Shown: in pieces, positions 1-64,000 of the stretch
Numbering within the stretch: position 1 is the first letter of the stretch
How the letters are laid out: each line of letters opens with the position of its first letter
Origin: Escherichia phage vB_EcoM_H12
Length of the DNA stretch: 64,000 nucleotides
Sequence record: PP952733.1
Strand: one strand, 5' to 3'
The notes under the pieces: model-generated
What the model was told of the DNA's origin: nothing
Database searches by the model: none
Seen by the model: only the letters and a program-made list of their open reading frames with translations
Made by a program: the position numbers and the translations under genes

Positions 1-1100
1 GCCCCCTTAACATTCTCTTAACAATTTCTTAACAATCCCTACATAGTTATGCTTGTTAGAGACTTGTTAGCCCCTTGTTAAATCTCTGTTAAGACCACGT
101 AAAAGCCTTGTAAGAGCCTTTAGCATAGCCTTTAAAGCCCCTGTAAAGCCCTATAAAGAGCTTTCTACATAGTTGGGGTGTAATTACTAGGAAGAGACTA
201 AAAAGAGCTTATAAGGAGCTATAAAGGGCTTTTAAGAGGGCTATTTAAAAAGTCACTAAGAGGGAAAGGGAACGATAAGAAAAGAGATAGTGACCATGTT
301 AATAGCTTGTTAAAAAGATTAAACACTTGTTAGGAACTTGTTAATTATCTTAACAAAATAACTCTTTAAAATTAACTTGTTAGCTCTTGTTAGTCATCTG
401 TTAAGACTCTGTAAAGCCTATGTATCAACTGTTGAGACTCTGTTACAGCCTTGTTAGTTCTGTTAAGAATCTGTTAAGACCTCTGAAGAGATGTTAAGAG
501 GATGTAGTAGCTGTTAAGAGATTGTTAAGGATATTTTAAAATTTTGCAAAGGGATGGTAAGGGAGCTGTTAAGGGCTACCAAGCAGATATACATCTTTTA
601 CAGATATTTTTCAGTTCCTTCAAAGACCCTAAAAAATGACTTGATAGTCCTATTTTATAAAAATTTTAAAATTCTGAATAATTACCTAAACAGTCTTCTA
701 AAAATACAGGCATAAACAGGCTTATAAGATACCTTGTTAGTACCGTGTTAGACCTTGTGAGATAAGGTCTGTAAAGATATTCCTGTTAAGTTTGTTAAAA
801 CAGTCTATATAGAGGCTTAGTAATACCTAGTGAACACCTATAGAGGGTAACATAGCTGACATAGAGATTAAGAGGTGTATAGGAGCTTCTAAGAGGGTAT
901 AGAGGTATGGTTAAGGTGATTGTATAGGTTGTTAAGAGGGCTTGTTAGAAGGTTTATTAGAAGGCTATTTAGAAGGTTTATACAGAGGGGCTATTAAGAC
1001 CACTAGATAGTTACTAAGATACTATATAGTACTATATAACTATATAGAGAGTAAGATTAAGAAGGTTGTTAAGAAGGGTAGATATTTTATTCACATATGA
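1..1100. repeat. Non-coding array of about 30 short direct repeats (consensus YTGTTARR, often CTGTTAAGA or CTTGTTAG), plus TAAGAGG-like motifs
   Basis: Repeat copies counted by eye, nearly all in plus orientation, several at 10-12 bp spacing (e.g. 375/386/398 and 461/471/483); two inverted copies (TTAACAA) near position 20; no ORF of 60 aa or more in the track for 1-1180. Confidence 0.7.
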
Positions 1101-1180
1101 TGGTGACCCAGAGGTTGGGACAACCGATAAAATTTTATAAAAATTAAAAAGCCCCCAATTAAGGAGGCTCTTAAGATATT

Positions 1181-1774
1181 TTAAATCAGTGTTTCCAGAA
1201 CTGTTTTCAATGATGACTTGGTTGTCTGATAAAAATGAGTAAATCCATTGTTGTTATCAAATACCTGCATCATGATGTCATCTCCCTTGATTGGGTACAC
1301 TCGGATATCATAGTGAAAACCATTAAAGACACAAGAACCACTACAGAATGCTCTAAAGTCATCCACTGAGATATACTCTTCATGTCCTGTGATTTTTATA
1401 CAAACACCTTTACTCGGTCTCTTAGGGTTGATATCTTCCATCACAGACATACTCTGTCCACCAAGAGATACCATAGTGACCACTTTACGGTTCTTCTGTT
1501 TAAAGTACATCTTAACTTTCTGCAAAGTGTCTTCATAGAACGGATAAGACTTCTCTACAAAGACTCCTTCAAGTGGGTCTTTACCATTTTGAACCTCTCT
1601 GTAACCCCGTACTGCAAAGATAATTTGTTCTAACCTATTAAGGCTTTCTTCGTAGAGTGCTCCACGAATATCATTCCAGTCAAGGACTAGGTAGTTACCT
1701 TCAACTTCTTTTAAGTTATCTTTTTCCATAACTATCACACCATTATCGTAAGACTTGGTAATCTGGGACTGCAA
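1181..1774 (-). CDS. hypothetical protein (197 aa)
   Basis: ORF in track; first gene of a leftward co-oriented block; no motif recognised. Confidence 0.5.
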   Translation of the reverse strand: MQSQITKSYDNGVIVMEKDNLKEVEGNYLVLDWNDIRGALYEESLNRLEQIIFAVRGYREVQNGKDPLEGVFVEKSYPFYEDTLQKVKMYFKQKNRKVVTMVSLGGQSMSVMEDINPKRPSKGVCIKITGHEEYISVDDFRAFCSGSCVFNGFHYDIRVYPIKGDDIMMQVFDNNNGFTHFYQTTKSSLKTVLETLI

Positions 1775-2207
1775 ACTTGTTGTCTTTGTTTTTAATGAGG
1801 TCTTCTTTTGTTACAAAGAATGTAAGCCCACATAAGTGTGTATGGTGGCTATCATACTCAAATACTTTAAGTAAGTATTCACCGTCATCATAAACATGCT
1901 CTACTACACCTTTTGCAACAACCTTTCCAGTCTTGAAATCTTTAAGTGGATATACATTACCAACTTTAGGAACTGTTTTCATCTCAGGTTCTTTTAGCTT
2001 CTCACCAGCTTCTACATCACCTAGTAAGTGAGAACTCTCAAACGCTACATATTGCATATAAGCTTCTGAGCATTCCCAGATAAAACAATGTACAAGAGCC
2101 TTAGCAGCATGTCTTGAACAATTCAACTTATCGCAAATCTCTTTGTACATTTCATCTTTAGTTGAGTTGTCGAGCATTGCTTTTCGAACTGTTTCTTTAA
2201 CTTTCAT
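1743..2207 (-). CDS. hypothetical protein (154 aa)
   Basis: ORF in track, short overlap with neighbours typical of phage operons. Confidence 0.5.
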   Translation of the reverse strand: MKVKETVRKAMLDNSTKDEMYKEICDKLNCSRHAAKALVHCFIWECSEAYMQYVAFESSHLLGDVEAGEKLKEPEMKTVPKVGNVYPLKDFKTGKVVAKGVVEHVYDDGEYLLKVFEYDSHHTHLCGLTFFVTKEDLIKNKDNKFAVPDYQVLR

Positions 2208-2625
2208 AAGCTCTCCGAATAACCCTATTAAGCATCTCTAAAGTCAGCTTTCCAGATTCTAAATGTGGCATAATGAGCTTTAAAGCTTCTTCAACATCAT
2301 GCACGACATCTATTATACCTTCTTCATAGGCTTCTACAAGGATATCTTTTACGTTTTGTGGGTTAACTTTTTGCGGTATCACTAGACGCATATCAAACTC
2401 ATTTGCTTGAGGATGGTTCTTACCTTGCCAATAACCGTCTTTGTTAAAGCTGATGTAGTCACCATGATAAAAGTGTATACCATTAGCTTTAAACTTTTCC
2501 AGCACAAGGCATTGAATGGGGTATTCAGTATTCCAATCCCTAACTCCTATAGCCTTCACTGTTGCGATATACTTCTGTGTTTTTGCATCTACGATGTCAA
2601 GTTCTTGACCAGCAATGATTTGCAT
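2197..2625 (-). CDS. hypothetical protein (142 aa)
   Basis: ORF in track; no motif recognised. Confidence 0.5.
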   Translation of the reverse strand: MQIIAGQELDIVDAKTQKYIATVKAIGVRDWNTEYPIQCLVLEKFKANGIHFYHGDYISFNKDGYWQGKNHPQANEFDMRLVIPQKVNPQNVKDILVEAYEEGIIDVVHDVEEALKLIMPHLESGKLTLEMLNRVIRRAYES

Positions 2626-2679
2626 ATTCGCTACCTTCTAAGTTTCTACAAAGGGGCTATCAAGTAACCCCTCAAGTTA

Positions 2680-2904
2680 CTACTCAGACTTTTCAGTCTT
2701 CTTATCGGATTTCTTACTAGTCTTCTTCTCAGCTTTCTGCTCAGGTTCCTTCTCAGAAGTTGCCTTGATAACCATATCAAGAAGCTCTGATAAGTCACTC
2801 TTCAGCAGAGTAACAGGCTGCTCATTGTAGAAGTTTTTGTCAAGATAAACTTTGAACTCTTCAATAGAAGGAAATCCAAAAATTGGTACAGGTGTCTTAA
2901 TCAT
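2680..2904 (-). CDS. hypothetical protein (74 aa), lysine-rich C-terminus
   Basis: ORF in track; C-terminal KAEKKTSKKSDKKTEKSE tail. Confidence 0.4.
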   Translation of the reverse strand: MIKTPVPIFGFPSIEEFKVYLDKNFYNEQPVTLLKSDLSELLDMVIKATSEKEPEQKAEKKTSKKSDKKTEKSE

Positions 2905-2980
2905 TACTTAGTTTCTCCATAGGCATCTTTTAAGATTGCCTTGTTAATCATTTCAGCGATTGCAAAACGAACACATACAG

Positions 2981-3484
2981 CTATAATTGTAGGTTGCATT
3001 CTTTACTTACCTCTTCAAGTTTAACCTCAGAGTCCTTAAGTCGTTTCTTATGAACTCTGAATCTCATTAGTGCGATGATGATACCAACTAAAGGAACAGC
3101 ATACAAGTACCAAACATCATACCCCTTTGCAGTAATCTGTGTAATGGTCAAGTCTTGAGCTATGGAACTGATTGCTGATACTGCCAGTAATGTTGCTAAG
3201 AAAAATGCCAGTACCATTACCGTACTTAAACAACCTCTGGCATGGTGTTCATGCTTAATGCACTTATTCTTTTCGTCAACAACCCTGTTATAGTCGTTTG
3301 TAAAGTCTCTGTAGAAAGCTTTCAAGTATTCTTTATTGTATCCTTCAAAGCAACCTGTACCGTACCAATAATCACCACCAAAATGTGCTATGATACCAGT
3401 GTCCCCATTCGGTTTAGTTACTCTCAAAGAGGTGTGATGACGAGTGTCTTGATAATCTATTTTGTATCTTTCTTCGTAAATCAT
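2981..3484 (-). CDS. putative membrane protein (167 aa)
   Basis: Two hydrophobic helices (VMVLAFFLATLLAVSAISSIA and AVPLVGIIIALMRF) in translation. Confidence 0.5.
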   Translation of the reverse strand: MIYEERYKIDYQDTRHHTSLRVTKPNGDTGIIAHFGGDYWYGTGCFEGYNKEYLKAFYRDFTNDYNRVVDEKNKCIKHEHHARGCLSTVMVLAFFLATLLAVSAISSIAQDLTITQITAKGYDVWYLYAVPLVGIIIALMRFRVHKKRLKDSEVKLEEVSKECNLQL

Positions 3485-3699
3485 TTTCTAATCCCTCTCA
3501 ATCGTTTGTTCCACTCAAGGTCAACAAGTCTTTGTAGGACTTTCCCTCTAGGTGTTACACCTCTTAAGTCTGCATCGTAACAATGGTAAAAGTCACCTTC
3601 AGCGTATCTACCATAGCATTTTCTGATATTCTGACTCCTACGATACTGCTCTAACAGGGACAGTTTGTAGTAATCTTCAACTGTAGTTAGTTTTTTCAT
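3481..3699 (-). CDS. hypothetical protein (72 aa)
   Basis: ORF in track, start overlaps stop of upstream gene. Confidence 0.4.
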   Translation of the reverse strand: MKKLTTVEDYYKLSLLEQYRRSQNIRKCYGRYAEGDFYHCYDADLRGVTPRGKVLQRLVDLEWNKRLRGIRK

Positions 3700-3782
3700 T
3701 CTTTCACCACGTATCTTCTCAAGAAAATAAAAAGGGAACTACCTCTCGATAGCTCCCATCATAGTTAATACTGCATATTTGG

Positions 3783-4364
3783 TCAAGAGTATTTTTTAGG
3801 CAGTAATGCACTGCGCTTGTTACTCTCTTCACTCAATAGTGCGATAAATTCATCACCTTTCCCTTTCCACGGACTGAATGTAGGGATGTGCTCTCGGATA
3901 GCCTCAATCACTGTTTTCAGGGCGTTGTTCTTTAACCACCAATCAGATACTGCCGAAGCTACAATGTAGTAAGCACCATCATCTGTGAAGATTGGCTCAG
4001 AGATACATGGTGAAATCATAGTGGTAATGATAGAACCATTATTCATGTAGTATGTTCTTTTTTCAACCTTGTCAAGCAGTTTATGAAGGTCTGCAAAGAG
4101 ACTTACCACCTCTTTATGGTCAATATCTTTTTCAAGATTTGCCCTGTATTTCAATAGTGCAGCATCAACCTCTTTATCATTGAATTTGAAGTATTGAACT
4201 TCTTCATTCACACATACACTGATGTTGTTGGTGTTTATCGTCAATTTGCACAGTTTGACTGGAGAGTTAATGTTGGTCTGAAAAAGTGCTACACAGCCTT
4301 CTACATTCCCGAAATGTTTGACTAATGTAACTTCTGGTTGGATGTGCTCATGTTCTTCTGACAT
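3783..4364 (-). CDS. hypothetical protein (193 aa)
   Basis: ORF in track. Confidence 0.5.
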   Translation of the reverse strand: MSEEHEHIQPEVTLVKHFGNVEGCVALFQTNINSPVKLCKLTINTNNISVCVNEEVQYFKFNDKEVDAALLKYRANLEKDIDHKEVVSLFADLHKLLDKVEKRTYYMNNGSIITTMISPCISEPIFTDDGAYYIVASAVSDWWLKNNALKTVIEAIREHIPTFSPWKGKGDEFIALLSEESNKRSALLPKKYS

Positions 4365-4708
4365 TATAGTTTCCTCATTAAATACTTTTTAAGTTGTGTG
4401 TTAGGTTTCTCAAAAACTTCTATAGAAGATATCTTGACAGACTCACCACGCATACCTGTATGTTTAAATATGTAATACTCTAACATCCCTATGTACTTTG
4501 CTGGTAAGTCATGTTTGACATAGACTGTTACAGAATCTTCAAATTCAACAACCTTTGTACCATCCTTGTAGTTAAACTCTTTAGGATGGTTGTAGTTGTC
4601 GATGTCGTACATTAAAAAGAGTCTTTTCCGTTGCATGTCAAGCTTATTGGTTAAAGATTCTTTGATATCTGAGAAGTTTTTATATACTATGACATGGAGC
4701 TTACTCAT
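4364..4708 (-). CDS. hypothetical protein (114 aa)
   Basis: ORF in track, abuts upstream gene. Confidence 0.5.
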   Translation of the reverse strand: MSKLHVIVYKNFSDIKESLTNKLDMQRKRLFLMYDIDNYNHPKEFNYKDGTKVVEFEDSVTVYVKHDLPAKYIGMLEYYIFKHTGMRGESVKISSIEVFEKPNTQLKKYLMRKL

Positions 4709-4994
4709 CGTTAAACTCTCTGACGAAGAAATAGTTGACTTTGTTATTACCTACCATAAGGTCAAAGCAGGTGTTCTCAAAAGGTTTATTGTAGGCATCA
4801 TAGGAAGTGTACGTATCAGCTACTTGTTTAGTATTGAGCTTTTTACTTGATGGATTTAAGAGGCCACCATACAGTTTCTTGATAGCCTCTTCTACAACAG
4901 ACCAGATAATTTCGTCAGTAATTTCTTCGTACAGGTCAAGTTCACGCTCTAGTGAGAAGTCACAAATAGGGAAGATAACCTGTACTTTGCTCAT
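4701..4994 (-). CDS. hypothetical protein (97 aa)
   Basis: ORF in track. Confidence 0.45.
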   Translation of the reverse strand: MSKVQVIFPICDFSLERELDLYEEITDEIIWSVVEEAIKKLYGGLLNPSSKKLNTKQVADTYTSYDAYNKPFENTCFDLMVGNNKVNYFFVREFNDE

Positions 4995-5389
4995 TAACGA
5001 ATAACCTGTGTGACTTGAATTGCTTCAGTTACGGACAAATCACCAACTTTCTCTTCTTTGATGAAAGTAAAGGTGAGTTCAACAGGTTCTTGCTCTTCTT
5101 GCTCAACTGGAATACCGTTAAGCTCATCAAAGATTGATTGGGTAGTCCAGTCTTCTCCACCATCTGGATAGTGGATGGCATAAAGAGGAAACTCTAAATT
5201 ATACCAAGCAAAAACAGGACAACCGTCTGCATCATCTCGGCATCTGTGGAGGTACGTATTTGTACCTTCAAAATGCAAATGAAGATTGCCATTCTTCTCA
5301 AATAGAAGAGCATCTCGCAGGTCTAGTTCCTCATTTTCGCTGTAACGACTGACATCAACTTTAACGTGGATATGACTGTTATTATTCAT
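4994..5389 (-). CDS. hypothetical acidic protein (131 aa)
   Basis: ORF in track; Glu/Asp-rich segments. Confidence 0.5.
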   Translation of the reverse strand: MNNNSHIHVKVDVSRYSENEELDLRDALLFEKNGNLHLHFEGTNTYLHRCRDDADGCPVFAWYNLEFPLYAIHYPDGGEDWTTQSIFDELNGIPVEQEEQEPVELTFTFIKEEKVGDLSVTEAIQVTQVIR

Positions 5390-5780
5390 AAAAACCTCTC
5401 TCTGCTTGTTCGATTTTTGCTCTTAAAGTTTCGCAATGCTGTAAATGGTAGTTAGCTTCTTGTTCATGTGTTGCTAACTGCCTTTCAAGAACAGTTTTAT
5501 AGTAACCTGCAAGTTGCTCTTTTGTCAATGGGTGCTCTGAAATAATATCAAGTCCACTTTCACCAAGAGGATTGAATTGTCCATGCTCATTGACATTGTA
5601 AGTCTCAAACTTGAACATACCATTGTTCACAGACTCAATAGGTGACAGTTCAACAAGCTCTACAGTAAACCGTGTATACACCTTGTCGCCTCTTGAAACT
5701 ACATTGTTTCCAATGATGCGTACAAGCGAACCATTACGAGTGTATTTAAAAGTCCCAAAATCACTAGCCCAAAGCTTCAT
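5382..5780 (-). CDS. hypothetical protein (132 aa)
   Basis: ORF in track; AAGGAG-like RBS upstream of start on minus strand. Confidence 0.5.
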   Translation of the reverse strand: MKLWASDFGTFKYTRNGSLVRIIGNNVVSRGDKVYTRFTVELVELSPIESVNNGMFKFETYNVNEHGQFNPLGESGLDIISEHPLTKEQLAGYYKTVLERQLATHEQEANYHLQHCETLRAKIEQAERGFYE

Positions 5781-5791
5781 AGTTTTCTCCT

Positions 5792-5821
5792 TAGAAAATA
5801 AAAAAGGCTCCCGAAGGAGCC
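5792..5821 (-). terminator. Rho-independent terminator-like hairpin downstream of endolysin gene
   Basis: GGCTCC-CGAA-GGAGCC stem-loop (5806-5821) followed on the minus strand by a T-run (plus-strand AAAATAAAAAA). Confidence 0.5.
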
Positions 5822-5831
5822 TATGAAGATA

Positions 5832-6296
5832 TTACTTTGGATATACACTGTCAAGATAAATGTCAGCTTCCATTCTACGTCTGTTTTTCAAGCCGTTTGA
5901 AGTGACCTTCTTACCTTTGACTGTAATCTTGTTCCACCACTGCATAGCTTCTGCACAACCTACCTTATTACCAGCATTGTGGCGCTTGATAAATGTAGAG
6001 TCCTGCATAGCTGTGATACCAATGTTATATGTTTCACTTACAAGTGCATCGAACTCATTCTGAGAAGTTGGAGCCTTGATAGCTTTGTTCACTGCTGCAA
6101 CAAACTTTTCAACATCTGCGAGAAGATACTGTTCAGCTTGTTCAGCCGTGATTTTCATACCCATCTTAACAGGTTTACCAGAAATACTGGTTGTCCCATA
6201 CCCAATTGTTGGGATTCCAGCAGAGTCTTCGTAAGCCTCTAACTTAAGACCCTCAAAGAACTTAATGGCTTCTAAACCTTTTCTTGAGAGTTGCAT
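5832..6296 (-). CDS. endolysin, GH24 (T4/lambda-type) lysozyme family
   Basis: N-terminal motif LEAIKFFEGLKLEAYEDSAGIPTIGYGTT matches the catalytic Glu / TIGYG signature of phage lysozymes. Confidence 0.8.
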   Translation of the reverse strand: MQLSRKGLEAIKFFEGLKLEAYEDSAGIPTIGYGTTSISGKPVKMGMKITAEQAEQYLLADVEKFVAAVNKAIKAPTSQNEFDALVSETYNIGITAMQDSTFIKRHNAGNKVGCAEAMQWWNKITVKGKKVTSNGLKNRRRMEADIYLDSVYPK

Positions 6297-7429
6297 TATT
6301 CACCTCCTGCTGGATTAACTGTAACTGTTGCCGCATTAGATGTTACCGAACCACCTGCGCCAGTTACTACACAAGTGTAGCTTCCTGCATCAGCAGCGGT
6401 TGCACCTTCTTTGGTGTAAGTTGCAGTAGTTGCGTCTGGGATGTTTTCCTCACCCTTCTTCCACTGATAGCCTGTTGCACCTGTTGCCACAACATTCAGC
6501 GTTAAGGTCTCACCTTCAGTGATTTCTTGATTGGTTGGCTGTTGAGTGATTACAGGAAGAGCATTCACAGTTACTGTCGCTGCATTAGATGTGACTGAAC
6601 CACCTGCACCAGTTACAACACAAGTGTAAGAACCTGCATCTGCTGGAAGCGCACCAGTCTTGCTATAGGTAGCATTTGTAGCTGAAGGGATGTTAGAGCC
6701 ATCTTTCTTCCACTGGTAACCTGTTGCACCTGTTGCAGTCACTTCCAAGCTAATGCTTCCACCCTCATTGATGGTCTGGCTAGAAGGTTGCTTGGTAATC
6801 ACTGGTAGAGCATTAACAGTAACTGTTGCCGCATCTGAAGTAACACTTGTCCCAGCCTCTCCAGATACAACACAAGTATATGAACCAGCATCGGCAGGTA
6901 CTACAGATTGTTTTGTGTAAGTTGCAGAAGTGGCACTGGAGATGTCCTCACCATCCTTCTTCCACTGATATCCAGTGGCGTTATTTGCGATAACGTTTAA
7001 GGTCAGTGTGTCACCCTCATTAACCGTTTGGTTTGTTGGTTGCTGAGTAATTGCGGGTGGCTTAATAGCATCCTTCAGCTTAGCATTCAACATTGAGAAC
7101 GGCTTAACCCTCGCCAACCACTCACAATACACTGTATCAACGTCTTTACCATTGATGATTGCATACTGTAAATCCATGAAGAAATCAGCAGTCCTCATCT
7201 GTGCACCAACACTGTAAAGGAGTTCATCACTAAAAGGGACTTTGTAGTCTGGTTTGTAGTCAAACTTCTCAACCTCTGCAATATCAGCTTCAGGCCAATA
7301 TGAGCTATAGGTGAGTGGTAAAATAGCTTCTTGATATGTTCTAAAATCATATCTCTTACCAGCCTTTACATTTGCGATGAAGCCCTTCACAAATTCTTTG
7401 AAGTCTGGGTAAGTCTTTGCTTTAATCAT
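6296..7429 (-). CDS. protein with N-terminal domain plus three tandem Ig-like repeats (377 aa)
   Basis: Three consecutive ~85-aa repeats (ITQQPTNQ...GYQWKKDG...AGSYTCVV...ATVTVN); N-terminal ~120 aa is paralogous to the adjacent 123-aa protein. Confidence 0.6.
   Translation of the reverse strand: MIKAKTYPDFKEFVKGFIANVKAGKRYDFRTYQEAILPLTYSSYWPEADIAEVEKFDYKPDYKVPFSDELLYSVGAQMRTADFFMDLQYAIINGKDVDTVYCEWLARVKPFSMLNAKLKDAIKPPAITQQPTNQTVNEGDTLTLNVIANNATGYQWKKDGEDISSATSATYTKQSVVPADAGSYTCVVSGEAGTSVTSDAATVTVNALPVITKQPSSQTINEGGSISLEVTATGATGYQWKKDGSNIPSATNATYSKTGALPADAGSYTCVVTGAGGSVTSNAATVTVNALPVITQQPTNQEITEGETLTLNVVATGATGYQWKKGEENIPDATTATYTKEGATAADAGSYTCVVTGAGGSVTSNAATVTVNPAGGE
6299..7072 (-). repeat. 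Three tandem ~258-bp coding repeats (Ig-like domain units)
   Basis: Direct repetition visible in the protein and in the nucleotide sequence. Confidence 0.7.
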
Positions 7430-7797
7430 TTCTTTTTAGCCTCTAAACGTGCGTTTAATCTGAAATAGCCTTTATGTTGTGGAGACACATCACTAACAAC
7501 AATACCTTCAACTTTATAACCCTTACCAATTACATACTGGATATCCATAAGAAACGTACCAAGACCAACAATGTGGAACATTGGGTATAGTAACTTATCT
7601 GAATCTGGAAGTTTGATGTCTGGTTTATAGGTAGGTTGCTCGGCAGTTGGTGTAATATCTTCTTCAGGCCATCTACTCATTCTCCATGTTAAAGGTGATG
7701 AAATAACATCGTTAAGATTGTATTTTTCACCATTCTCCACGGAGCGGATATAGGATTGTAGGAAGCAATAAAAGTCTTTTGCACTCTTAGCCTTCAT
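7426..7797 (-). CDS. hypothetical protein (123 aa), paralog of N-terminal domain of the Ig-like repeat protein
   Basis: Shared motifs KDFxxFxxxxIxxVxxGxxY, WPExDI, YKPDxKxPxSDxLLY, FxMDxQYxIxxGxxV with 6296..7429. Confidence 0.55.
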   Translation of the reverse strand: MKAKSAKDFYCFLQSYIRSVENGEKYNLNDVISSPLTWRMSRWPEEDITPTAEQPTYKPDIKLPDSDKLLYPMFHIVGLGTFLMDIQYVIGKGYKVEGIVVSDVSPQHKGYFRLNARLEAKKK

Positions 7798-7844
7798 TAA
7801 ATATCCTTATAAATAGATAAAGGGGCGTTAGCCCCTGTTGACAC

Positions 7845-8435
7845 TTAAGCTTTGGTCTTAAGTAGGTTCTTAAGCTTTTTGAGATTCATGCTCTCGTCAA
7901 ACTTAAAACCAAATCCATTGACATAATCAATGAACTCGGATTTCTTACTAAGTGATAGTGCGTAACTCATATCAAAGTTATTACTTGTTTCTGCGTCTGG
8001 ACTAGAGTTCACATCAAATGAAATTTCTGTAGGTTCTTGTTTGCTGCTTCTCATGTTATCAATCAATAGACAGGTATAGTTTGCTGGATAGAAGTTAACA
8101 CTCCCGTCAACATACCCATACTTATTATTGTGAATGAGGCTGGAAAATACCTTAAGGAATGTTTCTGCGTCGTGGCATACAAGTTTGAATTGACTACATT
8201 CACCAAGAGCCACTAAAGAGTAAGGACTTTCACTATCAATGTCATAATTCGGATTTGATGTTGTAACCGTCACACGCATCAGGTTATTGGCAATAGTCTT
8301 CTGCTTAAAAGAATTTGGAACATAGTGAAGACCTCTGTCACACTGATTAACTAACTCTTTCAATAGGTCGTTTGCATATGGTGAATTAATTGATACAGAG
8401 CCATCACTATTGTAATTAAAACTTACTGTTAACAT
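7845..8435 (-). CDS. hypothetical protein (196 aa)
   Basis: ORF in track. Confidence 0.5.
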   Translation of the reverse strand: MLTVSFNYNSDGSVSINSPYANDLLKELVNQCDRGLHYVPNSFKQKTIANNLMRVTVTTSNPNYDIDSESPYSLVALGECSQFKLVCHDAETFLKVFSSLIHNNKYGYVDGSVNFYPANYTCLLIDNMRSSKQEPTEISFDVNSSPDAETSNNFDMSYALSLSKKSEFIDYVNGFGFKFDESMNLKKLKNLLKTKA

Positions 8436-8662
8436 TTTTCAGTTCTCCTGCGATTTATAATTTTGCTGCAATAGAGAAACGAAGTAAACTCACTGGAAGA
8501 AACCATTAAGTGTTGTTCACTAGATTGAGCCATTGCCCTGAAATACATTCCAGTCAAAGCATCATAGTGACTATTCTTTCCAATTGAGGTTATATAGCCA
8601 TGACTCTTTGCAGTTTGATATAAATCTATAATATCTGCGATTTCTAATTGGGAACTACACAT
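8429..8662 (-). CDS. hypothetical protein (77 aa)
   Basis: ORF in track; GAGG-type RBS upstream on minus strand. Confidence 0.4.
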   Translation of the reverse strand: MCSSQLEIADIIDLYQTAKSHGYITSIGKNSHYDALTGMYFRAMAQSSEQHLMVSSSEFTSFLYCSKIINRRRTEKC

Positions 8663-8805
8663 AGATAATCCTCTTGTCTTCTGTAATTTTGAAAGAACAG
8701 GTACAGACCAATTTCAGAGGATGAATAGTAGAGTAACTCTACCCTTTTTGATTCCTTACAGTGATTGGTATTTTTACCTTTCTTCGGGTTATTTGATTTT
8801 CTCAT
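8644..8805 (-). CDS. small basic protein (about 53 aa; start moved to internal ATG)
   Basis: Internal ATG preceded by AAGGAG; track ORF 8644..8826 starts further upstream. Confidence 0.3.
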   Translation of the reverse strand: MRKSNNPKKGKNTNHCKESKRVELLYYSSSEIGLYLFFQNYRRQEDYLCVVPN

Positions 8806-8903
8806 TAAGTCTCCTTTGTAGAACAAGGCAGACCTACAGCTTTAAGTAAGATGGTACAGTAATCCATACAACAAGTCAAGAACTATTGCAAGTTAAAAAA
8901 GTT

Positions 8904-8928
8904 GTTGACAAAGTACTTGACAAGGTGT
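8904..8928 (+). promoter_or_regulatory. Conserved 25-bp promoter-like element GTTGACAAAGTACTTGACAAGGTGT at divergent junction
   Basis: Two TTGACA boxes 12 bp apart after an A-tract; near-identical copy (one mismatch) at 50936-50960. Confidence 0.55.
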
Positions 8929-9054
8929 AGGCTTATAAATACTTAGAAGATAACTTAAAAGGTTCCTCTAAAAAGGCTATTTAAACAGATATCTTTCTGG
9001 ATATCTATCTTTTATCTTAAAAGCCTTTTAAGAGGTCTTATAAGAGGCATACCA

Positions 9055-9426
9055 ATGAAAAACAGAACAAACAAAGGCCAGTTTAAAAAAGGCCAGTCTG
9101 GAAACCCATCTGGAAGACCAAAAGGCTCTCGTAACAAAAGCTCACTTGTAAAAGCTCAACTGACCATTGATAATTCTGCTGAGTTTGCTGCAAAGTTGTT
9201 TGAAGCGATTGTTACAAGGGACGCTGCTAAGCTTGCAGAGTTTGGTCTAAACACAGATGACGTAACCATCAAGAGCATGATTGAGGTCGGTAAAACTATC
9301 ATGACTCACTCAGCAGGTGAGATGAAAGCAATTGCAGCAGATACTAAGAAGACCCCTGATAATGGTGGTCAGTCACAGACAGATAACAAACCAACGTTCT
9401 CTGCTGTAGCTACTCTCAAAAAATAA
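9055..9426 (+). CDS. hypothetical protein (123 aa) with basic Gly/Pro-rich N-terminus
   Basis: AAGAGG RBS; N-terminal KGQFKKGQSGNPSGRPKGSRNK. Confidence 0.5.
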   Translation: MKNRTNKGQFKKGQSGNPSGRPKGSRNKSSLVKAQLTIDNSAEFAAKLFEAIVTRDAAKLAEFGLNTDDVTIKSMIEVGKTIMTHSAGEMKAIAADTKKTPDNGGQSQTDNKPTFSAVATLKK

Positions 9427-9507
9427 TTTTAAAAGGTGTTGACAGGCTCTACAAAGTTGCTCTAAAGTCTGTCACATCAAACAACAAATGAGAGAAGAGA
9501 GTAAAAT

Positions 9508-10923
9508 ATGAGCGAATTATTTAAACATGCGCACCTTCATGCAGGTCGAACTGAAAATGGTGCTGTAAACCATACTTCATCAATGTCTGCTCTGGTAGAC
9601 TTCTACAAAGCCGCTGGCTCAAGCCGTAGCAATGTAGAAATCTTACCAGACCTGTTCTACAAAGCTTTGCGTGAGGATGTTGATGTTGCAGTTCGTATTT
9701 TACTGCATATGCGAGATGTACGAGAAGGTATGGGTGAGCGTAAAGCTTTCCGAACTGTTTTACTTCAAGCGATTGAAGATAAAGTTTTAGAGCCTACACA
9801 GGTTCTTCGCATTATGGATAAGATTGCAGAACTTGGTCGTTTTGATGACTTCAAAATCTTCGTAGGTACTCGTTTTGAGACAGATGCCTTCAAACATTTA
9901 GAAGCAGCATTACTAGACCCTGCAACAGCAGGTTTAGCGGCTAAGTGGTTACCACGAGTAAAACCACGCCACAAACAGTTTGTAAAACGTTTCTGTAAGT
10001 TTGCAAACTTAAGTGAGAAGGAGTATCGCACGCTGTTATCTGCACTGTCTGATACGGTTGAGCAAAAAATCTCTGCTAATGAGTTTGGTAAGATTGACTA
10101 CAGCAAGATTCCTTCACTCGCTGCTGCACGTTACCAAAAGCTCTTTAACCGTAAAGATGGGGAACGTTACAAAGCTTACATCGAGTCCCTCTCAAAAGGT
10201 GAGGCTAAGATTAACGCTGGTGCTGTTTACCCATACGATGTGATTAAATCTATCAAGTATGGTAATGCAGATGTTGCTAATGAGCAGTGGAAAGCACTAC
10301 CAAACTGGATGGCAGAAGGTGAGAACATCTTGTGTATGACTGATGTTTCAAGCTCAATGTCTTGGGTGAATCTTGGTTCAATCACTGCCCTTGATATTGG
10401 TGTATCACTTGCTTTGTATGTAGCAGAACGCAACACTGGTTGCTTTAAGAATGAGTTAATGGTTTACTCAACAAACCCTCACTTCATCGAACTGAGTGGT
10501 GATTTACGAAACCGTCATCGTCAGGTAATGCGTCATGTTGAATACGGTTCAACTAACTTACAAGCAGCTTTTGACCGTATTCTTGAGGTAGGTAAGCGAA
10601 ACAACTTGACTCAGAAAGATATGCCAAGTAAGCTTATTATCTTCTCCGATATGGAGTTCAATCAGGTTGATGGAGCTAACGGTCGTACAAACTTTGAAGC
10701 AATTCAGAGTAAGTACAAAAAAGCTGGATACGAAATGCCACAACTAGTATTCTGGTACTTAGCAAACCGTAATGGTACTTGCGAAGTATCTGTTAAGGAT
10801 AATGGTGTAGCAATGGTATCAGGGTTCTCTCCAGCCACTTTAAAAGCTCTGCTTGGTGGTGAGAAGTTTGACCCAATCAGCATAATGCTCAAAGCGGTAA
10901 TGATTGACCGTTACATCTGGTAA
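9508..10923 (+). CDS. vWA-domain protein with MIDAS motif and long helical N-terminal domain; candidate Ro60-like (TROVE-vWA) protein
   Basis: DxSxS MIDAS motif (CMTDVSSSMSW) about residue 277 preceded by hydrophobic strand; about 270-aa N-terminal domain; TROVE-like assignment is inference from domain layout only. Confidence 0.6.
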   Translation: MSELFKHAHLHAGRTENGAVNHTSSMSALVDFYKAAGSSRSNVEILPDLFYKALREDVDVAVRILLHMRDVREGMGERKAFRTVLLQAIEDKVLEPTQVLRIMDKIAELGRFDDFKIFVGTRFETDAFKHLEAALLDPATAGLAAKWLPRVKPRHKQFVKRFCKFANLSEKEYRTLLSALSDTVEQKISANEFGKIDYSKIPSLAAARYQKLFNRKDGERYKAYIESLSKGEAKINAGAVYPYDVIKSIKYGNADVANEQWKALPNWMAEGENILCMTDVSSSMSWVNLGSITALDIGVSLALYVAERNTGCFKNELMVYSTNPHFIELSGDLRNRHRQVMRHVEYGSTNLQAAFDRILEVGKRNNLTQKDMPSKLIIFSDMEFNQVDGANGRTNFEAIQSKYKKAGYEMPQLVFWYLANRNGTCEVSVKDNGVAMVSGFSPATLKALLGGEKFDPISIMLKAVMIDRYIW

Positions 10924-10934
10924 AAAGTTTTAAA

Positions 10935-10970
10935 AAGGGTATTGACAATGTGTTTAATACCCTTTAATAT
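10935..10970 (+). promoter_or_regulatory. Sigma70-like promoter (TTGACA-17-TAATAT) embedded in a 9-bp inverted repeat
   Basis: TTGACA at 10942-10947, TAATAT at 10965-10970; AAGGGTATT / AATACCCTT arms flank the -35 box. Confidence 0.55.
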
Positions 10971-11033
10971 GTTCTACATAGAAACGAAATGAGAGCTTTT
11001 CTAAGATACTGAAAAATATTTTAAAAAAGTTCT

Positions 11034-11062
11034 TGACAACCACTAAAAAATAATGTTAAAGT
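11034..11062 (+). promoter_or_regulatory. Promoter-like element upstream of tRNA array
   Basis: A-tract then TTGACA at 11034-11039; weak -10 (TTAAAG). Confidence 0.4.
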
Positions 11063-11088
11063 GGTTACATAGAGTTTGAAAAGTTTAT

Positions 11089-11165
11089 CTCTGTTTAGCT
11101 CAGCTTGGTAGAGCGTTCCGTTTGGGGCGGTAAGGCCGGAGGTTCAAGTCCTCCAACAGAGACCA
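11089..11165 (+). tRNA. tRNA-Pro (anticodon UGG)
   Basis: Cloverleaf folded by hand: 7-bp acceptor CTCTGTT/AACAGAG, anticodon loop TTTGGGG, T-arm GGAGG-TTCAAGT-CCTCC, CCA encoded. Confidence 0.85.
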
Positions 11166-11172
11166 AATTAAT

Positions 11173-11250
11173 GTTCCAGTAGACAAAATGGTAAAGTCAC
11201 CACTCTTTCAAAGTGGATATTTGAGGGTTCAAATCCCTTCTGGAACGCCA
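11173..11250 (+). tRNA. tRNA-Glu (anticodon UUC)
   Basis: Acceptor GTTCCAG/CTGGAAC, anticodon loop CTTTCAA, T-loop TTCAAAT, CCA encoded. Confidence 0.8.
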
Positions 11251-11257
11251 GTTTTGA

Positions 11258-11330
11258 CAGAAGACCAATTGCAGCAAACTTAATCTTATTCATCTGACAC
11301 GAAATCGGACAAAGAAGAGATTTGGTCTGG
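11258..11330 (+). ncRNA. Stem-closed RNA-like element A (CAGAAGACCAAT...TTTGGTCTGG)
   Basis: Terminal inverted repeat AGACCAA/TTGGTCT enclosing about 50 nt; conserved CAGCAA next to 5' arm; one of four related elements. Confidence 0.4.
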
Positions 11331-11341
11331 TCATTAAGAAT

Positions 11342-11418
11342 TGCGGGTATAGAGAAAGGGCGTCTCACATGTCTCATTAGCATGGTATCGGCAGGTTCGA
11401 CTCCTGCACCCGCCTCCA
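11342..11418 (+). tRNA. tRNA with anticodon CAU (Met or Ile2 type)
   Basis: Anticodon loop CTCATTA, T-arm GCAGG-TTCGACT-CCTGC, CCA encoded; first acceptor pair mismatched. Confidence 0.75.
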
Positions 11419-11424
11419 AATTTA

Positions 11425-11488
11425 CAGAAGACCGTTTACAGCAATATTTATTAAATTTTTAGCGGAAAAATTGAAAGATACGGTCTGG
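11425..11488 (+). ncRNA. Stem-closed RNA-like element B (CAGAAGACCGTT...ACGGTCTGG)
   Basis: Terminal inverted repeat AGACCGT/ACGGTCT; compensatory changes relative to elements A and C. Confidence 0.4.
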
Positions 11489-11501
11489 TAATACTAAACA
11501 T

Positions 11502-11578
11502 GGTTAGGAAGCACATAAGGTATGTGCGGTCGCCTGTTAAGCGAATGGCACAGGGTTCGAATCCCTGACTAACCGCCA
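11502..11578 (+). tRNA. tRNA-Asn (anticodon GUU)
   Basis: Anticodon loop CTGTTAA, T-arm CAGGG-TTCGAAT-CCCTG, CCA encoded. Confidence 0.8.
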
Positions 11579-11587
11579 AATTTAAAT

Positions 11588-11675
11588 GTGTCGTTATCCC
11601 GTAGATGGTAGCGGTGGGGACTGTAAATCCCTTGTCATTGAGACTCGGTAGGTTCGACTCCTACACGGCACACCA
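11588..11675 (+). tRNA. tRNA-Tyr (anticodon GUA), long variable arm
   Basis: Anticodon loop CTGTAAA, about 14-nt variable arm, T-loop TTCGACT, CCA encoded. Confidence 0.8.
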
Positions 11676-11681
11676 AATAAA

Positions 11682-11759
11682 GGTTATGTAGTTTAATCTG
11701 GTTAAAATACTCCCCTGTCACGGGAGATGATGAGGGTTCAAATCCCTTCGTAACCGCCA
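11682..11759 (+). tRNA. tRNA-Asp (anticodon GUC)
   Basis: Anticodon stem CTCCC/GGGAG with loop CTGTCAC, T-loop TTCAAAT, CCA encoded. Confidence 0.8.
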
Positions 11760-11845
11760 AATTATAATAAGTATTTCAAAATGATGTTTGAGAGGGCTAT
11801 TCAGCCCCTCCCTTAAAGAGTTTTTACGAGTATTCTTTAAAGGAG

Positions 11846-11918
11846 CAGAAGACCAAATTCAGCAAGTTACTTAAAATTTCAAGCCAATTTAATTTTGAAA
11901 AATTTAAAACTTGGTCTG
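11846..11918 (+). ncRNA. Stem-closed RNA-like element C (CAGAAGACCAAA...TTGGTCTG)
   Basis: Terminal inverted repeat AGACCAA/TTGGTCT; conserved CAGCAA after 5' arm. Confidence 0.4.
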
Positions 11919-11932
11919 ACTCAACAAATTTA

Positions 11933-12064
11933 CAGAAGACCGTTTACAGCAAAACTTAAACAATCTATTTCTCCGGTAAAGAAAAGGCGAAGGTTCGATT
12001 CCTTCACTCGGCAGATGTCGAGTTGGTGTAATGGTAGCACTTAAGATGATAAACAACGGTCTGG
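11933..12064 (+). ncRNA. Stem-closed element D with permuted tRNA-like module (Y RNA-like candidate)
   Basis: Closing stem AGACCGTT/AACGGTCT; inside, in order: T-arm GAAGG-TTCGATT-CCTTC (11989-12005), 7-bp hairpin ACTCGGC-AGAT-GTCGAGT (12006-12023), D-arm-like TGGTGTAATGGTAGCAC; no anticodon arm or CCA. Confidence 0.45.
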
Positions 12065-12065
12065 T

Positions 12066-12209
12066 AATTATCTTTGTAGATAAGTTATTAAGCTTACTTG
12101 TGAGTATGCGACCACAAAGGGTGAAAGGGTAAATTCTAGATTTAAACCCAACAACGCACATCGCTACAGACCTTAAGCAAGTCTGGGTAGCTTATCTACA
12201 AAGATAATT
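12066..12209 (+). repeat. 19-bp perfect inverted repeat (AATTATCTTTGTAGATAAG / CTTATCTACAAAGATAATT) enclosing about 105 nt
   Basis: Arms at 12066-12084 and 12191-12209 are exact reverse complements; inner hairpin CAGAC-CTTAAGCAA-GTCTG. Confidence 0.6.
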
Positions 12210-12223
12210 TAATGGAAGTGTAG

Positions 12224-12289
12224 CAGAATGGTGATGCGGCAGACTTTTAATCTGACAGGCGATGGGTTCGAATCCCTCCACTTCTACCA
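12224..12289 (+). tRNA. tRNA-Lys (anticodon UUU)
   Basis: Acceptor GGAAGTG/CACTTCT, anticodon loop CTTTTAA, T-loop TTCGAAT (T-stem has two mismatches), CCA encoded. Confidence 0.7.
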
Positions 12290-12293
12290 ATAT

Positions 12294-12370
12294 GGTTCAG
12301 TCGCAGATAAGGTAATGCAGGGGTCTCATAAGCCCTATGAATGTGGGTTCGATTCCCATCTGAACCTCCA
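12294..12370 (+). tRNA. tRNA-Met (anticodon CAU), second copy
   Basis: Anticodon stem with three consecutive G-C pairs, loop CTCATAA, T-arm GTGGG-TTCGATT-CCCAT, CCA encoded. Confidence 0.75.
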
Positions 12371-12371
12371 A

Positions 12372-12447
12372 GCTGGTATAGTTAAGAAGGTTATAACACT
12401 CCCCTGATAAGGGAACATCGGTGGTTCGATTCCACCTACCAGTACCA
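12372..12447 (+). tRNA. tRNA-Ile (anticodon GAU)
   Basis: Anticodon loop CTGATAA, T-arm GGTGG-TTCGATT-CCACC, CCA encoded. Confidence 0.8.
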
Positions 12448-12462
12448 ATTTCAATAAAGTTG

Positions 12463-12491
12463 TTGACATTGAGATGTGACCACTTTATAGT
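12463..12491 (+). promoter_or_regulatory. Sigma70-like promoter TTGACA-17-TATAGT inside tRNA array
   Basis: TTGACA at 12463-12468, TATAGT at 12486-12491, upstream A-tract. Confidence 0.55.
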
Positions 12492-12783
12492 AACTAAAAT
12501 ACTTCATAATATGTATAATTCAAACACCAATACATGAGCGTTAGACGTAACACAATGTGGGGAAATTTGTTGTACATATTCTGAATAGTTTTCGTTGCGT
12601 AGCGTCTATTTTGCAAATTTAAAATAAATGCAAACGACAATGTTTTTCTGGCAGTAGCTTGATAGGCTAAACACCAGTGAGGTCTTCCAATCCCTCATCA
12701 AAGAATTTGGCGTACTAGCCCACGGTATGATTAATAAGGTGGGCATCTTTAAGTACTTTCTAAGAGAGTCTTTAAAGATTAAT

Positions 12784-12860
12784 GCACCCTTAGTTCAATT
12801 GGATAGAGCAACGGTCTTCTAAATCGTTAGTTACAGGTTCGAATCCTGTAGGGTGTGCCA
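12784..12860 (+). tRNA. tRNA-Arg (anticodon UCU)
   Basis: Acceptor GCACCCT/AGGGTGT, anticodon stem ACGGT/ATCGT with loop CTTCTAA, T-loop TTCGAAT, CCA encoded. Confidence 0.8.
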
Positions 12861-13001
12861 AATAGTTAGCAGATTGCTTAGACGACCTTATCGGGTCTCC
12901 GTGTAAGGAGGTGGTCTGTATCTCATGTTTCCAGAACATGTAAATAATCTGAGAAGGGGCTTTACAGTGTTGCGAAAATACGGTAAGCTTCGAATTATAG
13001 T

Positions 13002-13084
13002 GTGGGACGATGTTAAGACTCTAAGGCATGAGCAACGGCCTCCAAAACCGTTTCAAAGGGGTTCAACTCCTCCGTCCCATGCCA
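13002..13084 (+). tRNA. tRNA-Trp-like (anticodon CCA), atypical expanded D region
   Basis: Acceptor GTGGGAC/GTCCCAT, anticodon loop CTCCAAA, T-arm AGGGG-TTCAACT-CCTCC, CCA encoded; about 26 nt between acceptor and anticodon stem. Confidence 0.45.
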
Positions 13085-13097
13085 AAGTCTTATTAGG

Positions 13098-13185
13098 GGT
13101 AGGTAGCGGCTAATGGCAGCCAAACAGTCTTGAAAACTGTTGCCACTGTAGAGATACGGTGAGGGTTCGACTCCTTTACTTACCG
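13098..13185 (+). tRNA. tRNA-Ser (anticodon UGA), long variable arm
   Basis: Anticodon stem ACAGT/ACTGT with loop CTTGAAA, long variable arm, T-loop TTCGACT; CCA not encoded. Confidence 0.75.
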
Positions 13186-13340
13186 CCTAATAAGATTTAA
13201 AACCAAGCTTCATTCGGATGTTGCTTTGGTATCCCTCGTGTATTGTCGTACACAAGTAAAGCACCTAGTAGGTGTCACGGAGAAGAGATAATATCAAGCT
13301 CTCCAAAGGTTCTAGTCACCGGATTAAACAAGACTATGCA

Positions 13341-13361
13341 AAGACCTATTTAGGTCTTTTT
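13341..13361 (+). terminator. Terminator-like hairpin inside tRNA array
   Basis: AAGACCT-ATTT-AGGTCTT followed by TTT; AT-rich stem so probably weak. Confidence 0.4.
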
Positions 13362-13440
13362 AGAGGGCTTCTAAGGTTATTACAGCTTGTTGTGGAACCT
13401 TGTTGCTTAGGTTCTTAGAAGTTCTCTAAAAAGATTTAAT

Positions 13441-13518
13441 GGGAGATTGACGGTAATTGGTAAACCTACCATCCTTAGAAGTTGGTGTTTGAGGGTTCGA
13501 ATCCCTTGTCTCCTACCA
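13441..13518 (+). tRNA. tRNA with anticodon UAG (leucine-type anticodon) but short variable arm
   Basis: Acceptor GGGAGAT/GTCTCCT, anticodon loop CTTAGAA, 5-nt variable loop, T-arm GAGGG-TTCGAAT-CCCTT, A73, CCA encoded. Confidence 0.7.
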
Positions 13519-13525
13519 AATTAAT

Positions 13526-13601
13526 GCAGGTGTAGCAAAATGGTTATGCGGCTGACTCTTAATCAGTAAGACGATGGGTTCAATTCCCTCCACCTGTACC
13601 A
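13526..13601 (+). tRNA. tRNA-Lys (anticodon CUU)
   Basis: Close paralog of the UUU tRNA at 12224; anticodon loop CTCTTAA; CCA encoded. Confidence 0.75.
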
Positions 13602-13605
13602 AATT

Positions 13606-13681
13606 GGGGTCATAGTTTATATGGTTAAAATTCGAGTTTTGCAAACTTGGGAACTGAGTTCAATTCTCAGTGACTCCACCA
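13606..13681 (+). tRNA. tRNA-Ala (anticodon UGC)
   Basis: Acceptor GGGGTCA/TGACTCC, anticodon loop TTTGCAA, T-arm CTGAG-TTCAATT-CTCAG, CCA encoded. Confidence 0.8.
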
Positions 13682-13687
13682 ATTAGT

Positions 13688-13762
13688 GCATCCATAGTTT
13701 AAACGGGAAAATTACAGTCTTCCAAACTGAGGTTGAGGGTTCGATTCCCTCTGGATGCTCCA
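13688..13762 (+). tRNA. tRNA-Gly (anticodon UCC)
   Basis: Acceptor GCATCCA/TGGATGC, anticodon loop CTTCCAA, T-arm GAGGG-TTCGATT-CCCTC, CCA encoded. Confidence 0.8.
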
Positions 13763-13769
13763 AATTAAT

Positions 13770-13845
13770 GCTCCTATCGTATAATTGGCTATTACGGTTG
13801 CCTTGTAAGCAACTTATCAGGGTTCGAATCCTTGTGGGAGCACCA
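13770..13845 (+). tRNA. tRNA-Thr (anticodon UGU)
   Basis: Acceptor GCTCCTA/TGGGAGC, anticodon stem GTTGC/GCAAC with loop CTTGTAA, T-loop TTCGAAT, CCA encoded. Confidence 0.8.
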
Positions 13846-13850
13846 ATTCA

Positions 13851-13936
13851 GAGGTCAAGTGAAAGACCGCTTTGAGTCAACTGAAGACCGTAACAAATCC
13901 CACGGAGTTGAGTTAGCGGCACAACTTCAGACCTCT
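13851..13936 (+). ncRNA. Structured hairpin element between tRNA-Thr and tRNA-Val
   Basis: 6-bp closing inverted repeat GAGGTC/GACCTC around about 75 nt with nested complementary segments (TCAACT/AGTTGA) and a GAAGACCGT motif; no canonical T-loop. Confidence 0.35.
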
Positions 13937-13941
13937 TTCAT

Positions 13942-14016
13942 ACTCGCTTAGTTTATATGGTAAAACATCACCCTTACAAGATGAAGAAAAAGGTTCAAGC
14001 CCTTTAGTGAGTACCA
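13942..14016 (+). tRNA. tRNA-Val (anticodon UAC)
   Basis: Acceptor ACTCGCT/AGTGAGT, anticodon loop CTTACAA, T-arm AAAGG-TTCAAGC-CCTTT, CCA encoded. Confidence 0.7.
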
Positions 14017-14017
14017 T

Positions 14018-14095
14018 GTTCCAGTATCCCAATTGGCAGAGGATGCAAGCTCAAACCTTGTACTAGTGACGGTTCGAATCCGTCTTGGAACACCA
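14018..14095 (+). tRNA. tRNA with anticodon CAA (leucine-type anticodon) but short variable arm
   Basis: Acceptor GTTCCAG/TTGGAAC, anticodon stem GCAAG/CTTGT with loop CTCAAAC, 6-nt variable loop, T-arm GACGG-TTCGAAT-CCGTC, A73, CCA encoded. Confidence 0.7.
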
Positions 14096-14100
14096 ATTTT

Positions 14101-14176
14101 GCAGGATTAGTTCAAATGGATAGAGCAACAGTCTACGAAGCTGTTAATAGGGGTTCGAATCCCTTATCCTGCGCCA
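14101..14176 (+). tRNA. tRNA-Arg (anticodon ACG)
   Basis: Acceptor GCAGGAT/ATCCTGC, anticodon stem ACAGT/GCTGT with loop CTACGAA, T-loop TTCGAAT, CCA encoded. Confidence 0.8.
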
Positions 14177-14195
14177 ATTTAAAGAGGCTATTTAG

Positions 14196-14753
14196 ATGAG
14201 ATATTTGAAGTATGCTTCATGGATTTTCTTAGCTTTGTTAGAGCCATTTGCAGCAATCTTAGCAGTTATCTTAGCACCTTTTGTAGTTCCATTCTACAGT
14301 GAAAAGAAAGGACACTTACCTTTCGGCTTCAGATGGATGGAAACATATGACAACCCAATTGATGGTGATGAAGGTCATGTTGAACGATGGGCTAAGATTA
14401 GAAAGATTGGTAAGCTTGGTGTCTATATGCAGAGAGTTGGTTGGCTCTGGAGAAACAAAGCTTATAACTTCTCTTACCATGTGTTAGGAAGAGATGTAAA
14501 AGATGTTACTAAGTGGAAAGGTAATATCAATGTAAGTTCTAACCCTGAAGATAATCAGACAGGTTATCTCCTAATGTGGAACAGTAATGCTTGGGGATTA
14601 TTCGCTTTTATCCCATCAATTAAAGTCTTTGGTAAGCAATTCTACTGGAGAATTTATGTTGGATGGAAACTTAAAAGTGTTGTTCCAAAAGAAAGAGCAT
14701 TCTCAAGGGAAAGAGTTATGTTGGCATTCTTTATTCATCCACTAAGAAAGTAA
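14196..14753 (+). CDS. putative membrane protein (185 aa) encoded inside the tRNA array
   Basis: AAAGAGG RBS; N-terminal hydrophobic helix (WIFLALLEPFAAILAVILAPFVVPF); Trp-rich. Confidence 0.55.
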   Translation: MRYLKYASWIFLALLEPFAAILAVILAPFVVPFYSEKKGHLPFGFRWMETYDNPIDGDEGHVERWAKIRKIGKLGVYMQRVGWLWRNKAYNFSYHVLGRDVKDVTKWKGNINVSSNPEDNQTGYLLMWNSNAWGLFAFIPSIKVFGKQFYWRIYVGWKLKSVVPKERAFSRERVMLAFFIHPLRK

Positions 14754-14761
14754 AGATTTAA

Positions 14762-14837
14762 AGGGGATTAGTTTACAAGGTTAAAACCTCGGTCTTTGAA
14801 ATCGAAGAAGTTGGTTCAATTCCAACATCCCCCGCCA
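14762..14837 (+). tRNA. tRNA-Gln (anticodon UUG)
   Basis: Anticodon stem TCGGT/ATCGA with loop CTTTGAA, T-arm GTTGG-TTCAATT-CCAAC, CCA encoded; first acceptor pair mismatched. Confidence 0.75.
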
Positions 14838-14839
14838 AT

Positions 14840-14918
14840 GCTCCATTACTCCAATTGGTAGAGAGGCCAGACTTAAAATCTGTGTTATGTATCGGTTCGA
14901 ATCCGATATGGAGTACCA
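14840..14918 (+). tRNA. tRNA with anticodon UAA (leucine-type anticodon) but short variable arm
   Basis: Acceptor GCTCCAT/ATGGAGT, anticodon loop CTTAAAA, about 7-nt variable loop, T-arm ATCGG-TTCGAAT-CCGAT, A73, CCA encoded. Confidence 0.7.
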
Positions 14919-14923
14919 AATTT

Positions 14924-14999
14924 AGCGGTATAGCATAACTGGCAATGCAGCAGTCTCTGAAGCTGTCTTATTAAGGTTCAAATCCTTATGCCGCTGCCA
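14924..14999 (+). tRNA. tRNA-Gln (anticodon CUG)
   Basis: D-stem GCAT/ATGC, anticodon stem GCAGT/GCTGT with loop CTCTGAA, T-loop TTCAAAT, CCA encoded. Confidence 0.7.
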
Positions 15000-15030
15000 C
15001 TTCTAAGGATTCTTACGAGAGTCCTTAAAT

Positions 15031-15106
15031 GTGGCCTTATCATAAATGGTAATGACCCATGCTGTGAACATGGTCTATACGGGTTCAAATCCCGTAGGTC
15101 ACCCCA
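15031..15106 (+). tRNA. tRNA-His (anticodon GUG)
   Basis: Acceptor GTGGCCT/AGGTCAC, anticodon stem CCATG/CATGG with loop CTGTGAA, T-arm ACGGG-TTCAAAT-CCCGT, CCA encoded. Confidence 0.8.
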
Positions 15107-15111
15107 ATTTA

Positions 15112-15188
15112 TAGTCCAAGTAGCTTATATGGTTAAAGCGCGTGTCTGAAAAACATGAGAAGAGGGTTCAAATCCCACTGGACTACCA
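15112..15188 (+). tRNA. tRNA-Phe (anticodon GAA)
   Basis: Acceptor TAGTCCA/TGGACTA, anticodon loop CTGAAAA, T-loop TTCAAAT. Confidence 0.75.
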
Positions 15189-15204
15189 ATTTCAAAGGTG
15201 CTTA

Positions 15205-15939
15205 ATGAAAGAGATGACAGAACAAGGTAAGGAGATTTTTAATCTCTTAAAAACTGGTAAAGGGTTATCTAACCCCCTTATTACTGGTGCAGCAGTTCTC
15301 GGTGGAACAGTAGCTGCCTCTACATCACTTGTAAGCTCTATTAGCTCTGTAACAGACCCTACAATAAAGGATAAGCTTATTGCTGCTGGACTTACAACAG
15401 TTCTGCTTAACAGCTTTACCACAAGTCTGACAAGCACTACATCAACTACTAAAACACTGACAGATTACGGTCAAAAGTCCATTGATGAGTTTTCATCACG
15501 TATGCAGGTAGCAAAAGGTTATTCTAATGTTATGGGTGCAGCAGGTGAACAAGTTGGCTGTACACCATTTAGTGGTATTATGGGTGTTGCTACAGAGTAC
15601 GGTCAAAAAGCTATTGACACAATTAACAGCACACTAGACGGTGTTAATGATGTATTAAGTGACTTACAAGACGCTATTGACAAAGGTCTTGATACTATTT
15701 CTGATTTAGCTAACCAAGCTGTTAGTAAGATTAATGAAGGTATCTCGAAGATTACAGCTTATGCAGATGAAGTTGTGCAGATGATTGAAGAAGAAGCTGC
15801 CCTTATTGCAGAGTACCTTAAAACAAATATCAATGGGTTCTTAGCAGGTATCTTACCAGACTGGTTTGATGATGCTTGTAAAACTGGTGTAATTGATACT
15901 ATTGCAACACCAGAGATGAAGAACGCATTACAGAAATAA
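15205..15939 (+). CDS. hypothetical Ser/Thr-rich protein (244 aa) inside the tRNA array
   Basis: Start moved from track 15142 to ATG 15205 (AAAGG RBS) so it does not overlap tRNA-Phe; low-complexity S/T segment. Confidence 0.5.
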   Translation: MKEMTEQGKEIFNLLKTGKGLSNPLITGAAVLGGTVAASTSLVSSISSVTDPTIKDKLIAAGLTTVLLNSFTTSLTSTTSTTKTLTDYGQKSIDEFSSRMQVAKGYSNVMGAAGEQVGCTPFSGIMGVATEYGQKAIDTINSTLDGVNDVLSDLQDAIDKGLDTISDLANQAVSKINEGISKITAYADEVVQMIEEEAALIAEYLKTNINGFLAGILPDWFDDACKTGVIDTIATPEMKNALQK

Positions 15940-15941
15940 AT

Positions 15942-16034
15942 GGAAGATTAACCCTAAAAGGTAAGGGAGCAGTTTGCTAAACTGCCAGTAGCTGAGAAAT
16001 CGGTGTACCAGTTCAAGTCTGGTATCTTCCTCCA
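15942..16034 (+). tRNA. tRNA-Ser (anticodon GCU), long variable arm
   Basis: Acceptor GGAAGAT/ATCTTCC, anticodon stem GCAGT/ACTGC with loop TTGCTAA, long variable arm, T-arm ACCAG-TTCAAGT-CTGGT, CCA encoded. Confidence 0.8.
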
Positions 16035-16038
16035 ATTT

Positions 16039-16114
16039 GAATCCGTGACAGAAATGGATATGTACCTGTCTGCAAAACAGGTTTATAAGGGTTCGAGTCC
16101 CTTCGGATTCTCCA
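16039..16114 (+). tRNA. tRNA-Cys (anticodon GCA)
   Basis: Acceptor GAATCCG/CGGATTC, anticodon stem CCTGT/ACAGG with loop CTGCAAA, T-loop TTCGAGT, CCA encoded. Confidence 0.8.
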
Positions 16115-16276
16115 AGTTATTTTACTCTCTCTCAATTAAAATAATAATAATGCCCTGCTATAAGTATTCTTCCTTTCGCTACCGAAGAGTATTTTTAGAC
16201 AGGGCTTTTTTACAGAGTTATACTTTATAAGAAGACTTATACAGTATGTCTCTGACGTACATTGTGGTTTCTCCTT

Positions 16277-16300
16277 GACGGTCTCTGTACCGTCTTTTTT
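16277..16300 (+). terminator. Rho-independent terminator after the tRNA array
   Basis: GACGGT-CTCTGT-ACCGTC hairpin followed by TTTTTT. Confidence 0.7.
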
Positions 16301-16336
16301 AAGGGGAAACATGGTTAAATATTTGGAGAAAACATA

Positions 16337-16537
16337 ATGAGCGAGACCGTTTATAAAGAACTTTATGAAGCTAATAAGAAGCTAGAATTTATGCAGAATA
16401 CTATCATGGCAATTGCAGACAGATTATCTGTAGCAACAGGTATTGATATTAAAGAAGCATCTATGGATGCACTTCTTGATGCTGTTGATGCAAAGTTCGA
16501 AGTTAAGAAAGAAGAGACTGCTACAGACTCTGAATAA
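16337..16537 (+). CDS. hypothetical small acidic protein (66 aa)
   Basis: GGAG RBS; just upstream of large terminase; too small to call small terminase. Confidence 0.4.
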   Translation: MSETVYKELYEANKKLEFMQNTIMAIADRLSVATGIDIKEASMDALLDAVDAKFEVKKEETATDSE

Positions 16538-16558
16538 TTCTATTTGCGGAGGTGCTTA

Positions 16559-18160
16559 ATGGACTTAAATGCTGTTAAGCAGAAGCGAGTGGAAGATGTT
16601 AGGAAAGTCCTAGCTGGAGAGTTGGGGCTTTCTGATGAAGTAAAAGAAATTATCAAATCATTCGGTAAAGACCCCTCTAAATTCCTTCCAACTCAAATTC
16701 TGACTTTATTAAGATACACACCAGACCAAGTTAGACTTATCTTCAAATTGATGACTGATAAGAACTATGTAGCCCCTCAGCCGGGTTCTCAAGAGGTCTT
16801 TTTAAATACTAATGCTGACTTGGTTCTCTATGGTGGTGCTGCTGGTGCTGGTAAGACTGCTGCATTGTTAATGGACTCTTTAAGGTTTATTGATGACCCT
16901 AACTATAACGCTGTCTATTTCCGTCGAAACACAACACAGTTACAAGGTGGTTTGTGGCCTGCTGCAAAGAAACTATTTGGTAAGTTTGGTGGGGTTCCTC
17001 ACGAGCAGAAGATGACTATCACATTCCCTTCTGGGGCAACTATCAAGTTTACCTATCTAGAACTTGAAAAGCACGCTGAAGGTCATCAGGGTATTGAATA
17101 CTCAGCCATTTACTTTGACGAAGGTACACACTTCTCTGCTTCACAGATTTCATACCTACAGACTCGTCTACGTTCTGGGGCTGAAGGTGATTCATACATG
17201 AAGATTTCTATGAACCCAGACAGAGACCACTTTATTTATGATTGGGTAGAACCATTCTTAGATGAAGAAGGTTACCCAGACCCTGAAAAGTGTGGTCGTA
17301 TTCGTTGGTATGTAATGAATGATGGTGTTATGGTTTCTGATTGGGAGAGAGACAAGATTCTTGAAATGTTTCCTCTTGAGATTCCTCAAACATATACATT
17401 CATCTCTGGTACGATTGATGATAACCCAATTCTTGACTTCTTAGAACCTAAATATCGTGGTAAGTTGGAAAACAACACCCCTGTAAACGTTGCAAGACTT
17501 CGTTTCGGTAACTGGAAGGCTCGTGCAGAAGGTTCAAACTATTGGCAAAGACAATGGTGTGAAATTGTTGATTCACTCCCAGAAGATGTATTCGATGTCA
17601 GAGCATGGGACTTAGCAGCAACTTTACCATCTGAGATTAACCCTAATCCAGACTGGACAGCAGGTGTTAAGATGGGTAAATCTAAAAAAGACGGTTGCTA
17701 TTATATCATTGATGTAGTAAGATTTAGAGATAGACCCTCTGGAGTCGAAACACAAATTAATTTGACTGCTGAAAGTGACGGTAAGCGAACTGGTATTTTT
17801 ATCCCTCAAGACCCAGGCGCTGCTGGTAAATCCTACGCAACATCCCTCATCAGGAAACTTGCCGAGAAAGGTTATCGAGCAAGAGCTAAACCAACAAATA
17901 AAGATAAAGTTACCCGATTTGCGGGGTTTTCTGCTGCTTCTGAAGCTGGACTTGTAAAAGTCTTGAGAGGTAGTTGGAACGAAGCTTACTTCCAAGAACT
18001 TGAAGGTTTTTGTGGTGATGGTAAAACTAAAGATGACCAAGTGGATGCTACCAGTGATGCTTTCAACAGTCTTAACGAAGTTAAATTATTCAAGCCACCA
18101 TCAATGGGTGCTCACACAGACTTAGTGAGAGGAAACCCATATGAGGGGCTTAGACGTTGA
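16559..18160 (+). CDS. terminase large subunit
   Basis: Walker A LYGGAAGAGKT; start moved to ATG 16559 preceded by GGAGG (track starts at TTG 16544). Confidence 0.85.
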   Translation: MDLNAVKQKRVEDVRKVLAGELGLSDEVKEIIKSFGKDPSKFLPTQILTLLRYTPDQVRLIFKLMTDKNYVAPQPGSQEVFLNTNADLVLYGGAAGAGKTAALLMDSLRFIDDPNYNAVYFRRNTTQLQGGLWPAAKKLFGKFGGVPHEQKMTITFPSGATIKFTYLELEKHAEGHQGIEYSAIYFDEGTHFSASQISYLQTRLRSGAEGDSYMKISMNPDRDHFIYDWVEPFLDEEGYPDPEKCGRIRWYVMNDGVMVSDWERDKILEMFPLEIPQTYTFISGTIDDNPILDFLEPKYRGKLENNTPVNVARLRFGNWKARAEGSNYWQRQWCEIVDSLPEDVFDVRAWDLAATLPSEINPNPDWTAGVKMGKSKKDGCYYIIDVVRFRDRPSGVETQINLTAESDGKRTGIFIPQDPGAAGKSYATSLIRKLAEKGYRARAKPTNKDKVTRFAGFSAASEAGLVKVLRGSWNEAYFQELEGFCGDGKTKDDQVDATSDAFNSLNEVKLFKPPSMGAHTDLVRGNPYEGLRR

Positions 18161-18167
18161 TAGCTAG

Positions 18168-19643
18168 GTGAGAAGAATGGCAGATATTACAGAAACACAA
18201 GAAAGCTTACCACCATTTAGAATGGGTGAAGTAGGTTCTTTGGGTCTGAAGGTTAAGAATGGAAGAATCTATGAAGAACCTCGTCAGGCACTAAGGTTCC
18301 CTGAAAGTATTAAAACTTTCCAATTAATGATGCGTGACCCTGCTGTAGCAGCATCTGTAAATATTATTAAGATGTTTGTCAGAAAAGTCAACTGGAGATT
18401 CGTACCTCCAAAGGGAAAAGAGCAAGACCCTAAAATGCTTGAAAGAGCAGACTTCTTTAATTCTTTAATGGATGACATGGAGCATGATTGGGCAGATTTT
18501 ATTAACTCTGTAATGTCATTCTGCACTTATGGGTTCTGTGTTAACGAAAAGGTTTATAAGAAACGTCAGGGTAAAAAAGGAAAGTACCAGTCAAAATTTG
18601 ATGATGGTCTAATTGGGTGGGCTAAATTACCAATCAGAAACCAGTCAACGCTTGATAAGTGGTATTTTGACGAAGATTTTAGAAAAGTTACTGGTGTTAG
18701 ACAGAATCTGAGAAATGTTTCACATATTGCTGGAGCAATCAATCTCGGAGAAAGACCACTAACAAGAAAACTTCCACGAGCTAAATTCATGCTGTTTAAG
18801 TATGATGATGAGTATGGTAACCCAGAAGGTCGTTCACCATTACTTAATGCTTATGTACCGTGGAAATATAAAGTACAGATTGAAGAGTATGAAGCTGTTG
18901 GTGTTTCAAGAGACTTAGTAGGTATGCCAAAGATTGGTTTACCACCAGACTATCTGGATGAAAATGCAGAGCCTGAAAAGAAAGCTTTCGTACAATACTG
19001 CAAAACTGTTGTTAATGACATGATTGCTAATGACAGAGCAGGCTTAATCTGGCCTAGATATATCGACCCAGAAACTAAAGAGGATATCTTTGAGTTCTCA
19101 TTAGTTTCTAGACAGGGTGCTAAAGCATATGATACAGGTTCTATCATTGACAGATATTCCAAGCAAATTATGATGGCATTTATGTCAGATGTTCTTGCTA
19201 TGGGTCAGTCAAAATATGGTTCATTCTCTCTTGCAGATTCTAAGACAAGCCTGTTAGCAATGTCAGTAGATATCCTGCTGAAGCAAATTAAGAACGTAAT
19301 TAACCGTGATTTAGTTGCACAGACTTATGCTCTTAATATGTGGGATGATGAAGAACATGTACAAATCACATACGATGATATCGAAACTCCAGACCTTGAA
19401 GCAATTGGTTCTTATATTCAGAAGACTGTTGCAGTAGGTGCTTTGGAAGTTGACAAAGAGCTATCTAACAAACTTAGAGAGCATATTGGTCTTCCTCCTG
19501 CTGATGAGTCTCAGCCAGTATCTGAAAAGCTTTCTCCAAATAGCCAAAGCCGTTCAGGAGATGGTTATAAGACCGCTGGAGAAGGTACTGCAAAGACACC
19601 TTCAGCGAAAGACCCAAGCACAGCAAATAAGGCAAATAAATAA
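18168..19643 (+). CDS. portal protein (putative)
   Basis: About 490-aa ORF directly after large terminase; track start is GTG, alternative ATG at 18177. Confidence 0.7.
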   Translation: MRRMADITETQESLPPFRMGEVGSLGLKVKNGRIYEEPRQALRFPESIKTFQLMMRDPAVAASVNIIKMFVRKVNWRFVPPKGKEQDPKMLERADFFNSLMDDMEHDWADFINSVMSFCTYGFCVNEKVYKKRQGKKGKYQSKFDDGLIGWAKLPIRNQSTLDKWYFDEDFRKVTGVRQNLRNVSHIAGAINLGERPLTRKLPRAKFMLFKYDDEYGNPEGRSPLLNAYVPWKYKVQIEEYEAVGVSRDLVGMPKIGLPPDYLDENAEPEKKAFVQYCKTVVNDMIANDRAGLIWPRYIDPETKEDIFEFSLVSRQGAKAYDTGSIIDRYSKQIMMAFMSDVLAMGQSKYGSFSLADSKTSLLAMSVDILLKQIKNVINRDLVAQTYALNMWDDEEHVQITYDDIETPDLEAIGSYIQKTVAVGALEVDKELSNKLREHIGLPPADESQPVSEKLSPNSQSRSGDGYKTAGEGTAKTPSAKDPSTANKANK

Positions 19644-20143
19644 TGGCTGAAGTTATCTCTATTTCAAATGCTACACGAGTGCATTCGTATAGGGGTGTCC
19701 TTATCATTACTGATAAGTTATCTGTAGAGGCTGGCTCAAGGGTCAGCCTTTCAGGTTATGTTAGTGATGGTGGAGTCTCTGACGTTTTCACTATTTGCAG
19801 GTTACTTGATGCACCAATGAGTGGTAAACCGTTTATTTCAGGAAATTGTAGTGAAATTGTTAAAATTCCATTTGACAGTTCATGCCTTTTGGGTGTAAAG
19901 TTATATAACTGCGAGAATAAACGTATCAATGTTAATAGCATTGAAGCCGCTTTCATTACCCTCGACACTGCATTTCAATCCCCAATGACAGTTAACAAAG
20001 AAACAAACAGACTTGAATACATTTTTTCACAAAATGATTACAAAGTACTTGTCAAAGGTAAAGTATATGATATGATTGTAAATGTGGTAGATGAATCTGG
20101 TAACCATTCAACAGTCCTTAAACAAAAAGTAAGGTTTAATTAA
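19643..20143 (+). CDS. hypothetical head-module protein (166 aa)
   Basis: ORF between portal and protease genes. Confidence 0.45.
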   Translation: MAEVISISNATRVHSYRGVLIITDKLSVEAGSRVSLSGYVSDGGVSDVFTICRLLDAPMSGKPFISGNCSEIVKIPFDSSCLLGVKLYNCENKRINVNSIEAAFITLDTAFQSPMTVNKETNRLEYIFSQNDYKVLVKGKVYDMIVNVVDESGNHSTVLKQKVRFN

Positions 20144-20475
20144 TGGGAACATTAACTATTGATGGTAAGAATAAAATCCTCGCCACGCTAACCCCAACGA
20201 CTATTATTTTACACAATGTAGACCCAACGGCAGACCCTACAGCAAATAAGGTTACTCAGCCAGTGGCTATTTATTTTTCTGAACCGGATAATGGCTTAAT
20301 TGTCTCAGAAGATACAGTTAATATTACTGTTCCAGCTTCTGCAACGGTCTCACACTATAGCTTGTGGGATGCTAACGATAAATGCGTGGCAACTGGTGCT
20401 CTTAGCAAACCTCAATTCTTTGCTGAAGAAGGTATCTATGTTATCTCTTCAGTCTCTGTAGATTTAAACAAATAG
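20143..20475 (+). CDS. hypothetical head-module protein (110 aa)
   Basis: ORF abutting flanking genes. Confidence 0.45.
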   Translation: MGTLTIDGKNKILATLTPTTIILHNVDPTADPTANKVTQPVAIYFSEPDNGLIVSEDTVNITVPASATVSHYSLWDANDKCVATGALSKPQFFAEEGIYVISSVSVDLNK

Positions 20476-20486
20476 GGTGAGTAAAA

Positions 20487-21833
20487 ATGAGTTCGAATAT
20501 CTTCAGACTTGCTGATAGATTATTCAACCAACCTTTACTAGCCACTGAATCATTAGCTCACTCAGCAGCAACTTATGTGAATAACAGATTGCTGGGTGAT
20601 GTCCAAGCAGCAGTAAACTTTGATAAACCCAAAGGTGAAGCAAGAAGTCTTTTAAAAGTAAAAGATGATATTGCTATTGTTCCTATTATGGGTGGCTTAA
20701 CCCATCGTATGACATTCATTGATGCAATGTGTACAGGTGGTTTAAGCTCTTATGAAGGTTTACGCAGAGGCTTTGACGAAGCTTTAGCAGATGAGTCAAT
20801 TAAGACTATTGTTCTGCACATCGATTCTGGTGGTGGTGAAGCTTCAGGTTGCTTTGAATTAGCACGTCACATTATGGCTTCAAGAGGCCAAAAGAAAATT
20901 ATTGCTTATGTAGATGAGTTCGCTTGTTCCGCTGCATATGCTCTTGCATCTTCTGCTGAAGAAATTATTGCATCACCAGATGCAGATGTTGGTTCTATCG
21001 GTGTAATCATGGTTCATCAGGAATTAACTAAGGCATTTGAAAAGAATGGCGTAACAATTAACGTCATCAAAGCTGGTGAGTTTAAAGGTATGGGTTCACC
21101 ATTCCAAGCACTTTCAGAAGAAAGCAAAGAAAGACTTCAAAAGAGAATTAATGATACCTACGCAACCTTCACAGGTTTTGTAGCTGAATCACGTAATATC
21201 TCTGAAGAAGCTGTAAAGAATACTGAGGCGAATGTTTATTCTGCTCAGGAAGCTCTTGAACTTGGTTTAATTAACTCAATCATGTCTCAAGATGATTTCT
21301 TAAATTACTTACAAGGTTCTGAAGAGGCTCCTGTAAGTTTAAACGTTAACAATTCAGGTGAAGAAATGACTGAACAAGAAAAGCAAGAACTAGAAGCTTT
21401 GCGTCTTCAGGTTGCTCAAATGAAAGCTAAAGAACAGGAAGCTGCTTTGTCAGATTTGACTAATAAGATTTCTGCTTCTGCTGAAGCTTTTGGATTTGAT
21501 GCAAAAGAAGCTGCAACGACTATTTTAGGTGCTGGTCTTGATAACCCTCTGAGTGTTCTGTTTATGAATGCTATGGAAGGTGCTAACCAGAAACTTAATG
21601 AAACTATCGCGTCCCATGCTTCTGCAATGGAAGAAAAAGAATCAGAAATTACCAAGCTGAAAGAAACTGCTGGTGCTGTTCTTGAACATTCCAACGCTAT
21701 GGAAGAAGTGGGTAATGACGGCGAAGCTGATTTAGTTGAAGAAGAAAAAGAACCAGCTAAGAATGCTTCCGAAGACACCGCTGAACAACGCAAACTGGCT
21801 CTCCAGAATGCTCTAAAATCTCTTATCAAATAA
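20487..21833 (+). CDS. prohead protease (S49/ClpP-like) fused to coiled-coil scaffold-like C-terminus
   Basis: N-terminal half has S49-like segments (IVPIMGGLT, HIDSGGGEASG, YVDEFACSAAYALAS); C-terminal half is Ala/Glu-rich. Confidence 0.7.
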   Translation: MSSNIFRLADRLFNQPLLATESLAHSAATYVNNRLLGDVQAAVNFDKPKGEARSLLKVKDDIAIVPIMGGLTHRMTFIDAMCTGGLSSYEGLRRGFDEALADESIKTIVLHIDSGGGEASGCFELARHIMASRGQKKIIAYVDEFACSAAYALASSAEEIIASPDADVGSIGVIMVHQELTKAFEKNGVTINVIKAGEFKGMGSPFQALSEESKERLQKRINDTYATFTGFVAESRNISEEAVKNTEANVYSAQEALELGLINSIMSQDDFLNYLQGSEEAPVSLNVNNSGEEMTEQEKQELEALRLQVAQMKAKEQEAALSDLTNKISASAEAFGFDAKEAATTILGAGLDNPLSVLFMNAMEGANQKLNETIASHASAMEEKESEITKLKETAGAVLEHSNAMEEVGNDGEADLVEEEKEPAKNASEDTAEQRKLALQNALKSLIK

Positions 21834-21844
21834 GGAACACAATA

Positions 21845-22222
21845 ATGGCATATCAAGGTTTTACTAAGTTAGGTAAAAGAGAACCTCTGAATGATATCAT
21901 TCTTTGGGAACAGGTTACCCCAACAGGCCACTCTCGTAAAGAGTACACCCCACAGGCATCTACAGAATATCGTGTAGGTGAGGTTCTGAAGGCAGACGGT
22001 ACTAAAGTTACAGCAGGGCAAGAAGCTCAGGCTGATTCGGTATGTATCGTTAACTTCTATGCAGACCTGCAACTGTCTTACCACGGTCAGTTGAAAGTTG
22101 TTGGTATTTACCGCGACGCAGAACTAAAAGACCTGCTTACTCTTGAGTCAGGTGTTGATGCTGCCGCAGTCAAGACAGCTCTGGCTGCTAAAGGTATCGA
22201 TTTCGTACCAACTGGCCTGTAA
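21845..22222 (+). CDS. putative head accessory or decoration protein (125 aa)
   Basis: Position between protease/scaffold and major capsid genes; no motif. Confidence 0.4.
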   Translation: MAYQGFTKLGKREPLNDIILWEQVTPTGHSRKEYTPQASTEYRVGEVLKADGTKVTAGQEAQADSVCIVNFYADLQLSYHGQLKVVGIYRDAELKDLLTLESGVDAAAVKTALAAKGIDFVPTGL

Positions 22223-22255
22223 TAACAATAATAAGACATTCTGGAGAATTTTACA

Positions 22256-23359
22256 ATGTTGACTAATTCTGAAAAAAGCAGATTTTTCCTTGCTGACCTG
22301 ACTGGTGAAGTCCAGTCTATCCCAAATACTTATGGGTATATTTCCAACTTAGGTCTGTTCCGTTCAGCACCAATCACCCAAACTACTTTCCTTATGGATT
22401 TGACTGATTGGGATGTTAGCTTGCTTGATGCGGTAGACCGTGATAGCCGTAAAGCAGAGACTAGCGCACCTGAGCGTGTTCGTCAAATCAGCTTCCCAAT
22501 GATGTACTTCAAAGAAGTTGAAAGCATTACTCCTGATGAAATTCAGGGTGTACGTCAGCCAGGCACTGCAAACGAACTGACTACTGAAGCTGTAGTACGT
22601 GCTAAGAAGCTGATGAAGATTCGTACCAAGTTCGATATTACTCGTGAGTTCCTGTTTATGCAAGCTCTGAAGGGTAAAGTTGTTGATGCTCGTGGTACTC
22701 TGTATGCTGACCTGTACAAGCAGTTCGACGTTGAGAAGAAGACTGTTTACTTCGACCTTGACAACCCTAATGCTGACATCGACGCTTCTATTGAAGAACT
22801 GCGTATGCACATGGAAGACGAAGCTAAGACTGGCACTGTAATCAACGGTGAAGAAATTCACGTAGTTGTTGACCGTGTATTCTTCAGCAAGCTGACTAAA
22901 CACCCTAAGATTCGTGATGCCTATCTTGCACAGCAGACCCCACTGGCTTGGCAACAGATTACTGGTTCTCTGAGAACTGGTGGTACTGACGGCGTTCAGG
23001 CTCACATGAACACTTTCTACTACGGTGGTGTTAAGTTTGTCCAGTACAACGGTAAGTTCAAAGACAAGCGTGGTAAGGTTCATACTCTGGTGAGCATTGA
23101 TGGTGCTGGTGCAGAGGTTGGTGTAGGACACGCTTTCCCTAACGTTTCTATGCTGGGTGAAGCAAACAACATCTTCGAAGTGGCATATGGTCCATGTCCT
23201 AAGATGGGTTATGCAAATACGCTTGGTCAGGAACTGTACGTATTTGAATACGAAAAAGACCGTGACGAAGGTATCGACTTTGAAGCTCACTCTTACATGC
23301 TGCCATACTGTACTCGTCCTCAGTTGCTGGTAGACGTTCGTTCTGACGCTCAAGGCTAA
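22256..23359 (+). CDS. major capsid protein (lambda gpE-like family)
   Basis: 367 aa; GGAG RBS; segments resembling lambda E-type capsid proteins; position after protease and accessory protein. Confidence 0.75.
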   Translation: MLTNSEKSRFFLADLTGEVQSIPNTYGYISNLGLFRSAPITQTTFLMDLTDWDVSLLDAVDRDSRKAETSAPERVRQISFPMMYFKEVESITPDEIQGVRQPGTANELTTEAVVRAKKLMKIRTKFDITREFLFMQALKGKVVDARGTLYADLYKQFDVEKKTVYFDLDNPNADIDASIEELRMHMEDEAKTGTVINGEEIHVVVDRVFFSKLTKHPKIRDAYLAQQTPLAWQQITGSLRTGGTDGVQAHMNTFYYGGVKFVQYNGKFKDKRGKVHTLVSIDGAGAEVGVGHAFPNVSMLGEANNIFEVAYGPCPKMGYANTLGQELYVFEYEKDRDEGIDFEAHSYMLPYCTRPQLLVDVRSDAQG

Positions 23360-23380
23360 TATTCTTAAGGAGGGTTATGA

Positions 23381-23830
23381 ATGTGCTATACAGGCGACCC
23401 AGCCAATAACCCTCTTGATAGAGTAAGAATCCTCTGCACAGACACCAATAATGATGAAATTCTTATTGAACAGTCTGTGCTAGAGTGGTTCTATCTAGAA
23501 TCTGGAAAGGATGAAAAGAAAGCAGCCATCAAAGCTCTTAAATATTTACTCTTTCAAGTAGCCAAGATGGGAGATGAGAAGGTTGGTGGTGTTTATTTAC
23601 GTAACTCTTCCAGATTCAAATCTCTGAAAGCTGTTTATGACGACCTTGTTAAAAGCTCTGTTTCAGGACTACCCTATGCAGGTGGTATTAATCAGTGCGA
23701 CATTGATATGCGTCGTCAAAATCCTTGCTCTGTCAAGAAATACACAGAATATGGTGATGCTGCCAGATACGAAGGCAGAGATTACTGCAACCGTGTTAAT
23801 GGCGTATTTATTATCGAGCGAGATGAATAA
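23381..23830 (+). CDS. putative head-tail connector protein (149 aa)
   Basis: Position after capsid gene; GGAGGG RBS. Confidence 0.4.
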   Translation: MCYTGDPANNPLDRVRILCTDTNNDEILIEQSVLEWFYLESGKDEKKAAIKALKYLLFQVAKMGDEKVGGVYLRNSSRFKSLKAVYDDLVKSSVSGLPYAGGINQCDIDMRRQNPCSVKKYTEYGDAARYEGRDYCNRVNGVFIIERDE

Positions 23831-24312
23831 TGGTTAAAAGGGTTATTCACCCCGCTAGAGCAAAATTAGTCGGGGCTATGAAGAACTTGCAAACGGCTAA
23901 TGCTCAAGTTGGGTATTTTCAAGAACAAGGTCAACATAGCTCTGGTTTTTCTTATCCTGCTTTAATGTATTTACAAGAAGTTATTGGGGTTCCCTCAGCT
24001 TCTGGTAAAGTATATCGTAGGTTGTTTGAAATCACTATGATGCTAAACAGACAGACCTTGTTAGAGCAGACTAAGAAGAATCTATATAAGCAGCTTAGCA
24101 GTCTCAACACAGACCCTTCAAATACCTTAGAAGCATTTGCAAAGAATGCTCAGAAGGCAATTAAAAGAGGTTTTGGTAATTCTGCTATACTCCCTCCTAA
24201 CGCACCTTCCACAGTCAAGAAAAAAGGCTTTAACGCACCTCTTGTTGAGACAGGTGACTTAAGGGACAACCTTGCTTATAAAATTTCTACTAAGAAGGGT
24301 ATTAAAAAATGA
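23830..24312 (+). CDS. putative head completion or adaptor protein (160 aa)
   Basis: Position in head-tail joining region. Confidence 0.4.
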   Translation: MVKRVIHPARAKLVGAMKNLQTANAQVGYFQEQGQHSSGFSYPALMYLQEVIGVPSASGKVYRRLFEITMMLNRQTLLEQTKKNLYKQLSSLNTDPSNTLEAFAKNAQKAIKRGFGNSAILPPNAPSTVKKKGFNAPLVETGDLRDNLAYKISTKKGIKK

Positions 24313-24710
24313 GACTCTTAAACAGACACAGCTTTGTAGTAAAGCGTAAAGTCTCTGAAGACGGTTATTATAATGATGATGGTGATTGGGTAGCTTCACA
24401 AGATATTGTAGAGGTTAACTGTAAAGGTAATATCCAGCCATACATCAAAGGTTCTGTAAAGAACGGTACACAGATTGCTTTACCAGAAGGTATTAGACTC
24501 ACTGATACGAGAATCTTGTATACCACATATAAACTTAGAACTTCAGATGATGTAGAGTGGAATGAGTCTGACATTGTTATGATTGATGGTCATGAGTATG
24601 AAGTATTTATGACTATGGATTGGTCACAACAATTAGCCCATACGTCCCATTATGAATATATCATTATTAGAAGGGATAAAATGAATGCAGTTAGAAACAG
24701 CAGAACTTGA
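24309..24710 (+). CDS. hypothetical virion protein (133 aa)
   Basis: ORF in late operon. Confidence 0.4.
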   Translation: MRLLNRHSFVVKRKVSEDGYYNDDGDWVASQDIVEVNCKGNIQPYIKGSVKNGTQIALPEGIRLTDTRILYTTYKLRTSDDVEWNESDIVMIDGHEYEVFMTMDWSQQLAHTSHYEYIIIRRDKMNAVRNSRT

Positions 24711-25284
24711 AAAAGGTCTAGTTAGAACCTTAGTGGATGTTATTGGTCACAGACTAGCTCGTGATAAAAATAATAGACCAAATGTAATTAGAGCTTACCC
24801 TTCTGATAACTCAAATGACAAAGGTTTAAAACCTGACCAGCCATTTATTACCGTATATTGTCAAGATGCTGCAACACCTTATGGTTGGGTTCTTGATAAG
24901 TTTGTTGAGGATGATGTAGTTTGCTATAGAATTGCTTTTCAAATTCCAGTATTAATTACGGTAAATGGTAAAGGTGCTCACAGTATTATGCTTGAGCTTA
25001 AACAACGATTAGAGATGAGTTCAGTCAGAGATTTAATTCTTGAAGAGACAGGAGCTACAGTTTTAGACACTGGAGCTATCCCAAATGACTACACTTATCT
25101 TAATACAGATTTCGAAAATTCTGCACCTCTTGTTGTAACTCTTGTAAAAAATTCAGTCCTGAAAGATGAACGTGGAGGTATCATTGAACGTGTCATTGTT
25201 GATGGTGAATTAGTTTACGAAGAAGGACAAGAGCCACCAGAATATACTATCCATCTAGATGTAGACTCCAAAGGGGTAAAATAA
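24685..25284 (+). CDS. hypothetical virion protein (199 aa)
   Basis: ORF in late operon. Confidence 0.4.
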   Translation: MQLETAELEKGLVRTLVDVIGHRLARDKNNRPNVIRAYPSDNSNDKGLKPDQPFITVYCQDAATPYGWVLDKFVEDDVVCYRIAFQIPVLITVNGKGAHSIMLELKQRLEMSSVRDLILEETGATVLDTGAIPNDYTYLNTDFENSAPLVVTLVKNSVLKDERGGIIERVIVDGELVYEEGQEPPEYTIHLDVDSKGVK

Positions 25285-26637
25285 ATGTGGAATCCAATTG
25301 TTAATGTAGATATTACATTGAACACCGCAGGAACTACAAGAGAAGGTTTTGGGCTGCCACTATTTTTAGCTTCAACAGATAACTTTGAAGAAAGAGTCCG
25401 TGGTTACACTTCCTTAACTGAAGTTGCTGAAGATTTCGATGAAAATTCTGCTGCATATAAGGCTGCTAAACAACTTTGGAGTCAGACTCCTAAAGTAACT
25501 CAGCTTTATATTGGTAGACGTGCTATGCAGTACACTGTATCAATTCCTGATGAGGTTACTGAGAGCACCGACTATTCTTTAACTGTAGCTGTGAGCGGTG
25601 GAGTTTCTCAGCCATTCCAGTACACTTCACAGTCAGAAGATACTGCTGAGAAGGTGCTACAGCAGCTTAAAACTCAGATTGAAGCAGAACCTTCTGTAAA
25701 AGACCTTGTTACTGTCAATGTAACTGGTGCTGGCGGTTCAGCAACAATGGTAATCACCAAAGCTGGTGTCAACGACTTCGTGAAGGTTACTACTACAGCA
25801 CAAACAGTGTCAATTGCAAGCACAACTGCTGACACAGCATCGACTGCTCTGGCAGCTATTGAAGCGTATTCAACTGACTGGTATTTCATTGCAGCAGAAG
25901 ACAGAACTCAACAGTTTGTCTTAGCAATGGCTTCTGAGATTCAAGCTCGTAAGAAGATTTTCTTTACAGCTAACTCCGATGTAGCAGCACTGCAAGGTAC
26001 AGAATTAGCGAGTGCAAATGATGTTCCAGCACAGCTTGCTAAGAATCAGTACACTCGTACAGTTTGCTTGTGGCATCACACAGCAGCAGAAGACTATCCA
26101 GAAATGGCTTATATTGCTTATGGTGCTCCGTATGATGCAGGTTCAATTGCTTGGGGTAACGCACAGTTAACTGGTGTAGCTGCTTCTCTACAGCCATCTA
26201 ATCAGAGACCTCTGACAAGTATTCAGAAGTCAGCTTTAGATGCACGTCACTGTAACTTTATTGACCTTGATGGTGGTGTTCCAGTGGTTCGTAGAGGGAT
26301 TACTTCTGGTGGGGAATGGATTGATATCATCCGTGGTGTTGACTGGTTAGAATCAGACCTGAAAACTTCTCTGAGAGACTTGCTAATTAACCAGAAGGGT
26401 GGTAAGATTACTTATGATGATACTGGTATTACCCGTATTCGTCAAGTCATTGAAACCTCTCTGCAAAGAGCAGTCAACAGAAACTTCCTGTCATCTTACA
26501 CAGTTAATGTTCCTAAAGCCTCTCAAGTTGCTTTGGCAGACAAGAAAGCTCGTATCCTGAAAGATGTTACCTTCGCAGGTATCTTGGCAGGGGCTATCTT
26601 GGATGTTGACTTGAAAGGTACAGTGGCTTACGAATAA
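25285..26637 (+). CDS. putative tail sheath protein (450 aa)
   Basis: Size and position upstream of a 148-aa tube-like protein, chaperones and tape measure; no motif. Confidence 0.45.
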   Translation: MWNPIVNVDITLNTAGTTREGFGLPLFLASTDNFEERVRGYTSLTEVAEDFDENSAAYKAAKQLWSQTPKVTQLYIGRRAMQYTVSIPDEVTESTDYSLTVAVSGGVSQPFQYTSQSEDTAEKVLQQLKTQIEAEPSVKDLVTVNVTGAGGSATMVITKAGVNDFVKVTTTAQTVSIASTTADTASTALAAIEAYSTDWYFIAAEDRTQQFVLAMASEIQARKKIFFTANSDVAALQGTELASANDVPAQLAKNQYTRTVCLWHHTAAEDYPEMAYIAYGAPYDAGSIAWGNAQLTGVAASLQPSNQRPLTSIQKSALDARHCNFIDLDGGVPVVRRGITSGGEWIDIIRGVDWLESDLKTSLRDLLINQKGGKITYDDTGITRIRQVIETSLQRAVNRNFLSSYTVNVPKASQVALADKKARILKDVTFAGILAGAILDVDLKGTVAYE

Positions 26638-26652
26638 TAGAGGTAAATTGGA

Positions 26653-27099
26653 ATGGCTATGTATCAGCAATATTCCCCTAAAGACGTTGTGTGTAGCTGG
26701 AATGGTATTGCCATTGAAGGCTTTGCCCCAGACTCATTCTTACGTCTACAGAGAACATCACCACTTGTGACACCAGTTGTAGGTGCAGGTGGTCAGGTTG
26801 CTCTGACAAGAAATGCAGACAAGACAGGTACTATTGAGATTGAGCTAATGCAGACTTCTCTCTCTAATCAGATGCTTTCTGCAATTCAAGCTAAACAAGA
26901 CAATATGGAACTTGAAGAAGATATCTCTTCTAACTTCGTAATCTACGACCCATCAGGCTCTGTTCTGGCAACTGGTATTAATGCTTGGTTGCAGGAATTA
27001 CCACAGATTGAACTTGGTCGTGACCAGAACTCTAAAACTTGGATTTTTGGTTGTGAGAAGCTAGACTACACTTCTACAATTCCAGCGTCAAGTGTTTAA
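26653..27099 (+). CDS. putative tail tube protein (148 aa)
   Basis: Size and position; followed by a strong terminator-like hairpin. Confidence 0.45.
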   Translation: MAMYQQYSPKDVVCSWNGIAIEGFAPDSFLRLQRTSPLVTPVVGAGGQVALTRNADKTGTIEIELMQTSLSNQMLSAIQAKQDNMELEEDISSNFVIYDPSGSVLATGINAWLQELPQIELGRDQNSKTWIFGCEKLDYTSTIPASSV

Positions 27100-27111
27100 T
27101 AAATCCTATAA

Positions 27112-27144
27112 GGGGGAGACTTTAAAAGGTCTTCCCCTTTTTTG
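27112..27144 (+). terminator. Rho-independent terminator after putative tail tube gene
   Basis: GGGGGAGAC-TTTAAAAG-GTCTTCCCC hairpin followed by TTTTTTG. Confidence 0.65.
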
Positions 27145-27172
27145 TTTCTTTTAAAAGTATTAAGGAATCACA

Positions 27173-27571
27173 ATGAAAACAGAATCTAGAGTAATTAATG
27201 GTAAGAAAGTAAATATCGTTCTGCTTGGGGCAAGAGATGGTATTAAGATGTCTATGAAGTTGGGTAAAATTGTTGTTCCAACATTTGCACAGATGCTGTC
27301 AAGCCTGACTGATAAAGATAAGAAAGAAGCTCCAATGGTTCCATTTAAAGAACTTGTTGAAGCTTGTTTTGACAGAATTGAAGAAATTAACCTTGAAGAA
27401 ATGGCTACCCTGTTATTTCAAGGGGCAACTGTTGATGACTTCCCACTTAATATTGATACATACTTCCAAGCAAACTATGGTGAATTTATTGATTACTTAG
27501 TATTTGCGCTGGAGGCAAACTTCGGAAGTTTTTTCGAAGCAAGCATTTTCAAAAGCCTAACTTCTCAGTAA
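27173..27571 (+). CDS. tail assembly chaperone (132 aa)
   Basis: Position upstream of tape measure; slippery heptamer near 3' end. Confidence 0.55.
   Translation: MKTESRVINGKKVNIVLLGARDGIKMSMKLGKIVVPTFAQMLSSLTDKDKKEAPMVPFKELVEACFDRIEEINLEEMATLLFQGATVDDFPLNIDTYFQANYGEFIDYLVFALEANFGSFFEASIFKSLTSQ
27529..27535 (+). other. Candidate -1 frameshift slippery heptamer T_TTT_TTC
   Basis: X_XXY_YYZ heptamer aligned to the zero frame; the -1 frame runs without a stop into the downstream 79-aa ORF. Confidence 0.5.
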
Positions 27572-27573
27572 AC

Positions 27574-27812
27574 ATGGGTAACACTCTACAGACACCACTG
27601 ACTGATGCTGCTGTAGAGGCAACCTATGAAGAAGCAGACGAGATGAAATTTGTGCTTGCTATTTATGGTATGGAAGGGTGTAAAGAAACACTTGACCAAC
27701 TCTTTGCTATGACATTCTCTGATTTATTATCATTGAGACAATTTCTTGAGATTCAGAGGTCGTATAAAGAGGAAATTGCTTACAACGAACTTAGAAGAGC
27801 AGGAAAAATGTA

Positions 27813-27813
<1 letters not shown>
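27574..27813 (+). CDS. tail assembly chaperone frameshift extension (79 aa ORF in -1 frame)
   Basis: In -1 frame relative to 27173..27571 and abutting tape measure start. Confidence 0.45.
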
Positions 27814-33197
<5,384 letters not shown>

Positions 33198-33198
<1 letters not shown>

Positions 33199-34667
33199 TG
33201 GCAGGATTAACTACAACAGGATTACAAACTCTAAGATATCAGGAGATTTTTGATAATATCAAATCAAGACTTCTTAGAGATATTTCACCCAATCTTGACG
33301 TTTCTGAAGATAGTCAATTAGGACTCTTCCTAGCTTCAATTGCAAGGTCTTTAGCAGATACTCATGAGATTCTATCAGAAATCTACGATGGTGGGACAAT
33401 TGATAAAGCTGAAGGTTTTAACCTTGACGACATTACAGCTTTGAACGCGGTGTATAGGTATGTTGCTCAGGCAACAAGAGGTCAGGTTGAGTTTACTGGA
33501 ACAACTGGTGCTACCATTCCTTCAACAACAAGATTAAGAAGTACTGCCGGAAACATCTTTTATCCAGTTAATAACATTACCCTTACTCCATCATATTGTG
33601 TTGAAGCTATCCTTGAAGTTAACTCTTTACGAACTGATGCAGATTATGTTATTATTATTGATAACGTCATTTTCTCATATAAACCAACCTCATTAGACAC
33701 AATCACCACGCTGCTAACAAAATTAGCAGAAGCTATTAATGGTGGTATTGTAGCAAAAGCAGAAGTCATTAATGATGGAGCCGCACTAAGAGTCTATAAA
33801 GACGAGGGTGATATCATTGCAAGAACAAACCCTATGGTTGTCACTGCAACAACGTTTCTGACCTTTACAAAAATTACAACTATTTCAGATGTAGTAGCTG
33901 AAGAGGTTGGTGCTACCCCTGCTTTGGCTGGTACGCTTATTGAGATTGAGACAACTGTTGATGGTCTTGACAGTATTTATAACAGGTATGATTTAACAAC
34001 TGGTAGAAACGAAGAAACTGACACAGAACTTAGACAGAGATATTTAGAATCTTTAGCAGTTACTGGTGTAGGGACTTTGGATGCAATTGTAGCTGCTGTT
34101 AAAAGAGTTCAAGGTGTCTCAGATGCTTCAGGTGTTGAAAATGATACTGAAGAGACAAGCTCAGAAGGTCTTCCACCAAAATCTTTTAAGATTGTTGTGG
34201 TTGGTGGTCAAAATGATAATGTTGCTCAAGCAATCTGGGATACAAAACCTGCTGGTATTAGGGCTTATGGCTCAATTTTTGGTACAGCCCATGATTTAGG
34301 TGGTTTGGCACATAATATTTATTTTAGCAGACCAACACCAAAATACGCATTTGTTAAAGTCTCTTACTCTTTATATGATGAAGAAAGCTTGACAATCCCT
34401 GAAGAGGATATCAGAGACAGCATTGTACAAGGTATTAATGCTTATGGAAGAACTCTTAAGGTTGGTAATGATGTTATCCCTAACAGAATCTATGGATATA
34501 TCTATGACGTGATTAAAGGTATTGAGATTAATGAGGTTAAAGTAGCCTTATCAAACAGCCAATCAGTCCCACCTAGTGACGGGCAGTATACTACAGCAAG
34601 AATTACTGTTGACGGTGACCAATATACTGTTTGGGAAAGCAGCCAGTATACCATCACTAAGGAGTAA
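33198..34667 (+). CDS. putative baseplate J-like protein (489 aa)
   Basis: Size and position. Confidence 0.45.
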
Positions 34668-34669
34668 TA

Positions 34670-35524
34670 ATGTTTGAAAAGATTGATAGTGTTTATTACA
34701 AAACACTTGATGAAAGGACTGTAACACAGTTTAAAGATAAATTTATCTATACAAGTATCTTGAAAGCAATCACTGATGAATTACAAACTCTAGAGGATGT
34801 TTGCTGGCAGATGCACACAGAGAGAAATATCAGGACGTCAGTAGGCCAACAACTTGATAACATTGGCTCACTGATTAAAGTTCCTAGACCTTTAGGTGCA
34901 GATGATGAAACATATAGGGCTATGCTTTATATTCAAATCTTCCTAAGACGCTCTGACACCACCCCAACATTCTTGCAAAAAGCAATTATGACGCTATACG
35001 GTGCAACTTTCTCTCAGATTTTTGAGCATATTACTCCTAAGATTGGTGGTATCGTTATCCGTATCAACACTAGAAAAAGCGTTCTAGATGCTGCATATAC
35101 ACTATCAAAGATTTCTGCAACAACTACTGGCTCCGCTGTTATCTTAAGAGATGTTACTTTAAATGGGACTGCTTGGACACCTGTAGAGGTTGCTGATTCA
35201 TCACTTGCTATTGTTGATGATAAAGAGAACTGGTTTGTAACTGATGCTAACAGGGGTCTTGTCACAAATAACACTGGTGGCTCTCTGGAGTCCAACTTAG
35301 TAGGTAGTCTTGCAGATGCTGGTGTTATTGATGGTTACTTTAGGGTTGACAGAACAGCAAACTCACAGAGTGATGATTATATGACTGTAGATAGGTCCAA
35401 TAATAGTGGCTATTTCATCGTTGGTAAAGAAGCTATTGCAGGTGGTGCATATGGAATCATGGCTGAGGTTGCACAAATTGTCAAAGGCAGAAAAGATAAA
35501 TCACAACAAGAAGGAAATTCTTAA
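34670..35524 (+). CDS. putative baseplate or tail-fiber-associated protein (284 aa)
   Basis: Position upstream of tail fibers. Confidence 0.4.
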
Positions 35525-35826
35525 TGGCAGTTTTAAATTGGTCTACAAATGAAGTAGATACTGATGGTAACCAGTTAAAAGTTTTACCACCACCGGAAGT
35601 TCAAGAGACAGGTCTTTTAAAGGGTGAACCTATGGGTAGACAGTGGTTCAACTATATTATCAACTACCTGCTTAATAAAGTAAACGGCACTGTTGGTGAA
35701 GTTCGCTCATATGCAACTCAGCAACCAGATTTAGTAGCCAATGGCTGGAAACTAATTAAGTCTGAGACAGGGACTGCAACAACAAGTACAAAGAACCTTT
35801 ACACATATGAATATGTAGGAGCTTAA
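35524..35826 (+). CDS. small tail protein (100 aa)
   Basis: Position. Confidence 0.4.
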
Positions 35827-35828
35827 TA

Positions 35829-37004
35829 ATGGCAGTCGGTGAAATTCAAATTAGTGCCTTGCCACAAGCGGCATTACCTGTTGATTTAAGTGATATCTTC
35901 CATCTTAAGCAAGGTGTTGAGGATAAAAGATGTACGCTTGAACAGTTGTTAGCACCTCACGCATCTTTGAGGAATAATCCTCATGGTGTAACCAAATCGC
36001 AAGTGGGTCTTGATAATGTTATTAACTCTCTTCAATTAGTTGCAGCTAATAACTTGTCAGACATTGTGAATGTTGCTGAGGCAAGAGCAAATCTACAAAT
36101 TATGTCGTCAGAGGAAGTGAATAACTTAATTCAGCAACATATTGACGACAAAAGTAACCCACACAATACAACGAAAGCACAGGTCGGTTTAAGTAATGTT
36201 CAGAACTGGACAACATCTAATCTGTACAACGAAGATGCTGATAAGTACGCCACCGCGAGAGCAGTGAATAATTTATACAAAGCTATTCAAGCATCATATC
36301 CAGTAGGGACTATTCATCTATCTGTTAACTCTGCCAACCCATCCACTTACTTGCTTTGTGGAGGTACTTGGGAGTTAGTTTCTAAAGGTAGAGCACTAGT
36401 TGGTTACGATACAGATTCTAGACCTGTTGGTTCAATGTTTGGTTCTCAGACTGTAGCATTAACGAATAATAATTTACCAGCACACACACACTCTATCTAT
36501 CTAACAGGTGGTGGTCATACACACTCTGCAAGTGTATCTATCTCTAGTTTTGATTATGGTTCAAAGAGTACATCAACTTTTGACTACGGTACAAAAACGA
36601 CTAATAGTGCTGGTGCTCATACTCACACGTTTAGTGGTACAACAAGTAATGCTGGTAACCACAACCACAGAGTACCTATGAGGGGTAATGATAGGGGTGG
36701 TACAAATGCTATTACTGCATCTGCTGATGCTGGTGTTGGTAATGCTATGTATACTGATTTAGCTGGTGCTCACACCCATAGCTTCTCAGGCACAACTGCA
36801 TCATCTGGTGCTCATAGCCATACTCTTGCAATTGGTGCTCACAGCCACACTGTTAATATTGGTTCACACAGTCATACGGGCACTGTTACTGTTTCTAGCT
36901 CTGAGCATACACACTCAGGGACATCTGGTTCTGTTGGTGGTGGTCAAGCTTTCAGTGTTGAGCAACCATCTTTTGTAGTATATGTGTGGCAGAGAACAGC
37001 TTAA
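35829..37004 (+). CDS. tail fiber protein with His-rich repeat tip
   Basis: Repeated PHxxTKxQVGLxNV motifs and C-terminal GAHTHxFSGTT / GAHSHT repeats; C-terminus related to 37051..39600. Confidence 0.7.
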   Translation: MAVGEIQISALPQAALPVDLSDIFHLKQGVEDKRCTLEQLLAPHASLRNNPHGVTKSQVGLDNVINSLQLVAANNLSDIVNVAEARANLQIMSSEEVNNLIQQHIDDKSNPHNTTKAQVGLSNVQNWTTSNLYNEDADKYATARAVNNLYKAIQASYPVGTIHLSVNSANPSTYLLCGGTWELVSKGRALVGYDTDSRPVGSMFGSQTVALTNNNLPAHTHSIYLTGGGHTHSASVSISSFDYGSKSTSTFDYGTKTTNSAGAHTHTFSGTTSNAGNHNHRVPMRGNDRGGTNAITASADAGVGNAMYTDLAGAHTHSFSGTTASSGAHSHTLAIGAHSHTVNIGSHSHTGTVTVSSSEHTHSGTSGSVGGGQAFSVEQPSFVVYVWQRTA

Positions 37005-37013
37005 TTTCTTTAC

Positions 37014-37034
37014 AGGGGCTTTGTAGCCCCTTTT
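37014..37034 (+). terminator. Terminator-like hairpin between the two tail fiber genes
   Basis: GGGGCT-TTGT-AGCCCC followed by TTTT. Confidence 0.55.
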
Positions 37035-37050
37035 AAGAGGAAAATTTATA

Positions 37051-39600
37051 ATGGCAGATTACAAATTGAGTCAATTAAACTCAATCGACACAATTCGTTC
37101 AGAAGACCTATTGCACATCAGAGTTAAGAAAAGACCTGAAATGTTGGGTGACGAAGACCGTAGAATGACCTATCAAGACTTCTTAGCTTCCTTCAAACTA
37201 GAAAGGTTTGTTCAGATTGCTGGGAGTACTATGGTTGGGGATTTAGGTATTGTCAAGTTACTTTACGGTGGTAAGGCAGTATTTGACCCAACAGGCTCTT
37301 CTGAGATTACTATTGGGGATATTTTAAAGTCTTTTAAAATTAACTCAAATGGGCTTAAACTCACTATTGCAGATGCCACAAGGTCGGCAACTGTTTATCA
37401 TACTTTGAATAAACCAAGCCCTAATGAACTTGGTATGAGAACTAATGAAGAGAATGATGCAAGATATGCAAGGCTTGCTGTTACAAACACATTCTCTGGG
37501 ACTCAGAACATTCAAGGTGATGCTAACTTACTTCGCCTTAGAAACCGAAATGCAAACAATGCACAATACATTGAAGGTGTAAACCCAGATGGTTCAGCTA
37601 GATGGTGGGTTGGTATTGGTAGCAATGGTTCTGACGAAGTAAAACTGTACAATAACAAATACAACTCAGTCTTGACTGTTGCAAGTAATATCTCTGTTAA
37701 TAAGTCTTTAGCAATCACTGGACAAGTCCAACCTTCAGATTTCTCTAACTTAGATGCTAGATACTTTACTCAGACAGTTGCTAATCAGAGATTTGCACAG
37801 TTAGCTGGTAATAACACTTTTACAGGTGCTAACACATTTAGGACTATGAGTGTTATTTCAAATGCTGCTGCTATCACACTGCAATGTGCATCAGCAAACG
37901 AATCCCTGTATCTACTTGCAAAAGATTATGAAGGTGGAAACTTATGGTATCTCGGTAAAGGTAGTTCAGGTGCTGGTGTAACTATCTACAACTATACCAC
38001 TAACACCTCTTTGGTCTTAGATGCTGCTGGAGTATCAGCAAATAAAAATGTCAGAATCACTGGACAAGTTCAACCTTCAGATTGGGCTAACATTGACTCT
38101 AGATATATTCCGGCAGCAACATTAAGTACAATTGCAAGAACTAATGCAAGGAATACTTTTAATGGTGTACAGACAGTTGTTACGGATAATGAAGGTCTGA
38201 TTGTTAAAAACTCTACTCAGAATAGACCATTATATATTCGTGGTGTGGACACTACTAATGTATCAAGATGGTGGATTGGTGTTGGTGGTGCTGATACGAA
38301 TGATGTTACCCTAAATAACAGTTATTCTGGAACCCAATTGGTTCTCGGAAATACAACATCATACATTAACAAAACATTGACTATTGCTGGACAAGTTCAA
38401 CCTTCAGATTTTTCTAACTTAGATGCTAGATACTTTACGCAAAGTGCTAGTGATAGCAGATACCTAAGAATCAGAAGCACTAGCTTCAATGTGGGAAACA
38501 CTGATAAGTGGGCTAAAATTGCCACTGTTGTGATGCCACAATCAGCATCAACTGCTGTTATTGAGGTATTTGGTGGGTCAGGTTTTAATATTAATACACC
38601 ACAACAAGCAGGTAAATGTGAAATTGTTCTGCGAACTTCAAATAACAATCCAAAGGGCTTAAATGTTGTTGCTTGGAGAACATCAGACAACACCATTGTC
38701 AGGGATATTGGTTATGTGAATACTTCTGGAGACACCTATGATATTTACTATCTTGCTGGTACGTATCAAAACAGCACAACGACAAGGGTTCAGTCTTCTA
38801 GTAATGCAAGTGTACAGTTGTTTGAAGTCCCACAGACATTTGATGATGCTCCACAAGGTATTGTGAAGGGTACAATTGCAAAATACTACACAAGTTTGCA
38901 AAAACCAACCCCTTCAGAAATTGGTGCATACACTAAAGCAGAGACTGACCAGAAGATTGCAGAAGCAATTAGTGACTCTACAGACCTGAATAAAATCTAT
39001 CCAGTAGGTATTGTGACGTGGTTTAATAGTAATGTTAACCCTAATACAGCACTTCCTGGTCTAACTTGGACGTACCTGAATAATGGTGTTGGCAGAACTA
39101 TTAGAATTGCAGCAGCAAATGGTTCAGATGTTGCTACAACTGGTGGTTCAGACTCTGTAACGTTATCTGTTGGTAACTTGCCTTCACACACGCATAGTTT
39201 CTCTGCTACTACTTCATCATTTGATTATGGTACTAAGACTTCTAGTACAACTGGTAACCATAACCATAACAGAGGGACTATGGAGATTACTGGTACAGTA
39301 GGTTACTTTAGAAGTGACTCTAGCAGCTTCTACACAGCAAGTGGTGCATTTACACTTGGTAGCTCAACTGCTTCTAAAGGCTTTACTGGTTCTCACTTCA
39401 CTTATGGTATCCCTGCTAACTTCAATGCGTCAAGAACTTGGTCTGGTGTAACTAACACAACTGGTAACCACAGCCACACTGTTGGTATTGGTGCTCACAG
39501 CCACACAGTTAGTGGTAACACAGGTGGTACTGGTTCTGGTTCAGCATTTAGTGTTACTAACCAGTTCTACAAGTTAATGGCTTGGGTGAGAACTGCTTAA
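37051..39600 (+). CDS. large tail fiber protein (849 aa) with His-rich repeat tip
   Basis: Repeated QVQPSD(F/W)(S/A)N(L/I)D(A/S)RY modules; C-terminal LPSHTHSFS and GNHSHTVGIGAHSHT repeats. Confidence 0.7.
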   Translation: MADYKLSQLNSIDTIRSEDLLHIRVKKRPEMLGDEDRRMTYQDFLASFKLERFVQIAGSTMVGDLGIVKLLYGGKAVFDPTGSSEITIGDILKSFKINSNGLKLTIADATRSATVYHTLNKPSPNELGMRTNEENDARYARLAVTNTFSGTQNIQGDANLLRLRNRNANNAQYIEGVNPDGSARWWVGIGSNGSDEVKLYNNKYNSVLTVASNISVNKSLAITGQVQPSDFSNLDARYFTQTVANQRFAQLAGNNTFTGANTFRTMSVISNAAAITLQCASANESLYLLAKDYEGGNLWYLGKGSSGAGVTIYNYTTNTSLVLDAAGVSANKNVRITGQVQPSDWANIDSRYIPAATLSTIARTNARNTFNGVQTVVTDNEGLIVKNSTQNRPLYIRGVDTTNVSRWWIGVGGADTNDVTLNNSYSGTQLVLGNTTSYINKTLTIAGQVQPSDFSNLDARYFTQSASDSRYLRIRSTSFNVGNTDKWAKIATVVMPQSASTAVIEVFGGSGFNINTPQQAGKCEIVLRTSNNNPKGLNVVAWRTSDNTIVRDIGYVNTSGDTYDIYYLAGTYQNSTTTRVQSSSNASVQLFEVPQTFDDAPQGIVKGTIAKYYTSLQKPTPSEIGAYTKAETDQKIAEAISDSTDLNKIYPVGIVTWFNSNVNPNTALPGLTWTYLNNGVGRTIRIAAANGSDVATTGGSDSVTLSVGNLPSHTHSFSATTSSFDYGTKTSSTTGNHNHNRGTMEITGTVGYFRSDSSSFYTASGAFTLGSSTASKGFTGSHFTYGIPANFNASRTWSGVTNTTGNHSHTVGIGAHSHTVSGNTGGTGSGSAFSVTNQFYKLMAWVRTA

Positions 39601-39679
39601 TCACTTGTTGACTGATTGTTAAGATGGTGTTAATATTCTTTATGGGTATTCTCACCATCTTGGCTGATGAGGTGATTAA

Positions 39680-39877
39680 ATGCCTACAATCCTAGCAATT
39701 CTTCTAAAAAATCTAGGTAGCTTCTTCTGGAAACTCATTTTATCCCTTCTAAGTGAATACATGATTGAGAAAGTGTTCTTTAAGCTTGCAAGATATCTTG
39801 CGAGTAAGACAGATACACCTATTGATGATGAGTTCGTAGATAACTTAGAAAAAGCTTTTAAGGGGGAGAATAAATGA
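39680..39877 (+). CDS. small membrane protein (65 aa), holin-like candidate
   Basis: N-terminal hydrophobic helix; last genes of late operon. Confidence 0.35.
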   Translation: MPTILAILLKNLGSFFWKLILSLLSEYMIEKVFFKLARYLASKTDTPIDDEFVDNLEKAFKGENK

Positions 39878-40245
39878 AGTGGCTAGAGGAAGCTTTTAAA
39901 AATAATATTGGTGCAATTGTAGTTGGTATTTTTAGTGTTATTGGGATGTATACCACCATGCAAGTTTCGGATGGTAAGCAAGAAGTGTCTGTCACAACAA
40001 AGTTACAGCAGCTAGATAATTATAGCAAATCTAATTACTCAGCTATTCGTGATTTACAGTCTGACATGAGACTGATTCAGCTAGGGATGGAGAACCAGAA
40101 AGTTCAGTTAGAGAATGTTAAGGGTGAGAACGCAAAACTTACTAAAACTCTGGACAAATTCTCTGACAGTGTGAACAATCTGGCTCAATCAGTATCAGCC
40201 TTGCAAGCTATTACTGAAAAGAACACAAAGAATACTGAAAAATAA
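39874..40245 (+). CDS. membrane-anchored coiled-coil protein (123 aa)
   Basis: N-terminal hydrophobic helix (IGAIVVGIFSVIGMY) then helical region. Confidence 0.4.
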   Translation: MKWLEEAFKNNIGAIVVGIFSVIGMYTTMQVSDGKQEVSVTTKLQQLDNYSKSNYSAIRDLQSDMRLIQLGMENQKVQLENVKGENAKLTKTLDKFSDSVNNLAQSVSALQAITEKNTKNTEK

Positions 40246-40252
40246 AATTTAA

Positions 40253-40277
40253 GGCTCCTTTTTACGGGAGCCTTTTT
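40253..40277. terminator. Terminator hairpin at convergent junction
   Basis: GGCTCC-loop-GGAGCC followed by TTTTT on plus strand and A-rich tract upstream; between convergent late and thyA blocks. Confidence 0.6.
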
Positions 40278-40280
40278 GTT

Positions 40281-41180
40281 TTACTTGCCTACTGACAGAG
40301 GTGCTTCAATCTTACCTGCATGTTGGTAGTTATTAATCCCACCAATAAAATCACTTGCTGTAAGATGTTTTAAGTCACTTAAAGTGTTAAGTGGAATACC
40401 AATCTCAAAAGTTGGTGCATGGAACTCTTCATTGTTCATCAGTTCATAAACCTGCTTCATATGGTTCTGATAAATCTGAGTATCTCCAAAGACACCTATC
40501 AAGTACCGTGGAGTGTATCCAGTCATCTTACAAAGAACTTCCAGAATAAAACCGTAAGATGCAATATTAAACGGAAGTCCTAAAAAGGTGTCTACTGAAC
40601 GCTGATACCATTGTAAGTCAACTTCACCCTCGTTAGTGATATAAATCTGAAACAGAACATGACAAGGTGCTAAAGCCATCGAGTTTGCTGCAATATCTGC
40701 TGCATTCCAAGCATTAACAAGCATGTAACGGTCTGTGATATCACCCTTCATCTTCGTTACTAAGGTCTCTAGTTGGTCTACAACACAACCATTATGACCT
40801 TCAAAGTTTCTCCACTGAACCCCATAGATTCTTCCACCTGCATCCTCTAACCAATCTTGTTCAGAAGAATAATTAGAGCTTAACCAGCGTTTAAAATCAT
40901 CTGACCAGATAGTCCAGCGTTCCCCATCATTTTCACCCCAAGTGCGGTAACGGAGTTCACCCAGCTTATTCTCACCGTTCAGGAACCATAAAGCTTCACC
41001 GATAACTTGTCGTGTAAACACCTGTTTAGATGTTAAGAGTGGGAAACCAGTTCGCATATCAAAACGAAACTGAGGTGGAGCAAATGCAGAGATAACATCA
41101 CCAGTTCGTGTAGTACGCAGTTCACCAACGGATAAAACATGGTTCAGGATATTTTTGTAACTTGTATCTGCTTGTGACAT
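40281..41180 (-). CDS. thyA: thymidylate synthase (ThyA family)
   Basis: LAPCHVLFQ with catalytic Cys, QRSVDTFLGLPFNIASY with dUMP-specifying Asn; DHFR gene adjacent. Confidence 0.85.
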   Translation of the reverse strand: MSQADTSYKNILNHVLSVGELRTTRTGDVISAFAPPQFRFDMRTGFPLLTSKQVFTRQVIGEALWFLNGENKLGELRYRTWGENDGERWTIWSDDFKRWLSSNYSSEQDWLEDAGGRIYGVQWRNFEGHNGCVVDQLETLVTKMKGDITDRYMLVNAWNAADIAANSMALAPCHVLFQIYITNEGEVDLQWYQRSVDTFLGLPFNIASYGFILEVLCKMTGYTPRYLIGVFGDTQIYQNHMKQVYELMNNEEFHAPTFEIGIPLNTLSDLKHLTASDFIGGINNYQHAGKIEAPLSVGK

Positions 41181-41181
41181 A

Positions 41182-41727
41182 TCAAAAGTGTCCTTTTACT
41201 TGTGGTGTATAGATATCAAAAGTTGCTTTTCCATCTGCTGATGGTCTTGACTGAATCTTAGCGAAAATTTTACGGTCATGCAACTTGTCAAAGAAGTTCT
41301 CAAAAGGTAGATATACAGTTGCCTCTTCATTAACTTCATGGAAAACTGTATGGAACACTACATCAGCATACGGTAAAGCACTGACAAGGATACCTGAACC
41401 ACCAATTACGAAAACATCTTCTTCAATATTACTGTCAAGATACTTTAAAAATGCTCCAAAAGAGTCTTGATGAGCTTTAGCAAACATAACATCATCTTTA
41501 CTAAAATCTATACCGTAATAAGGCACAGAGTTTGTCAAGATAAGGTTTTCACGTTCAGGTAAAGGGTTACTTCCCAGAGTCTTGAAAGTCTCATTACCCA
41601 TTACTACTAAGTTGTCTTTAGTGAGTCTCTTAAACTCTTGCATATCCTCTTTATGTCGAGGCCACGGCATACCAGTTGGAGTACCAAACTCACCATTTTC
41701 ACCACTTGCAAAGATTAATTTAATCAT
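41182..41727 (-). CDS. dihydrofolate reductase
   Basis: N-terminal IKLIFASGENGEFGTPTGMPWP and GNETF motif; AAGGA RBS; adjacent to thyA. Confidence 0.75.
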   Translation of the reverse strand: MIKLIFASGENGEFGTPTGMPWPRHKEDMQEFKRLTKDNLVVMGNETFKTLGSNPLPERENLILTNSVPYYGIDFSKDDVMFAKAHQDSFGAFLKYLDSNIEEDVFVIGGSGILVSALPYADVVFHTVFHEVNEEATVYLPFENFFDKLHDRKIFAKIQSRPSADGKATFDIYTPQVKGHF

Positions 41728-41984
41728 TTTGTAAATCCTTTCTTAATGAACCAGTTGATAACATTCTTCACAGCTTTATTGCTATGGTAGATTAAGTGTG
41801 GCGTAGGCTGGTATGAACCATAAGCCCAGAAAGCAATAATTTCACTACACCCTGTACACCTTGTACTCTCTTCAGCAATATGACCGTTGACTATTTCACT
41901 TACCTCACCTTGTAAGTCTGTGCATCCACAATGTGGACAACGGATAGGTGCTCCGTCAGACTCATAGCAGTGTTCAATTTTCAT
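41724..41984 (-). CDS. small zinc-ribbon protein (86 aa)
   Basis: CPHCGC ... CTGC cysteine pairs. Confidence 0.45.
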   Translation of the reverse strand: MKIEHCYESDGAPIRCPHCGCTDLQGEVSEIVNGHIAEESTRCTGCSEIIAFWAYGSYQPTPHLIYHSNKAVKNVINWFIKKGFTK

Positions 41985-42500
41985 TTATTTAACCTCAAAA
42001 ACTGGTTCAAGAACCAATATAAAATCTACACAGTCATCTTCTTCATCCAGAATACCATCAAAGTTCTTAGGAACGAAGTCGAAGAGGCTCATAACAAAGC
42101 AGTCAGAAGTAACCCTAATAGTGCCTCCCATATTCTCTACAGTCAACACTGTACGGCTTTCTTTTACCTCTCTCAGAAGATTACTCACAAAGTCATCTAA
42201 GAAGTACTTCATCAGTGACTTAAAGCCTTTAGGGTAATCTGTACCAGAGTATGTTTCAATCTGAGGTACAAGCTTAACATTTATACTGGTCTTTGTTAAG
42301 AATGTGCTAGAGAACATGCTATCAGGTAACTTACAAACAGTCTTTTCAGTACCTTCATGTTCAATCTCAACAAAACCAGCTTCATCGCCACATGTGACTA
42401 TTTTAAAAGATGCTTCATTATCACCCTGTGAAGCCATAAACTTTTTAAGCATCACTTTAAGGAAATCTGCATGAGCATCTTGTAAGTATATATCAATCAT
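41985..42500 (-). CDS. hypothetical protein (171 aa)
   Basis: ORF in track. Confidence 0.5.
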   Translation of the reverse strand: MIDIYLQDAHADFLKVMLKKFMASQGDNEASFKIVTCGDEAGFVEIEHEGTEKTVCKLPDSMFSSTFLTKTSINVKLVPQIETYSGTDYPKGFKSLMKYFLDDFVSNLLREVKESRTVLTVENMGGTIRVTSDCFVMSLFDFVPKNFDGILDEEDDCVDFILVLEPVFEVK

Positions 42501-42513
42501 AATTCATCACCTA

Positions 42514-42873
42514 TTATGGGAACAGACATTTGATGTCATCGTTTTTGAAAACGAAGCTTGTGTAGTTGTGACCGTCAACATCCAGCCAAACAGCCTGAAC
42601 ATCTACACCATCAAGATTGTGGTAAAGCTCTTTGATGAAGTGGTCTTTCACAATCTGGCTGCTAGTTGTCTCCAGCTTAATGTTTGAGATTGCTGAACCT
42701 ACAGCCATATAACCCATGACACGTTTCTTCTCAGTATGCTTAATCTTACCATCTTTGTAAGCCATAATGAGATTGGAAAGAATCTTCACACCATAATACT
42801 TTTCAAGGTGAGTAGGTACACCATAAAAGCCTAATGCGAAATTTTCAGAGTGGATAATGTTTTCACGTTTCAT
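42514..42873 (-). CDS. hypothetical protein (119 aa)
   Basis: ORF in track. Confidence 0.5.
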   Translation of the reverse strand: MKRENIIHSENFALGFYGVPTHLEKYYGVKILSNLIMAYKDGKIKHTEKKRVMGYMAVGSAISNIKLETTSSQIVKDHFIKELYHNLDGVDVQAVWLDVDGHNYTSFVFKNDDIKCLFP

Positions 42874-42874
42874 A

Positions 42875-43174
42875 TTAATCTGCCAGCCTTAAATTAAAAT
42901 TAACACCAAATTTTTCGCATACTTCCAACATAAACTCAAGAGAGACATTACCAGTGAGATTGATTATGTTGGATACGCGAGCCTGAGAGATACCACAAAT
43001 TTTAGCAACTTGCTCTTGAGAAAGACCTCTGGATTTAATCTCTCTCTTAAAACGATGTGCAACGAAGTCTCTCATTTCGTCTACATCCATTGGACAAATA
43101 TAATTCTCCATTTCAGCCTCTCTGTCAGCCTCCCAATCATCTTGTGGAGCATAAGGGTCAAAAACCTCATTCAT
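42875..43174 (-). CDS. HTH (XRE-like) transcriptional regulator
   Basis: Helix-turn-helix LSQEQVAKICGISQARVSNIINL; start moved to internal ATG (track start is TTG at 43204). Confidence 0.55.
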   Translation of the reverse strand: MNEVFDPYAPQDDWEADREAEMENYICPMDVDEMRDFVAHRFKREIKSRGLSQEQVAKICGISQARVSNIINLTGNVSLEFMLEVCEKFGVNFNLRLAD

Positions 43175-43379
43175 CTTTCTTCTTCCGTTTTCGTGAAGTG
43201 TCAATCAATGAATCTATGTTTGTAGACCTAACCTTTTCACGTTCATCGTTAAGATAATCGTCAAGAATCTTTTCAATCTGTGAATCATCTTGACAGATAA
43301 CTGTAAAGACTGTAAAGCCGTCTGTATCATCAATTATCTTACCATAACCGCTTCTGGGATGTAACTTTTTAAGAGCCAT
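43167..43379 (-). CDS. hypothetical small protein (70 aa), basic C-terminus
   Basis: ORF in track. Confidence 0.35.
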   Translation of the reverse strand: MALKKLHPRSGYGKIIDDTDGFTVFTVICQDDSQIEKILDDYLNDEREKVRSTNIDSLIDTSRKRKKKDE

Positions 43380-43380
43380 A

Positions 43381-43764
43381 TCAAATACCTGTGCAGCTTC
43401 TGTTTTCTAAGAAATACTCAACACCATACATAGCTTTTTGCATCAAATCTTCTTTAAACTGCATGCGATGATTGAGCATAGCCTGTACATCAATATCATC
43501 AGGGTGCTTCTCTTTAATGTTTGCAGATTGCAGGAAATACTCTGCAAGAACACGATACTGATAGTCAGTTACCTTATCAGTCATCTCTGTTAAAGACTCT
43601 TCAGAGATTGGTTTAAGTAGCTCACCATTAGATAGAGCAACACCTTTAACAATCTGACAAGTGTCTTCTGGAACACCTGATAAGTCCACATTTGGAAGTT
43701 CTGTTGCATTGACTGGTAAATTCATTGCCATAACCATTGCAGCAGCTAATAAAATCTTTTTCAT
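43381..43764 (-). CDS. secreted or periplasmic protein with signal peptide (127 aa)
   Basis: N-terminal MKKILLAAAMVMAMNLPVNA signal-peptide-like sequence. Confidence 0.55.
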   Translation of the reverse strand: MKKILLAAAMVMAMNLPVNATELPNVDLSGVPEDTCQIVKGVALSNGELLKPISEESLTEMTDKVTDYQYRVLAEYFLQSANIKEKHPDDIDVQAMLNHRMQFKEDLMQKAMYGVEYFLENRSCTGI

Positions 43765-43860
43765 AATGACCTCAAAGTTATATTAAATTTTGTATTACAT
43801 TGAGTATAAAAATAAGCTATAACACCTGACTTGTCAACAGATTTTATAGCTTATTTGGCA

Positions 43861-43997
43861 GATTTTTTATAAGGCTACTGCCATCCTTCCATACCTTACC
43901 ACACCAAACCACACCATACCGAGCCACACCCTACCAGACCCTACCAAACCCGACCGAGCATCACTTAAAAATCCTCTTAGAAGACTCTTAAGTGATG
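43861..43997. repeat. ACC-rich intergenic repeat copy 1 with 10-bp inverted repeat
   Basis: GGCTACTGCCATCC then ACC/CCA-rich tract, then CATCACTTAA ... TTAAGTGATG; homologous to 45261-45388. Confidence 0.65.
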
Positions 43998-44009
43998 TAA
44001 TCGAATTTT

Positions 44010-44108
44010 AATGTAGCTCCGATTAACTACCCGCACTTTACCAAACCTCACCCTACCCTACCAGACCTTACCTAACCGCGCCGTACCTCATTAAAAGACC
44101 CTCTTAAA
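44010..44108. repeat. ACC-rich intergenic repeat copy 2 (degenerate)
   Basis: CTACCC..ACCAAACCTCACCCTACCCTACCAGACCTTACC tract similar to copies 1 and 3. Confidence 0.5.
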
Positions 44109-44139
44109 GACCTTTTAAAAAGGAGCCTCCGAAGAGGCT
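44109..44139 (-). terminator. Terminator-like hairpin downstream of 44151..44591
   Basis: AGCCTC-CGAA-GAGGCT with T-run on the minus strand. Confidence 0.5.
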
Positions 44140-44150
44140 ACCTAGTCAAC

Positions 44151-44591
44151 TTAGAAAGGTTTTCTACGTTGCTTATTAATGTTAGCTTTCATAGCAGCTA
44201 AATGGTTTTGCTGTTCAATCAGTCGTGAGCGTTCTTGATGGCTAAGTGCCATAGTGTTCACATTCTCAATCGCTTGAGTGGCTTGCTTTAAAGCTCGACC
44301 AATCTTGCCAGACATTTTACGTTTTGCAATAGTTGCTTGATGCTTAGGTTCAACCACACGATAACCAACACCCATTGAAGCAACCAGATAAATCTTCTCT
44401 TCTTTAAGAAGCTTCTCAATAAACTTCTCAAGTCGGTTTAGACGTGTAAGCGCATAAGCCTTCATTTCATCTTCGTACTTAACAATGTCACCTTGATAAG
44501 TTGGCTTCACAATACCTAAGAATGTGTCCATCTCAGAATGTGATACAGTGTCACCGTAACTAAACTTTGCTGCTAATGCTTTTGTATTCAT
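44151..44591 (-). CDS. hypothetical protein (146 aa)
   Basis: ORF in track; flanked by ACC-rich repeats. Confidence 0.5.
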   Translation of the reverse strand: MNTKALAAKFSYGDTVSHSEMDTFLGIVKPTYQGDIVKYEDEMKAYALTRLNRLEKFIEKLLKEEKIYLVASMGVGYRVVEPKHQATIAKRKMSGKIGRALKQATQAIENVNTMALSHQERSRLIEQQNHLAAMKANINKQRRKPF

Positions 44592-44593
44592 AA

Positions 44594-45199
<606 letters not shown>

Positions 45200-45260
45200 T
45201 TAGTTGATTGTTAAGTTGTTTGTAAAGAACCCTCAACAGAAGACTCTTTAGAAACTTGGT

Positions 45261-45388
45261 AGATTTTTAACGTGGCTACTACCATCCACCCAGACTTTAC
45301 CATACCTCACCAGACCATACCTCACCTGGCCGCGCCTTGCCTTGCCAAACATCACTTAAAAACCCTTTTAAAAGACTCTTAAGTGATG
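45261..45388. repeat. ACC-rich intergenic repeat copy 3 with 10-bp inverted repeat
   Basis: GGCTACTACCATCC then ACC-rich tract, then CATCACTTAA ... TTAAGTGATG; homologous to copy 1. Confidence 0.65.
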
Positions 45389-45442
45389 CTGGTGAGTACC
45401 CGTTGGTTTATGCTGCTCAGTATACTCACCAAATTTTCTATG

Positions 45443-45631
45443 TCAACAACTTTCTAATAAAGTTTTATGAAGATTTTGCTTAACAACCCGCCTCACATGT
45501 CTGTGCTCTTTCTTAATAAAGAGTGACCTCTTCTTGATAGAGCGCCTATTCTTGTAAGTGTTGCTAGGGTATTTATCATGAACCGGACAACAACTACCCG
45601 GTTTTGCAAACTTGATAATCTCTCTTTTCAC
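45443..45631 (-). CDS. small basic protein (62 aa)
   Basis: ORF in track; Lys/Arg-rich. Confidence 0.35.
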   Translation of the reverse strand: MKREIIKFAKPGSCCPVHDKYPSNTYKNRRSIKKRSLFIKKEHRHVRRVVKQNLHKTLLESC

Positions 45632-46734
45632 TATTCATAATCTCGTATAACCAGCCCAACAGGGAACTGTAAAGACCCCTTACGAGTCATCTTCTGGAAC
45701 TGAACCGTTAAAGGCTTCCCGATAAACTCTTCAGGATGCTCAGCAAGATACTGTTTCTTCTCATGAGTAGTCTTCCATGAGACATCTACAAAGACGTTAG
45801 GAAGAGTCTCTACAACGAACTTGCCATGACCACGTTTATCGGTCTTTACACCAGTCACTTTAAACTCTTCAGTGTGCATCTTCTTGTGTTTAATCAAGAA
45901 GTATGAACGGTGACAACACTCGTAGAAGGAGTCTTCAGAGATTGAACGGTACATTGCACCTTCAAACTTAGCTTCAACCCACTTATCATGAGCTTCATCG
46001 AACTCTTCCCAAGAATTTACACGACGAGACTTAACAGGGACAACTTTACAGCCATCTCTAAAGTCATTCAATGGTGAAGTCTCAATAATATCTCTACGCT
46101 CAGGCCACGTCTTAGTACTGTCACAGATATCGTACCAGTAAAACTTGAGCAAGTGTCTGTCAGGATTGTCTTCATTTTTAATCATAGAGACAATATCTTC
46201 TAAGTCCCACCCATGAGCATAAATCTCTCCATCAAATTCATCAACATCTTTGTGGAGCCTTAACATTGCCATAATGTCAGGTATTAGTTCAGTAGGGATT
46301 TTGTAAACAGTATTTTCACGAGAATATGCTGTGAATACACTGCCAATACTTAAGTGCCTTGAAATCCTACAACGGACACCATCAAGTTTCGGTTGAGCAT
46401 CAGCAGGGAACTTCAGATACTTTGCATGACTAACCTTTGCAGCATCATGAGCAAGCTGTACACCTACCTTCTCAGTATTCTGTGCAGACTCTTTTGTGTA
46501 AGCATAACCTTTGCGGTCAACTTGTTTTTTATACTTAGCAGCAACTTCAAAGAGAGCTTGCTGTTCAGCGTTACGCTCGTTCTTTTTACCGATGTTTTTA
46601 GGTTCTGCTGTATACTCTTCAAACATCATCTTGCCATTTTCTTTACCGTAGGTTGTAATAACTTTGTCACCTACAGCGACACATGACCAGACGTTAAAAG
46701 AGCCATCTTTATTTTGTTTGTATAGAGTTGTCAT
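45631..46734 (-). CDS. ATP-dependent DNA ligase
   Basis: KxDG adenylation motif (PKLDGVRC); start moved to internal ATG preceded by GAGGA. Confidence 0.75.
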   Translation of the reverse strand: MTTLYKQNKDGSFNVWSCVAVGDKVITTYGKENGKMMFEEYTAEPKNIGKKNERNAEQQALFEVAAKYKKQVDRKGYAYTKESAQNTEKVGVQLAHDAAKVSHAKYLKFPADAQPKLDGVRCRISRHLSIGSVFTAYSRENTVYKIPTELIPDIMAMLRLHKDVDEFDGEIYAHGWDLEDIVSMIKNEDNPDRHLLKFYWYDICDSTKTWPERRDIIETSPLNDFRDGCKVVPVKSRRVNSWEEFDEAHDKWVEAKFEGAMYRSISEDSFYECCHRSYFLIKHKKMHTEEFKVTGVKTDKRGHGKFVVETLPNVFVDVSWKTTHEKKQYLAEHPEEFIGKPLTVQFQKMTRKGSLQFPVGLVIRDYE

Positions 46735-46735
46735 T

Positions 46736-46927
46736 TTATTCCTCTGAGTGATACCAAGTATTGCAAGCATTACATGCGTAAAGCTCTAAGTCATTTTTAT
46801 CTGGTTTATGAAAACAGTTTGCTCCGCAGTGGCAACGAAATGGCTTTCCATCAACTGTAAGGATGAAGGATTGAACCTTTCCATCAGGAGTTCGTACAGC
46901 ATTTTTATGCTTATCTTCTTTGTTCAT
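46736..46927 (-). CDS. small zinc-finger protein (63 aa)
   Basis: CHC ... C ... CNAC cysteine/histidine pattern. Confidence 0.4.
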   Translation of the reverse strand: MNKEDKHKNAVRTPDGKVQSFILTVDGKPFRCHCGANCFHKPDKNDLELYACNACNTWYHSEE

Positions 46928-47083
46928 TTTATCTCTTGCCTTTGTCAGATTTCATATATGACATGTTACTACGCCTTTTAATGAAATGCACAACGCATTT
47001 TGGTGTATTTTTTGCATCTTTGATGTGCAACCTTTCGAAACTGCGCACTGTGAAGGTTGCATCTGTCATTGTTTGCTTAGGTT

Positions 47084-47290
47084 TCATTTTCTCTTACCAC
47101 CAATCTCTACGTCGATAACTTGAACATCACCAGCAACATCAAACTTATGGATGATGCTTTCCACAGTGTAAGTCCAACCCTCGATGCGAACCAACTCACC
47201 TTCTCGTGGGATGATTGGGTTACGTTGAGCTACGGTTGTAGTGGAGTGAACAACATCATAACAATAGATATAGTTTACTAGGACTTCCAT
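47084..47290 (-). CDS. hypothetical protein (about 68 aa; start adjusted)
   Basis: Track ORF 47084..47389 overlaps the lipoprotein gene; internal ATG with GAGG RBS avoids the overlap. Confidence 0.4.
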   Translation of the reverse strand: MEVLVNYIYCYDVVHSTTTVAQRNPIIPREGELVRIEGWTYTVESIIHKFDVAGDVQVIDVEIGGKRK

Positions 47291-47300
47291 CGTGAAAACC

Positions 47301-47558
47301 TCACTCAATAACCGTAGTGTGTGATTGACCATTTTTCCCATAACTATAAGATGTTGTTGTTTGAGAGTTTGGACATCTGACAACAACAATATCTCTGCTT
47401 ATGGCATCACCATGTAACTTATAGACTTTGCAATCTTGCATCTCTGGTGGGAGGCTATAAGAAGCGTTTTTGTCCTCGTAAGAGGGGTTGCAGCCAGATA
47501 GAAAAATTACTCCAAGTGCAACCATTGCTTTCACACAACTCTTAACCTTATTGTTCAC
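47301..47558 (-). CDS. putative lipoprotein (85 aa)
   Basis: Signal peptide with lipobox (ALGVIFLSGC), small Cys-containing mature domain. Confidence 0.55.
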   Translation of the reverse strand: MNNKVKSCVKAMVALGVIFLSGCNPSYEDKNASYSLPPEMQDCKVYKLHGDAISRDIVVVRCPNSQTTTSYSYGKNGQSHTTVIE

Positions 47559-47690
47559 GATAGTCTACCTCTCTGTATGTTTTTAAATAGTGAGTAATGA
47601 GTTCTGGTAATTCACTACGTTTAACGTTTGAACGAAGAAGTGTCCAGTCAAAACCTTTACCAACCCTTCCCCAGAGACTGTACATTTTCT

Positions 47691-47924
47691 TCATAGCAAC
47701 TCCAGAATATCAATACGTTCACCTTTAAGTACTCCAGTACGGTCTTTTGCAATCTTACCGTCAACGATAAGGATGTGTGTAGACCTTAAAGCGTCGTTGT
47801 TAAAGGTTTTTACGAACTTACTAGGCATGACTACAATGGACATCTCCTGAATTAACTCTGGAGTGTAGCAGTTATCATGAAGTTGCTGAATAACGTCTGC
47901 AAGTGTCATTTTTGATGTCTCCAA
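47691..47924 (-). CDS. hypothetical protein (77 aa)
   Basis: ORF in track. Confidence 0.45.
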   Translation of the reverse strand: METSKMTLADVIQQLHDNCYTPELIQEMSIVVMPSKFVKTFNNDALRSTHILIVDGKIAKDRTGVLKGERIDILELL

Positions 47925-48115
47925 TATTCAATATCTACAAGTTCTTGTGCAATGCTTTTCAGATTACCTTTCAAGAAAACCTTCTCAGAACCTGAAAGAG
48001 ATGAATTGTCAATCAACCTGTTTATTCTCTCAAACAACTTCTGCTTACGATTCTTGATAGTTTCCTTTGAAGCACCTTTCATCATTGCTGCATGGGTTCT
48101 TCCACGGTGGCTCAT
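47906..48115 (-). CDS. hypothetical basic protein (69 aa)
   Basis: ORF in track. Confidence 0.4.
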   Translation of the reverse strand: MSHRGRTHAAMMKGASKETIKNRKQKLFERINRLIDNSSLSGSEKVFLKGNLKSIAQELVDIEYWRHQK

Positions 48116-48176
48116 AATCGCTCCTATATAAGATATTGTATAAGGTACTCTTCCATGAGCACCTTGTCAATACTAA

Positions 48177-50876
48177 TTAGTGAACCTCAAGCCAGCTTTT
48201 ACCAACCTTACCAGTACCTGTAACAAGTGTTTCTTTCTTAAGACCTAAGTTCTTAGAAGCTTGTCCATAATACCAGTCAGTAACTGCTTTCACTTCTGCC
48301 GTCATACTTTCTGGACATTCCCAGCTTGTTTCATCGTGATATGCGCAGAGCAAACGAGCACCAATAGCTGGTTGACGACCATTCAACTTCATCAAACCTT
48401 CGTCAATCATACGACGACAAGCAAGGTTAATTGCCTCGTTTTGAATCTGAGCCTCCGAACCCATAAGCAAATAATTCAATAGCTTATGTGGAGATTTACA
48501 CCATAACCAAGCTCCAGCAACCTTTACAAAACCCCCTTTAGAGATTGCAGCAGTCTTACCAAACACCTCTTCAAGTGCCTTTTTAGTCGCTTTGTAGTCA
48601 GCTTCCAAGTCATCTAGCAGCTTCTTAATTTTAGGCAAACGAATAAAGTAAGTCTGTTTAGTCAGTGCACCTTCCTGAGTAGTTGCAGCCTTAATTGTCT
48701 TAGCAAACTTCTCATCACCTGCACCGAACAGTAGTGCATAGATACCATTCTTAGCTTTCTTACGACCCTTACTAATCTCATGAAGAAGATTCTCATCCTG
48801 AGTAGCTCGACAAGTCAAGATATCCTGCTCATCATTCAAGCTAAAGTAAATACTGTTCAGTGTGTGTGCATCAGTCCCTGAATAGACAACGTAAAGGTCG
48901 TTCTCAGAGTCATAGTGAAGGTACTTATCAACCTCTGGGTTGAGGTACTCATCAAAGTGTTTGCAGTAATAGCGTCCATCTTCTTGACGAATAAACTCAA
49001 TCTCTTCTTTACCTTGCGTTACCGCTTTGGTGAAGTCTTTGTCACCCATAAAGTTACAAAGAAGAACTAGCTGGGCTGAGTTCATGTCTACAGAGACAAC
49101 GTTAGTACCTTCTTCACAAATCCACACTGCCCTCATTGGTTCCCCATAGACAGCAGCACCAGACGGTACGTTTACAATACCATACTGTGTCATACGTCCA
49201 GTTGAAGTACCAAACACCATTGCACCAGCACTAAGGCGACCATCTGGACGAATCTGGTTCAACCAACCTTTTTCATCATCCTTTGAGTTCTCAATAGTTC
49301 TGCGTCTGTGCATCAAAGTATAGTACTTAGCAATCTTCTGTCCAAGCTCACCTTCAATCGTATCATAAGATGATTCAGTAAGTTTTGGTGAAGTACGGAT
49401 TAAGCAAGGCTCAAGCAAATCTGTGTACTTCTTCACAGACCAGTTATGTTCAATGTACTGGACACCTTCATGTTCAACATAACTCAAACCACACCGTTCC
49501 ACCATCTCATCCCACTTAGGATGTTTTGTAATCATCTTTTTGTTGTCTTTGAAACGACAAACCTTAACAGGACGACCATCTGAGTCTTTCTTGTAGTTCC
49601 AGTCATCTGGAATCCAACCAACTGATTTCAAGTAGTCTTTAACAACTGCTACCTGAGTCATACGAGAAACTTCGAACTCAATTGGTGTATATGGTGCATC
49701 AATCAAACCTGTGTAGCGACTTGACTCAAGTTCAAAGTGGTTAACAACATGACTGTTATAGTACTTCACAGTTTTAACTGTTTTTACTGGCTTCCAGTCT
49801 TTACACTTCTTACCAATCTTTGCATTCAACTCATTGCAAATTGCACGAGCATCCTTCATTGCTACAAAGCCTTCCTTGTACTCTTCGCCAGTTACAGAGT
49901 TGGTTGGTGTATAGCAATTCCGCTTTTCAATGTTAAAAATCTTTGTAGTTGGCTTACCAAATGGCTTGATTTCATATGTCTGCATCTCACCGTTACGTAC
50001 CTGCTGACGATACTTTGTCTTAGGGTACTTGGTAATTCTCTTCAGTCCATCTGCATGACCGAATGCTTCAACATACTCATTCCAAGCTTTTGCAAATTCT
50101 TCTCCAGTGACTTTACCTTTGGTCTTAATAGTTGGAGGAAGATGTGGTTCAACTTCTGAAGCAAGCTCATTAGTCAACTTGTCAAGTTCCTTTACATGGA
50201 ACTCCATAAGTTCTTTATCAGCTTTCCAACCATTGATAGCTTGTTGACTCATCCAGAAAGATGTTTCTTTAGCTCGCATGTAGGTTTCATAAGTATCTAC
50301 GCCACACTTCTTCAGCTTGAGATATTCATTATCCAGTGCGCGTTTAGTTTTGGCGTTAATACGAATATCTTCTACAACACGAGTGAAGATTTCTGCATTC
50401 CACACACCCCAATGTTCAATCTCTGGTTTACGTACACCAACACGAGCACCCCATGCTGCCAAGCCATGAGCGCCTTTATAGCCTTTTGGAGTTGGTCTAT
50501 CCATCCACTGAACACGAGACTGGATAAGAGAATCCTGAAAGAAATTACTCCACGGCTTACACTTTGGATTATCAAAGTTCCACAAATCAGGTGCAATGTG
50601 ATTGAAAACCCACCAGTCATATCCCAGACCATTATGGATGCAAAGTCGTTTTGCCTTTAACGCAAACTCAACACCTTCACGCAAGCCACCCTTAATGTAC
50701 TTGGTATACTTGTGACCGAGGATAGGTTCATCTGTAAAGACCCATACAGGCGGCTCTTCATCGTCAGATTTATAGTCTGCGAAAGCCATTACGTGCACTT
50801 TAGTGAACTCAAGGAGTAAACCATCAGTTTCTGTATCACCAACTAAATGTAAGTTTTTAAAATCTACGTTTTCCAT
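48177..50876 (-). CDS. DNA polymerase, family A, with 3'-5' exonuclease domain
   Basis: Exo I motif HLVGDTETDGL near N-terminus; about 900 aa; start moved to internal ATG preceded by GAGGGA. Confidence 0.85.
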   Translation of the reverse strand: MENVDFKNLHLVGDTETDGLLLEFTKVHVMAFADYKSDDEEPPVWVFTDEPILGHKYTKYIKGGLREGVEFALKAKRLCIHNGLGYDWWVFNHIAPDLWNFDNPKCKPWSNFFQDSLIQSRVQWMDRPTPKGYKGAHGLAAWGARVGVRKPEIEHWGVWNAEIFTRVVEDIRINAKTKRALDNEYLKLKKCGVDTYETYMRAKETSFWMSQQAINGWKADKELMEFHVKELDKLTNELASEVEPHLPPTIKTKGKVTGEEFAKAWNEYVEAFGHADGLKRITKYPKTKYRQQVRNGEMQTYEIKPFGKPTTKIFNIEKRNCYTPTNSVTGEEYKEGFVAMKDARAICNELNAKIGKKCKDWKPVKTVKTVKYYNSHVVNHFELESSRYTGLIDAPYTPIEFEVSRMTQVAVVKDYLKSVGWIPDDWNYKKDSDGRPVKVCRFKDNKKMITKHPKWDEMVERCGLSYVEHEGVQYIEHNWSVKKYTDLLEPCLIRTSPKLTESSYDTIEGELGQKIAKYYTLMHRRRTIENSKDDEKGWLNQIRPDGRLSAGAMVFGTSTGRMTQYGIVNVPSGAAVYGEPMRAVWICEEGTNVVSVDMNSAQLVLLCNFMGDKDFTKAVTQGKEEIEFIRQEDGRYYCKHFDEYLNPEVDKYLHYDSENDLYVVYSGTDAHTLNSIYFSLNDEQDILTCRATQDENLLHEISKGRKKAKNGIYALLFGAGDEKFAKTIKAATTQEGALTKQTYFIRLPKIKKLLDDLEADYKATKKALEEVFGKTAAISKGGFVKVAGAWLWCKSPHKLLNYLLMGSEAQIQNEAINLACRRMIDEGLMKLNGRQPAIGARLLCAYHDETSWECPESMTAEVKAVTDWYYGQASKNLGLKKETLVTGTGKVGKSWLEVH

Positions 50877-50935
50877 TTTTACTCCCTCTAAAATCATTAA
50901 CCTCATACATTACTGCAAAAAATTATAAAAAGCAA

Positions 50936-50960
50936 GTTGACAATGTACTTGACAAGGTGT
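50936..50960 (+). promoter_or_regulatory. Conserved 25-bp promoter-like element GTTGACAATGTACTTGACAAGGTGT at second divergent junction
   Basis: One mismatch relative to the element at 8904-8928; two TTGACA boxes. Confidence 0.55.
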
Positions 50961-51071
50961 TAATCTTTGCGAAGTGGGTTTTTACTTAAAAGGTTACTTA
51001 ACAGTTTAACTATACAGATACTTTAAAACTCTTAAAAGATTATTTAATAGCTTTTAAAAAGCTTTAAAGTA

Positions 51072-51090
51072 TAACGTATAGAATACGTTA
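51072..51090. promoter_or_regulatory. Palindrome TAACGTA-TAGAA-TACGTTA, operator-like
   Basis: Perfect 7-bp inverted repeat 45 bp upstream of the first gene of the rightward block. Confidence 0.4.
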
Positions 51091-51133
51091 AGATAAAAGA
51101 TTAAAACTTAATAGTTACTTAAAAGAGGCTTAC

Positions 51134-51556
51134 ATGCAGAAAATGTTTGTTCACCCAGACATAGCTGACTTTGTTAGGGCTTTGCAGAAGTTGGAAGAAC
51201 TTGACATTGCTGCTCAACGGGAATATGCTCACCATCACAGGAGAATGGTTGATATACAACATGAAATAGAGTTGTCTGAAAACTATGAAGATGACTTAAA
51301 ATGCTCTGTATTTGAGCATATGAAAGATGTTGCTACAGCGAGACGTAAAGCTAAAGATACAGTTGCTTTACTAGATTCTCTTAAAAAGAGGTTGCAAAGT
51401 GGTACAGACCTGTGTAATCTAGCGTCACTGATTAACGATGTTGAAACTTCTTGGGATAGACATTACTATCCACGTTCTGAAAAGGCACTTGACTTTTCTT
51501 CATCAGAAAACTTAAAATATTCTAGAAAGAAACTTAACCAACTGAGAGAGAAATAA
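51134..51556 (+). CDS. hypothetical protein (140 aa)
   Basis: AAGAGG RBS; ORF in track. Confidence 0.5.
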   Translation: MQKMFVHPDIADFVRALQKLEELDIAAQREYAHHHRRMVDIQHEIELSENYEDDLKCSVFEHMKDVATARRKAKDTVALLDSLKKRLQSGTDLCNLASLINDVETSWDRHYYPRSEKALDFSSSENLKYSRKKLNQLREK

Positions 51557-51557
51557 T

Positions 51558-52370
51558 ATGAATACTACTGTAGACCAGATGCTTGAAGAAAAAGGTATTG
51601 ACGAAGCATTCTTAATCAATGCCGTAGAAAGCATGGCTATTATTCTTCGTGGAAACAACTACACAGAACAGTTTATGCCTGCAAGCTATAACTTGCCTAA
51701 AGACAAGTCTGATAACGGTGCTTTTGCAGAACAGGTTAATATGATGCTGTGTGACAAAACGCTTGCTTTAGCATCTATCGTTGTAGGTGTTGATGCTCTT
51801 GCAGAGTTCATTTTTTATGAGATGCAGAAAAATGACTATATTGCCATGACCTCTGAAGAAAAAGACTCGCTACTGCTCTTAGATAATAATGAGCTAGTTG
51901 ACCTGTTAATTTCGTCAACTAGTGCTGTTATGGCTGCTCTTGAGAAGCGCATGGAAGAGAAGTTGTCACGATATGAAAAACTTGATTGGGGTGTAGAAGA
52001 GTTAAACCCACGAATCAAAGAGATTATCCAGCAAACTAAAGACTCTTTAGCAGAAGCTGTGAAAGATGATTCTGTAGCTGATGTAGAACCACTACAGGTG
52101 AAGGTCGCTCTGATGATTCCAGCTATTTCTACAATGATGAATATCGTTGCACTAATCCAACTTTCTCAGATGTTGGGTGTCACCATTGAGTTCGTTGAGG
52201 AGATGACTGGTGGTGTAAGTATGCAAGCAATCAATGATGTTTTGGTAAACATTGGTGCTTCAATCATTGAAGAGAAACTGCGTATTAACTTCGGTGATGA
52301 TTTTGTGAAGCAAATCTCAGCTATGGCTGAAAAAGAACACTCACAGATTAATACTGACCGACTGCACTAA
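51558..52370 (+). CDS. hypothetical protein (270 aa)
   Basis: ORF in track. Confidence 0.5.
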   Translation: MNTTVDQMLEEKGIDEAFLINAVESMAIILRGNNYTEQFMPASYNLPKDKSDNGAFAEQVNMMLCDKTLALASIVVGVDALAEFIFYEMQKNDYIAMTSEEKDSLLLLDNNELVDLLISSTSAVMAALEKRMEEKLSRYEKLDWGVEELNPRIKEIIQQTKDSLAEAVKDDSVADVEPLQVKVALMIPAISTMMNIVALIQLSQMLGVTIEFVEEMTGGVSMQAINDVLVNIGASIIEEKLRINFGDDFVKQISAMAEKEHSQINTDRLH

Positions 52371-52431
52371 GTCTTTATAAACCTTACAAGCCTCCTTAGT
52401 TGGGGGCTTTTTAGTAATTAAGGGAGACAAA

Positions 52432-53175
52432 ATGAGTAATATTATTGCATTTACTGGAAAGGCACGTTCTGGAAAAGACACCTCATGTTCTATTGTTAAG
52501 AATATCTTAGAAGATGAGTATGGCTACAATGTTGCAGTAATGGCATATGCAGACAACCTTAAGCTATCTGCATCAAAGATATTTGACCTGACTTGGAATG
52601 ACCTATACGGTGAAACTAAAGAGACTCCACAGGTTTTTGATTTATCATACTCTGAACTAATGTTCAAAGTTACAGAAGCTATGGAGTTCACCTTCAGAGA
52701 TGAACGTTACCATATGGACTTTAAGCTTATGTCGGAGTTAACCGGACGATTAATCATGGAACTTAAGAAGGTCGCTAAACCGACTCTATTGACACGTCTG
52801 GGGTTTAGTAAAAAGTATAAATTCTCATCAAGGCAAATTCAACAGATTTGGGGCACTGAAGTTATCCGTAAAGTTATGGGTGACAAATTCTGGGCTAAAG
52901 ACCTCGAAACACGGATGGTTCGCTTCTTTGAATCTTGTTCACTAAGGAATCAAGAGGGTGTTGTTTTAATCAGTGACTTAAGGTTTGACTCTGAAGCTGA
53001 GTGGCTGAGTAGATTTGCACACCAAACTATTGAAGTAAAAAGAGACAATGTGGATAAGGTTTCATCACATGTTTCAGAAAATGGGATTTCTACCAAATAT
53101 GCGCGTGACATTATCCATAATAATGGTACTCTTGAAGACCTTGAAAGCAAGCTAAGAGCTATCCTGAAAATTTAA
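52432..53175 (+). CDS. deoxynucleoside monophosphate kinase-like protein
   Basis: N-terminal P-loop AFTGKARSGKDT resembling T4 gp1. Confidence 0.6.
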   Translation: MSNIIAFTGKARSGKDTSCSIVKNILEDEYGYNVAVMAYADNLKLSASKIFDLTWNDLYGETKETPQVFDLSYSELMFKVTEAMEFTFRDERYHMDFKLMSELTGRLIMELKKVAKPTLLTRLGFSKKYKFSSRQIQQIWGTEVIRKVMGDKFWAKDLETRMVRFFESCSLRNQEGVVLISDLRFDSEAEWLSRFAHQTIEVKRDNVDKVSSHVSENGISTKYARDIIHNNGTLEDLESKLRAILKI

Positions 53176-53183
53176 AATGGAGA

Positions 53184-53384
53184 ATGAAGATGAGAGTAAA
53201 AGATAATTTTAAGGTTATTGACCATCGTTTAGTGGAACTCTCATCTCTTTCCAATGAGGTAATGATTGAACGTCTTAAGAGAGTTGAATCACGAAGGAAA
53301 GAGATTGCAGATGAGATTCATGAACTGGACAAGATTGAAAATGGATTGAAGGCAGAACTACAACGAAGAGGTGCTAATGTCTAA
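53184..53384 (+). CDS. small coiled-coil protein (66 aa)
   Basis: ORF in track. Confidence 0.4.
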   Translation: MKMRVKDNFKVIDHRLVELSSLSNEVMIERLKRVESRRKEIADEIHELDKIENGLKAELQRRGANV

Positions 53385-55362
53385 AGGTCGTAAATTGAAA
53401 GAGGCTGGTCAGTTTATTGGTCATTGTGCATGTCCACGTTGTGGTTCATCAGATGCTGGTTCAATCTACCATCATGACGATGATTCTTATTCGATGACTT
53501 GCTTTAGTTGTAACAAAGGTTTCCCAGAGTGGGATTTTGATAAAGGACAAATCGTGAGCACTTATTCTACCGGTTCAGATAATAAAAACCGTACTTTCCG
53601 TGGAATGGATTTAGATGATGTAAAAGAAAACCTAGAAGCAATGGACTTGAAAGACAGGAAGATTCCTGCAAAAGTCCTTGAACGTTTGGGTATCAAGGTT
53701 GACATTGACAGTGATGGTGAAATTGACGCACATTTCTACCCAACTTACAAACGTAATGAAGATGGCAAGCTAGAACATGTTGGCTACCGTGTTCGTCACC
53801 GTTACCCAGAAGACCACCCAAAAGAACACCTACGTGGTAAGCTAAAAGACTTTTCAGGTGGTGTTGGAGATATTAAAGGCGAACTGGCAATGTTCGGTTC
53901 ATGGATTGCTCCAGAAGGTGGGAACCGACTGTTCATCTGGGAAGGTGAGATGGAATGTGCGACAGCTATCTACATGACTTCTTTGGCGATTAAAGATAAG
54001 TCTCGTCGTAAGAATTACTGTCACGTATCTGTTCCATCAGGTGCAAACATTAAGTCTATTAAGGACAACTATCAGTACATCACATCATTTGATGAGATTT
54101 ACTTGTGCTTTGATAACGATGAAGCAGGTGCTAAAGCTACCAAAGAGGCTGCTGGTATCCTACCTATTGAGAAGGTTCGTTTGTTCCAGTATCCAGAAGG
54201 TGTAAAAGACCTTAACGAATGGTGGACAAAGTTCTATAAAGAGAAAGACACAGTTCTGGAAGGATTTAAACAGCGTATCTACAACGCACCTCGTTACTGC
54301 CCTGCTGGTATCAAGAACTTCGCAGATGGTTTTGAGGCAATGAAGAATCGTGGTCAGATTCCATTGATTCCTTTCCCAGAATCTTTCGGGGATTTGAATA
54401 GGTTGACTTATGGTGGTTACGGTTTAGGTGAGATTACAACTCTGGCAGCACCATCTTCAGTAGGTAAATCAGCATACACCCGTGAAATGATTTACACTGC
54501 TTGGAAGGAAACCGATTACAATATTGGTGTAATTCCAGTTGAAGATACCTATGAAGAGTTGATGGAGATGCTATGTGCAATCCACCTGAGCAAGCAGATT
54601 TCTGAGATTCCTTATGACGAACGTGATTGGGATGAATTAAAGGAAGCACACGCAGAACTATCTAAAGGTCGTCGTATCCACATCGTAGACCATCAAGGGG
54701 CAATTGACCAAGATAACCTGCTGGAATTTGTTGACTATCTTGTTAACAGTTTAGACTGTAAGATTATTATTCTTGACCCTATTACGTTGGCTCTGTCACG
54801 TTCAGATACGGATGAAGAGGAAGTTTTGTCTGAACTATTGCGTCGTTGCAAACGCTATCAGTATGCACAGGTTAACGTCTGTCACGTTCGTAAGAGTGCA
54901 GGTGGTCAGAAAGCCAACTCTGAAGGTGGAGATATCTCTGAAGAGGATATTAAGGGTTCTGGTGCATACTTCCAGATTTCCATGAACAACATTCTGTTAA
55001 TGCGTAACAAGGTTGACCCAGACCCTGTTAAGAAAAACTTGACAAAAATCAAGTTAACTAAGTGTCGTCGTCATGGTAAGTCAACAGGTATTGCTGGTCA
55101 TACTTGGTACAATCCAGACACAGGACGTCTTATCAAAGCTTCTGGGTGTGGTGTTGACATTGATGGTGCAGCAGAAAATATTCGTCAACAGTTTGGTATT
55201 GGTGAAGCTGAAGACCATTATGATGACTCTTTACCTCATTATGAGGATGAAGTGTTTGACCGTGAGACTGGTGAAGTTTATACTGAAGAACAGCGTCAAA
55301 GCTCAACGATTCCACCTGTATTAAGTGAGGATGCAGATGACTGCCCGTTTGAAACTGAGTGA
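53371..55362 (+). CDS. bifunctional DNA primase-helicase (T7 gp4-like)
   Basis: Cys4 zinc ribbon (CPRCGSSD ... CFSCNKG), TOPRIM-like EGEMECATAI / FDNDEAG, helicase Walker A APSSVGKSAYT and Walker B IIILDPI. Confidence 0.8.
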   Translation: MLMSKGRKLKEAGQFIGHCACPRCGSSDAGSIYHHDDDSYSMTCFSCNKGFPEWDFDKGQIVSTYSTGSDNKNRTFRGMDLDDVKENLEAMDLKDRKIPAKVLERLGIKVDIDSDGEIDAHFYPTYKRNEDGKLEHVGYRVRHRYPEDHPKEHLRGKLKDFSGGVGDIKGELAMFGSWIAPEGGNRLFIWEGEMECATAIYMTSLAIKDKSRRKNYCHVSVPSGANIKSIKDNYQYITSFDEIYLCFDNDEAGAKATKEAAGILPIEKVRLFQYPEGVKDLNEWWTKFYKEKDTVLEGFKQRIYNAPRYCPAGIKNFADGFEAMKNRGQIPLIPFPESFGDLNRLTYGGYGLGEITTLAAPSSVGKSAYTREMIYTAWKETDYNIGVIPVEDTYEELMEMLCAIHLSKQISEIPYDERDWDELKEAHAELSKGRRIHIVDHQGAIDQDNLLEFVDYLVNSLDCKIIILDPITLALSRSDTDEEEVLSELLRRCKRYQYAQVNVCHVRKSAGGQKANSEGGDISEEDIKGSGAYFQISMNNILLMRNKVDPDPVKKNLTKIKLTKCRRHGKSTGIAGHTWYNPDTGRLIKASGCGVDIDGAAENIRQQFGIGEAEDHYDDSLPHYEDEVFDRETGEVYTEEQRQSSTIPPVLSEDADDCPFETE

Positions 55363-55374
55363 TAGTTATAAAAG

Positions 55375-55396
55375 AGAGGGGTTCATACCCTTCTTT
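55375..55396 (+). terminator. Terminator-like hairpin after primase-helicase gene
   Basis: GGGT-TCAT-ACCC followed by TTCTTT. Confidence 0.4.
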
Positions 55397-55433
55397 GAAG
55401 AAAAAAGTTTAAATAAATTTCAGGAAGAGTGTT

Positions 55434-55461
55434 TGACAAAGATTGATAGGTTCTATAGAAT
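55434..55461 (+). promoter_or_regulatory. Sigma70-like promoter TTGACA-16-TAGAAT
   Basis: TTGACA 55434-55439, TAGAAT 55456-55461. Confidence 0.5.
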
Positions 55462-55615
55462 GCTCTACATGAAATGTGATGGAGGCGTTGAGGTAGAAGA
55501 AAAGTTCCATCACAGTATGATAACAGTCACTATTACTATACCTCGACATAATATTGGTTGGTTGTTTATAATTAAAGAAAATGTGTTTGAATATCAAGTA
55601 TATCGGAGAATATCA

Positions 55616-55762
55616 TGAAACACTCTAAAGCATTTGAAAAAGTTTTTGGGGATTCCTTAAAAGCCACTGCTGGCAAACCAGCAAAATACTATGAAGAGAA
55701 GCGTGTAAGAACTGGAAAAACTGCACGTAAAGCAGCTTCTAAAGATAAGCACAACTTCCAGT
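55616..55762 (+). CDS. small basic protein (48 aa), not in ORF track
   Basis: ATG 55616 to TAA 55760-55762 reads MKHSKAFEKVFGDSLKATAGKPAKYYEEKRVRTGKTARKAASKDKHNFQ; between two promoters. Confidence 0.3.
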
Positions 55763-55771
55763 AATTAATGT

Positions 55772-55800
55772 TTGACAATAGAGTATCAACAAATTAGAAT
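55772..55800 (+). promoter_or_regulatory. Sigma70-like promoter TTGACA-17-TAGAAT upstream of SSB-like gene
   Basis: TTGACA 55772-55777, TAGAAT 55795-55800. Confidence 0.6.
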
Positions 55801-55836
55801 TGGTACTCTTCATAAATTGAGATAGAGGTTTAAATA

Positions 55837-56694
55837 ATGTCTAAAGTTGTTAAAATGAAAGCTCCGGTAGAGAAGTACAACGGTACTGAACGTCAAACTC
55901 TGCGTTACCTGCTGAAAGATGTCTGGTTTTATTACCTGAACACTTCACCACGTCCGGGAAAAGGTAAATCAATTGATAAGAAATTCCCAGGAAAAGACTG
56001 CAACTACAGTGTTTCAATTCTGGCAGAAGATGGTAACAAGCTGTTTAAAGAGTTCACTAAGTCTAAGAGAAACCCAGAAGGTTGGGATAAAGTTACTACT
56101 GAAGCAGTTGATGCAGATGACTTCGAAGAGAAGTTTGGTTGCAAACCACCATTTGAAGCAGACACTTACTACATCTTGAAAGTAAGTCGTGCAGCAGCTT
56201 ATAAGGATGGTGCTGTGTGGACAGCTAAACAGTCATTCCCTGTAATGCTGATTGAAGAAGTAAACGGTAAGCGTGTAGCTGTTAAGCAGCCGATGAAGAA
56301 AATCAAAGCTCAAGCATCTGATAAGCATGAAGATGACAAGAACTATGATGTAATTCATCCAGATATTGCAGTTGGTAACGGTTCTTTTGGTAGTGTGATT
56401 CTTTCTACTCACTTCTACACCTTTGAGAACAATGTTCTGACAAAACCTATTCAGGAACAGTTTATCATTGATACTCTTGTGCCTTACACTGGTGGTAACG
56501 GTGCTAATGGCGAACCTGAACTGGATGAAGACGAACTGGCTATGCTTGGTCTTGATGGTGTTGAAGATAACGGTGAAATCACTGAAGAAGATGCAAAAGA
56601 CCACAAACCTTCGAATGATTCTGATGATGGTGACGATGAAGACTTGCCAGACCCAGATGACGAAGGAGATGAAGACTTCGATACAGAAGACTAA
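55837..56694 (+). CDS. single-stranded DNA-binding protein (T7 gp2.5-like) with acidic C-terminal tail
   Basis: Strongly acidic C-terminus (DDGDDEDLPDPDDEGDEDFDTED); position in replication module. Confidence 0.6.
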   Translation: MSKVVKMKAPVEKYNGTERQTLRYLLKDVWFYYLNTSPRPGKGKSIDKKFPGKDCNYSVSILAEDGNKLFKEFTKSKRNPEGWDKVTTEAVDADDFEEKFGCKPPFEADTYYILKVSRAAAYKDGAVWTAKQSFPVMLIEEVNGKRVAVKQPMKKIKAQASDKHEDDKNYDVIHPDIAVGNGSFGSVILSTHFYTFENNVLTKPIQEQFIIDTLVPYTGGNGANGEPELDEDELAMLGLDGVEDNGEITEEDAKDHKPSNDSDDGDDEDLPDPDDEGDEDFDTED

Positions 56695-56756
56695 TCTCTA
56701 AAAGTTACTTTAAAGCCCTGTACTTAGTATGGGGCTTTTTCATATGGAGAGTCACA

Positions 56757-57797
56757 ATGGAGAAGTATACGCTAACAAAACTTCCCGATTCAGTTACACA
56801 TGTCTTTATTGATTCTGACAGTATTGCCTATAAAGGTGCTTGTGTAGTTGAGAAAGCAAAATATAAATACATCAATAAACTCACAGCAGAAGAATCTGAA
56901 TCATTTGATAATGCAAAAGATGCTGCAAGATGGTTAGCAGACCAGAGAATCTTTGTAGAAGAGCTTGGCCTAACATTTGATGAAGATGAATGGGAAAGAC
57001 AGACTTGGAAAGAAGCTAAGAGTGAAAAAGAAGCTATAATGGCGACTCAGCAGGTTCTTCAGGAATGGCTTAAGGTTGTTGGTAAAGAAAGAACTTGGGT
57101 AGGTTACTTAACAGAGAAGGGTGTACATAAACATAAAGACATTAAAGGTCTTGAGCACCAATATCAAGGTAACCGTAAAGAGGCTGTCACACCAACACAC
57201 TTAGTTGCTTGTCGTGAATATCTTCTGTCAAGACCAGAGTTCAAGCTTTTAAAAGGTGGCTTTGAAGCTGACTCAATCGTAATTGCTAAAGCTGAAAAGA
57301 TGGGTAAGAAGGCTGCTCTTATGAGTATTGACAAAGACCTTCGACAAGCTGAAGGGACTTATTGTATTGACATGACTTATGAGAAGTCACCACTAATTTT
57401 TATTGCTGACAATAATGTTGGTAATATCTGGGATTGTCCTATCAAATCAAAACCAAAAGCTGCAAAAACAGTTGGTGTAGGTTTTAAATTCTTGTGTTAT
57501 CAGGCTGTTGCTGGGGATAATGCAGACAACTACTTCGGCCTTAAAGGTGCTGGTAAAGTAGCTGTGATGAATGCTTTAGATGGTAAAGAGACCTATAAAG
57601 AGTGCCTTGATGCTATCTATGAACTCTATGCTAAAAAAGAGTCATACACCTATGTATCATGGGATGGACAGACTATCACAAAGACACCATTAGAGTTAAT
57701 GGAACAGCATTTCTGGATAGCATATCAAGAGAGAAATCCAAAAGATAATTTCTCTTTTAAGAAATATAATTGGGAGCCGTGTATGAATGAAGATTAA
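56757..57797 (+). CDS. RNase H / 5'-3' exonuclease (FEN family)
   Basis: Segments VFIDSDSIAYKG, YQGNRKE, GFEADSIVIAK, MSIDKDLRQ align by eye with T4 RNase H acidic-residue motifs. Confidence 0.65.
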   Translation: MEKYTLTKLPDSVTHVFIDSDSIAYKGACVVEKAKYKYINKLTAEESESFDNAKDAARWLADQRIFVEELGLTFDEDEWERQTWKEAKSEKEAIMATQQVLQEWLKVVGKERTWVGYLTEKGVHKHKDIKGLEHQYQGNRKEAVTPTHLVACREYLLSRPEFKLLKGGFEADSIVIAKAEKMGKKAALMSIDKDLRQAEGTYCIDMTYEKSPLIFIADNNVGNIWDCPIKSKPKAAKTVGVGFKFLCYQAVAGDNADNYFGLKGAGKVAVMNALDGKETYKECLDAIYELYAKKESYTYVSWDGQTITKTPLELMEQHFWIAYQERNPKDNFSFKKYNWEPCMNED

Positions 57798-58284
57798 AGG
57801 ATTTGGCAATTGTCCTACCTATGGTCATTGGGTATCTTTATGTGGGGAAGTTGACCCCACTAAACATTTTGGCTTTGTCTATTTAGTACACTGTAAGAAA
57901 ACCGGACAATACTATATCGGAAAGAAACAGCTTAATAGTGTGACCAAAAGAAAGGTTGCTGGGAAGACTCGGAAGAAGGTAGTCACTAAGGAAAGTGATT
58001 GGATGACTTACGAGACTTCTTCTGAGTATATTAAAAAAGATATTGAGAGCTTTGGAAAAGAATTTTTTGACTTTTACATTATTCAGACCTACTACACTAA
58101 AGGCGGTCTAGTTTATGGCGAAGCAAACCTTCAACATAAATTCGATGTAATGACAAAAAGGATTGACTCTAAGCTCAGACTCTTCTACAATGCCAATATT
58201 GCAGCAATTAAGTTTATTACTAAAGAAACTTATGAAGATGCTGAAAAAAGAATCCATAAGGTAATGAAAGCAAATTGTGCTTGA
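57787..58284 (+). CDS. GIY-YIG homing-endonuclease-like protein
   Basis: N-terminal FGFVYLVHCKKTGQYYIGKK matches the GIY-(10-11)-YIG pattern; free-standing small ORF. Confidence 0.65.
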   Translation: MKIKGFGNCPTYGHWVSLCGEVDPTKHFGFVYLVHCKKTGQYYIGKKQLNSVTKRKVAGKTRKKVVTKESDWMTYETSSEYIKKDIESFGKEFFDFYIIQTYYTKGGLVYGEANLQHKFDVMTKRIDSKLRLFYNANIAAIKFITKETYEDAEKRIHKVMKANCA

Positions 58285-58290
58285 TAACTA

Positions 58291-58554
58291 TTGAGAGAGA
58301 ATAAAATGTTTAACAAAAGCAAAGCTGTGAGTCATGTAGCAAAAGTTGACAGCAAGATTGAAGAACTTGAGCGCATCCTTGCAAATGCTAGAGAGTCAAT
58401 AATCAAAGAAGTTGAAGCTGTTGAATCTCAAATGCAGCACCTAATGCTTAAACGTCAAGAGCTACGTGAGCATCTAGAATATATTGAAACACGAGAGCTA
58501 AAAGTTAACAGATATTTTAAGGAGTCCGAATGTTTAACTCAAGAGAATCAGTAA
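58291..58554 (+). CDS. small coiled-coil protein (87 aa)
   Basis: ORF in track. Confidence 0.4.
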   Translation: MRENKMFNKSKAVSHVAKVDSKIEELERILANARESIIKEVEAVESQMQHLMLKRQELREHLEYIETRELKVNRYFKESECLTQENQ

Positions 58555-59285
58555 AAAACTGGAACCTTCGTTGTGGAAACACTCAAAAGCAACCTTACAG
58601 TAATGAGTATTGGGAATCTTTAAAATCTCAATCTCTGTGTATGCTTGAAGAAGCAAAAGAGCTTGTAAAAGCAATTGAAGAGAAAGACCCCATTGAGACA
58701 CTGGATGCTCAGGCAGATTTACAATATGTTCTTGACGGTTTGATTTACCTGTCACAACATGACCATAACGGTGCTATGGAAGCTGTTTGCCATAATAATG
58801 ACCTGAAGTACACAGACAACTATGAAGAAGCTTTAAAACGTCTTGCAGACATTGAAAAGCGTACTGGTCAAGAATGTATCATCAGAATGTCAGTAGTTGA
58901 TGGTAAAGAGTGGTATGCAATTGTTCGTGCAGCAGATGGGAAGATTATGAAGCAATCTAATCTCCCTAAAGTGCAGCTTGGTGAATACATTGTAGAACTT
59001 GAAAGCCAAGAACTTTTTGTGGTAGTATCTGAGACATGCGTTATCTGCAAAGGTATTGTATGTAGCTTAAAGGATTTGGGTGTAGATGGTTTTGTAGAAG
59101 TTAATCCAATTACCTCTAAAGCAGATAAAGATTTCTGTAAAGAGAATGGACTATGGATTGCAGATATTGTCTACTATGATGGTGAGCAGTTCCATGTAAC
59201 CTCATACCCGAAACTGAATTATGATGCTAATAACCTGAAGTGCTGGTTAAAAGGGGTTGGTTATAATGGATTCACAGAACATTAA
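58530..59285 (+). CDS. hypothetical protein (251 aa), possible MazG-like N-terminal domain
   Basis: EExxE ... E ... D pattern (LEEAKELVKAIEEKDPIETLDAQADLQYVLDGLIY); weak. Confidence 0.4.
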   Translation: MFNSRESVKNWNLRCGNTQKQPYSNEYWESLKSQSLCMLEEAKELVKAIEEKDPIETLDAQADLQYVLDGLIYLSQHDHNGAMEAVCHNNDLKYTDNYEEALKRLADIEKRTGQECIIRMSVVDGKEWYAIVRAADGKIMKQSNLPKVQLGEYIVELESQELFVVVSETCVICKGIVCSLKDLGVDGFVEVNPITSKADKDFCKENGLWIADIVYYDGEQFHVTSYPKLNYDANNLKCWLKGVGYNGFTEH

Positions 59286-59589
59286 TAAAGAAGGTGTGGC
59301 TCAGAAGAGCCACTTCTCAAACTACAATATTTCTATGACGGTGTTTATGAATGACCCGTTACTTGAGAAGTATGGTGAGACTCCAGATACACTTCTGGAT
59401 AATGAACAAGTTTTAAAAGCAGTCCTGTACAAATACGGGATTGATATTGAGAAAGAGTATTCTTTTGAAATCTGTCAACACAGGAATACTTTTGGTAAAG
59501 TTGTAATGGCTCCACTCTTCATGGGTGTAGAAAGAACTGACTATGGTTGGTTATATCTAAAAAGAAACTTGGAGAAATACCGTGTCTAA
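59257..59589 (+). CDS. hypothetical protein (110 aa)
   Basis: ORF in track. Confidence 0.4.
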   Translation: MVIMDSQNINKEGVAQKSHFSNYNISMTVFMNDPLLEKYGETPDTLLDNEQVLKAVLYKYGIDIEKEYSFEICQHRNTFGKVVMAPLFMGVERTDYGWLYLKRNLEKYRV

Positions 59590-59914
59590 AGCAAAAAAGT
59601 TATCTTATGATGACATTATCTCAGGTGCTAAATTAGGTGTTGATAGTATCGGACAAGATGTTAAGCACGGAGACACAGTTATGTACTGTGACGACCGAAG
59701 AGGCAGAAGTGCAATCTTGTTTGGAAGAGTTGTTTGCAAGATGCGAGGTAATTACGTTGTTGAAGACATGAATGTGGATGTCACAAAACAGCTTGAAATA
59801 ATTATGAATAGTAATATATCATGGTTCGTCAATTGTATGCACACTTCGTCAGTCACAAAGGTAAGTGATAAGTTTTACGATATGTGGCAGAATGAGCAAA
59901 TTTTCAAGATTTAA
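59582..59914 (+). CDS. hypothetical protein (110 aa)
   Basis: ORF in track. Confidence 0.45.
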   Translation: MSKAKKLSYDDIISGAKLGVDSIGQDVKHGDTVMYCDDRRGRSAILFGRVVCKMRGNYVVEDMNVDVTKQLEIIMNSNISWFVNCMHTSSVTKVSDKFYDMWQNEQIFKI

Positions 59915-59920
59915 ACTAGG

Positions 59921-59945
59921 GAGCCTCTTCGGAGGCTCTTCTCAT
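59921..59945 (+). terminator. Terminator-like hairpin upstream of nrdA
   Basis: GAGCCTC-TTCG-GAGGCTC followed by TTCTCATCT. Confidence 0.5.
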
Positions 59946-59960
59946 CTGTAGGATTCAAAA

Positions 59961-62195
59961 ATGATTAAGACAATTAAAAAATCAAACGGTACAGTAGTAA
60001 GCTTTGACCCAGAAAGACTGAATAAGTGGGCATCATGGGCAGATAAGCGTGGAATTATCTGGTCAGAAGTCACTATGGAAGCCATGAAGCGTGTCTATGA
60101 GGGTTGCACTACAAAAGAGATGCACCAAGCCATGATTGATGTTTGTGTTGATAAACAAACTCAAGAGTACTCAGATATGGCTGGACGGCTACTTCTGGGG
60201 ATTATCTACAAAGAAGCCTTTGGAGGCTTTACTAAGGTTCCTACGCTGGTTACCTTCGTTAAAAATATGGAGAGAGCAGGACTTTGGGAGAAGATGGACT
60301 ATTCTCAGGAAGAGCTTGAATATCTGCAAGGATACATTGTGCACTCAAAAGATATCTCTTACGGCTATGCAGTGTTGAAACAGTTCAGAGATAAATATGG
60401 TATCCGTGATATTAAAACGGGAAGACTTTTTGAGTCACCACAATTTATGTTTATGGGTATGGCTATGAAAGCCTTTGAGAAGCAACCAAAGCACCGTAGA
60501 CTGCAAGATGTTATTAAGCTGTACACTTACCTATCTGACCTGAAGATTAATGCTCCTACACCTTATCTGAATGGTTTACGTGCTACTAAGTCAGGTTATG
60601 CGTCATGCTGTTTGATTAAGGCAAATGATACTGCTGAGTCTCTTGGTATTGCTGCAAAGGTTGCTTATAATATGACCACAAAGCAAGCTGGTATTGGTAT
60701 GCTGATGGAGACACGTACTATTGGTGATGGTATCCGTCAAAATACGATTGAGCACATGGGTAAACTACCTTATTACAAGCTTGTACGTTCATCTGTAGAG
60801 GCAAACAAACAGAAGAGTCGTGGCGGTTCAGCTAATAACTTCTACACTGCTCTAGACCCGCAGATTGAAGATTTACTGCGTTTGAAGCACCCTACAACGG
60901 TTCCTTCTAAACGTATTAATGAGATGGACTATTCATTCGGCACAAACGATTATTTCTGGCAGTGTGTTCAGTATGATACAGATTGGTTGCTATTCTCTTA
61001 CAAAGATGCACCAAAACTCTATGACATGTTCTACACAGCATCTGCTGATGAGTTTGCTATGGCAGTTGGTCATGCAGTACATTCAGGTGTTAAGCACAGA
61101 CGAGTCAAGGCTCGTGAAATTGCTAAGCTGTTTATTCAACAGCGTTATGCTACAGGTCGTGTGTATCCATTCTTCACTAACAATGCAAACACACATACAC
61201 CATTTAAAGAACCATTGAAGATGTCAAATCTTTGTATGGAAATTGTATTGCCAGTGTATGGTTTTGAGAAAGAGACAGACCTTTACAGAGACGATGCTGT
61301 GAAAGAGGATGGTGAGGTGGCTCTTTGCTTCCTAGCTAGTTTGGTTGCAGGGAGAATTTCAGAAGATGAATACGCTGACGTTGCTTATTATGCTCTTGCA
61401 ATGGTTGACTCCGTTATTGACCTTATGGATTATCCGTATCCGTCGATGCGTAACCATGTTCAGAAGCGTCGTTCTGTTGGGATTGGCCTTACAAATGTGG
61501 CTCATTACCTTGCGAAGAACTACGTGAACTATTCTTCAAGAGCAGGTAAGACGAAGCTTCATGAGCTTGCTGAAATGCACTCTTACTACTTACACGAAGC
61601 TTCTTTGAGACTTGCTAAAGAGCGTGGTGTTCCAGAGTACATGAAGTTCACTAAGTATCCTGAAGGATGGGTTCCTCCAAAAACAGCTAACAAGAAGATT
61701 GATGAAAAGCATGACGCAAAACTACGATATGATTGGGATGACTTAGCACAGCGTATCAAAGAAAATGGTGGAATCCGAAACTCTGTATTAGAAGCTTACA
61801 TGCCTAATGAGAGTTCTTCACTAGCAACTAATACGACAAATGGCTTGTACCCAATTCGTGACTTTATTTTAACTAAAAAGTCTGCAACTGGTAACGTGCT
61901 GTTTATTGTTCCAGATTATGAAGAGTTGAAGTATGTCTATGAAATTGCTTGGGGTATTGACACCTTTGACCTGATTGATTGTTATGCAATTGTTCAAAAG
62001 TTCACTGGTCAAGCTATCTCTTCAGATTTCTATGTTGACTACGCAAAAGCTAAGAAGGTATCATTGGCTCAAGCTTTGAAATACATGATTTATGCTAACT
62101 CAGTAGGTATGAAAACCATGTACTACCTTAACAGTCGCATTGGTGTAGGTAAATCTGCACTACAAGATGCTTATTGCGAGGGTTGTGGTGTTTAG
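59961..62195 (+). CDS. nrdA: ribonucleotide reductase large subunit (class I, NrdA-like)
   Basis: 744 aa; active-site-like NLCMEI; C-terminal Cys pair (CEGCGV); followed by small subunit gene. Confidence 0.85.
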   Translation: MIKTIKKSNGTVVSFDPERLNKWASWADKRGIIWSEVTMEAMKRVYEGCTTKEMHQAMIDVCVDKQTQEYSDMAGRLLLGIIYKEAFGGFTKVPTLVTFVKNMERAGLWEKMDYSQEELEYLQGYIVHSKDISYGYAVLKQFRDKYGIRDIKTGRLFESPQFMFMGMAMKAFEKQPKHRRLQDVIKLYTYLSDLKINAPTPYLNGLRATKSGYASCCLIKANDTAESLGIAAKVAYNMTTKQAGIGMLMETRTIGDGIRQNTIEHMGKLPYYKLVRSSVEANKQKSRGGSANNFYTALDPQIEDLLRLKHPTTVPSKRINEMDYSFGTNDYFWQCVQYDTDWLLFSYKDAPKLYDMFYTASADEFAMAVGHAVHSGVKHRRVKAREIAKLFIQQRYATGRVYPFFTNNANTHTPFKEPLKMSNLCMEIVLPVYGFEKETDLYRDDAVKEDGEVALCFLASLVAGRISEDEYADVAYYALAMVDSVIDLMDYPYPSMRNHVQKRRSVGIGLTNVAHYLAKNYVNYSSRAGKTKLHELAEMHSYYLHEASLRLAKERGVPEYMKFTKYPEGWVPPKTANKKIDEKHDAKLRYDWDDLAQRIKENGGIRNSVLEAYMPNESSSLATNTTNGLYPIRDFILTKKSATGNVLFIVPDYEELKYVYEIAWGIDTFDLIDCYAIVQKFTGQAISSDFYVDYAKAKKVSLAQALKYMIYANSVGMKTMYYLNSRIGVGKSALQDAYCEGCGV

Positions 62196-62207
62196 TTTTA
62201 ACAACTA

Positions 62208-62227
62208 TGAGGGTCGTAAAAGACCCT
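62208..62227 (+). promoter_or_regulatory. Hairpin GAGGGTC-GTAAAA-GACCCTC between nrdA and downstream ORF
   Basis: 7-bp perfect stem; no T-run, so attenuator or processing site rather than a canonical terminator. Confidence 0.4.
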
Positions 62228-62250
62228 CTAAAAATAACTTTGGAGAGACC

Positions 62251-62526
62251 ATGTTAGAACTTATTAAAGCTGCAAGATTGAGAAGTAAAGATAGCTCATT
62301 GTATTTGTATTATGCGCCAAGAAAATCACTGTACTATATTGCAGATTTAGATTTAAAAGTTAAAATGCCAGATGGCTCTTGGAAAGAGCATATACGTTAC
62401 ACTGACTGTTTCAATCCTAAACAGACATATGCAAGGCCACTTGACATGTTTAAAACCGAACGCTGGGTTGTAATGACAACACCTGAAGCCAGAGAATTTC
62501 TTAATACAGGAAGATTACCAGAATGA
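62251..62526 (+). CDS. hypothetical protein (91 aa) between nrdA and nrdB
   Basis: Start moved to ATG 62251 preceded by GGAGAG; track ORF 62167 overlaps nrdA. Confidence 0.4.
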   Translation: MLELIKAARLRSKDSSLYLYYAPRKSLYYIADLDLKVKMPDGSWKEHIRYTDCFNPKQTYARPLDMFKTERWVVMTTPEAREFLNTGRLPE

Positions 62527-63596
62527 TTAACCAACACCCAATCTTTTTAGGTGGTGAGAGAAAAACTTTTGACTCACTTAACAAGCACTACCCAAAAATC
62601 TTTGAACTTTATAAACAACAAAAAGCACAAGACTGGTCAGAAGATGAGTTCCCTTTTGAACAATCCCGTCTTGATTTTGAGAGTGTCCCAGCATCAATGT
62701 CAGGTGTAATGCTTGAGATTCTTAAGTGGCAGTGGGAAGCAGACACTCAAGTTGCTAAGAGCTTGGCATTTGCCTTTGCACCCTTTATCTCTGATGACAT
62801 CTATGCAACTGCAATTATGAAGCAGTCTGAGATTGAAAACCTACATGCTCTTACTTACTCAGAGATTGTAAGACAATGTATTAAAAACCCTGAAACAATC
62901 TTAGATGAGATTAACCAGAATGTTGCTGTGCAAGACCGATTAAAAACTGTGAATCGTGTTCTTGAAGAATTATTGGATGAAGGGATAAACTACCGACTGA
63001 GTTATGTCCGTGATTCACTTCTGGACAAAGACCCTTTACACTTCCATAAAGTGATTCTAAAAGGTCTATTTGCAGTGACTGCACTTGAAGGTATATCTTT
63101 TATGGCATCCTTTGCATGTACTTTTGCACTTGATGCTCAAGATAAATTTCAGGGTATTGCTCAAGCTGTCCAGAAAATTATGCTTGATGAAATCCTTCAC
63201 ACTAAAATTGATATTGAAGTTTTAAAAGAAACTTTAAGAGATGATGAGTGGCAAAAAGCTTTCCAACAAATTCTTCCAGAGATTAAAGTAATCTTAGATG
63301 AAGTAGTTGAAAGTGAAGAAAAATGGTCGTATTATATCTTCTCCGAAGGACGTGCTGTAGTTGGTTTAAATACAAAGCTTCTTCATGAGTGGGTTTACTA
63401 TAATGCTGCCCCACTGTATGATATGTTTGGCATTCCCAGAGATTTTGTAGCTCCTAAAGAACCACCTTTGAAGTATATGATTAAGAAGATGGAAATTGAT
63501 AAAGAGCAGAATGCTAATCAGGAGCAACAGAACGGTGCGTACCTGTTGAATACTGTTGTAGATGATTTGAATAGTGGATTTTTAGAGGTTCCTTAA
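62523..63596 (+). CDS. nrdB: ribonucleotide reductase small subunit (NrdB-like)
   Basis: 357 aa; position directly after nrdA; helical ferritin-like segments (EILHTKIDIE). Confidence 0.8.
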   Translation: MINQHPIFLGGERKTFDSLNKHYPKIFELYKQQKAQDWSEDEFPFEQSRLDFESVPASMSGVMLEILKWQWEADTQVAKSLAFAFAPFISDDIYATAIMKQSEIENLHALTYSEIVRQCIKNPETILDEINQNVAVQDRLKTVNRVLEELLDEGINYRLSYVRDSLLDKDPLHFHKVILKGLFAVTALEGISFMASFACTFALDAQDKFQGIAQAVQKIMLDEILHTKIDIEVLKETLRDDEWQKAFQQILPEIKVILDEVVESEEKWSYYIFSEGRAVVGLNTKLLHEWVYYNAAPLYDMFGIPRDFVAPKEPPLKYMIKKMEIDKEQNANQEQQNGAYLLNTVVDDLNSGFLEVP

Positions 63597-63838
63597 TGAC
63601 TTATGTGATTTACTCCAAAACTGGATGCCCTCAGTGTGAGACTGCAAAGAATTTTGCAAAAGCTCGTGGTATTGACCATGTTGTGAGAATGTTAGGGCAG
63701 GATTATGAACTGTCAGACCTGATGGATATTGCACAGATGCCAGTTCGTCAGATGCCATTCATCATGAAAACTGATGGACAAAGCCTAAAGCCTGTTGGGA
63801 CGCTACAGAATTTTATGGCAGAGGTGAATAATGCTTAA
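63596..63838 (+). CDS. glutaredoxin-like (NrdH-type) redoxin
   Basis: CPQC redox motif near N-terminus; 80 aa; directly after nrdB. Confidence 0.6.
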   Translation: MTYVIYSKTGCPQCETAKNFAKARGIDHVVRMLGQDYELSDLMDIAQMPVRQMPFIMKTDGQSLKPVGTLQNFMAEVNNA

Positions 63839-64000
63839 ACGCATTTGGGAAGGTTTGGTTGTTGATGCACCAGCTATTGTGATTGGTATGCTGATTGTTA
63901 ACCTATTTACTGATTTTGAACAAGGTTCATTGTTTGGGGCCATGTTACTATGGGTTATCTTTGAAATATTAGAGATACAGCTAGGCATCACTGAAAAACT
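63829..64000 (+). CDS. partial ORF, hydrophobic small protein (runs off window end)
   Basis: ATG 63829 overlapping the redoxin stop; hydrophobic stretch; no stop before the window end. Confidence 0.3.

Follow-up and report, generated by a model that had tools for sequence, protein, structure and literature searches.

The whole stretch of DNA analysed here (64,000 nucleotides, hereafter the window) belongs to a Felix O1-like myophage (Felixounavirus), and its base 1 is the physical left end of the genome. A megablast search with positions 1–1200 retrieved 255 phage records; 234 of them cover at least 80% of the query, mostly with 90–95% identity. Several records (D4, I14.1, ZX4221 and E9) begin exactly at window base 1, with this sequence present twice. 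Positions 1–580 are 94% identical to the final 581 nt of phage D4, which also begins with this sequence, and they are therefore a direct terminal repeat (DTR); its presence at both ends is read from D4, the 64 kb of the window stopping short of the right end of its genome. Independent DTR boundaries agree to within 2 nt: the ends of the EcSzw_1 record correspond to window positions 2 and 579, and the DTR annotated for UAB_69 extends from 2 nt left of position 1 to 2 nt right of position 580. In the literature, the DTR measures 608 bp in UAB_Phi87, as determined with Bal31 and run-off sequencing (PMC4837284), and 581 bp in Pr103Blw according to PhageTerm (PMC8303462); it was also reported for D4 (PhageTerm), E9 and I14.1 (PMC11737134). 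Insertions of whole units (11 and 22 bp) account for its length variation in the genus. The original paper on Felix O1 inferred short terminal repeats without describing an array in them, and on the Felix O1 map the region appears as a 1.62-kb gap between ORF23 and ORF24. The DTR of the genus is already documented, whereas for the repeat array found within it a literature search on the motif words returned no description.

The array covers the DTR and continues into the adjacent non-coding DNA. The features of this segment, and one distant gene of interest, are the following (strand given where one is assigned; a slash marks the DTR boundary; the basis of each assignment is in brackets):

1–580: left copy of the DTR (D4 ends, UAB_69 DTR annotation, EcSzw_1 ends and published DTR lengths).
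1–35, minus strand: terminal block GCCCCCTTAACA... with inverted TTAACA at 7–12, 18–23 and 29–34, spaced by 11 bp (sequence).
52–97, plus strand: four successive units at 11-bp spacing, CTTGTTAG twice, CTTGTTAA and CTGTTAAG (sequence).
98–262, plus strand: degenerate 10–11-bp units CTGTAAAG, CTATAAAG, CTTATAAG, CTTTTAAGAGGG and others (sequence; repeat families D3, D5 and D11).
286–375: best-conserved block of the DTR, with copies at 297, 308, 328 and 339 (plus) and at 350 (minus) (mean identity of 0.96–1.0 in 20-nt bins across three genera).
338–356: palindrome TTGTTAATTATCTTAACAA (within the block 286–375).
376–577, plus strand: densest forward run, with copies at 378, 388, 399, 452, 461, 472, 492, 512, 523 and 567 and degenerate copies in phase with them (motif positions).
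565–593: right boundary of the DTR, TGTTAAGGGCTACC/AAGCAGATATACA (D4 ends at ...GGGCTACC; the UAB_69 end lies two bases later).
596–715: conserved stretch, rich in AT and free of motif copies (CTATTTTATAAAAATTTTA) (sequence and alignment).
716–800, plus strand: forward copies beyond the DTR at 735, 746, 784 and 793, and degenerate ones (motif positions).
800–1080, plus strand: second array, made of the purine-tailed units TATAGAGG, TTAAGAGG and TTAGAAGG with a period of ~11.6 bp (sequence and spectrum).
1147–1172, minus strand: intrinsic terminator of the leftward gene block and inner limit of the transcription-free junction (terminator prediction).
9055–9426, plus strand: gene of a 123-aa DUF5681 protein whose N-terminal motif KKGQSGNPSGRPKGSRN is invariant; hypothetical candidate for small terminase or array reader (PF18932, E = 2e-14).

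Counted by strand, TGTTAR is found 25 times on the plus and four times on the minus strand of positions 1–1100. The rest of the window has 1.14 (plus) and 0.84 (minus) matches per kb per strand; the array is thus enriched ~20-fold over the rate elsewhere, 29 of the 154 matches of the window falling in 1.7% of its length. These counts uphold the first-pass annotation of the region as an array of about 30 short repeats lying mostly in one orientation. The TGTTA core has 26 forward copies in the same interval, and CTTGTTAG and TGTTAAGA are present eight times each (0.03 and 0.10 expected, respectively). A scan of motif density over the 64 kb places the array far above background: the richest 500-nt bins are 1–500 (19 copies) and 501–1000 (nine copies) and every other bin has at most four. 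The most frequent start-to-start distance between copies is 11 bp; distances of 20–22, 33 and 44 bp are found too. The base-composition spectrum of the DTR (1–580) peaks at 10.4/11.2 bp with a power of 9.4, versus a maximum of 5.0 and a median of 2.1 in 216 background windows, and the peak of positions 581–1100 is at 11.6 bp. The proposed helical-turn spacing of the copies is borne out by these data, and the TGTTAR cores of the 10–11-bp units occupy one face of the helix. When positions 1–1146 are read unit by unit, nearly all of the sequence resolves into units of 10–12 bp, clean ones (CTTGTTAG, CTGTTAAGA) being interspersed with degenerate ones (CTGTAAAG, CTATAAAG, CTTTTAAGAGGG). The purine-tailed variants (TATAGAGG, TTAGAAGG) appear from ~800 onward and follow the longer period of ~11.6 bp; this second array includes three copies of CTATATAG at 1021–1047 and TGTTAAG at 930, 943 and 1067. 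Two details of the earlier description needed revision. The inverted copies at the far left are three (7–12, 18–23 and 29–34) rather than two, and a further one lies at 350–355. The TAAGAGG motifs at 8990–9040, which had been taken for relatives of the array, have a best match to it of 26.3 bits while control segments reach 42 bits; this stretch belongs to the gene at 9055–9426, as its 5′ leader with the ribosome-binding site.

The window was aligned with seven genomes of relatives: four further Felixounavirus, one Suspvirus and two Mooglevirus. Of the columns within motif cores 82% are invariant, against 61% of all other columns (Fisher p = 2.5e-8), and almost every copy of the DTR is retained in the three genera. 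The non-coding junction has 75–77% identity to Suspvirus and Mooglevirus and the neighbouring genes 67–78%, a comparison in which the junction is about as conserved as the adjacent genes, or more so. Invariance is complete at the right boundary (565–593) and nearly so in the terminal block 1–35; the cores of the four units at 52–97 are invariant or near-invariant across genera, some relatives carrying an extra 11-bp unit just before this block. Insertions and deletions between relatives correspond to whole units of 10–12, 22 or 24 bp, and to 11, 12, 20 and 32 bp in the second array (800–1080). The Kolesnikvirus sequence (Erwinia phage phiEa21-4) is unalignable over most of the region, yet it contains arrays of TGTTAAGA. 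Its DTR, as defined by the ends of records, is ~440 bp long. The left end of this DTR, GCCACTTTTACATT..., is homologous to the left end of the window, GCCCCCTTAACATT..., that is, to the terminal block 1–35, and its right boundary, ...CCACTAA/GCAGATATACA, at which eight records end, is homologous to ...GGGCTACC/AAGCAGATATACA of the window. By sequence comparison the array is conserved in four genera of Ounavirinae. We conclude that the array is genuine, under selection and organised.

The orientation of the copies changes with respect to the DNA ends. Within the first 35 bp they point to the left, and from position 54 onward mostly to the right; therefore both mature ends of the genome carry several copies pointing to the end. 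Three to four copies lie within 35–70 bp of each DTR boundary and are directed at the cut. Positions 512–530 form a 19-nt inverted repeat of positions 5–23 (95% complementary). Of the only four occurrences of the 9-mer TGTTAAGGG in the window, two are mirror-placed at the boundaries, at 4–12 (minus) and 567–575 (plus). The DTR of Kolesnikvirus is filled by reverse boxes in its left half and by forward boxes in its right half. At its right boundary conservation is limited to the outer flank GCAGATATACA and the mirrored TGTTAAGGG is absent; the boundary sequences that are conserved, rather than TGTTAAGGG alone, therefore probably determine where the cut is made.

The region is devoid of long ORFs, as first noted for its 1.18 kb with a threshold of 60 codons; the longest one in positions 1–1180 has 53 codons. 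In permuted records it sits between convergent gene blocks. At the right genome end of D4 a terminator on the plus strand (L004 3994–4011), mirror image of the one at 1147–1172, is found ~400 bp before the right DTR copy. Because these convergent terminators bound it, ~1.55 kb of the concatemer junction (the DTR, positions 581–1146 and ~400 bp from the other genome end) are free of transcription, and positions 581–1146 are the transcription-free flank that adjoins the DTR. A search for σ70 promoters gave six hits for 4.8 expected, which is not above chance. The IHF consensus WATCAANNNNTTR is absent from positions 1–1200 and no Chi site was found in the 64-kb window. GC skew was considered as a signal of origin and set aside: in the region it merely mirrors the strand bias of the motif, by which it is dominated. 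The genes neighbouring the region belong to PHROG families of unknown function. The sole annotated transcriptional regulator of the window (42875–43204, minus strand) appears to be of the XRE helix-turn-helix type, from inspection of its translation by eye.

Several known systems share features with this arrangement. Phage T7 likewise has short exact terminal repeats and 7-bp direct repeats in one orientation, placed within and just past the repeat in non-coding junction DNA: approximately 15 CCTAAAG-like heptamers can be read in and beside the 160-bp repeat at its left end. These short-repeat arrays were reportedly named SRL and SRR by Dunn and Studier in 1983. The T7 motif is CCTAAAG instead of TGTTAAG or CTTGTTAG, its spacing 12–13 bp instead of 11 bp, its array extends over ~350 bp rather than ~1.1 kb plus the other flank, and it has no ArcA-type boxes (see below). 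As motif and spacing differ, the relation is one of analogy and not of homology. To our knowledge no function has been assigned to the T7 array, and the analogy is therefore no proof of a role in packaging. Terminases that use repeated elements provide a second parallel (the R sites of λ cosB, acting with IHF, the hexamers of P1 pac and the SPP1 pac boxes). There too several short repeats adjoin the positions of cleavage, and here as there they would assemble the packaging enzyme. Those sites have three to seven elements and a single cleavage site, whereas the array lacks an IHF consensus and comprises two cuts 580 bp apart. A third system is the T5 injection stop signal region, annotated at 9140–10149 of NC_005859. 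It resembles the present region in being ~1 kb long, non-coding, rich in repeats and located at the inner boundary of the terminal repeat; it differs in that the T5 repeat has 10.2 kb and carries genes, the units are others (some of them DnaA-box-like) and ArcA-type boxes do not cluster. We know of no description of two-step DNA transfer for Felix O1-like phages.

The reading that we favour, to which we assign a probability of roughly 0.55, is that the array serves as a platform for a bound protein and thereby labels the concatemer junction as the place where the terminase cuts and the repeat is duplicated. A sequence-specific protein would bind the copies head to tail and cooperatively, in the way in which OmpR/PhoB-family regulators occupy direct repeats spaced by 11 bp, and the nucleoprotein complex so formed would mark the junction. 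The large terminase (TerL) would then cut at the boundaries ...GCTA/GCCCCC... and ...GGGCTACC/AAGCAG..., and packaging would duplicate the repeat in the way known from T7-type phages. That a single protein binds cooperatively is plausible, given that core, direct orientation and 11-bp spacing equal those of head-to-tail sites of the ArcA/PhoB type. The packaging reading draws on the mapped termini and DTR, the enrichment and phasing of the copies, the selection on their cores, their end-directed orientation, the insulation by terminators, the parallel with T7, the head-to-tail architecture and the candidate for small terminase. From the set of functions that the first-pass annotation had listed, the terminal or packaging site is retained, since positions 1–580 are the DTR, positions 581–1146 its junction flank, and the copies reverse their direction at the end of the genome; a partition site has no support. 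Against packaging stand the missing structural match of the DUF5681 protein, the 7 kb that separate its gene from TerL, the lack of TGTTA arrays in the available flanks of distant DUF5681–TerL loci and the missing mirrored 9-mer in Kolesnikvirus. The AT-rich block flanked by repeats, which also looks like an origin of replication, is a further point against it.

The candidate readers are a phage protein, the DUF5681 product, and the host regulator ArcA in its phosphorylated form (ArcA-P). Felix O1-like phages have been reported to lack a small terminase, and the annotation shows no TerS in this phage. The DUF5681 protein is conserved throughout Ounavirinae. In two phages coding distant homologues (P0041 and P0048) the corresponding genes lie directly upstream of TerL and overlap it, which is the canonical position of a small terminase. 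In the window the gene (9055–9426) heads the rightward block of TerL, from which a Ro60-like gene, tRNAs and homing-endonuclease genes separate it. In the predicted structure (pLDDT 70.8) a helical hairpin comes after a disordered arm, and the motif KKGQSGNPSGRPKGSRN resembles an AT-hook in sequence. A fold search of this model against the PDB returned nothing below E = 3 and no match to a solved small terminase; a sequence search against solved structures gave no match either. The DUF5681 protein is a positional candidate for small terminase, put forward as a hypothesis only.

The case of ArcA arises from the motif. An ArcA-P site consists of direct TGTTA repeats spaced by 11 bp centre to centre, with two to five repeats per chromosomal site (PMC3798270, PMC4173790). 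This published signature equals the core and spacing of the array, which has, as far as its sequence can tell, the architecture of a head-to-tail OmpR/PhoB-type site. A position weight matrix (PWM) of the 18-bp ArcA box was rebuilt from 115 in vivo boxes (Table S3) and reproduces the published scores (r = 0.994). Only this matrix was used because the single-repeat PWM is too unspecific, giving 14 background matches per kb at 4 bits in this AT-rich DNA. On both strands together, ten boxes of at least 12 bits are found in positions 1–1146 against 11 in the other 62.9 kb. The two best ones, of 22.6 and 19.1 bits, are contained in the terminal block 1–35; in vivo boxes score 9–21 bits (mean 15.5), and the best E. 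coli box of the published table has 21.4 bits. The junction of the prototype Felix O1 (1.62 kb) has 13 boxes while its other 84.5 kb have 16, and those of D4, mistaenkt, Sf17, KMM4 and phiEa21-4 have 11–15 ArcA-type boxes each, the enrichment extending likewise to Suspvirus, Mooglevirus and Kolesnikvirus. No such boxes occur at the ends of T7, SP6 and N4, and T5 has only scattered single matches.

Besides TGTTA core, direct orientation and spacing (11 and also 22 bp), array and ArcA sites have in common their runs of multiple repeats, and the PWM scores of the array lie within or above the range of in vivo sites. They differ in the bases around the core: G follows TGTTA in 29% of the phage copies and in 2% of ArcA repeats, G follows TGTTAA in 75% and 8%, respectively, and the GC content of the spacers is 0.51 in the phage and 0.17 in ArcA sites. 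This mismatch of flanks and spacers suggests a reader other than ArcA, or an additional one. The number and location of repeats differ too, two to five at promoters in the chromosome and ~30 over a promoter-less genome end in the phage. We thus regard it as possible, though on the unlikely side, that the array is a platform for host ArcA-P or a close relative of the OmpR/PhoB family, which would act as an architectural or redox-sensing factor at the genome ends. It could protect the ends after injection, control replication or concatemer processing in the anaerobic gut, or titrate ArcA; if ArcA were the packaging reader, this explanation would overlap with the packaging one. All hosts of these phages are Enterobacterales, which possess ArcA, and the phage codes for anaerobic nrdDG genes, both in favour of a role for ArcA. 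On the other side, ArcA normally acts at promoters, for which the region has no signal above chance, and Felix O1-like phages are isolated and grown on aerobic plates, a condition under which the level of ArcA-P is low. As listed in our literature search, a paper on a genome-wide Salmonella screen that included Felix O1 does not mention arcA, and the search found no paper tying ArcA to a lytic phage genome. In its fullest form, namely that ArcA-P of the host polymerises head to tail on ~30 phased TGTTA sites over the terminal repeats of all Ounavirinae and so ties the processing of the ends, replication or the protection of the DNA end after injection to the oxygen status of the host, the proposal is tentative and would more probably be wrong than right.

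A doubtful alternative is that the region is an origin of replication in which the repeats would be iterons for an initiator and the AT-rich stretch 596–715 the unwinding element. Repeats of one orientation at helical spacing do flank this conserved AT-rich block, in a region that is conserved and free of transcription; for the iteron-type origin proposed earlier only the repeats and the AT-rich block speak. DnaA boxes are not enriched, with one in the region and three in the whole window versus 3.9 expected, and no initiator-like gene was recognised among the neighbours, which fall in the PHROG families mentioned above. Moreover, the densest and best-conserved part of the array coincides with the DTR and its orientation flips at the physical end, which an origin does not explain. 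Repeats on both sides of an AT-rich block also follow from the position of the DTR boundary.

It is improbable that the array has no specific reader and that slippage of units in the non-coding DNA of the genome end produced it as a by-product, kept perhaps only for a physical property, for instance curvature or the homology used in forming concatemers. Slippage would account for indels of whole units (10–12, 22 or 24 bp) and for sub-blocks having their own unit variants. It does not account for cores significantly better conserved than spacers, for the same core being found in four genera, including Kolesnikvirus whose DTR has otherwise diverged, or for an orientation ordered relative to the ends. 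Least credible of all is an annotation gap hiding small genes or a non-coding RNA, in spite of the short hypothetical proteins that several database records annotate in the region, as no ORF of at least 30 codons is kept in the eight aligned genomes, the indels are not multiples of three, an Rfam scan of positions 1–1300 gave only a weak match on the flanking terminator, and the region is downstream of terminators on both sides.

For the annotation of Ounavirinae the results on this region indicate where genome records should start, and the CDSs that several database records place inside it are probably spurious annotations. Recognition and duplication of the ends are poorly understood in phages with short exact terminal repeats, even in T7. 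The region described here offers a clean substrate for their study, with conserved cut sites, an organised and helically phased array of one motif and two candidate readers. A two-component regulator acting as an architectural factor on the genome of a lytic phage, if this proved true, would be a situation for which we found no precedent. Were host ArcA the reader, the life cycle of these phages would be tied to the oxygen state of their gut host, which would be relevant to phage therapy with Felix O1-like phages.

Short CDSs, each named "hypothetical protein", have been annotated within the repeat array (the approximately 30 phased TGTTAR motif copies of the left genome end) in records of Felixounavirus relatives (D4, UAB_69) and of the Kolesnikvirus phage phiEa21-4 (sequence L008):

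D4 equivalent of window 1033-1170, minus strand: D4 CDS0001
L009 3454-3749: UAB_69 gp027 and gp028
L008 4298-4519: phiEa21-4 gp32

Five more are found in the array of the E9 record. The short array CDSs of these four phages are ORFs without conservation, and their calls are probably spurious.

The middle of the direct terminal repeat (DTR) carries a palindrome, TTGTTAATTATCTTAACAA (window 338-356), composed of two motif copies placed head-to-head; it is perfectly conserved in the alignment across Felixounavirus, Suspvirus and Mooglevirus. A second phased array, with the different motif TTCTAAR spaced by ~10-11 bp, is present in phiEa21-4 (L008 3230-3560), where it lies to the left of the DTR, in the flank that the right genome end contributes to the Kolesnikvirus junction. 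Phage T5 (L023) has two isolated, very strong ArcA-type boxes within its terminal repeat, close to the annotated pre-early promoters:

L023 5316, minus strand: ArcA-type box, 23.7 bits
L023 6578, minus strand: ArcA-type box, 21.1 bits

GATC is absent from window 1-64000 (~190-210 copies expected), as are ATGCAT, CAGCTG, CTGCAG, GAATTC and GGTACC (10-25 expected each), a sign that Dam and restriction sites are strongly avoided.

Further into the window lie a promoter-like segment and the gene that follows it:

8895-9055, 5' of the DUF5681 gene: leader with two overlapping TTGACA-type -35 elements and one TATAAA
9055-9426, plus strand: DUF5681 protein, with an arm carrying the invariant GNPSGRPKGSRN

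Part of the leader has a 42-bit match at another place in the window. Repeated promoter or leader segments have been reported in Felix O1, and given this match the leader is probably one of them. Distant homologues of the DUF5681 protein take the small-terminase position, immediately 5' of the large terminase gene. The DUF5681 protein may be the small terminase that Felix O1-like phages are said to lack.

What the first reader, a model, noticed from the sequence alone, without database searches (positions are those of the whole stretch)
1181..5780. Leftward block of eleven small unknown ORFs
Eleven tightly packed, co-oriented ORFs of 72-197 aa have no recognisable motifs. They sit next to the repeat array and upstream of the endolysin, and include one membrane protein and one strongly acidic protein. 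Such blocks in lytic phages commonly encode host-takeover or anti-defence functions.
Basis: inference. Interest (0 to 1): 0.4.

Follow-up and report, generated by a model that had tools for sequence, protein, structure and literature searches.

The report
Conserved unknown-gene block in Felix O1-like phage
This is a real, tightly packed block of twelve small non-structural genes shared by Felix O1-like phages; it is already annotated and knocked out in relatives, its functions remain unknown, and the evidence points to mid-infection accessory genes, not proven anti-defence genes.

Summary
The window is a Felixounavirus (Felix O1-like E. coli myophage), and it starts at the genome's left end.

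**Observation.** The block at 1181-5780 (minus strand) is real. It holds 11 ORFs plus a conserved 31-aa twelfth gene, is about 97% coding, and is under purifying selection (dN/dS 0-0.55). It is syntenic in more than 200 Felixounavirus, Suspvirus and Mooglevirus genomes and is almost absent elsewhere.

**Layout.**
- Three translationally coupled sub-operons.
- Two composite sigma70-like promoter/terminator elements.
- One closing terminator.

**No family assignment.** Pfam, NCBIfam, PADLOC and PDB sequence searches name nothing. PHROGs place every gene in an unknown-function family.

**Published data on relatives.**
- Felix O1 RT-PCR puts most homologues at 25 min, together with the endolysin.
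- None is listed among the virion proteins found by mass spectrometry.
- In Bas63 knockouts, only g114 and g116 are named, as conditionally important on strain S17-1.
- None is named among the counters to the 12 defence systems screened.

**New here.**
- The ORF at 1743-2207 has an N-terminal helix-turn-helix fold and a small beta-barrel.
- The membrane protein at 2981-3484 carries a possible DivIVA/GpsB-like motif.
- The "D-Ala-D-Ala carboxypeptidase" label on the acidic protein is unsupported.
- The ORF at 3783-4364 matches no known fold.

**Verdict.** An ordinary, already-known accessory block. The anti-defence reading is unproven.

The parts
1147..1172 (-). Intrinsic terminator that closes the block
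   Evidence: 10-bp stem plus T-run. Folds at -15.2 kcal/mol, z -2.9. A terminator is annotated at the same place in ASO1B.
1181..1729 (-). ORF 1, 182 aa (the mechanical ORF runs to a TTG at 1774, 197 aa). Homologue of Bas63 g112 and Felix O1 gp24. Function unknown.
   Evidence: phrog_4330, E 9e-106. The N-terminal 80 aa also hit three other unknown PHROGs. dN/dS 0.20-0.26. The profile finds nothing in PDB.
1743..2207 (-). ORF 2, 154 aa. Homologue of Bas63 g113 and Felix O1 gp25. N-terminal tri-helical HTH domain, disordered linker, C-terminal small beta-barrel.
2197..2625 (-). ORF 3, 142 aa. A variable member: absent from Bas63 and Felix O1/FO1a.
   Evidence: phrog_7193. No tblastn hit in Bas63. 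Only 24-36% identical in Sf14 and SUSP2. It has the highest dN/dS of the block, 0.30-0.55.
2651..2673 (-). Conserved GC hairpin without a T-run, between ORF 4 and ORF 3
   Evidence: The AGGGG/CCCCT stem is kept in SUSP2 and Sf14 while the loop differs. Folding is weak: z -1.95.
2680..2904 (-). ORF 4, 74 aa. Homologue of Bas63 g114 and Felix O1 gp26. Conserved 50-aa N-domain plus a Lys/Glu-rich tail.
   Evidence: phrog_4457. dN/dS 0-0.27. Alignment A10. Reported as more essential on S17-1 (PMC11482910).
2904..2999 (-). Twelfth gene, 31 aa. Homologue of Bas63 g115.
   Evidence: phrog_6279, E 3e-23. Annotated in E9, HMD-P10, Bas63, SUSP2 and Sf14. 72-76% identical across genera, dN/dS 0.12-0.20.
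2981..3484 (-). ORF 5, 167 aa. Homologue of Bas63 g116 and Felix O1 gp27. Inner-membrane protein: an 83-aa N-terminal soluble domain with a DivIVA/GpsB-like motif (aa 41-74), two transmembrane spans, and a charged C-tail.
   Evidence: Hydrophobic windows. Alignment A5. The top PDB profile hits are GpsB, E 0.02. hhalign gives 77% probability, P 2e-5, against 0.1-0.3% for two control comparisons with other block proteins. Pfam DivIVA is not detected. Reported as more essential on S17-1.
3481..3699 (-). ORF 6, 72 aa, basic (pI 9.8). Homologue of Bas63 g117 and Felix O1 gp28.
   Evidence: phrog_4459. Charge. Alignment A6. No PDB hit.
3724..3786 (-). Composite element: sigma70-like promoter (TTGACC-17-TATGAT) followed directly by a 10-bp GC hairpin and TTTTTATTTTCT
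   Evidence: The hairpin folds at -16.3 kcal/mol, z -4.5. Conserved in Bas63 and ASO1B. This spot holds an extra gene in Felix O1, HMD-P10, SUSP2 and Sf14.
3783..4364 (-). ORF 7, 193 aa. Homologue of Bas63 g118 and Felix O1 gp30. Strongly conserved, with no recognisable fold.
4364..4708 (-). ORF 8, 114 aa, basic. Homologue of Bas63 g119 and Felix O1 gp31.
   Evidence: phrog_4040. dN/dS 0.01-0.12. No PDB hit. Listed at 5 min in the Felix O1 RT-PCR.
4701..4994 (-). ORF 9, 97 aa, acidic (pI 4.5). Homologue of Bas63 g120 and Felix O1 gp32.
   Evidence: phrog_4385. dN/dS 0-0.2. No meaningful PDB hit.
4994..5389 (-). ORF 10, 131 aa, strongly acidic (pI 4.44, net -17). Homologue of Bas63 g121 and Felix O1 gp33 (Felix01p066). 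Variable N-half, invariant C-half, and a poly-Glu linker of variable length.
   Evidence: Charge. 127 clusters, all 58% identical or more and all without a precomputed Pfam domain. Alignment A2. No PDB or Pfam hit.
5382..5780 (-). ORF 11, 132 aa. Homologue of Bas63 g122 and Felix O1 gp34. First gene of the upstream sub-operon.
   Evidence: phrog_4266. No Pfam hit. Alignment A9. No PDB hit.
5795..5854 (-). Composite element: sigma70-like promoter (TTGACA-17-TATCTT, overlapping the end of the endolysin gene) followed directly by a 7-9 bp GC hairpin and TTTTTATTTTCT
   Evidence: The hairpin folds at -12.9 kcal/mol, z -3.9. A promoter is annotated here in ASO1B. The hairpin and the -35 box are conserved in SUSP2 and Sf14.

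Best explanation
The block is a lineage-specific module of twelve small non-structural accessory genes. It is shared by the enterobacterial Ounavirinae (Felixounavirus, Suspvirus, Mooglevirus) and sits at the left end of the genome.

**Transcription (inferred from sequence).** It is read leftward by the host sigma70 RNA polymerase, from promoters built into terminator/promoter junctions. One junction sits behind the endolysin gene and drives 5382-5780 through 3783-4364. The second sits at 3724-3786 and drives 3481-3699 through 1181-1729. A terminator at 1147-1172 ends the block. Within each unit the genes are translationally coupled.

**Timing and role.** Expression is mainly mid-infection, together with the endolysin. 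This is shown only by end-point RT-PCR in Felix O1. The products act inside the infected cell rather than in the virion. The PhageMaP text treats g114 and g116 as non-essential genes that become important on one host, and gives no verdict on the other block genes.

**Most likely working parts (inferred):**
- A helix-turn-helix protein (1743-2207) that binds DNA or the transcription machinery.
- An envelope-directed sub-operon (3481-3699 to 2680-2904) built around a two-span inner-membrane protein with a DivIVA/GpsB-like dimerising domain next to the membrane. This sub-operon tunes infection in particular hosts.
- A five-gene, very strongly constrained operon (5382-5780 to 3783-4364) whose products probably contact conserved phage or host machinery.

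None of these activities has been demonstrated.
For: - *Identity and conservation.*: 271 phage records hold the block, 216 of them with at least 80% of it, and it is syntenic in three genera.
- *Real genes.*.
- *Operon layout and signals.*. Only these two sites in the 64-kb window pair a T-run-flanked hairpin with an adjacent 10-of-12 promoter match.
- *Timing.* Felix O1 gp24, 25, 26, 28, 32, 33 and 34 (plus gp29, a gene this window lacks) and the lysin gp35 peak at 25 min (PMC3185647 Table 3; gene numbering mapped through FO1a).
- *Non-structural.* No block homologue is in the abstract's list of Felix O1 virion proteins or in the Sf14 table of structural gene products with mass-spectrometry detection.
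- *Conditional importance.* PhageMaP describes the 66-80 kb region as genes of varying essentiality, with g114 and g116 more essential on S17-1.
- *HTH fold.*.
- *DivIVA-like motif.*, with controls.
- *Strong constraint on the upstream operon.*.
Against: - No biochemical function is shown for any member.
- The RT-PCR timing is gel-based and noisy. It lists the major capsid gene as 'early', splits one coupled operon over 5, 25 and 60 min, and does not list gp27.
- The promoters are consensus matches only. The region-wide promoter count is no higher than in shuffled sequence (28 found, 26 expected).
- The DivIVA-like match is marginal: E 0.02 against PDB and no Pfam hit.
- An HTH fold alone does not prove DNA binding.
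- Codon usage is ambiguous. RSCU correlates best with the structural genes (r 0.90 against 0.79-0.80 for replication genes), but GC3 is closer to the replication genes.
- Only 2 of the 12 proteins could be modelled.
Confidence: 0.55

Rival explanations
1. Anti-defence island. Most members would be inhibitors of bacterial immune systems, for example the acidic protein as a DNA mimic against restriction or nucleases.
For: - The proteins are small orphans, and one is strongly acidic with pI 4.44.
- There is presence/absence and allele variation at the 1181-2625 end, and there are insertion hot spots.
- g114 and g116 are more essential only on S17-1. From my own knowledge, S17-1 carries integrated RP4 and Mu, either of which could encode an exclusion function.
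- Other Bas63 accessory genes are proven counters.
Against: - The text of the Bas63 PhageMaP screen on 12 defence systems names no block gene as counter or trigger.
- Bas63 is reported as remarkably sensitive to several RM systems despite carrying the acidic protein.
- No Pfam or PHROG annotation links any member to a known anti-defence family.
- The core genes show dN/dS of 0-0.1, and their synteny is fixed across three genera.
- Peak expression is at 25 min rather than immediately after infection.
Confidence: 0.2
2. Lysis or envelope module. The membrane protein at 2981-3484, with the neighbouring small genes, would be the missing holin/antiholin, a superinfection-exclusion function, or a lysis-timing function that works with the adjacent endolysin.
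For: - The Felix O1 paper reports no holin-lysin cassette and does not identify the holin.
- 2981-3484 has two transmembrane spans and a charged C-tail.
- The block follows the endolysin, and most homologues peak with it at 25 min.
- PhageMaP's authors also suggest a lysis role for gp116.
Against: - A terminator and six genes separate it from the endolysin.
- The Felix O1 authors' holin candidates (gp79, 116, 118, 119, 131) do not include gp27.
- Spanins are annotated elsewhere in Bas63.
- g116 is described as non-essential except on S17-1, which is unlike a sole holin.
- This reading would explain at most 3-4 of the 12 genes.
Confidence: 0.15
3. Morphogenesis helpers or minor virion proteins, co-expressed with the neighbouring Hoc-like decoration protein.
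For: - The block has the same orientation as the decoration gene at 6296-7429 and its N-domain paralogue at 7426-7797.
- The homologue of 3783-4364 (gp30) peaks at 60 min, like gp36 and gp37.
- RSCU correlates best with the structural genes, r 0.90.
Against: - No block homologue appears in the abstract's list of Felix O1 virion proteins or in the Sf14 table of structural gene products.
- PhageMaP places the uniformly essential structural segment at 0 to about 21 kb of Bas63, far from this block.
- PhageMaP describes this region as interspersed genes of varying essentiality, not as a uniformly essential segment.
Confidence: 0.07

Closest known systems
Homologous block in Felixounavirus relatives: Felix O1 gp24-gp34 and Bas63 (JohannRWettstein) g112-g122
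   Same: Gene order, sizes and overlaps are the same. Amino-acid identity to Bas63 is 83-100%. The endolysin and the Hoc-like decoration gene sit on the same flank.
   Different: This window has an extra 142-aa ORF (2197-2625) that Bas63 and Felix O1 lack. It lacks the Felix O1 gp29-type gene between 3699 and 3783.
Clusters of small non-essential genes in large lytic coliphages, such as the many small ORFs of phage T4, including those around its lysozyme gene (recalled from my own knowledge of T4 genetics)
   Same: Many short, overlapping, co-oriented ORFs. They are individually dispensable in laboratory hosts and needed only under certain conditions.
   Different: No sequence or fold relationship was found. 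Timing here appears to be middle rather than immediate-early. No member has a demonstrated target.
LuxR/FixJ-type and sigma-70 region 4 tri-helical HTH domains
   Different: There is no sequence-family membership (no Pfam hit). The domain is fused to a small beta-barrel instead of a receiver or sigma domain. Binding to DNA or RNA polymerase is untested.
DivIVA/GpsB N-terminal domain of Gram-positive cell-division proteins
   Same: The signature spacing F..GY..E(V/L)..F..(D)(V/F)..DY coincides with the invariant stretch of 2981-3484.
   Different: The Arg of the RGY motif is Glu here. The domain is tethered to two transmembrane helices. The host is Gram-negative and, from my own knowledge, has no GpsB or DivIVA. 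The match is below Pfam detection.

Membership tests
D-alanyl-D-alanine carboxypeptidase / peptidase M15 (the name several GenBank records give the homologue of 4994-5389) | Sequence match to an M15/VanY family profile | tested here: not met
   No Pfam or NCBIfam hit at E up to 0.1. None of the 120 listed homologues carries a precomputed Pfam domain. The profile finds no peptidase in PDB.
D-alanyl-D-alanine carboxypeptidase / peptidase M15 | Conserved zinc ligands (His...Asp and a further His) | tested here: not met
   His6 and His8 of 'HIHVKVD' are replaced by E/Q/P/K/D in relatives. His73 is the only near-invariant His, and there is no invariant H-x-H (alignment A2).
Holin (for 2981-3484) | Small protein with one or more transmembrane spans and a charged C-terminus | tested here: met
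   Two hydrophobic spans and a Lys/Arg/Glu-rich tail.
Holin (for 2981-3484) | Placement in a lysis cassette, and a requirement for lysis | tested here: not met
   Six genes and a terminator lie between it and the endolysin. Its Bas63 homologue g116 is described as non-essential except on S17-1 (PMC11482910). Lysis itself was not assayed.
DivIVA/GpsB N-terminal domain (for 2981-3484, aa 41-74) | Signature motif and profile similarity | tested here: inconclusive
   PDB profile search: the top three hits are GpsB, E 0.02. hhalign gives 77% probability, P 2e-5, against 0.1-0.3% for two control comparisons with other block proteins. Pfam DivIVA is not detected in any of six members.
HTH DNA-binding domain, LuxR/sigma-4-like (for 1743-2207, aa 1-56) | Tri-helical HTH fold | tested here: met
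HTH DNA-binding domain, LuxR/sigma-4-like | Sequence-family membership, and DNA or RNA polymerase binding | not testable with these tools
   No Pfam hit. Binding needs an experiment.
Known anti-defence or defence protein families | Profile match to a described family | tested here: not met
   Pfam and PHROGs for all members. NCBIfam and PADLOC for ten ORFs; 5382-5780 and 2904-2999 were not scanned there. No dedicated anti-defence library was available.
Virion structural proteins | Detection in purified particles | not testable with these tools
   From the literature only. The abstract's list of Felix O1 virion proteins holds gp23 and gp36 but none of gp24-34. The Sf14 table of structural gene products with mass-spectrometry detection lists gp20 but none of gp5-18.

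The most novel reading that the evidence does not exclude
The sub-operon 3481-3699 / 2981-3484 / 2904-2999 / 2680-2904 could be a previously unrecognised envelope-targeting module. It would be built around an inner-membrane protein that carries a DivIVA/GpsB-type domain, in a phage of Gram-negative hosts. The phage would need it to overcome a barrier specific to certain hosts, for example an RP4- or Mu-encoded function in S17-1. Separately, the five-gene operon 5382-5780 to 3783-4364 could encode a novel-fold, highly constrained protein set that acts on a conserved host machine.
Probability: 0.15. Interest if true: 0.55.

Novelty: already known. Interest (0 to 1): 0.25.

Why it matters
Felix O1-like phages are widely used for Salmonella and E. 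coli typing, biocontrol and therapy, yet this roughly 4.6-kb conserved block remains a functional blank. If the host-specific requirement for the g114 and g116 homologues reflects a real counter to a plasmid- or prophage-borne barrier, it would help predict and engineer host range. As it stands, the block is a typical 'dark-matter' accessory region. Knockout data already exist for a close relative. The finding adds little beyond two fold-level leads and the correction of a propagated mis-annotation.

Tried and rejected
**Searches that returned nothing useful**
- Sequence-profile searches of every ORF gave only sub-threshold noise (CsoS2_M, UBA_HOIP, DUF5092 and SNAD1, at E 1e-3 to 0.1). This covers Pfam and PHROGs for all ORFs, and NCBIfam and PADLOC for ten.
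- The weak SNAD1 (AID/APOBEC-like deaminase) hit on 3783-4364 was rejected. The protein has no H-[AV]-E or PC-x-x-C motif, and the hit is below the curated cut-off.
- A concatenated 1,489-aa query against all PDB sequences gave zero hits at E up to 1.
- Profile searches of eight families against PDB gave nothing apart from the marginal GpsB hit.
- An exhaustive HMM search for the family of 3783-4364 returned only 13 single-domain relatives of similar size (one is a 52-aa fragment) and no informative fusions.
- A BFVD Foldseek search with the HTH protein returned only uncharacterised phage proteins.
- Rfam gave no RNA family match in 1-9500.

**Ideas tested and dropped**
- Paralogy within the window or between block members: none found.
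- The 31-aa gene as an o-spanin or lipoprotein: rejected on inspection. 'IAVC' is a poor lipobox, the leader is only 8 residues with no charged n-region, and the gene is not embedded in a partner gene.
- Extra genes that relatives carry at the insertion spots: no Pfam match above any family's curated cut-off.
- Codon usage as a clock for temporal class: ambiguous.

**Data not available**
- The PhageMaP per-gene fitness tables are not held, so only statements in the text could be used.

Full report
**What the window is.** Megablast of the first 8 kb finds 255 phage records. Nearly all are Felix O1-like myophages of Escherichia, Salmonella and Shigella. The best is Escherichia phage vB_EcoM_E9, at 95.3% identity over 100% of the query. 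The window carries 26 tRNA genes at 11-16 kb, as these phages do. Several complete genomes start where the window starts. In vB_EcoM-Pr103Blw, the first 581 bp are annotated as a short direct terminal repeat. The window therefore begins at the left physical end of a Felixounavirus genome. The 'repeat array' next to the finding consists of 10-12-nt CTTGTTAAGAC-type repeats across about 1-1100, and it is this terminal, non-coding region.

**The observation.** All eleven ORFs exist as described, on the minus strand. They are joined by overlaps of 1-19 nt, with only three gaps of 13, 54 and 83 nt. Purine-rich Shine-Dalgarno-like stretches precede most of the starts (by eye).
- They are genes, not chance ORFs. 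Each matches one PHROG family end to end, at E 1e-43 to 1e-106.
- Each shows purifying selection against E9, ASO1B, Bas63, SUSP2 and Sf14, with dN/dS from 0 to 0.55.
- A twelfth gene of 31 aa (2904-2999) was missed. It matches phrog_6279, is annotated in five relatives, and is 72-76% identical across genera.
- The first ORF is annotated in close relatives from the ATG at 1729 (182 aa), not the TTG at 1774.
- The membrane protein (2981-3484, two hydrophobic spans) and the strongly acidic protein (4994-5389, pI 4.44, net -17) are confirmed.
- The block lies downstream of the endolysin (5832-6296, Phage_lysozyme, E 7e-41) in the direction of transcription.

**Distribution and evolution.**
- The block alone matches 239 phage records at the DNA level, 186 of them over at least 80% of its length.
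- A tblastn search with the concatenated proteins finds 271 records, 216 of them with at least 80%.
- Gene order is the same in Suspvirus SUSP2 and Mooglevirus Sf14, at 24-76% amino-acid identity. The endolysin, for comparison, is 84% identical.
- Outside the Ounavirinae, the rows examined show two matches. One is a 22%-identical relative of 3783-4364 in a Yersinia myophage. The other is a stand-alone copy of the first ~58 residues of 1743-2207 in Klebsiella T7-like phages. Two Hafnia records and two others in the tally were not inspected.
- Constraint is uneven. The homologues of Bas63 g118, g119, g120 and g122, and of g114 and g116, have dN/dS of 0-0.1 within the genus. The ORF at 3783-4364 is 100% identical in protein to Bas63 at dS 0.33.
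- By contrast, 1181-1729, 1743-2207 and 2197-2625 run at 0.15-0.55.
- 2197-2625 is absent from Bas63 and Felix O1.
- Relatives carry extra genes at two spots. One lies between 3699 and 3783 (Felix O1 gp29 type). The other lies between 2625 and 2680 (ASO1B_031).
- No member is a paralogue of another member, or of anything else in the window.

**Transcription signals.** Two composite elements stand out.
- At 5854-5795 there is TTGACA-17-TATCTT, with the -35 box inside the last codons of the endolysin gene and the -10 box just past its stop codon. A GC hairpin (z -3.9) and TTTTTATTTTCT follow directly, then the ribosome site of 5382-5780.
- At 3786-3724 there is TTGACC-17-TATGAT, again followed directly by a hairpin (z -4.5) and the same T-rich tail.
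- In the whole window, only these two hairpin-plus-T-run sites have an adjacent 10-of-12 promoter match.
- The elements are conserved in Bas63 and ASO1B. The post-lysin hairpin and its -35 box are also conserved in SUSP2 and Sf14.
- My inference is as follows. A transcript arriving from upstream terminates at the hairpin. A transcript starting about 7 nt after the -10 box begins inside the 5' arm of the hairpin and escapes termination.
- A terminator at 1147-1172 closes the block.
- These are consensus matches. The overall promoter count in 1-9500 is no higher than in shuffled sequence.

**Published experiments on homologues.** The FO1a record keeps the gene numbering of the Felix O1 paper, which allows a map:

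| Felix O1 gene | Window ORF |
|---|---|
| gp24 | 1181-1729 |
| gp25 | 1743-2207 |
| gp26 | 2680-2904 |
| gp27 | 2981-3484 |
| gp28 | 3481-3699 |
| gp29 | absent here |
| gp30 | 3783-4364 |
| gp31 | 4364-4708 |
| gp32 | 4701-4994 |
| gp33 | 4994-5389 |
| gp34 | 5382-5780 |
| gp35 | endolysin |
| gp36 | Ig-like protein |

- *Timing.* Whichard et al. (PMC3185647) report end-point RT-PCR. gp24, 25, 26, 28, 29, 32, 33, 34 and 35 are maximal at 25 min, gp31 at 5 min, and gp30, 36 and 37 at 60 min. gp27 is not listed. The assay is crude, since it lists the major capsid gene as early.
- *Virion content.* The paper's abstract lists gp23 and gp36 among the virion proteins, but none of gp24-34. The Sf14 table of structural gene products with mass-spectrometry detection likewise lists only gp20, the Hoc-like protein, from this neighbourhood. 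The Ig-like protein at 6296-7429 is most likely the homologue of the hexamer-centre decoration protein seen by cryo-EM in Bas63 and Sf14.
- *Knockouts.* In Bas63 the block is g112-g122. The PhageMaP knockout study (PMC11482910) describes positions of about 66-80 kb as interspersed small hypothetical genes of varying essentiality. It singles out g114 and g116 as more essential on S17-1 than on three other K-12-type hosts.
- *Defence screen.* That study's screen on 12 defence systems names counters g77, g79/80, g84/85 and g130, and triggers g40 and g123 (the endolysin). No block gene is named in the text. The per-gene tables are not held.
- *Restriction.* Bas63 is described as remarkably sensitive to several restriction-modification systems.

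**What the proteins look like.**
- *No sequence-level family.* No ORF reaches any curated threshold in Pfam, NCBIfam or PADLOC. None hits a PDB sequence.
- *3783-4364.* It has only 15 clusters, all at least 56% identical, in the 5.8-billion-protein set. It has 13 representatives in the exhaustive 1.84-billion search. Its AlphaFold2 model is mediocre (pLDDT 64.8) and matches no solved fold.
- *2981-3484.* Its most conserved stretch (aa 41-74, W-Y/F-GTGCFEGY-x-KEYLKAFYRDF-xx-DYN) is the only part of any block protein to find something in PDB. The top three hits are GpsB chains, at E 0.02. hhalign against DivIVA/GpsB N-termini gives 77% probability and P 2e-5, against 0.1-0.3% for two control comparisons with other block proteins. 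Pfam's DivIVA model does not detect the stretch. I treat this as a lead.
- *4994-5389.* Several GenBank records call it a D-alanyl-D-alanine carboxypeptidase. There is no profile support for that name. The candidate His ligands are not conserved. The name should be dropped. Its C-terminal half is nearly invariant. A poly-Glu linker varies from 2 to 11 residues.

**Interpretation.** The best-supported reading is a lineage-specific, non-structural accessory module. It is expressed mainly in mid-infection from its own sigma70-type promoters, and at least two members matter only on particular hosts. The block contains a probable DNA- or transcription-machinery-binding HTH protein. It also contains an inner-membrane protein with a coiled-coil domain next to the membrane, and a strongly constrained five-gene operon of unknown fold.
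- The anti-defence idea remains possible for some members. The S17-1 phenotype is the best hint. From my own knowledge, S17-1 carries integrated RP4 and Mu.
- That idea is not supported by the one systematic screen available, by the evolutionary pattern of the core genes, or by the timing.
- A lysis or envelope role could explain the membrane sub-operon only.
- A structural role is unlikely.

**Verdict.** The block is already annotated in hundreds of genomes and has been knocked out in Bas63. The window adds a close variant (one extra ORF, one fewer than Felix O1). The new points are modest: an HTH fold, a possible DivIVA-like motif, two terminator-promoter junctions, a missed 31-aa gene, and a mis-annotation. 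Interest is low to moderate.

Noticed in passing
window 2904-2999 (-): A conserved 31-aa gene (MQPTIIAVCVRFAIAEMINKAILKDAYGETK, phrog_6279). It overlaps the end of the membrane-protein gene by 19 nt and the start of the next gene by 1 nt. It is kept across three genera.
   Followed up: partly
window 5795-5854 and 3724-3786 (-): Two near-identical composite signals: a sigma70-like -35/-10 pair, followed directly by a GC hairpin and TTTTTATTTTCT. They are the only such promoter-plus-hairpin pairs in the 64-kb window. They look like terminator/promoter junctions that insulate the sub-operons.
   Followed up: partly
window 1-1100: A dense array of 10-12-nt CTTGTTAAGAC-type direct and inverted repeats in a non-coding stretch. 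Its first ~580 bp correspond to the short direct terminal repeat annotated in phage Pr103Blw, so the window starts at the physical genome end.
   Followed up: partly
window 4994-5389 (-): The acidic protein carries a poly-Glu linker whose length varies from 2 to 11 residues among relatives. Its 'D-alanyl-D-alanine carboxypeptidase' name in many GenBank records has no profile or motif support.
   Followed up: yes
window 7426-7797 and 6296-7429 (-): The 123-aa ORF is a paralogue of the N-terminal (capsid-binding) ~120 aa of the neighbouring 377-aa Ig-domain protein (cross-hits phrog_4463 and phrog_3995). The Ig-domain protein appears to be the Hoc-like hexamer decoration protein of Bas63 and Sf14, but many records still call it a tail protein.
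   Followed up: partly
window 3699-3783 and 2625-2680; L002 5186-5731; L008 10082-10768; L009 6064-6804; L003 4141-4413: Two insertion hot spots inside the block. Felix O1, HMD-P10, SUSP2 and Sf14 carry an extra 181-246-aa gene at the first spot. ASO1B carries an extra 90-aa gene at the second. None of these extra genes matches Pfam above the curated cut-off.
   Followed up: partly
GenBank GU169904.1 (Staphylococcus phage SA1), 140374-141790: A 147-kb record labelled as a Staphylococcus phage holds a 94%-identical copy of this enterobacterial phage block. The likely explanation is a chimeric or contaminated assembly.
   Followed up: no
L012 (Klebsiella phage HALO_ER43) 2531-2710: A 59-aa stand-alone homologue of the HTH N-domain of 1743-2207 sits between the RNA polymerase inhibitor (gp2-like) gene and the gp2.5-like SSB gene of T7-like Klebsiella phages. 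The BFVD search also lists small homologues in the coliphages EC1-UPM and SU10.
   Followed up: partly
window 2651-2673 (-): A GC hairpin without a T-run between two genes. Its stem is kept in SUSP2 and Sf14 although the loop differs. It may be an RNA processing or stability element.
   Followed up: no
window 9.3-10.8 kb (+), approximate position by synteny with Bas63 g130: By synteny, the gene just upstream of the tRNA cluster should be the homologue of Bas63 g130, a validated counter of the ppl defence system in PhageMaP. The proven anti-defence gene nearest to the finding would therefore lie outside its coordinates. The ORF itself was not examined in this window.
   Followed up: no

Follow-up and report, generated by a model that had tools for sequence, protein, structure and literature searches.

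Two adjacent genes on the minus strand at positions 6296-7797 of the window, by which we mean the whole stretch of 64,000 nucleotides from Escherichia phage vB_EcoM_H12 (PP952733.1), raise the question of what a protein with tandem immunoglobulin (Ig)-like repeats and a small paralog of its N-terminal domain are doing next to a GH24 endolysin gene. A previous sequence-only reading had placed two leftward genes for proteins of 377 and 123 amino acids at these positions, which proved exact, and it had left the choice between a role in capsid decoration, in envelope binding or exclusion, and in assisting lysis. The explanation that best accounts jointly for the findings, and that we consider very probable, is that the source of the window is a Felix O1-like phage, that the 377-amino-acid protein is the capsid decoration protein Hex-Dec and that the 123-amino-acid protein is an old duplicate of its capsid-binding domain (CapBD).

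Judging from the nucleotide matches, the source is a Felix O1-like myophage of the genus Felixounavirus: phage E9 showed 96% identity to the window, and 250 Ounavirinae records were matched in a megablast search. The locus lies outside the structural module, directly upstream of the endolysin gene, and this arrangement is conserved in the relatives. All of its features are located on the minus strand. The paralog (7426..7797) is preceded by a Shine-Dalgarno-like AAGGA (7804..7808), read directly from the sequence 6 nt 5' of its ATG, and by a terminator-like hairpin (7821..7836) that separates it from an upstream gene for a 196-amino-acid protein. This hairpin is the 5' limit of a three-gene unit consisting of the paralog, Hex-Dec (6296..7429) and the endolysin (5832..6296; Pfam Phage_lysozyme, E 6.7e-41), which is the last gene of the unit and is followed on its 3' side by a second terminator-like hairpin (5805..5822). 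Both hairpin positions are annotated as terminators in XTG1 and Michonne. Read from the junctions, the stop codon of the paralog and the start codon of Hex-Dec share a 4-nt ATGA overlap, which suggests coupled translation, and the stop codon of Hex-Dec overlaps the start codon of the endolysin by 1 nt (TAATG), with the Shine-Dalgarno sequence of the endolysin located within the C-terminal codons of Hex-Dec. We also considered a shared late promoter, which was rejected: no sigma-70-like site was found upstream of the paralog, and CTATTTATAAGGA, a motif local to this upstream region, was not enriched in the window.

The identity of the 377-amino-acid protein is indicated by homology along its full length to two solved structures. 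In phmmer searches of the PDB it matched 9ncf_S (E 1.6e-288) and 9c2d_S (E 5.5e-173), and it also matched PHROG 3995 (E 1e-210). Its identity to bas63_0124 of phage Bas63 is 89% overall, with 117 of 120 CapBD residues and all of the final 77 residues being identical. By these similarities, it is the Hoc-like head decoration protein Hex-Dec of the Felix O1-like phages, a family that was solved and named in 2025, and this part of the locus is already known. We found nothing that argues against the assignment. The CapBD occupies residues 1-122 (7064..7429) and includes R79 and R107, both invariant in an alignment of 15 Hex-Dec sequences; its dN/dS is 0.04.

Cryo-EM structures of Bas63 (9NCF) and Sf14 (9C2D) have shown that a Hex-Dec monomer plugs the center of the 60 pentamer-proximal hexamers of a T=9 capsid (PMC12609058, PMC11821841), and in Sf14 gp20, salt bridges link R79 and R107 with Asp221 in the major capsid protein (PMC11821841). 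Furthermore, mass spectrometry of virions detected Felix O1 gp36 at 44% coverage. The near-identity to the Bas63 and Sf14 orthologues suggests that Hex-Dec of H12 is located at the same hexamer centers. As shown for the orthologues, a CapBD monomer would sit in the central depression of each of these 60 hexamers, anchored by salt bridges from the two arginines to an aspartate of the major capsid protein, and the three I-set Ig domains are predicted to extend outward as a flexible, acidic fiber (pI 4.4). By analogy with T4 Hoc, such a fiber could adhere weakly to a surface or to mucus, or control aggregation, and its role may be accessory and dispensable for plaque formation. The capsid-decoration role that had been left open is thereby established in close orthologues, by cryo-EM as well as by virion mass spectrometry. 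Most GenBank records and PHROG 3995 instead label the protein a tail protein or major tail protein. The probability that it acts in the tail is negligible: apart from the database labels nothing speaks for it, the orthologues sit on capsid hexamers, and the authors of the Bas63 study explicitly called the annotation wrong (PMC12609058). With the tail label ruled out in the orthologues by the capsid location, we propose that the gene be named Hoc-like capsid decoration protein (Hex-Dec).

That the pair might serve lysis or superinfection exclusion was suggested by its neighbor, and its conserved position beside the GH24 gene together with the overlapping reading frames is all that speaks for it. 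Several lines of evidence make such a function exceedingly improbable. Hex-Dec is a capsid protein of the virion, and no signal peptide or membrane segment was visible when the translations of both proteins were read by eye. The i-spanin and o-spanin are annotated about 14 kb from the locus in the Bas63 record. Moreover, ORFs 36 and 37 of Felix O1, the orthologues of Hex-Dec and the paralog, both peak late according to RT-PCR, whereas the maximum for the lysin falls at the middle time point. No support thus emerged for a lysis-accessory, envelope or exclusion role, and the adjacency to the endolysin reflects a conserved gene arrangement only.

The domain order proposed for the 377-amino-acid protein was borne out, with a CapBD of about 120 residues followed after residue 123 by three Ig-like domains, on which Pfam, AlphaFold2 and Foldseek agree. 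Pfam matched Ig_3 (E 1.6e-33), Ig_2 and I-set, each in three stretches, corresponding to residues 124-208 (6806..7060; AlphaFold2 pLDDT >90), 209-291 (6557..6805) and 292-374 (6308..6556), the boundaries of the latter two being placed from Pfam, the repeat boundaries and the AlphaFold2 model. The third is the counterpart of the fourth repeat in Bas63. The fold is likewise upheld by structure prediction: AlphaFold2 produced three beta-sandwiches with a pLDDT of 93-97, and Foldseek searches returned titin I67-I69, Robo Ig1-4 and similar chains (E 1e-19 to 1e-22). In the full-length model the N-terminal domain had a pLDDT below 50 because the alignment was shallow, and this model was not used for that domain. 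Mutual identity among the repeats is 68-73% at the protein level and no more than 65-68% at the DNA level, for which reason we consider them to be old and reject a recent expansion; the 250-bp repeats were not detected by Tandem Repeats Finder.

It has already been published that the number of Ig repeats ranges from one to four across the genus, and our comparison of copy number among the relatives gave the same range. In the relatives, the CapBD is found with I-set Ig repeats, one to four in number, with a Big_2 domain or with a Lys-rich tail, a pattern that supports the modular joining of different display domains to the CapBD. An exhaustive profile search recovered just 12 CapBD clusters among 1.84 billion representatives, and the domain is therefore confined to a narrow group of phages. 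Word-indexed searches for distant relatives of the CapBD returned only close ones.

The 123-amino-acid protein had been described as a paralog of the N-terminal domain alone, and this holds. Residues 2-119 of Hex-Dec align in BLASTP to residues 1-119 of the small protein with 36% identity (E 5e-19), and phmmer matched the latter to the solved Hex-Dec chains (E 1e-13). An AlphaFold2 model of the paralog (pLDDT 77, pTM 0.76) retrieved only the CapBDs of 9ncf_S and 9c2d_S from the PDB in Foldseek searches (TM 0.65-0.66, E about 1e-4). The alignments and the predicted model thus indicate a paralogy far beyond chance. The protein ends at residue 123, with no Pfam domain and no Ig-like display domain. 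It is a full-length member of PHROG 4463 (E 3e-77) and 98% identical to bas63_0125 (gp125); it corresponds to gp37 in Felix O1, gp21 in Sf14 and agp126 in SUSP1.

Of 252 phage records from the genera Felixounavirus, Mooglevirus and Suspvirus, about 232 (~90%) contain the paralog, and in every lineage that has it, it is linked to Hex-Dec with overlapping frames. A divergent metagenomic relative contains both copies in the same gene order, and the frame of its paralog is intact at only 47% identity. In the tree, the Hex-Dec copies and the paralog copies form sister clades. Of the local duplication with domain accretion that had been suggested, the modular attachment of domains is thus upheld, whereas a recent duplication is contradicted by the shared gene order in the divergent relative and by the sister clades. 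The dN/dS of the paralog is 0.14 over pairs with dS of about 0.9, and 73 columns of its alignment are invariant, and by these measures the gene is ancient and under purifying selection. It evolves about 3.5 times faster than the CapBD, with a pI of 8.9 against 5.5. Where Hex-Dec has R79 and R107, the 13 paralogs examined have an invariant G and Q, H or K, and a paralog-specific invariant block, LLYPMFHIVGLG.FLMDIQYV, is found at the R79 site. The old duplicate has kept the CapBD fold and bears another conserved surface, with neither the Ig fiber nor the anchoring arginines.

Could the paralog be no more than a relic without function that the duplication left behind? One lineage of natural phages (mio, REP10 and fBSPA4) retains only a remnant of it after an internal deletion, and in the CRISPRi-ART knock-down screen in SUSP1 it was classified as 'Not Fit'. 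The endolysin was likewise 'Not Fit', however, and the sensitivity of the screen at this locus is therefore doubtful. Since the low dN/dS, the invariant columns and the intact frame in three genera and in the 47% identical relative all argue against decay, we regard a relic as very improbable. A chimeric Hex-Dec formed by recombination between the copies in the paralog-less mio and REP10 was also rejected, as the N-terminal domain of Hex-Dec is ordinary in these phages and the paralog persists as a remnant from which about 225 nt are missing internally and which no longer has its start codon.

The evidence on the localization of the paralog is negative throughout. It is not in the list of proteins identified by mass spectrometry of Felix O1 virions, where the filter of at least 25% coverage could miss a 14-kDa protein, and, as far as the text of the VpaE1 study goes, the newly detected proteins of that phage do not include it. 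For the proposal that virion proteomics would reveal whether either protein is structural, the published data on orthologues place gp36 of Felix O1 in the virion and, with these limits, do not detect the small protein. The supplement on Sf14 does not mention gp21, the mass-spectrometry table for this phage covers structural proteins only, and the paralog is not described in the capsid models of Bas63 or Sf14, though both phages encode it. Both papers report a single decoration gene that lies outside the structural module, with no density on the other hexamers, and neither discusses the PHROG 4463 protein or its relation to the CapBD (PMC12609058, PMC11821841). A study of a Citrobacter rodentium Felixounavirus in vivo contains nothing on this protein.

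One possibility is that the paralog, too, decorates the capsid, as a plug without Ig domains that either fills the 20 three-fold hexamers or competes with Hex-Dec and thereby sets the density of the Ig fibers. The match of its fold to the solved CapBD, the late RT-PCR class that it shares with Hex-Dec in Felix O1 and the invariant surface block of its own at the position of the anchoring loop are in line with this idea. According to the authors of the Sf14 study, the three-fold hexamers differ in the geometry of Asp221 (PMC11821841), which makes a diverged plug conceivable. However, both anchoring arginines are replaced, the protein is missing from the Felix O1 virion list and apparently, from the text, from that of VpaE1, and no density was seen in Bas63 on hexamers other than the pentamer-proximal ones (PMC12609058), where a monomer at a three-fold hexamer would be blurred under icosahedral averaging. 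We consider such a plug unlikely.

Alternatively, the paralog may have been recruited to a target other than the capsid, such as a component of the host envelope or defense, or the endolysin, with only the fold remaining in common with Hex-Dec. The strongly diverged surface, as seen in the pI, the lost anchors and the faster evolution, would be consistent with such a recruitment, as would the lack of detection in virions of Felix O1 and, by the text, of VpaE1. The strict linkage and frame overlap with Hex-Dec wherever the paralog occurs speak against it, as do the late rather than early transcription in Felix O1 and the searches of PADLOC, Pfam and NCBIfam, which gave no match. A target outside the capsid appears decidedly unlikely to us.

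The paralog is probably not a stable, stoichiometric component of the virion. Our best guess, offered only as a tentative inference, is that it serves as a non-structural or transient helper in the assembly of the head or of Hex-Dec. Such a helper might sit at the hexamer centers of immature heads, or it might escort Hex-Dec. A related and rather doubtful idea is that the paralog is a hitherto overlooked second ligand of hexamer centers, a copy of the Hex-Dec plug with neither Ig domains nor the arginines. It would be specific for another state of the hexamer, in immature proheads or at the 20 three-fold positions, and would control where and when the Ig fibers are mounted, as an inbuilt regulator of decoration. 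Binding of the paralog to capsid hexamers, if it occurs, would reveal how the occupancy of a display protein is tuned by a phage, with bearing on the use of Felix O1-like heads as scaffolds for display and on the avoidance of the three-fold hexamers by Hex-Dec. Without a role in the capsid, the paralog would count as a further small accessory gene that laboratory growth does not require.

Among the known decoration proteins, the orthologues in Bas63 (JohannRWettstein; 9NCF chain S) and Sf14 (gp20; 9C2D chain S) share with the 377-amino-acid protein the domain order, the anchors R79 and R107 and the order of paralog, Hex-Dec and endolysin at the locus. They differ only in the number of Ig repeats, which is three in H12 and Sf14 and four in Bas63. 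Phage T5's decoration protein pb10 (5LXK, 8ZVI) has an Ig domain that is detectably homologous (E 5e-12). Unlike Hex-Dec it has a single such domain, its chains match residues 215-292 only, and its capsid-binding domain gave no sequence match to the CapBD in phmmer searches of the PDB. T4 Hoc resembles Hex-Dec in being a non-essential, acidic monomer at the hexamer center with a string of Ig-like domains, and the PHROG families labeled 'Hoc-like' align to the 377-amino-acid protein only from about residue 121 onward, in the Ig region. However, the capsid-binding domain is C-terminal in Hoc and N-terminal in Hex-Dec, and the two domains are topologically distinct with no sequence similarity (PMC12609058). 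Because of the reversed domain order and the distinct capsid-binding domains, T4 Hoc is an analogue of Hex-Dec rather than a member of its family.

The two overlapping minus-strand ORFs beside the endolysin gene, one of 377 aa (6296..7429(-)) and one of 123 aa (7426..7797(-)), match exactly the coordinates of the sequence-only reading, and its proposal of a triple Ig-like repeat protein next to a paralog of the N-terminal domain was wholly confirmed by Pfam, AlphaFold2/Foldseek and BLASTP. Stop and start codons overlap at both junctions, where the shorter ORF runs into the longer one (ATGA) and the longer one into the GH24 endolysin gene (TAATG; 5832..6296(-)). Terminator-like hairpins, which are also annotated in relatives, are located before the paralog and after the lysin. 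Upstream of the paralog is a 196-aa gene (7845-8435(-)) of PHROG 4034, a family of unknown function. Along the whole window the GC skew switches sign near 8-9 kb, 40 kb and 51 kb, a pattern that fits blocks of divergent and convergent transcription, and the gene pair lies at the right-hand end of a leftward block, adjoining a divergent junction at ~8.7-9.05 kb. The Pfam matches of a 193-aa ORF in the same window (3783-4364(-)) to DUF5092 and to the SNAD1 family of AID/APOBEC-like deaminases are weak (E about 0.001-0.003), fall under the gathering cut-offs in both cases and are probably due to chance.

The genomic context is typical of Felix O1-like phages, with a 471-aa DUF2828/DUF7788 protein, annotated as "RNA-binding" or vWA in relatives (9508-10923(+)), followed immediately downstream by 26 clustered tRNA genes (11089-16114(+)). 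A megablast search with 5800-8500 retrieved 250 phage records, the best being Escherichia phage vB_EcoM_E9 (96% identity), and, with one exception, their names refer to phages of Escherichia, Salmonella, Shigella, Citrobacter or enterobacteria. The matched records examined individually were all Ounavirinae (Felixounavirus, Mooglevirus, Suspvirus).

A search of PDB sequences with the 377-aa protein identified the head decoration protein Hex-Dec of phage Bas63 (9ncf_S, E 1.6e-288) and Sf14 gp20 (9c2d_S, E 5.5e-173). Its capsid-binding domain (CapBD), which lies at the N terminus, is identical to that of Bas63 Hex-Dec (bas63_0124, 460 aa; MZ501086) at 117 of 120 residues, and the protein corresponds to Bas63 Hex-Dec without the third Ig repeat. 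The orthologs bind centrally in the pentamer-proximal hexamers of the T=9 capsid, leaving all other hexamers free; their Ig domains, one to four across Felixounavirus species, are flexible and unresolved in cryo-EM, the usual annotation as "tail protein" was judged wrong, and a role resembling T4 Hoc's was proposed (PMC12609058, PMC11821841). In Sf14, Arg79 and Arg107 form salt bridges with Asp221 of the major capsid protein (PMC11821841), and both arginines are invariant in all 15 aligned Hex-Dec sequences. Furthermore, peptides covering 44% of the Felix O1 ortholog gp36 were detected in purified virions (PMC3185647). The 377-aa protein is a member of the Hex-Dec family and shows every defining feature that its sequence can reveal. 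In the orthologs, Hex-Dec was shown to plug 60 hexamer centers via R79 and R107. The 377-aa protein is predicted to carry an acidic fiber of three Ig domains; by analogy with Hoc, this fiber may mediate adhesion or control aggregation and would be non-essential.

At residues 124-374, Pfam matched Ig_3, Ig_2 and I-set three times each (Ig_3 E 1.6e-33), the repeats lying at aa 124-208, 209-291 and 292-374; neither the initial 120 residues nor the 123-aa protein gave a Pfam match. Structure prediction upheld the Ig-like fold: AlphaFold2 modeled the repeats as beta-sandwiches (pLDDT 93-97), and Foldseek matched them to the Ig arrays of titin, Robo and LRIG1 (E 1e-19 to 1e-22). Identity among the repeats is 68-73% at the protein level and 65-68% at the DNA level, a divergence too great for detection in the DNA by Tandem Repeats Finder. 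Copy number does vary among the relatives sampled, with lengths of 210-211, 293-298, 372-377 and 460 residues corresponding to one to four Ig domains, in agreement with the published range. In the AlphaFold2 model of the full 377-aa protein the Ig domains were confident and the CapBD was not (pLDDT <50), from a shallow alignment of near-identical sequences; this echoes the remark of the Sf14 authors that the AlphaFold CapBD mismatches their density.

Since the orthologs have been solved and the range of Ig domains published, this half of the finding, as first stated, was not new. In databases the paralog relationship is only implicit, for example in UniRef labels reading "Tail protein" and in a PHROG cross-hit, and the terms "paralog" and "duplication" and the paralog's gene names are absent from both structure papers (PMC12609058, PMC11821841). 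It is, in our view, a modestly interesting loose end that has gone undiscussed. The two proteins are 36% identical over 121 residues (BLASTP E 5e-19), and the 123-aa protein belongs, over its whole length, to PHROG 4463 (E 3e-77; function unknown) and has counterparts in Sf14 (gp21), SUSP1 (agp126), Bas63 (bas63_0125, 98% identical) and, by the gene numbering of the strain FO1a record, Felix O1 (gp37). A mixed alignment of paralog and CapBD sequences yielded a usable model (pLDDT 77, pTM 0.76), whose only PDB structure matches were the two solved CapBDs (TM 0.65-0.66).

By tblastn, about 232 of 252 Hex-Dec-carrying phage records in three genera encode the paralog and about 20 do not. A remnant with the same ~225-nt internal deletion and a lost ATG start codon is present in mio (L003:2306-2498) and REP10 (L004:2305-2498), and fBSPA4 shares their short gap of about 190 nt (L024:405-598). 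The pattern appears to reflect a single loss, since maintained in phages of E. coli and Salmonella, and the lineage offers ready-made natural knock-outs for probing the role of the paralog. In a profile search, the CapBD occurred in just 12 clusters among 1.84 billion cluster representatives. A divergent 87-kb metagenomic relative retains the order 195-aa gene, paralog, Hex-Dec and lysozyme (paralog 47% and CapBD 58% identical to ours). In a rough neighbor-joining tree the paralog and Hex-Dec clades are sisters, with more distant single-copy homologs outside. In these metagenomic homologs (L019:869-1489; L020:2179-2868; L022:5001-5462) the CapBD carries Big_2, a single I-set, or a Lys-rich low-complexity tail without Ig. 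The single-copy gene in L022 is syntenic, adjoining a lysozyme gene, with DUF5681 and DUF2828 genes nearby; the 185-aa gene that occupies the position of our 196-aa gene there has a faint Pfam match to Phage_Inh_N. From the conserved gene order, the sister clades and the varied C-terminal modules, we infer that a single old duplication gave rise to the paralog and Hex-Dec, and that the CapBD is a module onto which various display domains were attached.

Is the paralog merely a functionless relic? We find this most improbable: its dN/dS over 13-15 phages (Nei-Gojobori) is 0.14, compared with 0.04 for the CapBD and 0.09 for both the endolysin and the strongly conserved 196-aa gene, which identifies a real, constrained gene, albeit one evolving about 3.5 times faster than the CapBD. 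Residues common to both families (DF..F, PLT, WPE.DI, LLY, F.MD.QY, LNA.L) appear to form the fold's core. The paralog has an invariant Gly at the R79 position and Q/H/K at the R107 position, the block around the former is PMFHIVGLG, invariant within the family, versus SVGAQMRTA in Hex-Dec, and the pI is basic (8.9) versus acidic (5.5) for the CapBD. The paralog surface is therefore conserved yet different at one site of a Hex-Dec anchoring arginine. Recruitment to a non-capsid target is one conceivable reading of such a surface, although we hold it to be improbable.

In Felix O1, RT-PCR showed that ORFs 36 and 37 are maximal late (60 min), alongside portal, sheath, baseplate and fiber genes, and that expression of the lysin (35) and ORF 38 is highest at 25 min. 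The product gp37 is absent from the list of virion proteins (PMC3185647); the text of the VpaE1 paper names only gp54, gp58 and gp68 as detected beyond the Felix O1 set, without the paralog ORF40c. The paralog is encoded by Bas63 as well as Sf14, and their capsid descriptions include only a single decoration gene lying outside the structural module and report no density on other hexamers (PMC12609058, PMC11821841). That the paralog, which has the CapBD fold, serves as a minor Ig-less plug on those hexamers is rather unlikely, marginally less so than a non-capsid target. In a CRISPRi-ART screen of SUSP1, the lysin, Hex-Dec and paralog all scored "Not Fit" (PMC11879866 supplement), which is weak evidence for dispensability because the lysin also received this score. 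We tentatively lean toward a transient or non-structural helper in the assembly of the head or of Hex-Dec.

The paralog and Hex-Dec share a fold, but both the Ig domains and the anchoring arginines are missing in the former. Hex-Dec itself falls outside the families of T4 Hoc, in which the domain order is reversed, and T5 pb10, and although its capsid-binding domain is unrelated to that of either protein, it works like both of them.

Follow-up and report, generated by a model that had tools for sequence, protein, structure and literature searches.

The 25-bp element that lies at both points where this Felix O1-like phage genome switches from leftward to rightward genes is probably, at odds that we put at roughly 80%, the -35-to-spacer core of two strong sigma-70-type promoters read by host RNA polymerase. 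Judged from sequence comparison, the first TTGACA in each copy would be the -35 hexamer, with an A-tract before it and a TAnnnT hexamer behind a spacer of 17 bp in copy 1 and of 18 bp in copy 2, and a second perfect TTGACA lies within the spacer. Both gaps would act as bidirectional start points, with a rightward sigma-70-type promoter placed back-to-back with a leftward one. A transcript from copy 1, starting near 8941, would pass through a hairpin leader, some 115 nt long, before it reached the DUF5681 and DUF2828/DUF7788 genes and a tRNA cluster, and a transcript from copy 2, starting near 50973, would pass through a leader of about 160 nt into a nucleotide kinase/primase-helicase block.

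Genomic setting of the repeated element

The window (the whole 64-kb stretch of DNA analyzed) is 97 to 99% identical to Felix O1-like Escherichia coli and Salmonella myoviruses (Felixounavirus, Ounavirinae). The two copies of the element, GTTGACAAAGTACTTGACAAGGTGT and GTTGACAATGTACTTGACAAGGTGT, are both on the + strand and differ only at 8912 (A) and 50944 (T). A search of both strands of the 64-kb window with up to 3 mismatches returned these two copies alone, and 100 dinucleotide-preserving shuffles of the window gave 0 matches. Each copy holds TTGACA twice, with a start-to-start distance of 12 bp, and no perfect TTGACA-N6-TTGACA occurs in the window besides these two. The initial annotation had described a near-identical pair with one mismatch, two TTGACA boxes 12 bp apart in each copy, and a position at leftward-to-rightward switches upstream of the first rightward gene; the window search, the coordinates, and the map of open reading frames bear it out on these points, and the search for the 25-mer that it had proposed as a check returned no surplus copies at up to 3 mismatches on either strand of the window.

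Open reading frames run leftward to about 8660, rightward from 9055 to 40245, leftward from 40281 to 50876, and rightward from 51134 onward. The window thus switches from leftward to rightward just twice, and each of these gaps contains one copy of the 25-mer. The gap around copy 1 measures 392 bp and is bounded by a 77-aa leftward gene (start at 8662) and the rightward DUF5681 gene (ATG at 9055), downstream of which follow the DUF2828/DUF7788 gene, 24 clustered tRNA genes (11089 to 16111), and then structural genes. Copy 2 lies in a 257-bp gap between the leftward DNA polymerase gene and a rightward 140-aa gene (ATG at 51134), and the block after it includes dNMP kinase (nucleotide kinase) and primase-helicase genes. 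For the DNA polymerase gene, 50876 is the most likely start: its ribosome-binding site (GAGGGAG) is strong, and the resulting length equals that in the Mijalis annotation.

The Felix O1 genome has been described as four "transcriptons" with two divergent points, between genes 40/41 and 96/97, and has only two leftward-to-rightward switches in its entire length (PMC3185647). It encodes no RNA polymerase of its own, no T4-like proteins that alter the promoter specificity of the host polymerase were found in it, and both initiation around terminators and temporal control were described as unknown (PMC3185647). A promoter named "P41" was predicted in the first gap, and nothing comparable was reported for the gap between genes 96 and 97 (Whichard et al. 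2010, PMC3185647). Felix O1 itself carries both copies of the 25-mer, including copy 2 in the 96-97 gap, and P41, listed as TTGACA-N15-TATAGG at 21515 to 21541, is the same physical site as copy 1. At copy 2, a promoter feature in GenBank MZ726792 (phage ASO1B) starts at box 1 and reads TTGACA-N16-GTTAAT. Both annotations chose other -10 hexamers than the TAnnnT read here, and both left the second TTGACA and the element common to the two loci unremarked. We found no transcription start sites of Felix O1-like phages in the searchable literature.

Table 1. Observed and predicted features of the two switch-point gaps, in window coordinates
Feature	Position	Strand	Remarks
25-mer, copy 1	8904..8928	+	About -36 to -12 of predicted rightward promoter
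25-mer, copy 2	50936..50960	+	About -37 to -13 of predicted rightward promoter
Box 1 (TTGACA, putative -35), copy 1	8905..8910	+	Invariant in 11 distinct sequences, three genera
Box 1 (TTGACA, putative -35), copy 2	50937..50942	+	Invariant in 9 distinct sequences
Box 2 (TTGACA in spacer), copy 1	8917..8922	+	About -23 to -18; invariant
Box 2 (TTGACA in spacer), copy 2	50949..50954	+	Invariant; missing in M7
TG + TAGGCT, copy 1	8926..8933	+	Putative -10 hexamer 8928-8933, 17 bp after box 1, TG abutting
TGt + TAATCT, copy 2	50958..50966	+	Putative extended -10, hexamer 50961-50966, 18-bp spacer, TG at -15/-14
A-tract upstream of box 1, copy 1	8895..8900	+	UP-element-like; putative UP function
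A-tract upstream of box 1, copy 2	50927..50931	+	Read from sequence
Predicted transcription start, copy 1	8940..8942 (~8941)	+	From geometry, 7 to 8 nt after -10
Predicted transcription start, copy 2	50973..50974	+	From promoter geometry
Putative leftward partner, copy 1	8851..8879	-	TTGACT (8879..8874), 17 bp, TACCAT (8856..8851), adjacent TG; from consensus scan
Putative leftward partner, DNA polymerase	50907..50935	-	TTGCTT (50935..50930), 17 bp, TAATGT (50912..50907)
ACTTAAAAGGTT box, copy 1	8953..8964	+	About +12 of predicted transcript
ACTTAAAAGGTT box, copy 2	50984..50995	+	About +11 of predicted transcript
14-mer TTAAGATAAAAGAT, copy-1 gap	9007..9020	-	Orientation opposite to copy 2
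14-mer TTAAGATAAAAGAT, copy-2 gap	51088..51101	+	Exact copy
Leader hairpin, copy 1	8954..9044	+	Predicted long imperfect stem-loop ending at ribosome-binding site
Structured part of leader, copy 2	50997..51092	+	Predicted nested helices

Putative promoter elements conserved across genera

We gathered both gaps from about 50 IMG/VR contigs and also compared Felix O1, EcSzw_1 (Suspvirus), and the whole genomes of Mijalis (Mooglevirus) and Erwinia phage M7 (Kolesnikvirus). The set on which conservation was judged comprised 11 different sequences of copy 1 and 9 of copy 2, drawn from three genera. Downstream of the invariant box 1, the hexamer that we read as the -10 is TAGGCT, TAGCCT, TAAGTT, or TAGTGT at copy 1, with T1, A2, and T6 fixed and the middle free, and TAATCT or TAGTCT at copy 2; its distance from box 1 is 17 or 18 bp in every genome examined. 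Since only the middle bases differ between genera, TAnnnT is probably a real -10 element. Furthermore, the more distant Erwinia phage M7 has TTGACA-17-TACATT at the copy-2 locus and TTTACA-17-TACACT at the other, with a TG nearby and no second box. Because M7 keeps a single -35-like hexamer at 17 bp at both loci, box 1 and the -10 would together constitute the conserved promoter.

Both loci show what is expected of a sigma-70 promoter, namely, a -35 hexamer, a -10 with A2 and T6 at 16 to 18 bp, an intergenic position, and an orientation shared with the downstream gene. The -10 hexamers match TATAAT at only 3 of 6 positions, and a simple consensus scan called neither promoter. A TGn as in extended -10 promoters is present at copy 2 (TGt TAATCT, or TGg TAGTCT at the same spacing in Mijalis) and not at copy 1, where the TG stands at -14/-13 rather than at the canonical -15/-14 and is replaced by TA in Felix O1. 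As to an UP element, expected as an A/T-rich tract for alpha-CTD at about -40 to -60, both loci have a run of 5 to 6 A residues at about -40 to -45, the one at copy 2 overlapping the -35 of the putative leftward promoter. Within the window, an "AAAAAG.." tract also precedes putative intergenic TTGACA promoters at 9439, 10942, 11033, 12463, and 45446, and the full arrangement of A-tract, TTGACA, 16 to 18 bp, and TAnnnT is found at these positions and at 55772, always intergenic and co-oriented.

A third double-box promoter is found beyond the window in D4, a close relative. It combines an upstream A-tract, TTGACA-N7-TTGACA, and TAACTT at 17 bp from box 1, and lies between genes of the early small-ORF region. 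A counterpart of this third promoter is present in Mijalis, and M7 has a double-box promoter near the right end of its genome. The 88-kb Mijalis genome holds exactly two perfect N6 double boxes, located in the same two switch gaps and with unrelated inter-box sequences (AATCAC and TTCCTC). By this comparison, the putative double-TTGACA promoters are a small class with three members per genome, two in the window and the third elsewhere. The initial annotation had offered a specific early-promoter class as one explanation of the repeat. The promoter class is upheld by its conservation across genera and by a third member elsewhere in the genome, while "early" timing of both promoters is plausible; reverse transcription-PCR of Felix O1 placed genes 41, 42, and 97-99 in one temporal class with maximum expression at 25 min, not at 5 min.

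A second TTGACA in the spacer

No substitution was seen in box 2 among the 20 distinct sequences (three genera), in contrast to the hexamer between the boxes, which changes at almost every position. Inter-box hexamers at copy 1 (8911-8916 in the window) were AAGTAC, AAGGAC, AAGCAC, TTCCTC, AGCCTC, AGGGGA, and AATGAC, and those at copy 2 were ATGTAC, ATGCAC, ATGCGC, ATACAC, AATCAC, ATTCAC, and AAGCAC. In 19 paired genomes the states of the variable inter-box position at the two loci are unlinked, with (T,C), (T,T), (G,T), (G,C), and (C,C) all found, and on this allele pairing, concerted evolution or gene conversion of the 25-mer was rejected. Because the inter-box bases vary independently at the two loci, the one-mismatch identity of the 25-mers in this genome would be partly an accident of allele states. 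Box 2 itself is, on the evidence of these alignments, under strong purifying selection. The initial annotation had also taken conservation beyond the -35 hexamer as a sign of a shared regulator-binding site. Part of that conservation is real, in that the second TTGACA(A) and usually a TG before the -10 are kept, while the 6 bp between the boxes vary; candidate regulatory sites common to both regions do exist, but in the downstream leaders and not within the 25-mer.

Box 2 is most likely a second docking site for sigma region 4, which would alter how the polymerase is captured or held; none of the standard promoter elements accounts for it. Its distance from the -10 is 4 to 6 bp, and the gap between the boxes is N5, N6, or N7; these shifts in register of 1 to 2 bp therefore argue against a single fixed contact in the open complex.

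The same design was found in T4-like phages. A pattern scan of IMG/VR gave, among the matches listed, at least about 45 T4-like loci with AAAAGTTG TTGACA AAGGGC TTGACA AnnTG TAnnnT, flanked by genes for uvsY, uvsW, a 124-aa ORF, gp55, gp47, and gp46, of which gp55 was identified by tblastn as the T4-type late sigma factor. Matches from the scan were often coding (e.g., ..VDKALDKV..) and are thus unusable for counting occurrences. We also fetched gp55 loci without conditioning on the motif, which gave 67 distinct upstream regions. An exact TTGACA-N6-TTGACA was present in 27 of the 67; the same search found a single exact TTGACA in 34 and no exact TTGACA in 6, and by eye, a second box spaced by N5 is present in most of those 34, with degenerate forms (TTGCCA, TTAACA) in a few. 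A looser pooled search collected 75 distinct sequences (47 with N6 and 28 with N5) in which the boxes are near-invariant and TAnnnT lies 17 to 18 bp from box 1 in 72/75. An A-tract precedes the T4-like double-box promoters, which are antisense: they face away from gp55 and read into the upstream ORF at its 3' end. In two cultured cyanophages, S-RSM4 and S-RIM8, TTGACA-17-TAGAAT stands at this place, likewise antisense, with extra TGACA-like repeats upstream in a different register; the literature that we searched contained nothing relevant on an antisense promoter at cyanophage g55.

As far as sequence can tell, the T4-like design apparently evolved independently of the Felix O1-like one. Since contig fragments of at least 8 kb from the T4-like group contained no homologue of the helix-turn-helix (HTH) protein of the window (see below) and the hosts differ, host polymerase would be the most economical reader of both boxes. 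We tentatively suggest, as an idea that may well prove wrong, that a double -35 (TTGACA-N5-7-TTGACA, the upstream one in register) is a distinct selected architecture that arose independently in both phage groups and confers a special kinetic or regulatory property through a second docking of sigma region 4. If so, double-box promoters might depend extremely on sigma region 4 and hence be switchable by a phage factor; alternatively, they might form long-lived polymerase complexes that serve as timers or roadblocks, as the antisense copy abutting gp55 hints.

We consider it unlikely that the 25-mer is mainly an operator, in which a phage or host protein bound to the direct repeat TTGACAA-N5-TTGACAA would switch both rightward units and the likeness to a -35 would be secondary. 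Repressors commonly bind the promoter spacer, and this is where box 2 lies; moreover, the boxes form a 12-bp direct repeat in which both are invariant, and the phage encodes a Cro/C1-type HTH protein (42875-43204) that might bind such a repeat. However, the invariant bases are those of the sigma-70 -35 consensus and no more, inter-box bases and flanks vary, the gap tolerates 5, 6, or 7 bp, and the architecture recurs in T4-like phages of other hosts. As reader of the double box, the HTH protein was rejected, since M7 has a double-box promoter and no HTH homologue genome-wide. A symmetric operator was likewise rejected: within the 25-mer, just the TTGACA(A) boxes and the TG are kept, and AAGTACTT, palindromic in copy 1, has lost its symmetry in copy 2 and in relatives. 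Sites for the host factors IHF, PhoB, CRP/FNR, Fis, and DnaA were compared by eye with consensus sequences, and none fits; for PhoB, the period of the TGTCA repeats is wrong.

It is still less probable that the boxes are the -35 elements of two overlapping tandem promoters with starts about 12 nt apart. AATACT stands 15 bp after box 2 at copy 1, and Mooglevirus-type genomes have AACACT at 16 bp, so a weak -10 (AAYACT, 15 to 16 bp) is possible there; no hexamer with A2 and T6 lies 15 to 19 bp after box 2 at copy 2, at the third promoter, or in the T4-like clade. Because the candidate -10 occurs at copy 1 alone, tandem promoters fail to explain why box 2 is conserved everywhere, and we rejected a second promoter with box 2 as its -35.

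We give little credence to the view that these are primarily polymerase-loading sites with a purpose other than expression, acting as transcription-activated replication origins (a promoter with AT-rich, structured DNA behind it, as in T7 and T4) or as traps or roadblocks. It would account for the 115 to 160 bp of AT-rich, highly conserved noncoding DNA with inverted repeats after each promoter, and for the T4-like copies by gp55, near uvsW/uvsY, which are antisense to flanking genes and meet no obvious need for mRNA. Against it, the Felix-type promoters are suitably placed and oriented for long rightward blocks, no alternative promoter is apparent in the gaps, and nothing in the data is specific to an origin, the cumulative GC skew of the window merely tracking gene orientation. 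Finally, that box 2 is functionless, the remnant of a 12-bp duplication, and that recent gene conversion made the 25-mers one base apart in this genome is highly improbable given the unlinked inter-box states, the unrelated inter-box hexamers between perfect boxes in other genera, and the unrelated sequence between shared blocks at the two loci.

Relation to known promoters

The proposed promoters are ordinary host-type promoters in kind, and each site had already been predicted once (P41; ASO1B). T5 and T7 early promoters are canonical sigma-70 promoters of coliphages. With those of virulent coliphages, the promoters described here share the A-tract, TTGACA, a spacing of 17 to 18 bp, TAnnnT, a TG nearby, a position before the first gene, and, by our reading, use by unmodified host polymerase; they differ in the second perfect TTGACA at -23 to -18 and in the weak -10 (3/6). 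Early promoters of the T4-type phage RB43 have been reported as TTGACA, TAAAGT, and an UP element (PMC3486835). In the searchable literature we found no description of a duplicated -35 hexamer. What appears to be new, as far as we could find, is the element common to both gaps, the conserved second perfect -35 hexamer in the spacer, the class of three promoters per genome, and the same design in an unrelated T4-like clade.

Pausing at lambda PR' offers a partial parallel, in that the true -35 is followed by another -35-like hexamer, which sigma region 4 could bind again. Sigma-70 pausing of this type requires a -10-like element in the initially transcribed region, whereas none is found 12 bp past the -10 at copies 1 and 2, the third promoter, or the T4-like promoters: at copy 1 this position reads TACTTA (ACACTT in Mooglevirus), at copy 2 it reads AGTGGG, and an A2/T6 pair is lacking in both. 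Box 2 as part of a sigma-dependent pause module was rejected for lack of this hexamer. In gal P1/P2 and lac P1/P2, two polymerase recognition elements also lie within about one helical turn, but here one -35 box alone has a matching -10. The T7 A1-A3 promoters precede the RNase III site R0.3, an example of early control with a leader hairpin that is processed or stabilizing. Our loci resemble them in that a long conserved hairpin separates a strong host-type promoter from the first gene; the hairpins here are predicted, and the leaders match no Rfam family.

Felix O1 is a classic phage for Salmonella typing and biocontrol whose transcription program is still undescribed. The present analysis locates two bidirectional control regions, with promoter and predicted start coordinates for four transcription units, and corrects the statement that the polymerase-side gap of Felix O1 has no recognizable promoter. 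Occurrence of the same architecture in an unrelated and very abundant environmental (aquatic) T4-like group suggests that box 2 acts in a general way on bacterial RNA polymerase. Should box 2 modulate polymerase capture, escape from the promoter, or sensitivity to anti-sigma factors, synthetic promoters would gain a simple new design element.

Putative leftward promoters, leaders, and shared leader motifs

Both gaps also contain a putative leftward promoter (Table 1), with predicted starts near 8844 and 50900. At copy 1, the -35 part of the leftward partner and its flanks are invariant across genera. On the polymerase side, the leftward -10 is TAATGT, TAGGGT, or TAGTGT depending on the genus, with constant spacing and TAnnnT kept, and a distance of 1 bp separates the leftward -35 from box 1 of copy 2.

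The predicted leaders are AT-rich with inverted repeats. The hairpin of leader 1 has a minimum free energy of -28.4 kcal/mol (z = -2.8). For leader 2, the single-sequence fold gave z = -1.95, and a consensus fold of six sequences from three genera contains one helix with two compensatory double changes (UA to AU and CG to UA). Between the window and Mijalis, whole leaders are 82 to 89% identical and the third-codon positions of four flanking genes 55 to 67%; the hairpin core of leader 1 reaches 96%, versus 66 to 67% at third-codon positions of the two genes downstream. At the gathering threshold, Rfam returned nothing but tRNAs for the window (24 of them) and for seven loci from T4-like phages or cyanophages, neither leader matching a family. 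We also considered whether the inter-box hexamer forms a hairpin with the initially transcribed region: complementary pairs occur in many T4-like copies (AAGGG/CCCTT) and in the third promoter (CCCTC/GAGGG). This was rejected, as in some T4-like variants one arm is altered with no matching change in the other, and copies 1 and 2 show no pairing of this kind.

Two motifs are common to both leaders. The ACTTAAAAGGTT box has the same offset from box 1 in both gaps (+47/48), and in Mooglevirus/Suspvirus-type genomes it reads ..GACTC at both loci; after the third promoter, a related box is found at +59. The 14-mer TTAAGATAAAAGAT has only two exact copies in the window, and Mijalis shows the same A-to-G change in it at both loci. 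Both motifs thus carry the same base changes at the two loci when Felixounavirus is compared with other genera, while the box after the third promoter is unchanged between genera; between the shared blocks, the sequences of the two gaps are unrelated. Such parallel changes suggest a phage-encoded, sequence-specific factor. Alternatively, they may reflect RNA pairing or patchy gene conversion. The HTH protein mentioned above (Pfam HTH_3, E = 4.5e-11, with a weak, sub-threshold match to sigma-70 region 4) is a candidate for this factor, offered as a lead only. It is present in Mijalis, and M7 has neither the HTH protein nor, genome-wide, ACTTAAAAG, which is a single contrast.

A tandem-repeat finder run on the leaders reported two short 12-bp repeats of about two copies at copy 1 and none at copy 2. 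A link between the CTTAAAAG motifs of the leaders and the TGTTARR array at 1-1100 was rejected, as the leaders show no enrichment of the array motif. Many of the CTTTTAAGAGG strings are mere ribosome-binding-site context.

Recurrence of the double-box promoter architecture

A third double-box putative promoter of the same class, with two TTGACA hexamers (box 1, the -35 hexamer, and box 2 within the spacer), lies beyond the window, in the small-ORF region, where it occupies an intergenic gap. It reads TTGACA-N7-TTGACA, with TAACTT 17 bp 3′ of box 1, and it was located in the close relative D4, in the Mooglevirus Mijalis, and in Erwinia phage M7. In both D4 and Mijalis, ACTTAAAAGATTC is found 59 bp past box 1. 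The hexamer between the boxes is complementary to the start of the transcribed region (CCCTC/GAGGG).

Uncultured T4-like myoviruses of one large clade (IMG/VR loci L061-L173 and L181-L260) also have a strong double-TTGACA sigma-70-type putative promoter. It occupies the short stretch that separates gp55, the late sigma factor gene, from a conserved 124-aa ORF, and is antisense to both. Only ~25 nt separate the gp55 start codon from box 1, and ~35 nt 3′ of the promoter are likewise conserved (..TCGGTGTCCCCCTTTGA..TTAAT). At the equivalent place by gp55, the cultured cyanophages S-RSM4 and S-RIM8 carry TTGACA-17-TAGAAT, again antisense. An Rfam search of seven T4-like or cyanophage loci returned no match other than tRNAs. 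Possible roles for the antisense promoter include production of an antisense RNA, action as a timer of or roadblock to gp55 expression, and priming at an origin. A further independent case of the architecture may be present in an unrelated, G+C-richer viral contig (IMG/VR locus L109, ~2566-2600), judging from its sequence TTGACA-N6-TTGACA-AGATGT-TATAAT, in which a perfect extended -10 lies 18 bp from box 1 and a G+C-rich hairpin follows downstream.

Coordinates of promoters, leader motifs, and the HTH protein gene
Feature	Location	Strand	Details
Third double-box putative promoter, D4	PP886228.1 ~86952-86990		L261 (D4 locus) 22953-22990
Third double-box putative promoter, Mijalis	~78065	minus	
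Third double-box putative promoter, M7	83706		
T4-like double-box putative promoter	e.g. L181 ~480-600	minus	IMG/VR locus
Cyanophage antisense TTGACA-17-TAGAAT sites	L179 ~600-650; L180 ~600-660	minus	
ACTTAAAAGGTT motif	window 8953-8964; 50984-50995		
14-mer TTAAGATAAAAGAT	window 9007-9020	minus	
14-mer TTAAGATAAAAGAT	window 51088-51101	plus	
Possible second leftward promoter	window 8882-8911	minus	TTGTCA -35, 18 bp, TGc-AATAGT
Cro/C1-type HTH protein, 108 aa	window 42875-43204	minus	Pfam HTH_3, E = 4.5e-11; PHROG 'transcriptional regulator'

Shared leader motifs and a candidate regulator

The conserved non-coding leaders downstream of the copy-1 and copy-2 promoters have two more motifs in common: ACTTAAAAGGTT, at an equal distance from the promoter in both, and the 14-mer TTAAGATAAAAGAT, whose orientation is reversed between the two. 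In Mooglevirus/Suspvirus-type genomes, each motif carries identical substitutions at both loci, ACTTAAAAGGTT becoming ..GACTC and TTAAGATAAAAGAT becoming ..GATAAGAGAT. It is possible that these motifs are binding sites for a phage-encoded factor.

One candidate regulator is the Cro/C1-type HTH protein, whose gene belongs to the leftward early block. Its Mijalis homologue is 70% identical, and no homologue was found across the whole M7 genome. The Felix O1 genome paper reported no proteins of the T4-like kind that alter the specificity of the host polymerase (PMC3185647).

Features adjoining the promoters

The possible second leftward promoter has as its -35 TTGTCA, the complement of copy-1 box 1, and its TGnAATAGT part is conserved among relatives (TTGCAATAGT/TTGTAATAGT). 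If this promoter is real, copy-1 box 1 would serve both directions.

At 10942, a promoter-like TTGACA-17-TAATAT is embedded within the hairpin AAGGGTATT...AATACCCTT (window 10925-10975), which is listed for Felix O1 as the bidirectional terminators t42/t43 (PMC3185647). The terminator stem-loop thus overlaps the next putative promoter. The arrangement is reminiscent of T4-type phages and their "promoter-early stem-loop" cassettes.

The DNA polymerase most likely starts at ATG 50876. A GAGGGAG ribosome-binding site lies 7 nt 5′ of this ATG, and the resulting product of 899 aa matches the Mijalis annotation. Several relatives are annotated with a longer ORF, starting at the equivalent of 50897 or 50906, which would extend into the promoter region.

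Repeat-rich gap at the start of the window

Positions 1-1100 hold no genes and are dense in short repeats (CTTGTTAG/CTGTTAAG/TGTTAAGA), together with many CTGTAAAG/CTATAAAG-type strings. The array bears no relation to the copy-1 and copy-2 leaders. TGTTARR matches number 21 within the first kilobase, compared with ~1 per kb elsewhere, and Mijalis has a similar unannotated gap of ~1.7 kb (record 74992-76673). Such repeats could form a protein-binding array with an origin, packaging, or partition-like function.
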